Assembly (NCBI GenBank): GCA_964370125.1
Contig: CAYJIB010000003.1
Span: 1,785 to 49,586 of the forward strand
Direction: 5' to 3'
Length of the DNA stretch: 47,802 bases
Source of the DNA: an uncultured Desulfovibrionaceae bacterium
Lineage (GTDB): Bacteria > Desulfobacterota > Desulfovibrionia > Desulfovibrionales > Desulfovibrionaceae
Shown: positions 1-47,802 of the stretch, in pieces
How the letters are laid out: each line of letters starts with the position of its first letter
Position numbering within the stretch: position 1 is the stretch's first letter
Translations under genes and position numbers: made by a program
The notes under the pieces: generated by a model
What the model was told of the DNA's origin: nothing
Databases searched by the model: none
The model's input: the letters and a program-made list of their open reading frames with translations, nothing else

Positions 1-104
1 ATTTTCGCAGACACTGAGCTTGAAAGTCGAAAAGTTTAATTGTTCGAGCGAAGGGCGTATTTACTGCAAAGCTTAATTTTCGCAGACACTGAGCTTGAAA
101 GTCA
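1..104. repeat. Two exact copies of a 28-nt direct repeat (1-28 and 77-104) separated by 48 nt; the array may continue upstream of the window edge
   Basis: attttcgcagacactgagcttgaaagtc occurs identically at 1-28 and 77-104. The first copy abuts the window start. The flanks after each copy are only loosely similar (aaaagttt). Confidence 0.6.
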
Positions 105-217
105 CAAAAAAGTTTTTGAAACAGCCTAGCACGGCATAAAGTAAAAACAAAGAATATCAATAGAATAAGTGTGCGGTCTTCTTGGGCCGCACACAAAAGC
201 TTCCTCAAGGAGATAGT

Positions 218-883
218 ATGCGCATACGCGAATGGATGACCAATCATGTAGTCTATGTGAACAGCACAACCTCAATTCTCAAAGCCAAAAAACTGATGGA
301 AGCGCACGATATTCGCCGCCTGCCCGTTGTTGATAACGATATGCACGTTGTGGGCATTGTGTCAGATCGAGACATCAAAGACGCTTCGCCCTCAAAGGCC
401 ACAACCTTAGACATGCATGAATTGCAATACCTCTTGTCAAACTTGAAAATTCAAGACATCATGACAAGCAAGCCTGTGACCGTTACCGCCGATGATACGG
501 TTGAGCACGTCGCTCTTATCCTCGAAGAAAAAGGCCTAAGCGCCTTGCCTGTGGTAAATGAAAAGGAAGAACTTGTTGGTATTATTAGCAATTATGACCT
601 CTACAATGTCTTTATTGAGGTGAGCGGCGCAAAACAAAGCGGCCTTCAGCTTGAATTTGAAATGCCAGATGCCCCAGGCTCGCTTTGTGGGCTCTTTAAT
701 TTCTTTTGTGAGCATGCCGTCAATATCTTGTCTGTTTTGACAGACCGTAAAAAAGCCAGCTCGGGAAAAGTCTTTGTCTATGTGCGTATAAGCACCTTGG
801 CAGAAGACAAAGAAGAAGCCTTGATTGCGGCTTGTGCAGAAAAGTTTTCTTTGCGCCATTGGCAGCGTGCCAAAGGATTTTAG
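218..883 (+). CDS. CBS-pair plus C-terminal ACT domain protein (AcuB-like)
   Basis: ATG at 218 is preceded by aaggaga. Two CBS-like repeats are present (HDIRRLPVVD.., GLSALPVVNEKEELVGIIS). The ACT-like tail is LEFEMPDAPGSL..ILSV. Confidence 0.75.
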   Translation: MRIREWMTNHVVYVNSTTSILKAKKLMEAHDIRRLPVVDNDMHVVGIVSDRDIKDASPSKATTLDMHELQYLLSNLKIQDIMTSKPVTVTADDTVEHVALILEEKGLSALPVVNEKEELVGIISNYDLYNVFIEVSGAKQSGLQLEFEMPDAPGSLCGLFNFFCEHAVNILSVLTDRKKASSGKVFVYVRISTLAEDKEEALIAACAEKFSLRHWQRAKGF

Positions 884-917
884 TATAAGGCGGCCTCTCG
901 CTTTTGGATAAAATATT

Positions 918-1910
918 ATGACAGATTGTATTGTAGGGCTTAAATTTAGCCTGTATGGGCAAACCTTTTTTTTCACAAGCCCTGACCCTTCTATCCAAAA
1001 AGGGGATCGTGTCTTTGCAGAAACAGAACACGGCCTTGGCCTTGGGGATGTCGTTTGTGTTCGCACAGAAGCTCCAAAATGCCTAGATATCGAAGAGCTT
1101 AGGCCCATTGAACGCAAGGTTGAAGAGGCCGACTTGCCCTCTATCGAAGAACACGATACCCTACAACACGCGGCCTTTCACTTTTGTGCCGAATGTATTC
1201 GCAATCGTGAACTCGACATGAAGCTTGTCGATGTCGAAATGCTCTTTAACAAAAGCAAGATCCTCTTTTACTTCACAGCGCCAACACGTATCGACTTTCG
1301 AGAGCTTGTCAAAGACCTGGTCTGTGAATACCACACACGCATAGAACTTCGGCAAATAGGCGTGCGCCACGAAACACAAATGCTGGGAGCTATCGGCTCT
1401 TGTGGCATGGTTTGTTGTTGTCGCCGTTTCTTAAAAAAATTCATGCCCGTCACCATCAAAATGGCCAAAGAACAAAATCTGTTCTTAAATCCTACAAAAA
1501 TTTCAGGTATTTGTGGAAGACTTCTTTGTTGCCTCAGCTATGAACAAGAAAATTACGACGTCTTTCATAAAGCTTGCCCAAAGATCGGCAAGAGATACAA
1601 GACAAGTATCGGCCTTGTGCGTGTTTTGCGGGGCAATATGTTCCAAAATTCTATTACTGTGCTAGATGAACACGGTGCAGAACACGAATACAAGCTCGAT
1701 GAATGGCAACAAATCCAAATAAAACGCAATACTCCGCCCGCTCAAACACAGAAAGAAAAGCCCACAACAAATCAAAGCCAAAAAAGCCCAGAAAAGAAGG
1801 CCTTGCTACCAGAAGCCTTAACTGAAATGGCGTCTGACGGAGCTTTTTTTGTGGTGAGTGCAGACGAGACTTCTGAAGAAGACGAAAATCTTAACAATAA
1901 CAAAGAATAA
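918..1910 (+). CDS. PSP1 C-terminal domain protein (RicT/YaaT-like)
   Basis: Cys-rich PSP1-type motifs are present: GSCGMVCCCRRFL and GICGRLLCCLSYE. The C-terminal tail is low-complexity. Confidence 0.8.
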   Translation: MTDCIVGLKFSLYGQTFFFTSPDPSIQKGDRVFAETEHGLGLGDVVCVRTEAPKCLDIEELRPIERKVEEADLPSIEEHDTLQHAAFHFCAECIRNRELDMKLVDVEMLFNKSKILFYFTAPTRIDFRELVKDLVCEYHTRIELRQIGVRHETQMLGAIGSCGMVCCCRRFLKKFMPVTIKMAKEQNLFLNPTKISGICGRLLCCLSYEQENYDVFHKACPKIGKRYKTSIGLVRVLRGNMFQNSITVLDEHGAEHEYKLDEWQQIQIKRNTPPAQTQKEKPTTNQSQKSPEKKALLPEALTEMASDGAFFVVSADETSEEDENLNNNKE

Positions 1911-1996
1911 GACAGCAAAAAGAACTCCCCTACCAAAAAATTACCAGAAACATTATCTGAAACATTAGCCGCCACGAAAAGAAGACAGGAAAGACA

Positions 1997-3988
1997 ATGG
2001 CCAATTATTCCATCACAACCCCCATCTACTATGTCAACGCGAACCCGCACTTGGGCCATGCCTATACAACCATCGTTGCCGATTCTCTCACACGCTTTCA
2101 CAAGGCCATTGGCGACAAAAGCCATTTCCTCACAGGGACAGACGAGCACGGCGACAAGATCGCCCAAGCCGCCGAAGCCGCTGGGAAAAGTCCGCAAGAA
2201 TTTGTGAATGAAGTAAGCAGCTTATTTGAAGGACTCTGGCCACAACTTGGCATTCAAAATGACGATTTTATCCGCACAAGCGAAGAGCGACACAAAAAAA
2301 CCGTGCAGGCCTTTTTGCAACATGTCTACGACAAAGGCGACATCTATTTTGGCGAGCATGGCGGCTTTTATTGCACAGGTTGTGAGCGTTTTTACACAGA
2401 AAAAGAGCTTGAAGATGAGCTTTGCCCACAGCACAAGACCAAGCCAGACTTCATTCAAGAAAAGAATTATTTCTTCAAAATGTCCAAATACTTGCCTTGG
2501 CTTGCTGAACATATTCGTGAAAATCCAGACTTCATTCGCCCAGAACGTTACAAGCTTGAAGTGCTTTCTATGATTGAAAGCGGTGCCCTTGAAGATTTGT
2601 GTATTTCTCGTCCAAAATCCCGCCTGACTTGGGGGATTGAACTGCCTTTTGACACAGATTATGTCTGCTATGTGTGGTTTGATGCGCTAATCAATTACAT
2701 CACTTCTCTTGGCTGGGATCCAAACAATCCTGGGGCAAAATACGAGACTTTTTGGCCTGGCGAACACATGATCGCCAAAGACATCTTAAAGCCCCATGCC
2801 GTCTTTTGGCCAACCATGTTAAAATCAGCAGAGCTGCCCATCTATCAGCATTTGAACGTGCACGGCTATTGGCTTATGCGTGATGAAAAAATGTCAAAAT
2901 CCCTTGGCAATGCGATAAGCCCCATAGGCCTTAAAGACCGCTTTGGCCTTGACGCTTTTCGTTATTTCCTCTTGCGTGAAATGAATTTTGGGAGCGATGC
3001 GGCCTTTACCGAACAAGCACTGATCACCCGCATAAATGCCGATTTAGCCAATGATCTTGGCAATTTGTTTAGCCGTGTGCTGACGATGGTTGCTAAGTAT
3101 TTTGATGGAAAAATCCCGCAAGAAGCTGAGCAAACAGAAGACGACAAAGCTATGATGGAGCTTTGCGAAAATTCTATGCGCAACTACATTCAGCTTTTTG
3201 GTGCGATGCGTATGTCTGTGGGCCTTGACGCTCTTTGGGAATATGTTCGTGGCCTCAATAAATATGTCGACAGCCAGGCCCCTTGGACCTTGGCAAAAGA
3301 AGGCAAGACCGAACGCCTTGGCACGGTGCTTCGTCTTATGCTTGAGGGAATGCGCAAGGTCGCTTTGTGTCTTTGGCCTGTTATGCCCGGTGCTTCTGTC
3401 ACCCTTTTGCAACAGCTGGCTGTGCCTGTAAAAGACGGAGAAATCCCGACGACTGCCTTGCAAGATTGTATAGCCGAATGGAATGCCTTGCAAGACGGCG
3501 TTGAGATCGCTAAAAGCTCAAACCTCTTCCCAAGACTCGAAAAACCTACAGAAGAAACAGCTCCAAAGGCGAAAACCACAAAGGAAGAGAAAAAGCAGGC
3601 AAAGAAGAATGAAGACAAAAAAGTCGAGCCTGCAAAAGAAGGCACAAAAGATGATGGCACAGGCTTTATCGATATAACAGAATTTGGCAAGGTCGATATG
3701 CAGGTAGGCACTATACTTTCTGCAATGAAACACCCCAATGCCGACAGTCTCTTGCTCTTTAAAATTGACCTTGGTGAAGCAGAACCACGCCAGATTTTGT
3801 CTGGAATTGCGGCCTTTTACGAGCCAGAAAGCTTGGTGGGCAAACAGGTCTGTGTTGTGGCAAACTTGCCGCCAAGAAAAATGCGTGGAGAAATCTCACA
3901 AGGCATGATCCTTACCGCTGAAAAAGACGGCGTCTTGTCGCTTATCAGCCCTCTTGTGCCAGTTGCCAATGGTGCGCAGATTAAGTAG
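1997..3988 (+). CDS. metG: Methionyl-tRNA synthetase with a C-terminal tRNA-binding (EMAP/Trbp111-like) domain
   Basis: Class I HIGH motif (NPHLGHAY), KMSKS motif, a Cys knuckle (CTGCERF..CPQH), a K/E-rich linker, then the VGTILSAMKHPNADSLL tRNA-binding domain. Confidence 0.95.
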   Translation: MANYSITTPIYYVNANPHLGHAYTTIVADSLTRFHKAIGDKSHFLTGTDEHGDKIAQAAEAAGKSPQEFVNEVSSLFEGLWPQLGIQNDDFIRTSEERHKKTVQAFLQHVYDKGDIYFGEHGGFYCTGCERFYTEKELEDELCPQHKTKPDFIQEKNYFFKMSKYLPWLAEHIRENPDFIRPERYKLEVLSMIESGALEDLCISRPKSRLTWGIELPFDTDYVCYVWFDALINYITSLGWDPNNPGAKYETFWPGEHMIAKDILKPHAVFWPTMLKSAELPIYQHLNVHGYWLMRDEKMSKSLGNAISPIGLKDRFGLDAFRYFLLREMNFGSDAAFTEQALITRINADLANDLGNLFSRVLTMVAKYFDGKIPQEAEQTEDDKAMMELCENSMRNYIQLFGAMRMSVGLDALWEYVRGLNKYVDSQAPWTLAKEGKTERLGTVLRLMLEGMRKVALCLWPVMPGASVTLLQQLAVPVKDGEIPTTALQDCIAEWNALQDGVEIAKSSNLFPRLEKPTEETAPKAKTTKEEKKQAKKNEDKKVEPAKEGTKDDGTGFIDITEFGKVDMQVGTILSAMKHPNADSLLLFKIDLGEAEPRQILSGIAAFYEPESLVGKQVCVVANLPPRKMRGEISQGMILTAEKDGVLSLISPLVPVANGAQIK

Positions 3989-4025
3989 TAAGCCGTAAAA
4001 AATATATCTTTGACTTTACAAAAAT

Positions 4026-4069
4026 GCCAGAAAATCGAATTTCATACTCGTTTTTCTGGCAATTTTTTT
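4026..4069 (+). terminator. Rho-independent terminator after metG
   Basis: Stem gccagaaaa / ttttctggc followed by a T-run (aattttttt). Confidence 0.7.
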
Positions 4070-4129
4070 GTACTTTAAGCTAAAAAGTTTTCAATTTTAA
4101 AAGTTTGCTTTGTTTTCAAGGCTTTGTCT

Positions 4130-5053
4130 CTACACCTTATTGGAGCAACCAAGGACGTGCTTAATTTTATGCTGTACCATATTCTTCACAGCTTCTCGTG
4201 CAGGCTTTAAGTAAGAACGTGGATCAAATTCGCTCGGTGAATCAACAAAACACTGGCGAATAACTGCCGTCATCGCAAGACGAATGTCAGTATCAATATT
4301 GATCTTACACACAGCCATTTGAGCGGCCTTACGCAAAAGTTCTTCAGGCACACCCTTTGCCCCGGCGATTTTGCCACCGTATTGATTGGCCATGTCGACA
4401 AAATTTTGCGGCACACTTGAAGCGCCGTGCAAAACAAGAGGATAATTTGGCAAAAGCAAGCCGATTTTCTCTAAACGCTCAAAATCAAGCTTTGCTTCGC
4501 CCTGAAACTTATACGCTCCATGACTTGTACCAATAGCAATGGCCAAAGAATCGCACTTAGTGCGCTCAACAAATTCAGCAGCTTGATCTGGGTCTGTGTA
4601 GATAGATTCTTCAGAAACAACATCGTCCTCAACACCCGCAAGACGGCCAAGCTCGGCTTCAACTGTTACGCCCCTGTCGTGCGCGTATTCAACTACACGC
4701 TTGGTGAGCGCAATGTTTTCTTCAAAAGAAAGGTGCGAACCGTCAACCATAACAGACGAAAAGCCGTTATCAACGCAGTCTTTGCAGATTTCAAAATCCA
4801 TTCCGTGATCAAGGTGAAGCGCAACAGGGAGGTCAGATTCCAAAAGTGCGGCCTCAACAAGCTTTGTCACATAATGTGTGCCCGCATAGCGGCGAGCTCC
4901 AGCAGAAACCTGTAAGATAACAGGGGCTTGTTCTTCGGTAGCTGCCTGCATAATGCCCTGAATGATTTCCATATTGTTGACATTGAAAGCCCCAACAGCA
5001 TAGCCCCCGGCATAGGCCTTTTCAAACATGTCTTTTGTGGTAACGAGCGCCAT
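4130..5053 (-). CDS. fba: Class II fructose-1,6-bisphosphate aldolase
   Basis: N-terminus MALVTTKDMFEKAYAGGYAVGAFNVNNME, LHLDHG metal site and GTSHGAYKF motif. RBS aaggaga lies upstream. Confidence 0.9.
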   Translation of the reverse strand: MALVTTKDMFEKAYAGGYAVGAFNVNNMEIIQGIMQAATEEQAPVILQVSAGARRYAGTHYVTKLVEAALLESDLPVALHLDHGMDFEICKDCVDNGFSSVMVDGSHLSFEENIALTKRVVEYAHDRGVTVEAELGRLAGVEDDVVSEESIYTDPDQAAEFVERTKCDSLAIAIGTSHGAYKFQGEAKLDFERLEKIGLLLPNYPLVLHGASSVPQNFVDMANQYGGKIAGAKGVPEELLRKAAQMAVCKINIDTDIRLAMTAVIRQCFVDSPSEFDPRSYLKPAREAVKNMVQHKIKHVLGCSNKV

Positions 5054-5176
5054 AGAAAATTCTCCTTATTTGAGAGTGTATGAAAAAAGTATGAAGTCAG
5101 CTTAACAAATTTTTTCATCACTTTCTAGGGGTCTTTTGGCTTTTTTTTGCGCCAAAAATGGTTTTTTGATAGCTTT

Positions 5177-7150
5177 TTAGTCGATTTTTTTGTCGTACAG
5201 CCTCGCCGCATTCAAAACAACAAGTACAGAACCCGCATTGTGCACCAAGGCACCACTTGCGGGCCCCAAATAACCCAAGACAGACAAGATAATTGCACCA
5301 AAATTGATCGTCATAGCCATAAGAATATTGAAATTGATGCTTTTTATCGCAATATTAGAAAGTTTCTTGATATAGGCGATCTTGCTTATGTCGTCACCCA
5401 TTAGCGCGATGTCTGCGGCCTCAATGGCGATATCGCTCCCCATTGTCCCCATGGCAATGCCCACTGTGGCGACTTTTAGGGCAGGGGCGTCATTGACACC
5501 GTCGCCAACCATGCAGACAAGAGAGCCATTTTCTTGAAGCTTTTGTATGACTTCGACCTTGCCTTCGGGCAAAAGTGAGGCAGATACATCCTTTATCCCA
5601 ACTTTTTCAGCAATATAGCTTGCCGCCCTTTCATTATCGCCGCTAAGCAATATATTCTTTTTGATCCCAACAGCTTGCAGGTCTTCAATGGCTTTTTTTG
5701 CTTGCTCTTTGACGGTATCAGAAAGAGCAAAAATGCCTAAAAATTGTGTATCATCAGCCACAAGGACAATGGCCTTGCCTTCTGCTTGATAGCGGTGCAT
5801 GTCTGAATATATAGCCTCATTTAACAAAATTTGCCTCTCGTCCACAAAAAGCTTTTCATTACCGCAAGTGATTGTCCGCTCACCAAGCTTGGCTGAAACG
5901 CCTTTGCCTGCAAGCATAGTAAAATCACACGTTTCTTTAATGGCGACTTTTTGTTCTTTGGCATAGGCAGTAATGGCCTTGCCTATGGGGTGCTCTGATC
6001 TGCTTTCAACTGAAGCCACAAGTGAAAGCAAGTCAGCTTCCTTAGCAGCATAAGGCACAATGTCGCTGACAACAAGCTTGCCATGCGTGAGCGTACCGGT
6101 CTTGTCAAAGGCTATGGTGTCGATTTTCCCCATTTGTTCAAGAGCTTCGCCAGATTTTATGAGCACACCTTGTTTGGTGGCTTGGCCTATGGCCGCCATA
6201 ATGGTTGTCGGCGTTGCCAAGGCAAGAGCGCAAGGACAAAAAACAACCAATACCGTCACCGCACGGACAAGAGCGACATCACTTTGCCCCATACCATAAG
6301 CAATGACAACATAGGTAATGACGGCAATCACACAGGCAAGGGGCACAAGCCAGCCAGCCCATTTATCGACCAGTCTTTGTGTTGGGGCTTTATTGTTTTC
6401 GGCATCTTCGACAAGACGTATCATTTTTTGCAAAGAAGAATCAGAAAAAGCTTTGCGCACTTCAACATCTACCGAACCAAAACGATTGATTGTCCCCGCA
6501 AAGACCGTATCACCAGGGCTTTTGTCGATGGGGAGGGATTCGCCCGTCATAATGGATTGGTCAACACTTGTCACTCCATCAATAATGACACCGTCAGCCG
6601 AAAAGCTTTCGCCAGGGAAAACTCGAACAATATCGCCAACATGTAAGTCTTTTGCGTCAAGCATTTCTTCTTGCAGGCTGCCATCATCAAGACGAACAAG
6701 CTTACGTCCGAGGTCAGGCAAGAGATTCAGCAAACTTTCAATGCCCTTCTTGGCTTTTGCGACTGTCCTGTCTTCAAGCCAACCGCCAAGAGCCATAATA
6801 AAGGCCACCTCACCTGCGGCAAAAACATCGCCAATATAAACGGCGGCGATCATGGCAATGGTGATGAGCAAAGAAGACTTGATACGCCCTGCAAGTACAT
6901 TGCTGATTGCAGATTTTGCCAAAGGAAGGCCGGAAATAAAGAGCGATAACCAGGCAGGATTTACAGGAAAAGTAAAGCTCCCTCCCGCAATGGGGACAAT
7001 GTATTCTGTGACAAAACTTAAGGCCAAACAAAGGCCAGAAAGCCAGAGCATAGGCACAGAATTGAGCGCGTCTATATACTTTTCAATGCTTTTTTCTTTC
7101 GGAATAGAGTTCGCCTTTTCACAGCAGCTTGTAGATGATGAGTCTTGCAT
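5177..7150 (-). CDS. P1B-type heavy-metal-translocating ATPase with no N-terminal HMA domain
   Basis: CPC in the TM helix (VFCPCALALATP), DKTGTLT phosphorylation site, TGES-type actuator (MTGESLP), GDGVNDAPAL hinge, and four predicted TM helices before the actuator domain. Confidence 0.9.
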   Translation of the reverse strand: MQDSSSTSCCEKANSIPKEKSIEKYIDALNSVPMLWLSGLCLALSFVTEYIVPIAGGSFTFPVNPAWLSLFISGLPLAKSAISNVLAGRIKSSLLITIAMIAAVYIGDVFAAGEVAFIMALGGWLEDRTVAKAKKGIESLLNLLPDLGRKLVRLDDGSLQEEMLDAKDLHVGDIVRVFPGESFSADGVIIDGVTSVDQSIMTGESLPIDKSPGDTVFAGTINRFGSVDVEVRKAFSDSSLQKMIRLVEDAENNKAPTQRLVDKWAGWLVPLACVIAVITYVVIAYGMGQSDVALVRAVTVLVVFCPCALALATPTTIMAAIGQATKQGVLIKSGEALEQMGKIDTIAFDKTGTLTHGKLVVSDIVPYAAKEADLLSLVASVESRSEHPIGKAITAYAKEQKVAIKETCDFTMLAGKGVSAKLGERTITCGNEKLFVDERQILLNEAIYSDMHRYQAEGKAIVLVADDTQFLGIFALSDTVKEQAKKAIEDLQAVGIKKNILLSGDNERAASYIAEKVGIKDVSASLLPEGKVEVIQKLQENGSLVCMVGDGVNDAPALKVATVGIAMGTMGSDIAIEAADIALMGDDISKIAYIKKLSNIAIKSINFNILMAMTINFGAIILSVLGYLGPASGALVHNAGSVLVVLNAARLYDKKID

Positions 7151-7171
7151 ACTTACCTCAAGTTCTTGAAG

Positions 7172-7447
7172 TTAAAGTGTTTTTGAAAATTGATTGACAG
7201 CTGAAACAAGCTTGTTGATAGCTTCAGTCTCTTCGCCTCTTTTTAGGGCGTCAAGCACACAATGCTGCATGTGCCCTTCTAAAACCACCTGTCCTGTTTT
7301 GTGCAAAGCGGCCTTGGCCGCCCCGATTTGCATAAGGATAGACTCGCAAGGCTTGTCGTCAGCGACCATTTTTGCGATGCCACGAATTTGACCTTCTATT
7401 TTCTTTAGCCGCAACAAGACAGCGTCAACGTCCATACATTGCTTCAT
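7172..7447 (-). CDS. csoR: CsoR/RcnR-family metal-sensing repressor with an x-C-H-C (Cu(I)-type) fingerprint
   Basis: DUF156-like sequence with Cys in DDKPCES and H-x3-C in GHMQHC. ATG at 7447 has gggag 8 nt upstream. It sits 21 nt upstream of the ATPase on the same strand. Confidence 0.8.
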   Translation of the reverse strand: MKQCMDVDAVLLRLKKIEGQIRGIAKMVADDKPCESILMQIGAAKAALHKTGQVVLEGHMQHCVLDALKRGEETEAINKLVSAVNQFSKTL

Positions 7448-7481
7448 AATCAAAACTCCCTTTTTTGCGGAAAAATACCAT

Positions 7482-7498
7482 ATACCCCTATAGGGTAT
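7482..7498. promoter_or_regulatory. Candidate CsoR operator, a GC-core palindrome
   Basis: ATACCCCTATAGGGTAT (ATACCC..GGGTAT inverted repeat) lies about 35 nt upstream of the csoR start. It is downstream of a TTGACA-type -35 on the minus strand. It resembles published CsoR operators of the TACCC-N-GGGTA type. Confidence 0.55.
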
Positions 7499-7649
7499 GC
7501 ATGAAAAGAAAATAGACTTTTTTATTTTTTTGTCAAGAGTTTTTTTCAGGTATAAAATTTATGCCTTGAACGCTCTGACTTGACTTTGTGCGCTAAAGTC
7601 TTGTAAGCATAATGAAGTTATTCAATAAAAAAATCGCTCTTGGTGAAAA

Positions 7650-8504
7650 ATGAACAAGCAAGCCTATTATTTTTTGTGTGGTCTCTTGATGGGAATTGCG
7701 GACACAATCCCCGGCATTTCTGGCGGCACAATCGCTTTTATTACAGGGATTTATGAAAAGCTTTTAGAGAGCATTCAGGCTGTAGACCGTCAATTTTTTC
7801 GGTATCTTTTTCGTTTTGAAATTTCAAGGGCCTTAAAAAAAATTCCTTGGTCCTTTGTTTTGCCCCTTCTTCTTGGCATTGGCCTTGCAATTTTTTCTTT
7901 GGCACATCTTGTTGTTTACCTTATGGAAGCGCATTTGCAGAGGCTTTGGGCTTTTTTCTTTGGCCTGATTTTGGCCTCTTTGTTTTTTTTGCTTGGGGCT
8001 TTGCGTGGGCAAAAAGGCAGCAATATACTAAGCACGCTTCTTTTTATTGTTGGCACAATTTTTTCTGCTTGGCTTATGCTTGCAAAGCCCATCGCCCTTT
8101 CACCGACCTATCCCGTACTCTTTTTTTCTGGCTTTATCGCCATTTGCGCCATGATTTTGCCTGGAATTTCAGGTGCTTTTCTTCTTGTCTTGCTGGGGCA
8201 ATATCAATACATTTTGCAGGCTGTCGCTGATTTAAATTTTCCTGTACTTCTTGTCTTTGTGCTGGGTATTGTGTGCGGGCTTTTGTCTTTTGCGCATATT
8301 GTCAGTGCTTGCTTAAAGCGTTATTACAAGGCGAGCCTTGCTTTTTTGACTGGGATTTTAGCGGGTTCGATGCTTATGCTTTTCCCTTTTAGAGAAAGAG
8401 CCTTTCTTTTTGATTTTGAGACAGCTTTTTTGTGCGTTTTAATTATCATTGGTGCAGCCATTCCCCTTCTTTTGCACGCTATCAATCAAAAACTTCAAAG
8501 GTAA
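7650..8504 (+). CDS. DUF368 family membrane protein (undecaprenyl-phosphate translocase PopT-like family)
   Basis: Repeated GISGG motifs (PGISGGTIAFITGIYEKL and LPGISGAFLLVLLGQY) and a polytopic membrane profile. Confidence 0.8.
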   Translation: MNKQAYYFLCGLLMGIADTIPGISGGTIAFITGIYEKLLESIQAVDRQFFRYLFRFEISRALKKIPWSFVLPLLLGIGLAIFSLAHLVVYLMEAHLQRLWAFFFGLILASLFFLLGALRGQKGSNILSTLLFIVGTIFSAWLMLAKPIALSPTYPVLFFSGFIAICAMILPGISGAFLLVLLGQYQYILQAVADLNFPVLLVFVLGIVCGLLSFAHIVSACLKRYYKASLAFLTGILAGSMLMLFPFRERAFLFDFETAFLCVLIIIGAAIPLLLHAINQKLQR

Positions 8505-8515
8505 ATGAGGTCCAT

Positions 8516-9460
8516 GTGGAAACTTTACTCTACAGCATGAACGCTGTCGCGCCTTTATTTGTACTTGTCATAATCGGCTATTATATAAAGCAAAAAAACA
8601 TTTTGAATGCGACCTTTGTCGATGTTTTTGGCAATTTCGCCTTTAATTTTGCTATTCCTATTTCATTGTTCAATATTACATCAAGATCGCACATCAGCGA
8701 AAATTTTAACTTGAAACTCGCCACTTTTAACACCCTTGGGATAGTGGCCATTATTGTTGTGGCCTGGATAATTGTGCCAAGATTTACAACGAGGCCGAGG
8801 GCTGGCTCGATTATTCAAGGCTTGTACAGATCTAATCTTGCGGTTTTTAGCTTGCCTCTTGCGACAAATATGTTTGGTGCTGAAAACATTGCGCCAACCG
8901 CCATTATGATCGCCATTTCAATCCCTATATTTAATTCAGTTTCTATTGTCCTTCTTTCTCTTATGGGGAAAAGCGACAAAGAGCGCATGTCTGCTTTACA
9001 AGTTGTTTTGTCTGTGGCAAAAAATCCGATTTTCTTTGCCACACTTGTTGGTATTCTGTTCTCGTATTTTGACCTTGCTTTGCCCGATCTTTTGCAGGTT
9101 TCTGTCAGCAGCCTTGCGGCCTGCGCAACGCCTATCGCCTTGATTGCCTTAGGCGGGCAGTTTAGCTTTGCCAGTGCAAAAAGCAATCTTAGGGCAAGTG
9201 CTGTGAACACGCTTATTCGGCTTATCATTGTGCCAGGTGTTCTTTTGCCTATTTTCATTCTTGCGGGTTTTAGGGACGCAGAACTTGGCGCTTTGTTCAT
9301 CAATTTTAGTGCACCGATTGCGACATCGACCTTTGTTATGGCCTTAAATTTTGGTTGTGATGAAAACTTGGCTGGCGAGTTGGTTTTGTTTACAACATTT
9401 TTTTCAGCCTTTACGATCTTTGGCTGGATTTTTGCCCTGAAATATTTTGCCTATATTTAA
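8516..9460 (+). CDS. AEC (auxin efflux carrier / malate permease-like) family transporter
   Basis: About 10 TM helices with an AEC-like N-terminus (APLFVLVIIGYY). GTG at 8516 with gagg 5 nt upstream is preferred over the ORF-track start, which overlaps the DUF368 gene. Confidence 0.75.
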   Translation: METLLYSMNAVAPLFVLVIIGYYIKQKNILNATFVDVFGNFAFNFAIPISLFNITSRSHISENFNLKLATFNTLGIVAIIVVAWIIVPRFTTRPRAGSIIQGLYRSNLAVFSLPLATNMFGAENIAPTAIMIAISIPIFNSVSIVLLSLMGKSDKERMSALQVVLSVAKNPIFFATLVGILFSYFDLALPDLLQVSVSSLAACATPIALIALGGQFSFASAKSNLRASAVNTLIRLIIVPGVLLPIFILAGFRDAELGALFINFSAPIATSTFVMALNFGCDENLAGELVLFTTFFSAFTIFGWIFALKYFAYI

Positions 9461-9474
9461 GAATTATCCACAAA

Positions 9475-9505
9475 AAAGCCCTTCCGTAAAGAAGGGCTTT
9501 TATTT
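9475..9505 (+). terminator. Rho-independent terminator after the AEC gene
   Basis: Stem aaagcccttc / gaagggcttt followed by tattt. Confidence 0.65.
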
Positions 9506-9544
9506 GCATATTCAACTTTGAGGAATAAATCCTTAATACAGGGT

Positions 9545-9672
9545 CGGCACAAGGCGAATTTTTAGCTTATTTCAATGAAGATGAGCGGGCTTTGAGGAAT
9601 TTATTTAAACATAAATGACCGAAAAAGCCCGCGAAATCTGAAGCAGAAAGAAGCTAAAAATCCGCCTTGTGT
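9545..9672 (+). repeat. Structured element copy A: about 28-bp imperfect outer stem enclosing a conserved core of about 71 nt (candidate ncRNA)
   Basis: Arms 9545-9572 and 9645-9672 pair. The core (9576-9646) is about 90 percent identical to 37813-37883. It contains the inner hairpins GCGGGCTTT..AAAGCCCGC and ATTTAT..ATAAAT. Confidence 0.7.
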
Positions 9673-9675
9673 CAA

Positions 9676-10602
9676 TTAAAAAGCTTTTGTAAAGGTAAAG
9701 GCCGTCAAACTTCCTTGAGCGGCATTTCTGTTGCCAAGCTCAAAGGTCGTACGTAAAGCAAAGGCGGCTTTCCATTCAGGGATTTCAACAGCGATTTCAG
9801 GCCCGATAGCAAAGGCGCGGTAGAGGTTAGTATTGGGTGAATATCTGTCGTTCCCGCCGCTGTCTTCATTGAGCTGCCAAGAACAATAACCGATCACACC
9901 GACGTCAATATTGGCTCTTTTTGTTCTGAATGTCTTACCAAGACCCCATTCAAAGCTAAAGTCTTCACCAGGATTGATGTCTGTTTCTCTTTGCTTCAAG
10001 TTGATTTCATAGCGAGCAAGGGCAGAAAGGTGCCATTCTTTTTCTTCATCAAAATAGATTGTACCACCACCGCTAAGCATAAAGGACCAATAGCCTTTGC
10101 TGAGCTTTGTGGGATTATTTACATCAAAATCGCCCATGGGCAAGAAGACTGTTGCGGCTAAAACGGCGTCAAAGCGGTCTTCATTCCAGGCAATACCGAT
10201 AGGGTCAAAGGGCGCATCACCTATGTCAAAGGTGTGGTCAGTGTAGCTGTTGCCCGGACCGTGGTAGTCGATGTAGGAAAAAGGGAAGATGATATTGCTA
10301 AAAAGGTTTCCGCCGAGGGATTCAATTTCAGAACGATAGGTAAGGCGATGCCCCATAACATTTAAGCTGAGGTCAAAATCTTTGTGGATTTCATGGCCAT
10401 TATTGTCTCTCATCGAAGAAGCGCTGTAATTAACGAGGTAAAAACGATAATACCAGCCTGGATTTGGTGGAAGAGAAGCGACCTTTAAGCCTTCAACACC
10501 GCTAGGGTAATGACCATGAGCGGCAGAAGCCGTATTGGGTGCAACGAAAAAAAGACCGGCAAAGAAAGCAAAGAGCATGGATAGAGCAAATAAACGGCGC
10601 AC
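9676..10602 (-). CDS. Outer-membrane beta-barrel protein (MetA-pathway / 'transporter'-type OMP family-like)
   Basis: Signal peptide ending ASA, alternating beta-strand pattern and an aromatic C-terminus (..FTFTKAF). The family assignment is from memory only. Confidence 0.6.
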   Translation of the reverse strand: MRRLFALSMLFAFFAGLFFVAPNTASAAHGHYPSGVEGLKVASLPPNPGWYYRFYLVNYSASSMRDNNGHEIHKDFDLSLNVMGHRLTYRSEIESLGGNLFSNIIFPFSYIDYHGPGNSYTDHTFDIGDAPFDPIGIAWNEDRFDAVLAATVFLPMGDFDVNNPTKLSKGYWSFMLSGGGTIYFDEEKEWHLSALARYEINLKQRETDINPGEDFSFEWGLGKTFRTKRANIDVGVIGYCSWQLNEDSGGNDRYSPNTNLYRAFAIGPEIAVEIPEWKAAFALRTTFELGNRNAAQGSLTAFTFTKAF

Positions 10603-10655
10603 AGGAACCTCTCTTTTAGAATTTGGTTAAAATTTTTTGACCATAAAGCTTGCGT

Positions 10656-10684
10656 ATTCTAAGAGAGCTTATGCCCCTTGTCAA
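10656..10684 (-). promoter_or_regulatory. Sigma70-type promoter for the OMP gene
   Basis: Minus strand reads TTGACA-N17-TAGAAT. Confidence 0.5.
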
Positions 10685-10758
10685 GTTTTCTTTTTTATGA
10701 CTTTAGCAAGGCTCTAAAAAACAAGTCTTACTTTCCCAAGGCAAGCCCGAAAAGAAAA

Positions 10759-10787
10759 TTGCATTTTTTCTAGAAGTACTGTAGAGT
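10759..10787 (+). promoter_or_regulatory. Sigma70-type promoter for the small peptide gene
   Basis: TTGCAT-N17-TAGAGT, about 45 nt upstream of the AGGAGG RBS. Confidence 0.4.
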
Positions 10788-10830
10788 TTTTTGGGGCGAT
10801 TCTCCAAGTTTCAACAAGGAGGATATGCTT

Positions 10831-10917
10831 ATGGTGCATTTTCTGCTTGATATTCTTGCTATGATAGTAGCAGGGGTAGTCGTGGCTTTTGTGACTAATT
10901 TGTTCATTAACAAATAA
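10831..10917 (+). CDS. 28-aa hydrophobic peptide MVHFLLDILAMIVAGVVVAFVTNLFINK (type I toxin-like small membrane protein)
   Basis: Perfect AGGAGG (10817-10822) lies 8 nt before the ATG. The peptide has a single TM helix with a polar C-terminus and is followed by a 15-bp-stem hairpin. It is below the ORF-track size cutoff. Confidence 0.45.
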   Translation: MVHFLLDILAMIVAGVVVAFVTNLFINK

Positions 10918-10919
10918 TC

Positions 10920-11034
10920 ATAAATTTCAAGCCCGGCAGGACTGCATCCGTACCGGGCTTGAAATTTGTAATCTCTAAATTACAGGTGGATTGCCCACAA
11001 TAGGGTAGTGGTGTAGTAGCACTACTGCCCTTCT
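10920..11034 (-). ncRNA. Candidate convergent small RNA (putative antitoxin RNA) running from the 11041-11069 promoter to the shared hairpin
   Basis: A near-consensus minus-strand promoter is followed by a GC-rich hairpin (gggcagtagtgctactaccc region) and then the bidirectional hairpin. There is no ORF with an RBS. Confidence 0.3.
10922..10967. terminator. Bidirectional 15-bp-stem hairpin
   Basis: aaatttcaagcccgg / ccgggcttgaaattt with a 16-nt loop. Confidence 0.6.
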
Positions 11035-11040
11035 TTATGC

Positions 11041-11069
11041 AGTATACTCACACAAAAGCTCATTGTCAA
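11041..11069 (-). promoter_or_regulatory. Near-consensus sigma70 promoter facing the small peptide gene
   Basis: Minus strand reads TTGACA-N17-TATACT. It is located downstream of the comEC stop. Confidence 0.5.
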
Positions 11070-11151
11070 TAGCTGCATTGTCGTTCTTTGTACCTAAAGC
11101 AGGCATCAGAGAGCAAGCAGGTCTTATAAAAGCAAAGGCTTTTGGTCTCGG

Positions 11152-13779
11152 CTATAAAGCCTGCATTCTCGTCAGCTTCTTTTTCTTGTGTTCATACACT
11201 TTTACCAAGCGTCCTTCACGCCAAGTGAGGGCAATTTCGCCCGATGTCGAGGTGCTGTAGAGGGAGATTTTGCGTTTTTTCAAATTGTCTTGCAAATATT
11301 TTGAAGGAAAACCGTATCTGTTGCCCAAAGAGCAAGAAACTAGGGCAATGTCTGGCTTTGTTTTGTCGTATAGGGGCAAATACGTGTCTGCTTCTGAGCC
11401 GTGATGCGGCACAACAATGGCTTCTGAACGGACAGCAGGATATTTTTTGAGCCATGCTCTCTGTGTTGTTTCACTCATATCGCCCATTACAAGAAGCAAA
11501 GGACATTCTTTGCCCCTACACCTTCTTTGGCCCTTGTCTATAGCAAAATTTTCTTGAGCATTTGTATTATTGTTTTCCTTTTTGTAGACAAGCAAGGCGA
11601 CAAGGCCGTCATTGCCTTGCATTTTGTCTGGCGGAAGCAATTTGAGAAAAAGGTGCGGAGAAAGCTTAATGCACTTGGCCTTGCTTATGCGCTCATAAGG
11701 CACAGCTTCCTTTTTTAGGATATTGCGCAAAGTCCTCAAGTTTTTGTTATTATGGGTAGGGATGTAGGCCTTGCCCACAGAAAAATACTCCGCCAAAAAT
11801 ATAAGACCTTGAATGTGATCAATGTCGGGGTGGGTTAAGACAAGATTGTCTATATGAGGCAGGCGATTTTGTGTAAGAATAGGCGCCAAGATGCCCGAGC
11901 CGCTATTAAAACGACCTGAACGAAAACCACCACCGTCAATAAGTAGTCGAGAAGGGCCAAGGGCAAAAGGTTTTTCTGCCCACTCAATAAGCACAGCCTG
12001 CCCCTGACCAACGTCAAGCAATCGTACAGAAACTGTTGATTGGCTATAGGCCTTATAATTATCAACAACAAGCTGAATGGGTGTCACAAGGAAGAGCAGG
12101 GCGGCAGCAAGAAGGCAACGCTTTGCCGGAGAGGGCAAATGCTTTCGTCCTAAATACAATGCACAAGCGAGAAGCAGGCAAACATAGGCAAGTGAAGTCG
12201 TCCAAGAAGGCTTTGGCATATACAAAGCGTCCATGCCACTTTCTGCGCACCAATGCAAAAAATGTAAAAAAGCTTCACAAGGCAGACTTGCCAAATGTAA
12301 AAAGAAAAAAGCAAAGGCATCAAAGCCAAGCATAATGCCAAAAAGCCCCAAAAAAGCTGCTGGTAAAACAAGAACAGAAAGAACAGGCAGCCAAAGCACA
12401 TTAAAGAAAATATAAGGGCTTTGCGTGCCAAAGGTCGAGAGGCTTATAGGCAAAACACCAAGTTGCGCGCTTAAAGAAACAGCAAAAAGGCAAAGAACAA
12501 AGACAAGAAAGCGGCGCGGAAGACGAGCAAGGAAGCTTTTTTTGTGACGCTCTTTATTGCTTGGCCTTTGCCAGGTCATTTGCCAAATTGTCTTTTGAAG
12601 GGGCAAGAAGAAGGCAATGCTAAGAAGAGCAGAAAAAGAAAGCTGCAGGCTTAAATCAAAAAGCAGGTCGGGCTTGAAAGCTATCATAATAATAAAGCAT
12701 AGACAAAGAGCGTCAAGCAATGAGCCTTTCTTTTCAATAATAAGCAATACCGCTCCAAGGCAAAGCATTGTGGCTGCTCGTAAGAGAGAAGGCGGGGCAG
12801 ATCCAAGCCAAAGATAGAAAAGAGCAAAGGGCAGGCTAAGTAAAGCAATCAGATAATTGCGGGGGACATGCTCAAAAAATTTTCCGTGAACAAAGGTGTA
12901 TATGGTTAGCAATACCGCAGCCAAGAAAGTGGCGACTGAGAGGTGCTGACCTGAAAGGGCAAGAGAATGCGCAAGGCTTGCGTCACGAAACAAATCAAAA
13001 CTTTCTTGGCTAAGATAGTATTTATCGCCAAAAAGCAAGGCCATAACAATAGCAGAGGCCTGTCCTTTTATGCCTTTGTGGTCAGTTTTTTCTGGTTTTT
13101 GTAGATTCTTTGTTTTTTCAAGGCCGAGCATTCTTGCTGTTTTCATACGCCAAGCTTCACGAATGTGACTGCCTTCTTGGGCTTGCTTGTCAATGACATT
13201 GAGCTCGCCTTTGCGTGACCAAGAGCGCAAAAACACTTCTTGCCTGTGCCAATAGTCTGTGCTTGAGAAATTCCCTCGATTGGCAAAAGAGCTTATTGGG
13301 CGAAGGATATATTCTTGTTCTACTCTTTGCCCGACAAGGGGGCGGCTTGTGCTTTTGTCCCAAGTCCAGATGAGTTCGCCATTGTACTCTTCTTGGTTTT
13401 TGACATGAATATCTTCAAGAAAAACACGCAATCGTTCATCGTGCAGGCTTTGCACTCTACTGATGCGGGCATTGATATGTCTTTTTTGTGGGCGATTGTC
13501 TTCGTCTATTTTTGCCCAAGAAGGAAGGTTTGGAGTGTTTTGTGTTTCGTATTGAGCAAAAAAGACATGACCAAGGCCAAAACAGAGGCAAAGCAAGAGC
13601 ATTGCGCTAAAACGCCAAGTGCGTGAATCTATCCAAAAAATAAGGACAAGGCCTGTAAGCGACAAAAGGCCGTAGCGAACACTGACCATTCCCAAGACGA
13701 TTGTCAAAAGGGCGAGATGGCGGAAGAGCAAGGCGTGAAGCCTTGGGCTTTGTGTATTATTTCTCGTATTTGTAGGCAT
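11152..13779 (-). CDS. comEC: ComEC/Rec2 DNA internalisation competence protein with a C-terminal metallo-beta-lactamase domain
   Basis: An N-terminal OB/DUF4131-like region, a polytopic competence domain, and VLLDVGQGQA..THPDIDH (HxHxDH-like) MBL motifs. Confidence 0.9.
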   Translation of the reverse strand: MPTNTRNNTQSPRLHALLFRHLALLTIVLGMVSVRYGLLSLTGLVLIFWIDSRTWRFSAMLLLCLCFGLGHVFFAQYETQNTPNLPSWAKIDEDNRPQKRHINARISRVQSLHDERLRVFLEDIHVKNQEEYNGELIWTWDKSTSRPLVGQRVEQEYILRPISSFANRGNFSSTDYWHRQEVFLRSWSRKGELNVIDKQAQEGSHIREAWRMKTARMLGLEKTKNLQKPEKTDHKGIKGQASAIVMALLFGDKYYLSQESFDLFRDASLAHSLALSGQHLSVATFLAAVLLTIYTFVHGKFFEHVPRNYLIALLSLPFALFYLWLGSAPPSLLRAATMLCLGAVLLIIEKKGSLLDALCLCFIIMIAFKPDLLFDLSLQLSFSALLSIAFFLPLQKTIWQMTWQRPSNKERHKKSFLARLPRRFLVFVLCLFAVSLSAQLGVLPISLSTFGTQSPYIFFNVLWLPVLSVLVLPAAFLGLFGIMLGFDAFAFFFLHLASLPCEAFLHFLHWCAESGMDALYMPKPSWTTSLAYVCLLLACALYLGRKHLPSPAKRCLLAAALLFLVTPIQLVVDNYKAYSQSTVSVRLLDVGQGQAVLIEWAEKPFALGPSRLLIDGGGFRSGRFNSGSGILAPILTQNRLPHIDNLVLTHPDIDHIQGLIFLAEYFSVGKAYIPTHNNKNLRTLRNILKKEAVPYERISKAKCIKLSPHLFLKLLPPDKMQGNDGLVALLVYKKENNNTNAQENFAIDKGQRRCRGKECPLLLVMGDMSETTQRAWLKKYPAVRSEAIVVPHHGSEADTYLPLYDKTKPDIALVSCSLGNRYGFPSKYLQDNLKKRKISLYSTSTSGEIALTWREGRLVKVYEHKKKKLTRMQAL

Positions 13780-13999
13780 GTCTTCCGCTCGGCGGGTTAA
13801 GAAGGCACGTCACAATTTCGATAATGCTACACACTATTATAATACACAAACAAGCCCTTGGCAAGGCTCTTGTCGCACTTGCCCATATTTTCACGCAAAA
13901 ACACAAAAAGCCTAGAAAAACCGTCATATATGACTTGCAAAAAAAGCTTCTCTTTGATAAGTAAGGTAAAAATATCTTTGATAAAAATGAGGCCTTAGG

Positions 14000-15253
14000 A
14001 TGACAAACAATGCGCCCAGCGAAAAGACAGGCTTCCAAAGCTCAGCCACAGGCTCAACAAGGCTTTGGACGACTGAATTTACTTTGCTTTTTTTACTAGC
14101 GGCCTTTGCCAATGTGTATTTGGCGGTTTTTTACGGTTTTGAACATTGGCTCAGCACTGTAAACATTAGTCCGCAATGGCGTGGTGTCTTGCTTGGCTCT
14201 TTGGGCCTTGGTGTTATGTCGGCTCGCCCCTTTGTGTCTGTTTGGCTTATGCAACACAGGGGCCTTTTGCTTATGGCCTGTGCTCTTTTAACAAACAGTA
14301 TGTTTCTTGTGAGTTATAGCTTTACCGTTTCTCCCTATGCTATTATGTTTATACGCTTTTTTCAGGGAAGCTGCATTGCTGTCATGACCAGCGTTTCGAT
14401 GAGCGTCTTGGTAGAATGTATCCCCAAGGGGCAAAGCACAAAGGCTTTTGCGGCTTTTTCTTTGACCATGGTTTTGCCCTATTCTATTGTGCCTATCGTT
14501 GCCGAGCAGATGTTGCCACACTTAAGCGAGGCCGCTCATCTTTATGCCTATGCCGCCTTGCTTGGTATTCCTTCTTTGCTGGCCATGTATTTGCTTTCTC
14601 GTCGCTTGCCAAAGAGAGAGCAAAAAAGCGGCGGATCTGGTAAGGGTTCTGGCGGCGGCTCGTTCTCTTTAAAGCATATATGGAATGCTATCTTTCATTC
14701 TGGCCTCTTTCTCGCCTTTCTTTCAGTCTTTTTCTTGGCCTGCGCTTATTTTACGGTTTTTTATTTTATGAAGAGCCTTTGCGCTTCAAATGGCGTAGAT
14801 GCGGGGCTTTTCTTTACGACCTATACGGCCTTTGTCATTATCATTCGCTTCTTTGCTGGTGGCAAGATGGACAAAATCCCTCGCATTCCTGGGATTTTGC
14901 TCTGTGCGGCCGCTTCTGGTGTGGCCTTTATGGGCTTTGCTTTTGGGCCGACTTGGCTCTTTATGCCCTTTGCAGCCCTTCACGGCCTGGGTTCTGGTAT
15001 TTTGTATCCCATGCTTGCGGCCACGGTCTATGATATGTCGACACCAGAGACACGTTCAATCAATTCAAATACTTTGCTACTCTTTTTTGATGCGGCGGTT
15101 ATCGGTTCGTCGCTCATTGGCGGCATTATCCTTGACATGGGCTTTAGCTATGAAGATGTCTTCTTTAATGGCAGCTTCTACCTTGTGATCATTATAGCTT
15201 GCATGACTTTCTTTGCGCCAAGGTGGAAAAGAAGGCATGAGCTTGTAGACTAA
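14000..15253 (+). CDS. MFS transporter, tandem paralog 1
   Basis: About 12 TM helices. It shares the conserved block W..EFT..FL.A.FAN.Y.A.FY.FE.WL...I.PQWRG with the next two genes. Confidence 0.85.
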   Translation: MTNNAPSEKTGFQSSATGSTRLWTTEFTLLFLLAAFANVYLAVFYGFEHWLSTVNISPQWRGVLLGSLGLGVMSARPFVSVWLMQHRGLLLMACALLTNSMFLVSYSFTVSPYAIMFIRFFQGSCIAVMTSVSMSVLVECIPKGQSTKAFAAFSLTMVLPYSIVPIVAEQMLPHLSEAAHLYAYAALLGIPSLLAMYLLSRRLPKREQKSGGSGKGSGGGSFSLKHIWNAIFHSGLFLAFLSVFFLACAYFTVFYFMKSLCASNGVDAGLFFTTYTAFVIIIRFFAGGKMDKIPRIPGILLCAAASGVAFMGFAFGPTWLFMPFAALHGLGSGILYPMLAATVYDMSTPETRSINSNTLLLFFDAAVIGSSLIGGIILDMGFSYEDVFFNGSFYLVIIIACMTFFAPRWKRRHELVD

Positions 15254-15317
15254 GCGTAAATTATTTACTTGTAAAATGGCTCTTTTTTTGCGATAAGGCT
15301 TATAAAAGGATGGGGAT

Positions 15318-16562
15318 ATGTCAGAAAACAAAAGTACCGATACTGTGACCAAGGAAGAAAGCCCTTCGCTAGAGCTTGCGCCAAAGCCGACAAGTCTTTG
15401 GAATTTTGAATTTACGCTTATCTTTTTGATTGCCATGTTCTCCAATGTCTTCATTGCCATTTTTTATGGCTTTGATTATTGGATGGAAAACAGGGGGATT
15501 GGCCCGCAATGGCGAGGCATTTTGCTTGGTGTTTTGGGTCTTGCCGTACTTTGTACACGGCTCTACATGACGGCTTGGCTTTTGCGGCACAGAGGTCTTT
15601 GGCTTATGACCTTGGCTCTTGTAGTGTCTGCAGGCGTTATGATGTCCTATGATTTTGCGAGCACCCCTGCCTCTATTTTTGCCCTACGTTTTTTACAGGG
15701 CATGTGCTTTGCCATTGTGAATTCTATCAATGTCAGCATCTTGGTTGATTGTATCCCCGAAGGACAAAGCACCCGTGCCTTTGCTATGTTTTCTTTAACG
15801 TACATCTTGCCCTATTCGGCTGTGCCACTGATCGGTGAATATATTTTGACTTTTTTAGCAAATCCAAGTCATCTTTATACTGTCACGTCTGTGCTTGCCC
15901 TGCCTGCTCTTTTTTCCTTATTTTTATTAGTACGCCGCCTGCCAAAGAAAGAATTTGATCCAAATGCCAAAGCTCTTTCTTTGCTTCATGTATGGAAAAA
16001 TTTACGTTCTTCTGGCCTGATCTTGATTTTCTTGTCGGTGCTTTTCTTTGCCTGTGCGCATTTCACCTTTATGTTCTTTTTGAAGGGCCTTAGTATCCGT
16101 ATGGGAGTTAATGCTGGACATGTCTTTGGCGTGTATACGGTCTTTGTTATTCTTGTTCGTTTTGTGGGCAACAATCTCTTGGCAAAAATCCCTCGCATGA
16201 CCAGCATTATCACTTGTGCGGCCCTACTCGTTGCTATTTTCCTTGGTTTTGCTTTTGGGCCTTCTTGGATGCTTATTCCTCTAGCTGTGCCTTATGGCAT
16301 AGGCATGGGCATTGCCTATCCCATGCTTATGGCTACAAACTACGATATGTCGCCGCCAGAAAATCGTTCGCTCAATTCAAACACCATGCTTTTATTTTTT
16401 GATGCAGCGACGATGGTGTGTTCGCTTGCTGGTGGCGCTGTTCTTGACCTTACTGATTCGTATGGTGCTGTGCTTGCCAATGGGGCTGTCTATATGGCTC
16501 TTATTGTTGTATGTATGACGCTCTTTATTCCAAGATGGAAGCAAAGACAAAAGGCCGCATAG
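15318..16562 (+). CDS. MFS transporter, tandem paralog 2
   Basis: Same architecture and conserved blocks (ECIP.GQST.AFA.FSL, SINSNT.LLFFDAA). Confidence 0.85.
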   Translation: MSENKSTDTVTKEESPSLELAPKPTSLWNFEFTLIFLIAMFSNVFIAIFYGFDYWMENRGIGPQWRGILLGVLGLAVLCTRLYMTAWLLRHRGLWLMTLALVVSAGVMMSYDFASTPASIFALRFLQGMCFAIVNSINVSILVDCIPEGQSTRAFAMFSLTYILPYSAVPLIGEYILTFLANPSHLYTVTSVLALPALFSLFLLVRRLPKKEFDPNAKALSLLHVWKNLRSSGLILIFLSVLFFACAHFTFMFFLKGLSIRMGVNAGHVFGVYTVFVILVRFVGNNLLAKIPRMTSIITCAALLVAIFLGFAFGPSWMLIPLAVPYGIGMGIAYPMLMATNYDMSPPENRSLNSNTMLLFFDAATMVCSLAGGAVLDLTDSYGAVLANGAVYMALIVVCMTLFIPRWKQRQKAA

Positions 16563-16597
16563 TACATTTTTGTTAAAACTGCAAATGGAGGTTTTTC

Positions 16598-17863
16598 ATG
16601 TCTACGGATATGGCAAATAATGATGTCCCTCAAGCTGAGCAAGAGGCGCAAGCACAACAAGAAGCTTCCCCGCCTGCGCCGCCAAAGCCGCAAAGCGTTT
16701 GGACACTTGAATTTACCACCCTTATGCTGCTTGCTATCTTTGCCAATTTGTATGTGGCTGTCTTTTATAGCTTTGAGCAGTGGCTTGTCTTAAAGAGCAT
16801 TGGCCCGCAATGGCGTGGACTTATTCTTGGTTCTATGGGCCTTGCTGTTTTATCTACACGCTCCTTTGTCTCTGTGTGGCTTATGCGGCACAGAGGCTTT
16901 GTCCTTATGGCGATGGCTCTTTTAGTCAATAGCCTTATCCTTGTGGCCTATACCTTTGTTGATACGCCAGAGCCCATTATGGGCTTGCGTATCTTGCACG
17001 GTGTTTGCTTTGCGGTTATCAATTCTGTGGCGATGAGCGCCTTGGTGGAATGTATTCCTGATGGGCAAAGCACGAGGGCTTTTGCGCTTTTTTCTTTAAC
17101 CCGCATCTTGCCTTATTCCATTGCGCCGGCGGTTTCAGAATTTGTCTTGCCAAGCCTAAGCGACCCAAGTCATCTCTATGCCTATACGGCCTTGCTTGGC
17201 CTGCCTTCTCTTATAGGCATGTATATTATGGCTAAAAGGCTTCCGAAAAAGCCCCCGAGCAGTGACGGAAAAGAGCCTTATTCTTTGTGGCAGGTTATCA
17301 GCAATATGAATAAGTCCGGTCTTTTCCTCGTCTTTGCTTCTGTTGGTTTTGTGGCTTGTGCTTATTTTACGACCATTTTCTATATGAAGGGCCTCTGCCT
17401 TGACAATGGCACCAATCCTGCTGTTTTCTTTGGATTTTATACTGGTTGTATTATTCTTACTCGTTTCTTGGGCGCAAAGGTTGATCAGATCCCTCGCATC
17501 CCTGGCATTATGATTTGTGTGGCTTTGTCGGCTCTTGCTTTTGTTGGTTTTGCTTATGGCCCAGGCTGGATGCTTATTCCTCTTGCTATTGTTTATGGTA
17601 CCTCAATGGGGATCGGTTATCCTATGATTTCTGCGACTGTATACGATATGTCGAGCAAGGAGACTCGTTCGATCAATGCCAATACGATGATGCTTTTCTT
17701 TGATGCGGCCAATGTTGTTGGCTCTATTATTGGCGGCAATATCTTGGATTTTGGCGGCGATTATCACGATGTTTTCTTTAGCGGTTTTGTGTATATGGTG
17801 CTTATTTTGATCTGTATGGTTTTCTTTGCGCCTAAATGGCGACGTCGCCACGAATTTATATAA
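16598..17863 (+). CDS. MFS transporter, tandem paralog 3
   Basis: Same architecture, with RBS ggagg 6 nt upstream. Confidence 0.85.
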   Translation: MSTDMANNDVPQAEQEAQAQQEASPPAPPKPQSVWTLEFTTLMLLAIFANLYVAVFYSFEQWLVLKSIGPQWRGLILGSMGLAVLSTRSFVSVWLMRHRGFVLMAMALLVNSLILVAYTFVDTPEPIMGLRILHGVCFAVINSVAMSALVECIPDGQSTRAFALFSLTRILPYSIAPAVSEFVLPSLSDPSHLYAYTALLGLPSLIGMYIMAKRLPKKPPSSDGKEPYSLWQVISNMNKSGLFLVFASVGFVACAYFTTIFYMKGLCLDNGTNPAVFFGFYTGCIILTRFLGAKVDQIPRIPGIMICVALSALAFVGFAYGPGWMLIPLAIVYGTSMGIGYPMISATVYDMSSKETRSINANTMMLFFDAANVVGSIIGGNILDFGGDYHDVFFSGFVYMVLILICMVFFAPKWRRRHEFI

Positions 17864-17988
17864 GGGCGTTGAAAAGGGTCAATCTGCGGCGTTAAATTCT
17901 TTTTTTGCTCCATGTCGAATACCAATTCGTATACTCATTCCGCAAAAAAAGAATTTGCCTTGCATCTTGACCCTTTTGAACGCCCTTT
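17864..17988. repeat. Long imperfect palindrome (about 125 nt) immediately after the MFS stop codon
   Basis: agggcgttgaaaagggtcaa pairs with ttgacccttttgaacgccct. Inner arm aattctttttttgc pairs with gcaaaaaaagaatt. Confidence 0.75.
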
Positions 17989-18067
17989 GGTTTTTGCTGG
18001 CACCTAAGGTTTTTTTTGAGCTTTTACCCTCTGGTGTTTTTGAGCTGCCCTTTGGTTTTTGCTGGCA
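17982..18067. repeat. Two perfect 21-nt direct repeats (gccctttggtttttgctggca) 65 nt apart, interleaved with repeated tttttgagct
   Basis: Exact copies at 17982-18002 and 18047-18067. Confidence 0.8.
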
Positions 18068-18735
18068 TAGAAAATTTTTTAGCTTATAATACTTTCCAGA
18101 GCTTGCTTCTGGCGTCCCCTAAGGGGTATTTGGAGTGGGCGTGTCTTTCTGAAGAAGGCATGAAAAAGCCCCCTCCCCGAGGGAGGCTTAATTGATGCTT
18201 CGCACATTAAAGATGTTTAATTTCACTGAAATTGCAAGAAACAAAGACATTGAAGCGAGTTTTCTGGCAATTTTGTTAGCGTATTTTGAACTGAAAAGTT
18301 TCAATATCAAATGCTTAGTCTGTTTTTCAGCTTCGACTAAATAATGCTTGCCTTTTTTTTAATTTTTTTTTATTGTAACAAAGTATCAAATCTATATATT
18401 TAGTAATAGCTTCTATTACTATTAAATAAAATTTCACTTTTGTTAAAAAAAATCATTATAAAAGTCTTTTTTTTCTTAAAAATGAAAGTCCAAATGACAA
18501 AAAGTGCCTTTATCTCTTTTAAGTATTTCTTTTTCTTAAGTTTAATTCTTAAATAAGTCTGTGTCTTGCTTAAATTTTTTACTTTAAAGTAAAAAATTTC
18601 TCTATGTTTTTTTTCATAAAAAGTAAAAAAATAAAAATAGGTAAAATTTTTTAAAAAAAACTTTGAAGATAATAGTTCACAAAATCAGCTTATTATAAAA
18701 TTTTATAAAAAAAATTTAAAAAGAGAAGCAGTTTT

Positions 18736-18777
18736 TTCATAAAAGTGAAAGACCAACACAGTTTTAATATGTATAAT
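18736..18777 (+). promoter_or_regulatory. Candidate activator-dependent promoter of the GRE gene
   Basis: TATAAT at 18772-18777 has no good -35. TTCAT-N4-GTGAA (18736-18749) would be centred near -41.5 of the inferred start. Confidence 0.3.
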
Positions 18778-18821
18778 AGAGTCAAAATTAAACGGAGATA
18801 CAATCTCAGGAGGTTTTGAAT

Positions 18822-21461
18822 ATGTCTAATCAAGTTATCAAATCTCAAGTGTTGTCAATGTTAGAGACAGGTAAAACGGTTACTTGGCCTGCTAACATCG
18901 TAAAGCCAGAAACAGGCTTTACCCCAAAAGAAGTTAAAGGCAATCCATCTACAGAGCGTACCAAAAGAATGCAAAAGCGTTTCTTTGAAGGCAAGTGTCG
19001 CTTTGATACAGAAATGCCTCTTCTCTATACAGAAGGTTGGAAAGCCGCTGCTGGTCAGCCAATGTACATCCGCAGAGGTATGGCTTATAAGCACATGCTT
19101 TCAAACATGACTCCGCTGATCAAAGAAGACGAAGTTATCGTAATGTCAAAGCACCGCTACACACGCGGCGCCACCATGTATCCACAAGTTTCTACAAAGT
19201 TTATGATCGACTTCCTCAACATGGCTGTTGATGAAGAAGCAAAGCTCTTTAGCGTAAAAGGTACAGCCGCTGCTCACAATATCGATGAAGAAGGCTGGAC
19301 AAAGCTCGGTCAATTCTACGGTATCCCAACTGCTGAAGTTGAGCCAATGAAAGAGTGTTTGGAATACTGGAAGACACGTTCTATTGAAGACGTAGCCGAA
19401 AGCGTAATGGCTGACCTCTTCCCAGAGTACGAAGACTTGCTTCGTGGTACAAAGATCGGTATGTGGCCTGGTTCTGGTGTTGCCTCTGGTTGTGACGGCC
19501 GCTTTAGCCCAGCTTATGACATCGTAATCTACCGTGGTCTTGAAGACGTTATCAGAGAATGTAAAGAAAAAATCGCCAATGCCCAAGCTATTAAGCAAGA
19601 AGGCTCTGAGCAGATCTTCTTCTGGAGAGGCTGTATTCTCGCTTGTGAAGGTATGATTCAGTGGGCGAAAAATTATGCCGCTTCCGCTCGAGAAGCAGCA
19701 AAAACAGCCACCGGCGCACGCAAAGACGAACTCTTGCAAATGGCTGACACTCTTGAGTGGGTACCTGCAAAGCCTGCCCGTACGTACCGTGAAGGTATGC
19801 AAGCCGCTTGGGCCGGTCACATGATGGTGTGGAATGACTCTATGTTCCTTGGCCTTTCTCCAGGCCGTTGGGGTCAAATGCTTTATCCTCTTTATAAAGC
19901 CGACATCGAAGCTGGCCGCATCACTGACGAAGAAGTCTTGGAATTGTGGGAAATCATGCGTATTAAGTTTAGCTCTGAAGAGTTCATTACTCCTTCAGGC
20001 TGGGCAGCAACCGCTTCTGCAAACTCCTTCCAGCACATGGTAGCTGTTGGTGTTGACGATAAAGGCAGACCTCTTGAAAACCCAGTTGAACTTGCTATGC
20101 TTCAAGCTGGTATCAATATGCCTACTCCACAGCCAACACTTGGTGTATTCGTAGATGGCAAAACCCCAAGAAAACTCTTGCTCAAAGCCGCTGAATGTAC
20201 AAAAGCCGGTAACGGTTATCCCGCATGGTTTAACTATGACATGATGGTAAAGCATCTTCTTTGGTCACATGCAGAAGAAGGTATCACCATGGAAGACGCC
20301 AAAAACGTCGCTATCTCTGGTTGCGTAGAAATCGGCGCACAAGGCACAACTCACCCGATCTCTCACCCAGCATTCTACAATCAAGCCAAAACTCTTGAGC
20401 TTGCTCTTAATGACGGTGTTGACCCAAGAACTGGCGAAGTGTGCTACAAAGGCCTTAAAGCTATCAATAGCTATCAAGACGTTTGGGACAACTTTGTTGC
20501 CATTCGTGAACACTACATGAAAGTCTACATGCGTTATTGGAACTATGTAATGGCTATCTTCCGTGAAAACCATCCAAAAATCGCTTCTTCCGTACTTATG
20601 CATGACTGCGTAAAAGTGGGACGTCCGATTTGCTGTAACGGTATCCGCTACAATAAGTCCGTAACCTTGCTTGAGTCTGGTACTGTAAACGTATGTAACA
20701 GCTTGGCCGCTCTTAAAAAGCTCGTATGGGAAGACAAAAAATACACCTACGCTGACTTTAAAGACGCTATGGACAACAACTTCGGTTATATGCTTGGCGC
20801 AGAGAACAACAACTTCTCTATGCTCAACCAAGAAATCGATCCTGCAAAACACGAAAAGTATGTACAAATCCACAGAGACGTACTCGAAGCGCCTAAGTTT
20901 GGTAACGACGATGACTTCGTTGACGACATCTTTGTTGACTTGTGGCAAGATTATGACCGTGTATGTGCCTCTGAAACAACCTATCTTGGCTACCGCTGGT
21001 TGACAGCTGCCTTGTCAATCTCTGCTCACGGCCCACACGGACGTGTAACAGGCGCAGGCCCAGACGGACGTCTTGCTGGCGTAACACTTTGTGACGGTAT
21101 CCTTTCTGCCGCACCAGGAACAGACGTAAACGGCGCTCTCGCTCTTATGCGCTCTGGTGTAAAGCTTGATCCAACTGAATACCGCAGTGTACAACTCAAC
21201 ATGAAGTTCCACCCTTCAGCCGTAGAAGGCGAAGAAGGCAGCAACAACTTTGTTGACTTCATCAAATCCTACTTTGACATGGGCGGCTTCCACGTACAGT
21301 TCAACGTAGTTGACTCCAACATGTTGCGTGACGCACAAGCAAAGCCTGAAGAATACCGTGACCTTATGGTACGTGTAGCTGGCTTTAGCTCATACTGGGG
21401 CGAGCTTGGCAAACCTATACAAGACGAAGTTATCGCACGTACAGAATACAACGCGATGTAA
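18822..21461 (+). CDS. Glycyl radical enzyme (PFL-like superfamily, GCVE Cys-loop eliminase/decarboxylase type), substrate unknown
   Basis: Glycyl radical motif MVRVAGFSSYW near the C-terminus. Thiyl loop ISGCVEIGAQG. GRE blocks APKFGNDDDFVD and GAGPDGRLAG. AGGAGG RBS precedes the ATG at 18822. Confidence 0.95.
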   Translation: MSNQVIKSQVLSMLETGKTVTWPANIVKPETGFTPKEVKGNPSTERTKRMQKRFFEGKCRFDTEMPLLYTEGWKAAAGQPMYIRRGMAYKHMLSNMTPLIKEDEVIVMSKHRYTRGATMYPQVSTKFMIDFLNMAVDEEAKLFSVKGTAAAHNIDEEGWTKLGQFYGIPTAEVEPMKECLEYWKTRSIEDVAESVMADLFPEYEDLLRGTKIGMWPGSGVASGCDGRFSPAYDIVIYRGLEDVIRECKEKIANAQAIKQEGSEQIFFWRGCILACEGMIQWAKNYAASAREAAKTATGARKDELLQMADTLEWVPAKPARTYREGMQAAWAGHMMVWNDSMFLGLSPGRWGQMLYPLYKADIEAGRITDEEVLELWEIMRIKFSSEEFITPSGWAATASANSFQHMVAVGVDDKGRPLENPVELAMLQAGINMPTPQPTLGVFVDGKTPRKLLLKAAECTKAGNGYPAWFNYDMMVKHLLWSHAEEGITMEDAKNVAISGCVEIGAQGTTHPISHPAFYNQAKTLELALNDGVDPRTGEVCYKGLKAINSYQDVWDNFVAIREHYMKVYMRYWNYVMAIFRENHPKIASSVLMHDCVKVGRPICCNGIRYNKSVTLLESGTVNVCNSLAALKKLVWEDKKYTYADFKDAMDNNFGYMLGAENNNFSMLNQEIDPAKHEKYVQIHRDVLEAPKFGNDDDFVDDIFVDLWQDYDRVCASETTYLGYRWLTAALSISAHGPHGRVTGAGPDGRLAGVTLCDGILSAAPGTDVNGALALMRSGVKLDPTEYRSVQLNMKFHPSAVEGEEGSNNFVDFIKSYFDMGGFHVQFNVVDSNMLRDAQAKPEEYRDLMVRVAGFSSYWGELGKPIQDEVIARTEYNAM

Positions 21462-21473
21462 TCTATAAACCTT

Positions 21474-21505
21474 AGCAAATAGGGGACTTAGCTCCCCTAT
21501 TTGCT
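21474..21505 (+). terminator. 13-bp-stem hairpin after the GRE gene (no T-run; partial terminator or mRNA stabiliser)
   Basis: agcaaatagggga / tcccctatttgct with a 6-nt loop. Confidence 0.45.
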
Positions 21506-21640
21506 GAACAAGGCCTTATCAATAAAAGACATTGCACAATTGTTTTTAACAAAAGATTGAATATAATCGTGCAAGAAACTACAAAAACAACAATAAGGCC
21601 AAGAAGACAATTATGGTGCAGTTTTCAATCTGTAATACAT

Positions 21641-21680
21641 AGGGGAAAGTTGCCATTTTCTTTCCCCTTTAATCTCTTTT
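21641..21680 (+). terminator. Terminator-like hairpin in the leader of the first locus MFS gene (candidate attenuator)
   Basis: aggggaaag / ctttcccct followed by ttaatctctttt, ending about 22 nt before the start codon. Confidence 0.35.
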
Positions 21681-21702
21681 AATGAGACGGGAGAGAATTG
21701 GT

Positions 21703-23043
21703 ATGAGTAGTAATAATGCAAGTCCGGTGGCAAAATTCTCAGGCTGGACAGTCGTAACCGGCGCCTTCTTTTTGATTTTCTTTCACATGATTGTTCGTGG
21801 CTCTTTTGCTACCTTGATTCCTGCAATGGTAGCCGATACGGGCTGGTCTACAGGCACAGTGTCTGCTGGTAGTTCCTTTTTCTTATTGTTCTACGGTCTT
21901 TTCGCCTTCTTAACAGGCACCTATATCGGCAAACTCGGTTGTCGCTTAACCTACACTATCCACGCCCTTCTTTTGGGTGGTGGACTTTTCTTGTGCAGCT
22001 ATGCCACACAGCCCTGGCAGTATTGGGTCTTTTATGGCGTAATGGGCGGTGCTGGTGCTGGTGCTTTTTGGGCCCCTGTAACCGCAATGGTGCGCCAATG
22101 GTTTATTGAAAAGCTCGGTCTTGCGATGGGTCTTGCTATTGCGGCTGCTGGTCTTTCGATGGGTCTTGCGCCTATCATTTCAATGTATCTTATTGCGGGT
22201 CAATCTTGGCAAATGATGATGCGTATTCTTGGTGTTGTTCTTATTGTGGGCATTGCAGTTGCTGCACAATTTACAACAATGAAGCCAGAAGACGCAGGCC
22301 AAAAGCCTTTGGGCTTTGAAGCCTTTATGGCAAGGATGGCGGCTTCTGCGGGTACTGCTCCAAAGCAAGAATTTTATGTTCCCTTTGCTTGGGCCGTAAA
22401 AAATAAAGTCTTTTGGATTTTTGCTTTTGCTTGGTTTTTCTCTAACTTTGCAGAATTCATCGTCTTTGCTCACGCTATCAACTATGTAACCCTTGACCTT
22501 GGCTTTAGCAAAATTGACGCTACTTATGCCTATTGTCTTATCGGCTTTGTCTTTATCTTCTCTGCTATTTATGCAGGTAATATTGCTGACAGCCTTACCA
22601 AAAAATTGGGCGATCCGATTAAAGCACGCAAAAGAATTTTGACCTTTGCGTATCTTGGTGCAGCTTGTTCATGTATCTGGCTCAACTATGTTGTTCGCGG
22701 TTATAGTGATGGCGGAGCTTTTGTTGTGCCTTTTGCTGTCTATACCGCCTTCTTTGGTTTTGTGTTCGGAACGTACATTACGACATTTGCCGGTTTGGTG
22801 GGTGTTATCATGGGACGTAAAGAAATGGCACCTGCATGGGGCTTTATCACAGTAGTTGGTATGGGCGGCGGTGCTGGTCTTGGTCCTTATGTTGCTGGCG
22901 CTTTGCGTGACTCAACTGGCAGCTATTTCCCAGCTATTTGGTTGTCAACTGTATGTTATGTTGTCGCTGTTATTCTTGTAAATATTCAAAGGCAGCCGAC
23001 AAATGAAGAGATCTGGGGTCCTGCTGGTCCTCCACAAGCCTAA
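21703..23043 (+). CDS. MFS transporter (oxalate/formate antiporter-like, organic-anion type)
   Basis: 12 TM profile. ATG at 21703 has gggagag 8 nt upstream. Confidence 0.8.
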   Translation: MSSNNASPVAKFSGWTVVTGAFFLIFFHMIVRGSFATLIPAMVADTGWSTGTVSAGSSFFLLFYGLFAFLTGTYIGKLGCRLTYTIHALLLGGGLFLCSYATQPWQYWVFYGVMGGAGAGAFWAPVTAMVRQWFIEKLGLAMGLAIAAAGLSMGLAPIISMYLIAGQSWQMMMRILGVVLIVGIAVAAQFTTMKPEDAGQKPLGFEAFMARMAASAGTAPKQEFYVPFAWAVKNKVFWIFAFAWFFSNFAEFIVFAHAINYVTLDLGFSKIDATYAYCLIGFVFIFSAIYAGNIADSLTKKLGDPIKARKRILTFAYLGAACSCIWLNYVVRGYSDGGAFVVPFAVYTAFFGFVFGTYITTFAGLVGVIMGRKEMAPAWGFITVVGMGGGAGLGPYVAGALRDSTGSYFPAIWLSTVCYVVAVILVNIQRQPTNEEIWGPAGPPQA

Positions 23044-23174
23044 AAAGCTATAGACAAAGTTCTTTGTATGATTATTTACATTTGACAGCATTTCATTTAG
23101 TTTCCTTATGAAACAAGCCCGCTCAGTGATTTTGGGCGGGCTTACTCGGCACAACTGGAGGGAGGTTTGTCGCC

Positions 23175-24119
23175 ATGGAAAACAGCCAAGAACTGCAAGC
23201 ATTGATATTTAATATTCAGCCCTATTCATCACATGATGGCCCGGGCCTTCGGACAACAGTTTTCTTTAAGGGTTGTGCTCTTAAATGTCTGTGGTGCGCA
23301 AATCCCGAAAGCCAGAAGATGATTCCCGAACTTCTTTATCACAAGCAAAAGTGTTGCGCCTGTTTTCGTTGCAAGCAGTTTTGCCCGCATGACGCAATAA
23401 GCGCCTATGAGAGCGAAGAAGATCTTGAAAACTTTGGTTTTGTTCGCTTTGATAGAAAGAAATGCGACAAGTGCGAAAATCACGAATGTGTACGGGCTTG
23501 CGTGCAATCTGCTTTAACGGTTAGCGGAAAATACATGACGATTGATGAAATTTATGAAAAAGTCAGTCGAGATGTAAAAATGTACAGTAAAGAAGGCGGC
23601 GTTACCCTTTCTGGTGGTGACCCTTTGATGCAGCCTGTCTTTGTTGCCGCACTCTTAAAGAAATTTCAAGAGAACGGTATCAATACAGCCTTAGAGTCCG
23701 ACCTTTTGGTTCCACAAAAAAGCTTAGAGATGGTCATGCCCTATGTAGATCATTTTTTGACAGACATGAAGCTTTATGACGAGCAAAGGCATATTGAGGC
23801 AACGGGAAAGAGCAATAAAATCATTTTAGAGAATTTGCGTCTTTTAGGGAAGACATATCCTGAAAAAGTGCTTCTTCGTGTGCCTATTATTCCAACTTTT
23901 ACTGATAGCGAAGAAAATATCCGCAATATTATAGCTTTTTGCCTTGAAAACAATTTGCCAAGAATCAATATTCTGCCCTATCACAAATTGGGCTCTGGGA
24001 AGTTTTCGCAAGTTGGGAAGATTTATGAGATGCCCGACCTTCCCATTCCAGCCAAAGAGTTTATGCAAGGCATAGCGGCTTATATTGAAGCCTACGGCAT
24101 AAAGTGTAAGGTAAATTAA
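23175..24119 (+). CDS. Glycyl-radical enzyme activating enzyme (radical SAM) with an auxiliary ferredoxin-like di-cluster insert
   Basis: CxxxCxxC (GCALKCLWC), followed by CCACFRCKQFCP and CDKCENHECVRAC cluster motifs and the GGVTLSGGDP SAM motif. Confidence 0.95.
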   Translation: MENSQELQALIFNIQPYSSHDGPGLRTTVFFKGCALKCLWCANPESQKMIPELLYHKQKCCACFRCKQFCPHDAISAYESEEDLENFGFVRFDRKKCDKCENHECVRACVQSALTVSGKYMTIDEIYEKVSRDVKMYSKEGGVTLSGGDPLMQPVFVAALLKKFQENGINTALESDLLVPQKSLEMVMPYVDHFLTDMKLYDEQRHIEATGKSNKIILENLRLLGKTYPEKVLLRVPIIPTFTDSEENIRNIIAFCLENNLPRINILPYHKLGSGKFSQVGKIYEMPDLPIPAKEFMQGIAAYIEAYGIKCKVN

Positions 24120-24143
24120 GTTTTTTATGACGATGTAGAGCCT

Positions 24144-24175
24144 AAAGCCTATCCTGTGCAGGATAGGCTTTTTTA
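24144..24175 (+). terminator. Strong rho-independent terminator after the activase
   Basis: aaagcctatcct / aggataggcttt followed by a T-run. Confidence 0.8.
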
Positions 24176-24337
24176 TGATTTCCAAAAAAAGAAATGACAA
24201 AAGTGAAGAAAATTTTCTTTTTTTTGAAAAGCTCTTAGCCTATTTTTTCTTTATCTTACGAGCTTTTTGCAAGCCTTTATCTATGAAAAGGCGAGTAAAA
24301 AGAAGGTGTAAGCCATTCAAAAAACGGTAAAAAACAC

Positions 24338-24366
24338 TTGACAAAACAAATTGCCTTGTATACGTT
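24338..24366 (+). promoter_or_regulatory. Sigma70-type promoter about 470 nt upstream of the second locus MFS gene
   Basis: TTGACA-N17-TACGTT (alternatively N15-TATACG). Confidence 0.4.
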
Positions 24367-24817
24367 CGAAAGAAGGCAGATTCTTTGTGACAGGAGGTGA
24401 GAGGAATCTTTGTTTTATGTGTTTTTGGCTAGATGAAATTTTTGGTTTTTATTTTTTAGTAAAAGCCGCCTCGCCTTGTTCAGCTATTGTTTCTAACTTT
24501 AGCCTGAATAAAGCACAAGGCAAGCCACAAGAAGCCTGTATCTTTGGTGAACGTGCTTGCATTTGCCCATGCTTTGGGTGAAATTGTTTTGTTTTGTACA
24601 TTGCCAGTTATTGCTTACAATTTTTTAGAGAATATTGTTTGCGGGCTGCTTGTACCTTGGTTTATGTCTGGCGATGAAAATAGTACACAGTTTGCACTAG
24701 AAAGTGACAGAAAAAAATGGCGCTGGTGCAGGCAAAAAAAGCATTCTTTGCTTTTTTGTATTAAAATTCATACGCACTATTTTTGAATCATTCTCATTTT
24801 AACTAAGGAGACTCAAA

Positions 24818-26116
24818 ATGGATGATGCTGCACGTTCACAACGGTTAGGTAAGATTACTACCTTTTCCTGCTGGCTAGCTCTTTTTGGTTTGTTCGGTTT
24901 CCGTACAACCTTTGCTGTTCTTAAAAACCCTATGGCCGCTGACCTTGCTTGGTCTGGTGCTGACGTATCATTGGGATATTCTATCCTTATGCTCGTTTAT
25001 GCTATCACAGCATTTTTCTCTGGCCCAATGATTGACAAATGGGGCACACGCCCAACATTCGCCATTGCGGCCGTTTTCGGCTTCTTGGGCTTCTTCCTTA
25101 CCGCAAAAATCGACACCGTACTTGCTTACTACTTCACCTTTGGTGTAATCGGTGGTGTATCTAACGGTATGTGTTGGGTATCTTCAACTGTATCTATCCG
25201 TAAATGGTACGTTGGTGCCGGATACGGTAAGATGTTTGGTTGGGCCTTCATGGGTGCACCTGTTGCACAAATCATCATGTCCACAATGGTAAAAAGCCAG
25301 CTCGCTGGTGGTGACCCAACCGCTTGGCGTGGTGCTATGCACTCTCTTAGCTTCCTTACCCTTGCTGTACTCGCCCTTGCTGCTATCGTAGCCAGAAAAA
25401 CACCTGAGCAATACGGTCTTAAGCCAAACGGCTTGCCACCAGCCCCAGCTCCAGGTGCCCCAGCTGCTGCTGCACCTCCAGCAGAATACCGCTGGACACG
25501 TGGCGAAGCTTTCAGAACCTACCCAGTATGGGCCGCTATCCTCGTCTTCTTGACCGCGATGATCGGCGAATTCCTTATCTGGAGCCAAATCGTATCTTAC
25601 TGGGTACTTGACCTTAAAATGCCTCTTGCTGACGCTACTGACATGTATATCCTTATTGGTATCTTCGGTATCTTCACCATGGTACTTGTTGGTATGGGTA
25701 CTGACGCAATCGTAAGAAAAGTCGGACACGAGCCAACCGGTCGTCGTCTCGTACTTATCATCGGACCACTAATCGGCTTCATCGCTTGTGTGCTTCTCCT
25801 TATGCAGCCACAAAACGTTATGTTCGGTTATGCTTCTACAGTTATCTTTGCAATCTACTGGGCGATCGTGCCTGGTGGTGTTGTGGGTTACGCCGGTTCT
25901 ATCTACGGTCGTCTTACACTCGGAACAATCTGGGGCCTCGCTACCCTTATCATCATGGGTATCGGACCGTTCACAGGTTCTTTCGTAGGTGCTACTTTGG
26001 CTGACCATTTCGGTAGCTATCGTTATTCCATCATGTTCGCAGCTGGTGCCTTCGTTGTTGCATCTATCTTTGCGTTCACCATGCCTACAAGCATTAAAAC
26101 ACCTGATCAAAAATAA
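24818..26116 (+). CDS. MFS transporter (OFA-like) with a Pro/Ala-rich central loop
   Basis: 12 TM profile, RBS aaggaga, and central loop GLPPAPAPGAPAAAAPPAEY. Confidence 0.85.
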   Translation: MDDAARSQRLGKITTFSCWLALFGLFGFRTTFAVLKNPMAADLAWSGADVSLGYSILMLVYAITAFFSGPMIDKWGTRPTFAIAAVFGFLGFFLTAKIDTVLAYYFTFGVIGGVSNGMCWVSSTVSIRKWYVGAGYGKMFGWAFMGAPVAQIIMSTMVKSQLAGGDPTAWRGAMHSLSFLTLAVLALAAIVARKTPEQYGLKPNGLPPAPAPGAPAAAAPPAEYRWTRGEAFRTYPVWAAILVFLTAMIGEFLIWSQIVSYWVLDLKMPLADATDMYILIGIFGIFTMVLVGMGTDAIVRKVGHEPTGRRLVLIIGPLIGFIACVLLLMQPQNVMFGYASTVIFAIYWAIVPGGVVGYAGSIYGRLTLGTIWGLATLIIMGIGPFTGSFVGATLADHFGSYRYSIMFAAGAFVVASIFAFTMPTSIKTPDQK

Positions 26117-26127
26117 GTTTGTTGTTT

Positions 26128-26161
26128 ATAGCCTCTTTGTCACTAGTGGCAAAGAGGCTAT
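26128..26161 (+). terminator. Hairpin after the second MFS gene
   Basis: atagcctctttg / caaagaggctat. Confidence 0.55.
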
Positions 26162-26251
26162 TTCAATCTTGCTTTACCAAAATGCTTTTATAAAAACAAA
26201 ACAATTTTGCCGAAGAAAAACACAGAAGAATAATTTTCCTCTAACACTTCC

Positions 26252-26301
26252 TCCTCCTGTTTATAGAAGCTTTATGCTCAACATAAACAGGAGGTTTTTT
26301 T
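26252..26301 (+). terminator. Second, strong rho-independent terminator
   Basis: cctcctgtttat / ataaacaggagg followed by eight or more T residues. Confidence 0.7.
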
Positions 26302-26462
26302 TGTGCAAGTGTACAGTTCACAGCAAATAAGCGGCTTGTTTTCACATAATTTAAGCGATGCTCAAAAAAAGGGCATATTTCACTAGGAAGAGTAGATATT
26401 TTTCGATATTTTGTTAAAAAATAGACTTTTCTTCTGTAAGGTTGCTTTTTTAGGAAGATTTC

Positions 26463-26491
26463 TTGACAAGCGCATAGAAATAAGGTATTCT
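26463..26491 (+). promoter_or_regulatory. Sigma70-type promoter of the DUF4125-like gene
   Basis: TTGACA-N17-TATTCT. Confidence 0.5.
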
Positions 26492-26540
26492 TAAGCTTGT
26501 GGTGAAAATTTTAATAAACAAAGACCATAAGGAGAACATT

Positions 26541-35922: not shown

Positions 35923-36605
35923 GATGTCCACCTGTTCCTGTAATCGTCAGCTGAGACAGGGATAGAATAAAGCATAAAGGGCAAGAGGACAATATAGGCC
36001 CAAATAATATTGACATAAAAGCCCGCACCTTTATAGAGAAGAAGCTCAACACACAGGCAAAAAGTAATAAAAAGCCCTAAGATTTTGCGCTTTATTTGCG
36101 GTTCAAGCAAGACAAAGGCTCCGCCAAGATAGACAAAGAAGCCGGCAATAAACCAAGGTAGGGTATTGACAAAGGCTGAAAAAACTATTTCAAAAGGGAA
36201 ATAATAGCTCATCATAGCCAGTAAGACAGTCATATCGATGGCAAAAACACAAAAAAGAAAGAGCAAGCCAAAAAGAGCGTGAAAAAGCACCATGGTCGAA
36301 GAATCACAAGGGGCGTGAAGGGCAATGCGAATACGAGCGTCACGCATTTCTTGCAAAAACTGAAAAGTGCAAAAGAGCAGGGCCGTAATGATGGGAATAA
36401 AGGTTAACTCTTGATAAGGAAGTTGGCCAAGTTCAACAAGCCTGTGCCAAACGACCTCTGAATGGTCCAGAGTGAAAAGTCTGCGAATAGAGATAAAATT
36501 CCAGGCCATATAGGCAAGGTTAAAGGCCAAGAGCGCAAGCATAACCAGTCGAGTTTTAACAATTTCTTTGTAAAAAACTGAAGCGAGCATCGCGAAGGCA
36601 TTCAT
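35919..36605 (-). CDS. Polytopic membrane protein (putative permease partner of the ABC ATPase)
   Basis: About 6 TM helices. Its start at 36605 is directly after the ABC stop codon. Confidence 0.65.
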   Translation of the reverse strand: MNAFAMLASVFYKEIVKTRLVMLALLAFNLAYMAWNFISIRRLFTLDHSEVVWHRLVELGQLPYQELTFIPIITALLFCTFQFLQEMRDARIRIALHAPCDSSTMVLFHALFGLLFLFCVFAIDMTVLLAMMSYYFPFEIVFSAFVNTLPWFIAGFFVYLGGAFVLLEPQIKRKILGLFITFCLCVELLLYKGAGFYVNIIWAYIVLLPFMLYSIPVSADDYRNRWTS

Positions 36606-36606
36606 A

Positions 36607-37515
36607 CTAATACCTTCCCGTATAGCCAATAAAGGCGTCTTCAATGTCCATAGCTGTCTTGTTAATGCCAAGAGTATTTAGGCCTGTTTTTTGGAAATCC
36701 TGCAAAATAGCGTCTTCATCGGCGTACATAAAGACTTGAGCAAAGTCTTTGTGCCATTCTGCATTGACAAAAAGACTTGGGTCAAGGGCGTCAATCATTT
36801 TCTTGACGCTTTCTTTGTTGCTTGTTGTCGGTACGGTATAGCAGCTGAATTCGCTCATAAAAGCGTTCAAAGAGGTGGCGAGGGCGGGCTTGTTGCGACG
36901 CATAAAGACCACTTCGTCAACAAAGTTTTGTAGGTCTTGAATGACGTGTGAGGTGATGATGATGGTGTGTTTGCCGTCTCGCAGGTGTTCACACAAATAG
37001 TCAATAAAAAGACGACGATAGCCAGCATCAAGACCCATGGAATAATCGTCAAGGATAAGCAGTTCTGGGTCTTGAGCAAGGATAAGACCAAGCACAATTT
37101 GTGAGCGTTGCCCTTCGCTCATGTGACCTATGCGATGCGAATAAGGCAGGCCAAGTCTGTCGACAAGGTCATAATAGACATCGGGCTTCCACTTTTTATA
37201 AAATCTGCGGGTAAATTTTTCGGCTTGTTCAATCGAAAAGAAATCATAGGCAAGATGACGCTCAAAGAGCAGGCCGACTCTTTCGCGAGTTTCTGGACGA
37301 ATGGCATAGGCAGGATCGCCAAAAATTTTGCAAATCCCACCAGTTGGGCGCATGAAGCCCATAAGTATTTGGATAAGTGTTGTTTTTCCCACACCGTTTT
37401 TACCAAGCAAGGCATAGACTTTTCCCTTGGGTATGGTCAAAGAAAGAGAGTTGTACAGCTCTCTTTGCCCATAATTATGAGAAAGGTTTTCAATTACAAT
37501 GGGGTGGTGTTCCAC
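36607..37515 (-). CDS. ABC transporter ATP-binding protein (ABC-2 type)
   Basis: Walker A GKNGVGKTT, signature MSEGQRSQ and Walker B LLILDD. The GTG start at 37515 with aagga upstream is inferred, so the true start is uncertain (the ORF extends to 37578). Confidence 0.8.
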   Translation of the reverse strand: MEHHPIVIENLSHNYGQRELYNSLSLTIPKGKVYALLGKNGVGKTTLIQILMGFMRPTGGICKIFGDPAYAIRPETRERVGLLFERHLAYDFFSIEQAEKFTRRFYKKWKPDVYYDLVDRLGLPYSHRIGHMSEGQRSQIVLGLILAQDPELLILDDYSMGLDAGYRRLFIDYLCEHLRDGKHTIIITSHVIQDLQNFVDEVVFMRRNKPALATSLNAFMSEFSCYTVPTTSNKESVKKMIDALDPSLFVNAEWHKDFAQVFMYADEDAILQDFQKTGLNTLGINKTAMDIEDAFIGYTGRY

Positions 37516-37557
37516 TTTTTTGTCCTTTAATCCGCAATTGCTTGTCAGACCTTCCAA

Positions 37558-37576
37558 GAAAATGAAAGTCAAAATC
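37558..37576. promoter_or_regulatory. Fur-box-like site upstream of the ABC-feoAB gene array
   Basis: GAAAATGAAAGTCAAAATC matches 14 of 19 positions of GATAATGATAATCATTATC by my alignment. A possible promoter lies upstream on the minus strand (TTGACA-N18-TACTAA, about 37612-37641). Confidence 0.4.
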
Positions 37577-37772
37577 AAAAAAAATTGAAGCTGCCTTCTA
37601 TTTAACTAGGACTTGTTTAGTAGCTTGTTTTGATAATGCTTGTCAAGTCTTTGTCGGGTAATTTTTGAAGTTTTTTGGAAGTTTCAGAAAAGAATTTAAA
37701 ATTTTTACTAAAGAAAAAGAGTCAGGGAAGGAGTAAAAAAGTTGAAAAAGACACTTGTATCGACACTGCCTA

Positions 37773-37916
37773 GAGTGCGTTAACATAAAATGATTTTTCG
37801 AATTATATCTAGGAAGATGAGTGGGCTTTGAGGAGTTTATAAAAACATAAATGACCGAAAAAGCCCATGAAATCTGACGCAGAGATAATCGAAAAGGCGT
37901 TTATGTTAACACGCTC
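37773..37916 (+). repeat. Structured element copy B: long imperfect outer stem enclosing the same conserved core as 9545-9672
   Basis: The core (37813-37883) is about 90 percent identical to copy A. The arms (gcgttaacataaa.. / ..tttatgttaacacgc) are unrelated in sequence to the copy A arms but are again self-complementary. Confidence 0.7.
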
Positions 37917-37930
37917 CAGAAAAAAGACGC

Positions 37931-37988
37931 AAAAAAACACTCATACACCTTTATGCATGGGAAAGCGTAAGGTGATATGAGTGTTTTT
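37931..37988 (-). terminator. Rho-independent terminator of the flagellin gene
   Basis: Long hairpin aaaacactcata..cacctt / aaggtg..tatgagtgtttt followed by a U-run on the minus strand. Confidence 0.7.
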
Positions 37989-38031
37989 CGTATAAAGTCA
38001 AGCCCAGCAATCAGGCTCTTCCTGCCAAAAA

Positions 38032-39408
38032 CTAACCGATAAGCTGTTGAGCCATTTGCGGAATGCTGTTTGCTTGGCTGAGCATACCGACAGCAGCTTG
38101 TGTCAAGGTTTGGTTTCTGACAAATTCAGTCATTTCTGTTGTTACGTTTACGTCTGAGATACGAGACTCAGCGGCTTGAATGTTTTGTCTTTGCACTGTC
38201 AAGTTTTCCATTGTTGCAGCGAGACGGTTTTGCAAGGCACCGATGTGCGCACGCACTCTGTCTTTTTCAACAATCGCATTTGTAAGAGCGTCTAGGGCTT
38301 TTTGTGCATTTTCTTGTGTGCGAATACTGTGCCCCGGCTGAGTGTCTGCACGAGAGAGGCTAACGGCTTCTTCCATCATGCCTTCAAAAGGCCTAAAGTC
38401 TGTTGTGCCGTCACGCAAGGTGGCGTCTTCGGGCGGAATGGCCATGCCACTTACGGAATCGTTCCAGTTTGCAGCGAGGGTGTAGTCAAGGTATTGGCCT
38501 GGAGCTGTTGTTGGGGTGTATTCGCCCAAAAATTCTCTATCGATTCCCAAGGTTTCTGAAAGAAGAACCATGAAATCTTCCGGGGTGTCTTCTGAATTGC
38601 CTTCACCTGTAATATGCAGGGCATAGGCATCGGCCATGACGGCGGCTTCGATGAGAGATTCGGTGGCATTGTCTGCGACACCGGCAGCGTCAGCGGCAAA
38701 GGCGTCAATTACTGCGGCCACGCCGATAAATTCACCGTTTTCTTTGAGTATATTCGTTGTATCAGTGCCCCAACCGCCTGTGCGATCGATTTGGCTGGCC
38801 TGGAAATAACCTACGGTTTCATCGATAGTAGGCATACCTGCTGTTTTACCAACGCCAAGGGCAGAAGCTGTTGTTTCAGCGATTTCAATGTCGTAATAGT
38901 CTTCTGTAGAATCGTTGCCTGTTCCAAAGTGAATGCGCACGGCACCGCTGGCGTCAAGTGTGCTTCCGTCGTGGACGCCTGAAAGGCTTCCGTCAAGTAA
39001 TTTGATCCCGTTAAAGTCTGTCGCTTCGGCGATACGAGTAACCTCGTCGGCCATTGCTTGGTATTCATCATCAATGATACCACGTTGAATTTCATCATAA
39101 GTACCCGTTGCGGCTTGCTCGGCAAGTTCTTTCATACGGATAAGCTTTTGGTCGACTACGCCGAGTGCGCCGTCAGCTGTTTGCAAAAGGGATACGCCGT
39201 CGTTTGCGTTGCGGATACCTTGTTGCAAGGTGGTGATTTCAGAGCGCATAATCTCACGAATAGCAAGACCCGCTGCGTCGTCGGACGCGCCCATAACTCT
39301 AAGACCAGAAGACAAACGCTGAACTGATTTGTCCATATTTGCATAGTGAGCGTTTAAGTTGTTGCCTGCACCATACGCCATTAAGTTGTTGTTGATTACT
39401 AAAGACAT
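38032..39408 (-). CDS. Flagellin
   Basis: Conserved N-terminus (MSLVINNNLMA..LSSGLRV..DDAAGLAI) and C-terminus (..TQAAVGMLSQANSIPQMAQQLIG). GGAGG RBS precedes the ATG at 39408. Confidence 0.9.
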   Translation of the reverse strand: MSLVINNNLMAYGAGNNLNAHYANMDKSVQRLSSGLRVMGASDDAAGLAIREIMRSEITTLQQGIRNANDGVSLLQTADGALGVVDQKLIRMKELAEQAATGTYDEIQRGIIDDEYQAMADEVTRIAEATDFNGIKLLDGSLSGVHDGSTLDASGAVRIHFGTGNDSTEDYYDIEIAETTASALGVGKTAGMPTIDETVGYFQASQIDRTGGWGTDTTNILKENGEFIGVAAVIDAFAADAAGVADNATESLIEAAVMADAYALHITGEGNSEDTPEDFMVLLSETLGIDREFLGEYTPTTAPGQYLDYTLAANWNDSVSGMAIPPEDATLRDGTTDFRPFEGMMEEAVSLSRADTQPGHSIRTQENAQKALDALTNAIVEKDRVRAHIGALQNRLAATMENLTVQRQNIQAAESRISDVNVTTEMTEFVRNQTLTQAAVGMLSQANSIPQMAQQLIG

Positions 39409-39636
39409 AACATTCCTCCGTGAATGAGCTTTCAATTAAAGCTGTAAACTTTTTTTAGCCTTGAGCCTTAAGCGGCAACAAGAGCTTGACTTATACGTTT
39501 TTCAAGAGAAGACTTTTTGACAGCCTTGTGCTTGATGTTTTTCATTATGCACAAGGCGTGCCACATTGTGCTCAAGCCCTGTTTTGTCTTAGAGCCATGC
39601 GGATATAGGAATTTTTTTTCTAGACTTTTTTGAGAA

Positions 39637-39662
39637 TAATCGGCGAAAGAGGAAAAAATTGA
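39637..39662 (-). promoter_or_regulatory. Possible sigma28-type promoter for flagellin
   Basis: Minus strand reads TCAA-N14-GCCGATTA, against the consensus TAAA-N15-GCCGATAA. It implies a leader of about 225 nt. Confidence 0.25.
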
Positions 39663-39931
39663 CCGGTGCATTTTGCACAAAAAAAGGCCCTTGATAGGCC
39701 TTGGATTTGGGGATTTTCACGCCTAGGCCTCCCTCTGGGAGGGAGGTGGCAGGCGTAGCCTGACGGTGGGAGAATGCGTATTTACTGGGCGAAGCCACAA
39801 AATAAAAGTCCGCTTGCTCCCCCTGCTTTCGCTTCGCTCAAGCTTTCCCCCTCCCGGAGGGGGGCTTTAAAAGGCACTTGCTAGCATAAAGTTAGCTTCC
39901 CCTAACTTTAAGAAAATAGGAAGGGCGCCCT

Positions 39932-40864
39932 TTATTCACTTTTCCGCAAAGCACAGAACATCTGCACAGCTAAATTCTCAAGGACAAGGGAAGCTTTTAC
40001 CCCCATGTCGCAAGAATGTGCGGCTTTTTGAGTAAGGTCTGACAAGGCTAAAAGCTTTGCCGCATCGCAAGTCGAAAAAATCTGGGCAAGTCTGTTGTTT
40101 GCATTTTCATTGTGGACGTCGATGAGGGCTCTTTGTATCATTAGTATAATCTGGCGGACTTGAGCGTGTCCCAAATCTTTTTTGTCATTGCTTGCGTTTA
40201 AGAAGTCTTGTCCGCCTGAAACAAAGTTGCACAGGCGGGCTTCCCATTCAAGGAAGGCGGCAGCTTGTTCTTGCTTTTTGGAGCAAGGAAGAGGCAAAAC
40301 CCAAGAACGAGAGACCAAGGTCGGCAATAATTGCCTTCTTTGCGGTGTAAGCAAAAGAAAGCAGACCTGCCTTAGCGGATCTTCCATGGCTTTGAGCAAG
40401 GTATTGGCCGACTCTGATGTAAGGGCTTGCGCCTCGGCAAAGATGATCATACGGTAAGGGAGGCTTGCGGCCTGCGAGAAAAAGGGACGTAAAGCTCGCA
40501 CATCTTCTACTTTGATGCTGCCCTCCCTCCCATCAAAGAGATGAACATCTGCGGCAAGCAAGGCTCCAATGCTAAGGCAAGAATGGCAAGCCAGGCAAGG
40601 GTCTTGCGTGTAATCGCCTTGATTTTCTGCCTTTTTTTGACAATTCAAATAGGCAGAAATCCACAAAGCAAAGGAAAAACGCTCTTCTTGCGATCCCCCT
40701 TCAATAAGCAAGGCTTGCGGCGGATTTGCATAGAGTTCTTTTGCCAAAAGGCGAGAGCTTTCGAGATTTTGCTCTAATGCAGGCGCATAATGTTTCCAAA
40801 TTTCTGGTTGACTTGGCATGGCTGTCTCTTTTGCCAAAGCCTTCTTTGTGGTCTTTTTTGTCAT
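39932..40864 (-). CDS. holB: DNA polymerase III delta-prime subunit-like (HolB)
   Basis: Degenerate P-loop region ALLIEGGSQEERFSFALWISAYLNC, a Cys cluster C..C..C, and LLKAMEDP....LLT....LLPTLVSR. The start codon is uncertain (alternative Met at residue 16). Confidence 0.7.
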   Translation of the reverse strand: MTKKTTKKALAKETAMPSQPEIWKHYAPALEQNLESSRLLAKELYANPPQALLIEGGSQEERFSFALWISAYLNCQKKAENQGDYTQDPCLACHSCLSIGALLAADVHLFDGREGSIKVEDVRALRPFFSQAASLPYRMIIFAEAQALTSESANTLLKAMEDPLRQVCFLLLTPQRRQLLPTLVSRSWVLPLPCSKKQEQAAAFLEWEARLCNFVSGGQDFLNASNDKKDLGHAQVRQIILMIQRALIDVHNENANNRLAQIFSTCDAAKLLALSDLTQKAAHSCDMGVKASLVLENLAVQMFCALRKSE

Positions 40865-40881
40865 GTTTTCTTTGTCTCGTC

Positions 40882-43800
40882 TTAATTTTTGCTACCGAGA
40901 TTTTCATTGCACAATCTGTTGACGCTTTGTAAGTATTCTTGTGACTTTTCAAGATAGAAAGACAGGGCTTTTGAGAAATTTTTTCCTACAAGGCCATCAA
41001 CATAAAGCTGGCTCACTTCTCGAACACGCACCAAAACATGTTGCGAGCGGGCAAAAACTAACCTTTCTTCAGGGCTCATTTTGGCGACAAATTTGGCAAG
41101 GCGTTGTTGAGCATAGGGCAAATAATACCAAAAATACATCAAATCAAGAGCGTTTATGATAGAAGCCAGATAGAGCTGTCTTTGCTCAGCGCAAACAATA
41201 TGGATATATTTTTTGGGCTTTGCAAATAAAGACAACATGTCTTCATCAGGAAAGGCCAGCTCAAGCCTTGTGAAATTGGCAAAGACAGCCTGAATTTTGG
41301 CTTGATAATCTAGGCTACGAAGACGCCAGTTGACCTTTCTTTCGGCTATGCCCTCAATAAGACCGGCCACAGTATCAGAAGCGGCCTTACTGATAATAGC
41401 GGTACTTGGCACCATAAAACTTAAAGGGTCGGCCACTCCCATAAAGAGGAAGGCGGCAAAAAGTCCGTCAAAATAGAGCATAGCCAAGGGAATGGCAAGG
41501 ACAGAACGAAAGGCATTGCCGATAATCGCTTCTTTTGGCAGACCACGAAAGAGATTGTGCCCAGAAATATACAGACCATTGGCAACAGAAATGCTGGTAA
41601 AGACAAGGGTTGGCGCGTTTTCAACGCTAAGGCCTAGCAATTCGCCAAGCAACATCTTGCGCATTCCCCATTCTAAAAGCACAACAGAAAGTCCTGTATA
41701 CATGAGCGAATCGCAAATCCTCCCCCAATCTATGTGATGTTTCCATCGCAAGAGCGAAGGGCGGCGAAGGGTTCCACCTGCAAGAATTGCCTGCACAATA
41801 TTGCGGACACCTGTAATCAAAAACCAAATAATAGCTCCACCATAAGCCAAGAACCAAAAGCTTTGTGTTGCCCAAAAGGCAAGCATGGCAGGGATAAAGC
41901 CAATAAGCAATTTTAAGCCATTAGCGACATGTTTATTGAGGTAGCTCAAATGATCGATAGCAGAAAATTTTTCCTCTTGCTTTTCTGCACGCTCAAGAGT
42001 GTTTTCCTTGGCAATATCAGGCTTAATGCCGCCCATTGTGCCGATATTGGCATTATTTGTATTTGTTTGTCCATTTGTATAATAGGCATCGCTAGAAGGT
42101 GAAGACCATTCTCGGCTTTTTTGCATAGAAAGGTCGCTCAAAAAAGGCACATGGCGCAAAAGCCGCACACAAGAAGGCCAAAAGCCTCTTTGCGGCAAGT
42201 TGTCTGAATAGCAATCACAACGCACAACATGTAAATGAATAGGCACAACAATGCCACTTTGCTTTTGAATTTCTCGTATTGCGCTTTGCCCCCGCATAGG
42301 CAAAGTGTTGATCACCGCAAGGCCCATGCCGTGCCGCATATTGGCATTGCTTGTTGAATCTGTTCCCAAGCGTGAGCGCAGGGGCATTTCTTTATACATA
42401 TTTTGTAAGGCAGAAATATTGTGCAAAATATTGCGAAATTTCTCGCAGCGCTGACTGTCTTTTTCACCATTTTGTTCAAATTGTGTGATCATTTGCCGCA
42501 AAATAAATTTCATGCGTGGAGCAGAGCCATTGTTGAGATTTTGTTGCATAAGGCTTATGGCCTCAAGATCTTTACAATGCCCATGATACCATTCTTTAAG
42601 ATTAAAAAGCTCCAAATGCGTGATAAGGCCCTTACAATCCCACAAAATTTCTAAAACATCGGTGGCGCTTAGGTGCGCAAGCTGCAAAGTCGCTCGATAG
42701 CTTGAGCGTAAGCTTGAGAGGTGATGCAGAAGTTCACGAGGTGACATACGCAAAATTTCTGGGATTGTGCTGTCACAGCTAGGAACATAGGGCGAAGGAA
42801 GCTCGGGATTGCATGAAGGCTCAATCCATGTTTCCCCTATTTTTTCTACTGAAAGACCGTGGCAGACCTGCAAAAGGGCATCAAGTTCTTTTTGTTCTTC
42901 GCTGTTTGCGTCTAAAAAAAGGTCGGCAATTTCTACTATGCGCTCTTCAAGCAAGGGTACAAGCTCTTTGTAGGCAAATTCTGCAAGGTGCATATATGAG
43001 GCTTGGCCAGCGCCCACATAACGCAAAAACTTTTCTTCTTGCAATAAAGGCAGGGAAATGCCAAGCTCTCTGGCTATGCTTGGTGCGTGTTTTGTGTTCC
43101 AATGGTGCAGGCTTTGTACAACATGCCTTTGCTTCCACATCGAGACTTCTCGCCCTTTGAGCATGAGCTTGGCGACGTCAGATTCTTGCATAAAAGCAAG
43201 AAAGCTGTCTGTATCGCTAAAACCTCGCGGTGCCCAAGTAAGTCGAATAAAACGATCATAAAAAGGGACTTGAAATTCAAGGGCAATACGCACATTGATG
43301 TCCATGATTTCAGCGGCAGTCAACAGCTCTTTAGCCACTTCTTTATCGACATAATTGTAATAGACCACAGTCAAAAAACGCACGCCCTTTACCCAGGCGT
43401 CCATGATAAGGTGGGTCGGATTTTTGCGGCCTTTTGTGTTGGCGTCGTGAACATGGTGATCAAGGGTGAGCTGATTGCACTCTTCAGGCATCTCTATGAG
43501 GAATTGCTTCTTTAAAAAAGAACGGACAATGCGGGCATTGCCTAAAAGTACACGGCGAAAATCGTGAACAAGGCGCAACTGCTTTAGGGGTGTGCCACGC
43601 GAACGCACAATGTCCTTCATTAGCTGAATAAGCACACGCCCCGTATTGTATCGAAAGCTTGTACGTGCGCTGTGCAAGACCTCATCTCGAAGGGCTTCAA
43701 GAGCCATCAGGCGATCTTCTGAAGAGCTGGTTTGTAAACTGTCAAGCAAATTGATTACGGCTTGCGCCATGCGGTATTCGGGGCTAGTGGCGAGACGTAC

Positions 43801-43935
43801 AACGCCATGAGGATGCAAATTTGCGTCAAATATTTTTTTTTGCCGATCCAAATAATCTACATGATCAAGGGTTTTGTTGATCATGCTTAAAAGCTCATAA
43901 TCGTGCTTGTCAAAAAATAATGAACGCCTTAACAT
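40882..43935 (-). CDS. 1017-aa protein of unknown function: soluble N-terminal region of about 650 aa plus a C-terminal polytopic membrane region
   Basis: A long uninterrupted ORF with several predicted TM helices between about residues 690 and 880. I recognise no motif. Confidence 0.8.
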   Translation of the reverse strand: MLRRSLFFDKHDYELLSMINKTLDHVDYLDRQKKIFDANLHPHGVVRLATSPEYRMAQAVINLLDSLQTSSSEDRLMALEALRDEVLHSARTSFRYNTGRVLIQLMKDIVRSRGTPLKQLRLVHDFRRVLLGNARIVRSFLKKQFLIEMPEECNQLTLDHHVHDANTKGRKNPTHLIMDAWVKGVRFLTVVYYNYVDKEVAKELLTAAEIMDINVRIALEFQVPFYDRFIRLTWAPRGFSDTDSFLAFMQESDVAKLMLKGREVSMWKQRHVVQSLHHWNTKHAPSIARELGISLPLLQEEKFLRYVGAGQASYMHLAEFAYKELVPLLEERIVEIADLFLDANSEEQKELDALLQVCHGLSVEKIGETWIEPSCNPELPSPYVPSCDSTIPEILRMSPRELLHHLSSLRSSYRATLQLAHLSATDVLEILWDCKGLITHLELFNLKEWYHGHCKDLEAISLMQQNLNNGSAPRMKFILRQMITQFEQNGEKDSQRCEKFRNILHNISALQNMYKEMPLRSRLGTDSTSNANMRHGMGLAVINTLPMRGQSAIREIQKQSGIVVPIHLHVVRCDCYSDNLPQRGFWPSCVRLLRHVPFLSDLSMQKSREWSSPSSDAYYTNGQTNTNNANIGTMGGIKPDIAKENTLERAEKQEEKFSAIDHLSYLNKHVANGLKLLIGFIPAMLAFWATQSFWFLAYGGAIIWFLITGVRNIVQAILAGGTLRRPSLLRWKHHIDWGRICDSLMYTGLSVVLLEWGMRKMLLGELLGLSVENAPTLVFTSISVANGLYISGHNLFRGLPKEAIIGNAFRSVLAIPLAMLYFDGLFAAFLFMGVADPLSFMVPSTAIISKAASDTVAGLIEGIAERKVNWRLRSLDYQAKIQAVFANFTRLELAFPDEDMLSLFAKPKKYIHIVCAEQRQLYLASIINALDLMYFWYYLPYAQQRLAKFVAKMSPEERLVFARSQHVLVRVREVSQLYVDGLVGKNFSKALSFYLEKSQEYLQSVNRLCNENLGSKN

Positions 43936-44039
43936 TTGCTGTCCTTATGCGTGAAGAAAATTCGATATATAGTACTGCTATAAAACAGCAAAAAGAAATG
44001 ATAAAGTTGGCACAAAATGTGAGAAGTCTTGTGGCTTTG

Positions 44040-44759
44040 TTATAAAGAAAAAGCCTCCCCAAGATACATTGTCCTTGCTTGTGGATTGTCAACAATTTCT
44101 TTTGGCGTTCCATAAAGGGCAACTTGGCCTTCTACCATCAAATAGGCCCTGTCGCAAATGCTTAAGGTTTCTCGCACATTGTGATCTGAAATAAGCACGC
44201 CTATCCCTTTTTTGCACAAAATGCGAATAATGTCTTGAATATCGCCAACAGCCAAGGGATCAATGCCCGCAAAAGGCTCGTCAAGCAAGATACATTGTGG
44301 CTCGCGGATAAGGGCACGAGCGATTTCAAGGCGACGCCGCTCTCCACCAGAAAGCTGCAGAGCCTGAGAGTTTGCAAGCCTTGTCAGGCCAAATTCTTCA
44401 AGCAAATTGTCCGCTCTTTCGGCCTGTTCTTTTTTAGAAAAGTCCGTGTATTCAAACATGATTTGCAGATTTTCTCTTACCGTAAGGCGACGAAAAATAG
44501 AAGACTCTTGTGGCAAATACGAAATGCCAATACGGGCCCTGTCGTGCAAAGGCCAATGTGTGATGTCTGTATCATTAAAAAGCACACGCCCAGCCGTTGG
44601 CTTGATGATGCCTGTGAGCATATAGAAAGTGGTCGTCTTGCCAGCGCCATTTGGCCCAAGAAGTCCCACCACCTCGCCTTGTTCAAGCTTTGGGGATACT
44701 TTGTTTACGACATTTTTCTTGCCGTAGTTCTTGCACAAATCAAGGCCTTCAAGTTTCAT
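44040..44759 (-). CDS. lptB: LPS export ABC transporter ATP-binding protein
   Basis: GPNGAGKTTTFYM, LSGGERRRLEIARAL, and the genomic context after lptC and lptA. Confidence 0.9.
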   Translation of the reverse strand: MKLEGLDLCKNYGKKNVVNKVSPKLEQGEVVGLLGPNGAGKTTTFYMLTGIIKPTAGRVLFNDTDITHWPLHDRARIGISYLPQESSIFRRLTVRENLQIMFEYTDFSKKEQAERADNLLEEFGLTRLANSQALQLSGGERRRLEIARALIREPQCILLDEPFAGIDPLAVGDIQDIIRILCKKGIGVLISDHNVRETLSICDRAYLMVEGQVALYGTPKEIVDNPQARTMYLGEAFSL

Positions 44760-44777
44760 GTGAATTTTTCCACTTGC

Positions 44778-45338
44778 TTATTTTTTTGAACCAGGAAAGA
44801 CAACACGCACTTGCTTGTCAGGTGAACCCAACACCTCACTGCGGCTTTCATTCAAGTAATATTTGATAGTCGTGCCGATAATTTGGCTTTCGCCATCCGT
44901 CAAGCTGGGATTGCCGCTCATAGTCAAAACGGCCGTCTTTGCCTCATAAGTGATTTTTTGCGACTGGCCAAGGCTTGTGTCGCGCTTCATTCGCACATTG
45001 CCTTCAGCGACAATGCGCTCAACATCAGAAGCATTTATCCCTTCTGGGAGTCCGCCTGCCACACCTTGTGGTGTCTCTTGTTTTTTATTTTCTTTTTTTA
45101 AATAAATTGTTAAGGTCTTTGACCAAAGTTCAAAATCTGGCCGTGAAATATGGACATCGCCCTGAAAAAGCACTTTTGGCTCTTCGGCAAAAAAAGTCAT
45201 CTCGTCAGCGGCAATGCGTGTTTCGACATCGGTGTCAAAAGCCCTTGAGCCAGGCGAAGCCGCAAAAGAAGATTTTGGCACAGCCACAAAAAAAGACAGG
45301 CAAAGCAAGAAGAGAAAGAGAGAAGGCCGTATATTCAT
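44778..45338 (-). CDS. lptA: LptA/OstA-like periplasmic LPS transport protein
   Basis: Signal peptide, an OstA-like beta-jellyroll repeat pattern (..FEGNV.., ..ASGNP..), and its position between lptC and lptB. Confidence 0.7.
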   Translation of the reverse strand: MNIRPSLFLFLLCLSFFVAVPKSSFAASPGSRAFDTDVETRIAADEMTFFAEEPKVLFQGDVHISRPDFELWSKTLTIYLKKENKKQETPQGVAGGLPEGINASDVERIVAEGNVRMKRDTSLGQSQKITYEAKTAVLTMSGNPSLTDGESQIIGTTIKYYLNESRSEVLGSPDKQVRVVFPGSKK

Positions 45339-45384
45339 GAAATACAATCCTTTTTGTTGGTAAATTACTTTGCAGAGCTTGGGT

Positions 45385-46176
45385 TTAAGGTTTTTGTGCT
45401 GCCTTAATCACTATGTCCACACGGTTTTTTGCTTGCAAGATATTTTTGTCTAAATGCCAGGTAAGATACTTAGCAAAGCCCTCTCCATTGGGGCTTTCAA
45501 CGTGCGCCCCTTCTGGAAAAATCATCAGGCGCTCTTGTGCGTCATAACGCATCATTGGGGCTTTTATATATTGATCGGCACGACGCACTTCGACATTGCC
45601 CTCTAAAAGCAAAAAGCGTTGCTTTTCAGTAATGTGCCCTGTATCGGCTGTCACGTCAATATAATCTTTCTCGGCAGGATCGCCAAGTGTATATTGCACA
45701 ACAGGCTTTTCCACACTTGTTTTGTCTTCTTCAGTTGAAATGCTGGCATAAGAAGCGTTAAGTCGCCAAAGCTCATTGCCGTCTTCACCTTGCGATAAAA
45801 GAATATTTTGCAAGACAAGGCCAATGTCTTCAACGGCCGCTTCATCAACTTTTTCGGCGATTTCTTCTCTGATTTTTGCTTCACTGCTTTCAACATTGCT
45901 GTTTTGTCTTGTTTCTTCTGCAAGCTCTTTGGCTTGAGCTGTTTTTTCGCTTTCTTCAGTCGTTTTTTCTTGAGCAATGTCTTTTGGGGCAGCTTCTTGT
46001 GGCAAAGCAGACTTTTCAGTTTCTGCCTTTTGTGCCTCTGCATCAATTTTTTCAGGCAAAACAGTGTTTTCAGTAGTTTTGATCTCAGCCGAAGGCTCTG
46101 CTGCATTTGCCATTAAATGTGGCGGAAGGCAAAGCATTGCAGCAAGGAAACATGCGAGCAAAAAGGCTTTTTTCAT
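45385..46176 (-). CDS. lptC: LptC-like protein with a Glu/Lys-rich insertion of about 100 aa
   Basis: The C-terminal roughly 150 aa are LptC-like (LLLEGNVEV.., AKNRVDIVI). The ATGA overlaps the kdsC stop. The N-terminal hydrophobic segment is followed by low complexity. Confidence 0.6.
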   Translation of the reverse strand: MKKAFLLACFLAAMLCLPPHLMANAAEPSAEIKTTENTVLPEKIDAEAQKAETEKSALPQEAAPKDIAQEKTTEESEKTAQAKELAEETRQNSNVESSEAKIREEIAEKVDEAAVEDIGLVLQNILLSQGEDGNELWRLNASYASISTEEDKTSVEKPVVQYTLGDPAEKDYIDVTADTGHITEKQRFLLLEGNVEVRRADQYIKAPMMRYDAQERLMIFPEGAHVESPNGEGFAKYLTWHLDKNILQAKNRVDIVIKAAQKP

Positions 46177-46712
46177 ACCAAGTTTGTCCAATAGCTTAAG
46201 AGTTCTTCATATTTCCCTTGGCATTGCAAGATCCAAACGATACATTCTCTGATAGCGCCCTGGCCGCCTGATCTTTCTGTAATCATTTTAGCCACATCTT
46301 TTACTTCTGGTACGGCGTTTGGCACTGCGACAGGCAAGCCAACACGGCGCATGGGGGCAAGGTCTATCCAATCATCCCCCATATAGGCAATTTCTTCCCA
46401 CTCAAGGCCAAGTCGCTTGCGAATTTCATCTACATGTGTGGCCTTATTGTGTACGCCGCCAACATATTCTTTAATGCCTAGGGCTTCTAAGCGTTTTGCT
46501 ACGCAAGCAACGGCCATTCCTGACACAGCCGCCACTTCAAGACCGACAGATTGCGCCATTTTGATGCTTATTCCGTCATGAACGTGAAAGCGTTTCATGG
46601 CGAGGCCGTTTTCATCATAATACACACCGCCGTCAGTCATCACACCGTCAACATCAAGGACAAGCAAGCGAATGCGGCTTGCGGCTTCTTGCAATTCTTT
46701 ACTTCGTGGCAT
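46173..46712 (-). CDS. kdsC: KDO 8-phosphate phosphatase (HAD superfamily)
   Basis: LLVLDVDGVMTDG motif, DG..IK, GDD..DL. Confidence 0.85.
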   Translation of the reverse strand: MPRSKELQEAASRIRLLVLDVDGVMTDGGVYYDENGLAMKRFHVHDGISIKMAQSVGLEVAAVSGMAVACVAKRLEALGIKEYVGGVHNKATHVDEIRKRLGLEWEEIAYMGDDWIDLAPMRRVGLPVAVPNAVPEVKDVAKMITERSGGQGAIRECIVWILQCQGKYEELLSYWTNLV

Positions 46713-46747
46713 AGTTTTTTCTCCAAAGCGGTTTTTTTTGTAATGCT

Positions 46748-47563
46748 TTATTTGTAAGAATATTCATTTTTCCACAGTCTGGCAAGGTCTGAAAAAATCG
46801 CTGGCAAATCTTTAGTATTCAAAGAATTTGGTCCATCACACAGGGCTTTGTCTGGATCTGGGTGGCATTCAACAAAAAGCCCATCAATCCCAAAGGCTAC
46901 GGCCGCTCTTGCGAGGCTTGCTACATATTTTCTTTCACCACCAGAGGCTTTGCCAAGACCGCCTGGGAGCTGTACAGCATGGGTGGCGTCAAAGACCACA
47001 GGGCAGCCAAGCTCGCGCATGACAGCAAAAGAGCGGAAATCTACCACCAAATTATTATAACCAAAGCTTGAACCACGCTCTGTGAGCAAGAGATGTTTGT
47101 TGCCCGCTTCAAAGACCTTGTCTCGCACGGCGGCCATGTCCCAAGGGGCAAGGAATTGCCCTTTTTTAACATTAACGACACAATTTGTTTGTGCGGCGGC
47201 TGTGAGCAAGTCTGTTTGACGACACAAAAAAGCGGGAATTTGTACAATATCAACAAAGGGTGCAACATATTTTGTTTGCTCTTCTGTATGAACATCCGTA
47301 ACAATGGGCAGGCCGACTTTTTCTTTTATGCGTGAAAGCCATTCACAACCTGTTTCAAGGCCTGGGCCTCTGAAGCTGTCTTTTGAGGTGCGGTTGGCTT
47401 TGTCCCATGAGCTTTTAAAGACAGCGAAAAGACCGGCTTTGTCTGCGGCTTCTGCAACGGAATAGGCGACTTCGAGCGCCAATTCATAAGACTCAAGGGC
47501 GCAAGGCCCAGCGAGGACAAAGGGATTATTTTGGAGAGTTGAGTAGAGATTTTTTGTAGGCAT
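46748..47563 (-). CDS. kdsA: 2-dehydro-3-deoxyphosphooctonate aldolase (KDO-8-P synthase)
   Basis: AGPCALES, KSSWDKANR, IPAFLCRQTDL and DATHAVQ motifs. The start is trimmed to the Met at 47563. Confidence 0.9.
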   Translation of the reverse strand: MPTKNLYSTLQNNPFVLAGPCALESYELALEVAYSVAEAADKAGLFAVFKSSWDKANRTSKDSFRGPGLETGCEWLSRIKEKVGLPIVTDVHTEEQTKYVAPFVDIVQIPAFLCRQTDLLTAAAQTNCVVNVKKGQFLAPWDMAAVRDKVFEAGNKHLLLTERGSSFGYNNLVVDFRSFAVMRELGCPVVFDATHAVQLPGGLGKASGGERKYVASLARAAVAFGIDGLFVECHPDPDKALCDGPNSLNTKDLPAIFSDLARLWKNEYSYK

Positions 47564-47684
47564 AGTGTTTTTTGCGGGTAAGAGGTTTATTTTTTTATGA
47601 AGGTTTTGAGTTTTTCTTTGTGAGCAAGTTACCATTTCACTTTACTTGCTTCATAGATTATTAGTATCTTATATTGTTGTGCGA

Positions 47685-47802
47685 GGGGGACGAGGGGCCT
47701 AAGGGGGGAAGATATTCGCCTCTGCACCTTAAGCTTGATAGAGCTTTGAAAGTTTTTTCTTTACACCATGCAGAGGCTCATATATTTCCCCCCTTTACCC
47801 CT
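47685..47802. repeat. Long imperfect palindrome upstream of kdsA, truncated by the window edge
   Basis: aaggggggaagatattcgcctctgca (47701-47726) pairs with tgcagaggctcatatatttcccccctt (47769-47795). The outer G-rich and C-rich extension continues to the last base of the window. Confidence 0.7.

Follow-up and report, generated by a model that had tools for sequence, protein, structure and literature searches.

The conserved 71-base stretches that occur twice in a 47,802-nucleotide piece of bacterial DNA (the window) are the tips of two hairpins of 130–145 bases, which belong to a previously undescribed superfamily of dispersed, strand-specific repeats in anaerobic and termite-gut bacteria. Selection keeps the pairing along the entire rod and the purine internal loops of one strand. 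The repeat is dispersed, high-copy, polymorphic and independent of its neighbouring genes, and we read it, with a probability of roughly 45%, as a non-autonomous selfish interspersed element that would be copied by way of a folded single strand recognised by a protein encoded elsewhere.

Two hairpins in the window share a conserved core

An earlier note on the window had reported a duplicated core with a compensatory base-pair change. The duplication is real and far beyond chance: a 24-mer from the core is found exactly twice in the window, where none is expected (100 shuffles). The reported identity of about 90% over 71 nt, with 7 differences, needs a small correction, as the 7 differences fall in 70 nt (9577-9646 and 37813-37882) but there are 8 in 71 once 9576/37812 is included. 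The coordinates given for copy B were off by one, the correct register pairing 9577 with 37813. The surroundings had been called unrelated, and the flank sequences do differ between the copies, but these flanks are the arms of a basal helix that pairs in both, 9546-9573 with 9646-9673 in copy A and 37773-37806 with 37885-37916 in copy B. The span originally delimited, 9545-9672, coincides with the full copy A hairpin (Table 1).

Both copies are on the + strand and intergenic, as had been stated, and both the 9-bp helix GCGGGCUUU/AAAGCCCGC and the inner AUUUAU/AUAAAU hairpin are recovered by inverted-repeat search and by folding. The C-G to U-A double substitution between the copies is present, as is the adjacent change of a G-C pair to a G-U wobble: the 9-bp helix of copy B opens with G-U and U-A, not G-C and C-G. 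Copy B also has a G-C closing pair, not U-A. In copy A, 9548-9573 forms an inverted repeat with 9646-9671 (26 nt, 92% complementary), and the 3′ arm ends 3 nt from the stop codon of a convergent outer-membrane protein gene (9676-10602, −). The inverted repeats of copy B are 37770-37789/37900-37919 and 37788-37801/37889-37902, and its base is of the GTTAAC type found also in termite-gut copies.

Table 1. Hairpins, their modules and further copies (positions without a contig prefix are those of the window)
Feature	Position	Strand	Evidence and remarks
Copy A, full rod hairpin, 128 nt, main family F1	9546-9673	+	RNAfold −61.2 kcal/mol, z = −9.6; model R1 118 bits
Copy A basal helix, 5′ arm	9546-9575	+	sequence unlike copy B, pairing kept; fold
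Copy A conserved core	9576-9642	+	sequence, fold, family covariation
Copy A closing pair	U9576-A9642		
Copy A GA/GA loop	9577-78 / 9640-41		
Copy A 4-bp helix AGAU/AUCU	9579-82 / 9636-39		
Copy A lower GA/GAA loop	9583-84 / 9633-35		
Copy A 9-bp helix	9585-93 / 9624-32		
Copy A second GA/GAA loop	9594-95 / 9621-23		
Copy A GG/CC helix	9596-97 / 9619-20		
Copy A apical hairpin	9599-9616		
Copy A basal helix, 3′ arm	9643-9673	+	inverted repeat, fold
Copy B, full rod hairpin, 144 nt, main family F1	37773-37916	+	RNAfold −56.8 kcal/mol, z = −9.9; R1 113.5 bits
Copy B conserved core	37812-37878	+	modules as in copy A
Third, diverged superfamily member (L014-type family F3)	17862-17987	−	R1, filters off, 28.5 bits, E = 1e-4
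Further full copy	L003:4224-4368		R1
Sister-family copy	L003:667-814	−	R1
Half copy	L005:1262-1400		R1
Distant relative	L014:11373-11510		R1 44 bits, E = 3e-8; cut by contig end
Distant relative	L023:11629-11753		R1
Distant relative	L017:7145-7250		R1

A third superfamily member, absent from the earlier note, reads GCAAGG...UCUUUUUUUGC-GGAAUGAGUAUAC...GUAUUCGACAUGGA-GCAAAAAAAGA...AACGCCGCA and resembles the L014 and L017 copies. It folds at −73 kcal/mol (−67 for the opposite strand), and its end shares 17862-17863, the final two bases of the stop codon, with an MFS transporter gene, 16598-17863. Close to it, the 21-nt direct repeat TGCCAGCAAAAACCAAAGGGC occurs on the − strand at 18067-18047 and 18002-17982, 65 nt apart. 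The second of these overlaps the 5′ foot of the third hairpin; the repeat may be left over from the end of another copy or reflect a partial duplication.

Copies A and B adjoin ordinary terminators and do not replace them. A bidirectional hairpin-plus-T-run terminator lies beside copy A at 9465-9510, and the flagellin gene terminator, also a hairpin plus T-run, lies beside copy B at 37933-37988. Elsewhere in the window, positions 14000-26116 hold a cluster in which a glycyl-radical enzyme (18816-21461) and its radical-SAM activase (23175-24119) are surrounded by five MFS transporter genes, and two open reading frames, of 1017 aa (40882-43935, −) and 250 aa (35919-36671, −), have no Pfam match.

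Anatomy of the rod

Each copy is a rod hairpin of 125-150 nt. From base to tip, the main family has a variable basal helix, shared within subfamilies (e.g. AGAAGUUAUUUCAUAAAUAG... or ...GUUAACAC...); helix P1 of 14 bp, in which tandem U·G is frequent; a small AA/GCN loop; a closing G-C pair, U-A in copy A; a GA/GA loop; the 4-bp helix AGAU/AUCU; a GA/GAA loop; a 9-bp helix; a second GA/GAA loop; the helix GG/CC; a loop that is GA/GA in the termite-gut copies and A/GA in the window copies; and a variable apical hairpin as the tip. The local motif U-GA-G/C-GAA-A is present twice. Both the GA/GA and the GA/GAA loops are conserved, which bears out the earlier proposal of tandem G·A pairs next to the helix.

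In the sister families the lower junction (AAG-GA-A ... U-GA-CGC) persists, and so, in most cases, does the apical GG-GA-GUG...CAC-GA-CC, while the connector between these two modules is built from different helices of similar total length. Subfamilies share the whole hairpin, base included. Termini are common only within subfamilies (AGAAGTTATTTC..., GTTAACAC...) and differ among copy A, copy B and the other families; information content is 0.7-0.8 bit per column at the ends versus 1.7 at the lower junction.

The fold is under strand-specific selection

Covariation was assessed on a MAFFT alignment that had not been fitted to structure. Standard pairs are formed by 95% of the cells, against 40-52% in controls in which partners were slid by 1-3 columns. 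Double-sided changes occur at 19 of 34 pairs, compared with 6.6±1.7 in shuffles (0 of 500 reach 19) and 4-7 in the slid controls. The covariation score is 0.337 versus 0.13 in shuffles, and RNAalifold finds compensatory changes at 23 of 39 pairs. The 4-bp helix AGAU/AUCU, invariant within the main family, covaries in sister families, where it becomes AGGC/GCCU (L003:667-814) or AGC/GCU (L023); its invariance and that of some loop positions is partly ascertainment, since the scan pattern required them. The purine-loop strand is the more stable one in 14 of 15 copies, by a mean margin of ~15 kcal/mol, and the opposite strand is also able to form a long hairpin.

That a folded single strand is under selection, in a strand-specific manner, is established, and this strand could be RNA or ssDNA alike. 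The description as a novel structured RNA holds for a conserved secondary structure with genuine covariation, but status as an RNA gene is not established, as the element behaves as a dispersed repeat. A reading as the gene for a small peptide was rejected in view of the many stop codons and of stems that covary without keeping codons.

Where copies occur

A single run of a metagenome scan, its pattern anchored on the purine loops with the helices left free, returned 12 copies from three termite-gut samples, all with the same rod fold. The termite-gut contigs are 54-63% GC, and the window is 43.9% GC. A covariance model, R1, was used to find the further copies in Table 1. The main family occurs in termite-gut contigs, and the distant sister families in other anaerobe metagenome-assembled genome (MAG) contigs. 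The relatives in L014, L023 and L017 came from contigs fetched for an unrelated reason; L014 and L023 are NCBI MAG contigs (GCA_031550225.1 and GCA_031548195.1), in which each relative lies at the end of its contig, where it would be expected if assemblies break at the repeat. The 48-kb window and the 5.2-kb contig L003 hold three superfamily copies each, and the relevant sequence covered amounts to ~190 kb. Two other approaches were set aside: a regex scan for the hallmark was noisy, with coding-region matches, up to 8 matches in shuffles and copy A missed, and a second-family model built from three sequences aligned poorly.

The sister family at L003:667-814 has AA/GCG loops in place of GA/GAA and is itself multicopy in termite-gut DNA (depth ~123 versus ~8). 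The half copy at L005:1262-1400 is the 5′ half of the element, with the same basal sequence and CAAGGAAUAUGGGC followed by unrelated sequence; it abuts the full L005 copy in inverted orientation, an arrangement that suggests decay or nested rearrangement. Contig L003 also carries, at ~2960-3300, an unrelated and hugely abundant repeat, whose depth reaches up to ~4700 where single-copy sequence has ~8. It consists of REP-like palindromes that are short and rich in GC, CCAAAGGGC...GCCCTTTGG then GGAATCCCAT, present twice.

The earlier note could match the element to no known RNA family, and Rfam concurs. At the gathering score, Rfam 15 gives no match in the window or in L002-L013 and only tRNA in L014-L023; at E ≤ 10 it gives only terminator look-alikes and generic miRNA hairpins. 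No known mobile element matches the core, which the earlier note had allowed might prove to be the end of one. The loop-anchored pattern, run against 185k species genomes, found one chance match in a coding region and no real copy, and no copies came from two scans of viral contigs or from blastn against plasmids and phages. Listings of sequencing runs contain none for the window and none in RNA for the element alone, and literature searches found no described repeat of this kind and nothing relevant on GCA_031550225.1 or GCA_031548195.1. The window organism is isolated, the nearest homologue of the flanking outer-membrane protein being 49% identical; look-ups of window genes by exact protein gave no match. 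Gene content suggests that the hosts are flagellated, diderm anaerobes, several contigs being typical of anaerobic aromatic-compound degraders.

Copy A and the relatives in L014 and L017 are each found downstream of a Phenol_MetA_deg outer-membrane protein gene; the three genes are homologous, and the shared position may be fortuitous. Contigs with distant relatives (L017) carry glycyl-radical/activase pairs similar to the one in the window.

Genomic behaviour

Read depth over the element is 10-30x that of its flanks in five termite-gut DNA runs (X1-X5), and the copy number is dozens or more per genome-equivalent. No gene family recurs among the neighbours, which are unrelated housekeeping genes without a functional theme: a transporter and an outer-membrane protein for copy A, flagellin and an ABC ATPase for copy B, and, in the termite-gut contigs, clpP/clpX (L011), hisG/glnA (L007), ruvX/mltG (L010), rimM-trmD and dehydrogenase/rnhB (L003), pyrG/purQ-like (L005), asd (L004), flgI (L012) and cobU (L006). 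The intergenic spacers that hold the copies are short, and a stop codon is often just a few nucleotides away (3 nt in copy A, 6 nt in L010, overlapping in L003c, L007 and L009), and those at clpP|clpX and ruvX|mltG are operon-internal. Relative to neighbouring genes, the purine-loop strand is sense in six cases, antisense in six and mixed in two. Orientation does not track GC skew (10/15, p = 0.30), and within one skew domain of the window two copies are on the + strand and one on the − strand.

Related strains carry alleles without the element in the clpP-clpX spacer and at the L003 locus. These show presence/absence and not an insertion event, because the strains have diverged and the filler is unrelated; no clean empty site was found among these diverged alleles, and none at L010. 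TTAA flanks several GTTAAC-type copies at both ends and is missing in copy A and subfamily 2, and it is ambiguous as a target-site duplication because it is self-complementary and extends the stem; no target-site duplication was demonstrated. No transposase, HUH nuclease, recombinase or reverse transcriptase is encoded in the window or adjoining any copy. Sequence conservation stops at the limits of the hairpin, and the window copies have promoter and terminator matches no more often than chance would give. Metatranscriptome contigs hold copies with foreign flanks, in which the element is not enriched over those flanks; these contigs are without strand information and may include DNA carry-over.

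Discussion

The element behaves as an interspersed repeat and not as a gene or cis-regulator, which favours a selfish element. Its mobility, a single-stranded intermediate and a protein partner are what we infer. The element would be copied to new intergenic sites through an intermediate of RNA or of ssDNA, the latter by analogy with REP/REPIN-RAYT, IS200/IS605 or integron attC. In such an intermediate the purine-loop strand would fold, and its G·A loops would be read by a protein that acts in trans from another place in the genome. The purine loops kept by selection are, at the lower junction, a tandem GA/GA loop and, beyond a 3-4-bp helix, a second GA/GA(A) loop; most families have a similar module near the tip.

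Against the selfish reading, RNA is the classic setting of tandem sheared G·A loops and of tandem U·G pairs. Moreover, a conservation peak at the centre is the inverse of what end-recognising transposases leave in MITEs and REPINs and is usual for functional RNAs, so an RNA explanation is a serious rival. The element might then be a multicopy trans-acting structured ncRNA, for example a protein-binding scaffold or sponge, with the G·A loops as sites of protein or tertiary contact and a basal helix free to drift where pairing alone is needed. RNA genes typically combine a conserved centre with helices that covary freely, the U-GA-G/C-GAA-A loops are the same as the stem-II-proximal core of the hammerhead, and G·U pairs, tandem U·G included, lie on the one strand that is strongly favoured; conservation spans hosts of 44-63% GC, and the copies with foreign flanks in metatranscriptome contigs would also fit. 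However, an RNA gene accords poorly with the lack of conservation outside the hairpin and promoter and terminator matches at chance, with random orientation that includes antisense copies inside operons, with a copy number of dozens or more per genome-equivalent and polymorphism in presence/absence, with half and decayed copies, and with no enrichment over flanks in RNA despite 10-30x in DNA. We consider this ncRNA possible but, on balance, unlikely. 

A cis-acting element in local mRNA or DNA, co-opted by the host as proposed for REP, ERIC and Correia, seems to us improbable. It could protect mRNA 3′ ends, direct RNase III processing, uncouple genes or bind a nucleoid or topology protein, and the position of copies in short intergenic spacers near stop codons matches the distribution reported for REPs (PMC3733652), with a long hairpin still possible on either strand. 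But a function in the transcript should impose orientation, and the strand asymmetry of the fold together with the 6:6 split makes such a role less likely. A generic stabilising hairpin needs no conserved purine loops, the neighbours have no functional theme, and orthologous spacers of related strains lack the element with no sign of a replacement. We give hardly any credence to a hammerhead-related self-cleaving ribozyme, which GAUGAG-[helix]-CGAAA followed by CUGA would suggest. GAUGAG...CGAAA does correspond to hammerhead positions 5-10.1 and 11.1-15.1, but C3 and U4 are replaced by A-A, so that the core reads AAGAUGA, there is no three-way junction, as the flanking strands pair (AGAU/AUCU) in a helix that covaries in sister families, and a U16.1-H17 cleavage site is missing. 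Neither the hammerhead nor any other ribozyme family matches at E ≤ 10 or at gathering thresholds.

Interspersed palindromic repeats are common in bacteria, and what recognises them and why they persist is mostly unresolved. The present family is unusual in that it conserves the sequence of internal purine loops and lets every helix covary, in hosts from 44% to 63% GC. Conserved loops on covarying helices point to a specific, conserved reader of the folded single strand, and identifying this reader could bring to light a transposition system or an RNA-protein system that is new. As a clean natural alignment, the family is also suited to the study of the tandem G·A module. In practice, assemblies break at the repeat (copies lie at contig ends), and a genome scan can take it for an ncRNA gene.

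Comparison with known systems

The hammerhead consensus is CUGANGA...GAAA, with a core of U7-G8-A9-G10.1 / C11.1-G12-A13-A14. The U-GA-G / C-GAA-A motif of the element is identical to the stem-II-proximal part of this core (domain 2), a resemblance of structural modules only. The junction can also be drawn as a box C/D k-turn, with GAAGAUGA...CUGA as C-box and D-box, a GAA bulge and G·A, A·G and U·U pairs. We rejected this drawing, as the canonical bulge-side helix (C-helix) would have only 1 bp, and A2b·G2n is lost in L003:667-814 and L023, where double changes keep a Watson-Crick helix; these changes, to AGGC/GCCU and AGC/GCU, rule out a k-turn of GAAGAUGA/CUGA.

Integron attC sites, which are recognised as folded single strands, resemble the element in size range, in strand specificity and in that structure and not helix sequence is conserved. 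They have features of their own, namely R″/R′ core sites (RYYYAAC...GTTRRRY), extrahelical bases, a variable tip and same-orientation arrays beside intI. In contrast, the tip of the element is conserved and its copies are solitary and scattered among housekeeping genes. The pair of R″ (RYYYAAC) and R′ (GTTRRRY) is found in 0 of 15 copies on either strand, and identity with attC was rejected.

ERIC/IRU, Correia/NEMIS and the Rickettsia RPE are bacterial MITEs that fold as long RNA hairpins. The element shares with them the form of an imperfect palindrome of ~100-170 bp, an intergenic or operon-internal position in either orientation and polymorphism among strains. The definition of a MITE rests on terminal inverted repeats that are conserved and on duplication of the target (e.g. 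TA), whereas the termini of the element vary between families, no duplication has been demonstrated, and conservation lies in internal loops with stems that covary across hosts of very different GC. No parent IS sharing its termini was seen.

REP units are 20-40 bp long, have an unpaired GTAG or CGTC tag at one end and often lie within ~20 bp or a few nucleotides of the 3′ ends of open reading frames (PMC3733652). In REPINs, two highly conserved inverted ends surround a less conserved spacer (PMC3116915), and REPs and REPINs are mobilised by RAYT transposases (PMC3116915, PMC3733652). The cognate RAYT is a Y1 HUH transposase whose gene, in the same genome, usually has the repeats on its flanks. 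The element resembles them in being high-copy, intergenic, close to 3′ ends of open reading frames and devoid of an encoded protein, in forming a long ssDNA or mRNA hairpin with compensatory changes, and in that several families can coexist in one genome. The conservation is arranged differently, however, with the ends of the element least conserved and the centre with its purine internal loops most. A terminal GTAG, CTAC or CGTC tag is present in none of the 15 copies, the sole recurrent GACG being the internal junction CUGACGC, and no RAYT is encoded in the window or beside any copy (the sequence covered being short metagenome contigs and ~48 kb of source genome). Identity with REP/REPIN was rejected on the lack of a tag and on ends that are not the conserved part. 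It is conceivable, if doubtful, that these hairpins are an element class of their own, whose spread or function would depend on a rod-shaped single strand with tandem G·A loops at regular spacing as the sites that are read. It could be a new kind of mobile element, copied via ssDNA or RNA and recognised by some enzyme at its centre and not at its ends, or a multicopy RNA of a bacterial ribonucleoprotein without counterpart in Rfam.
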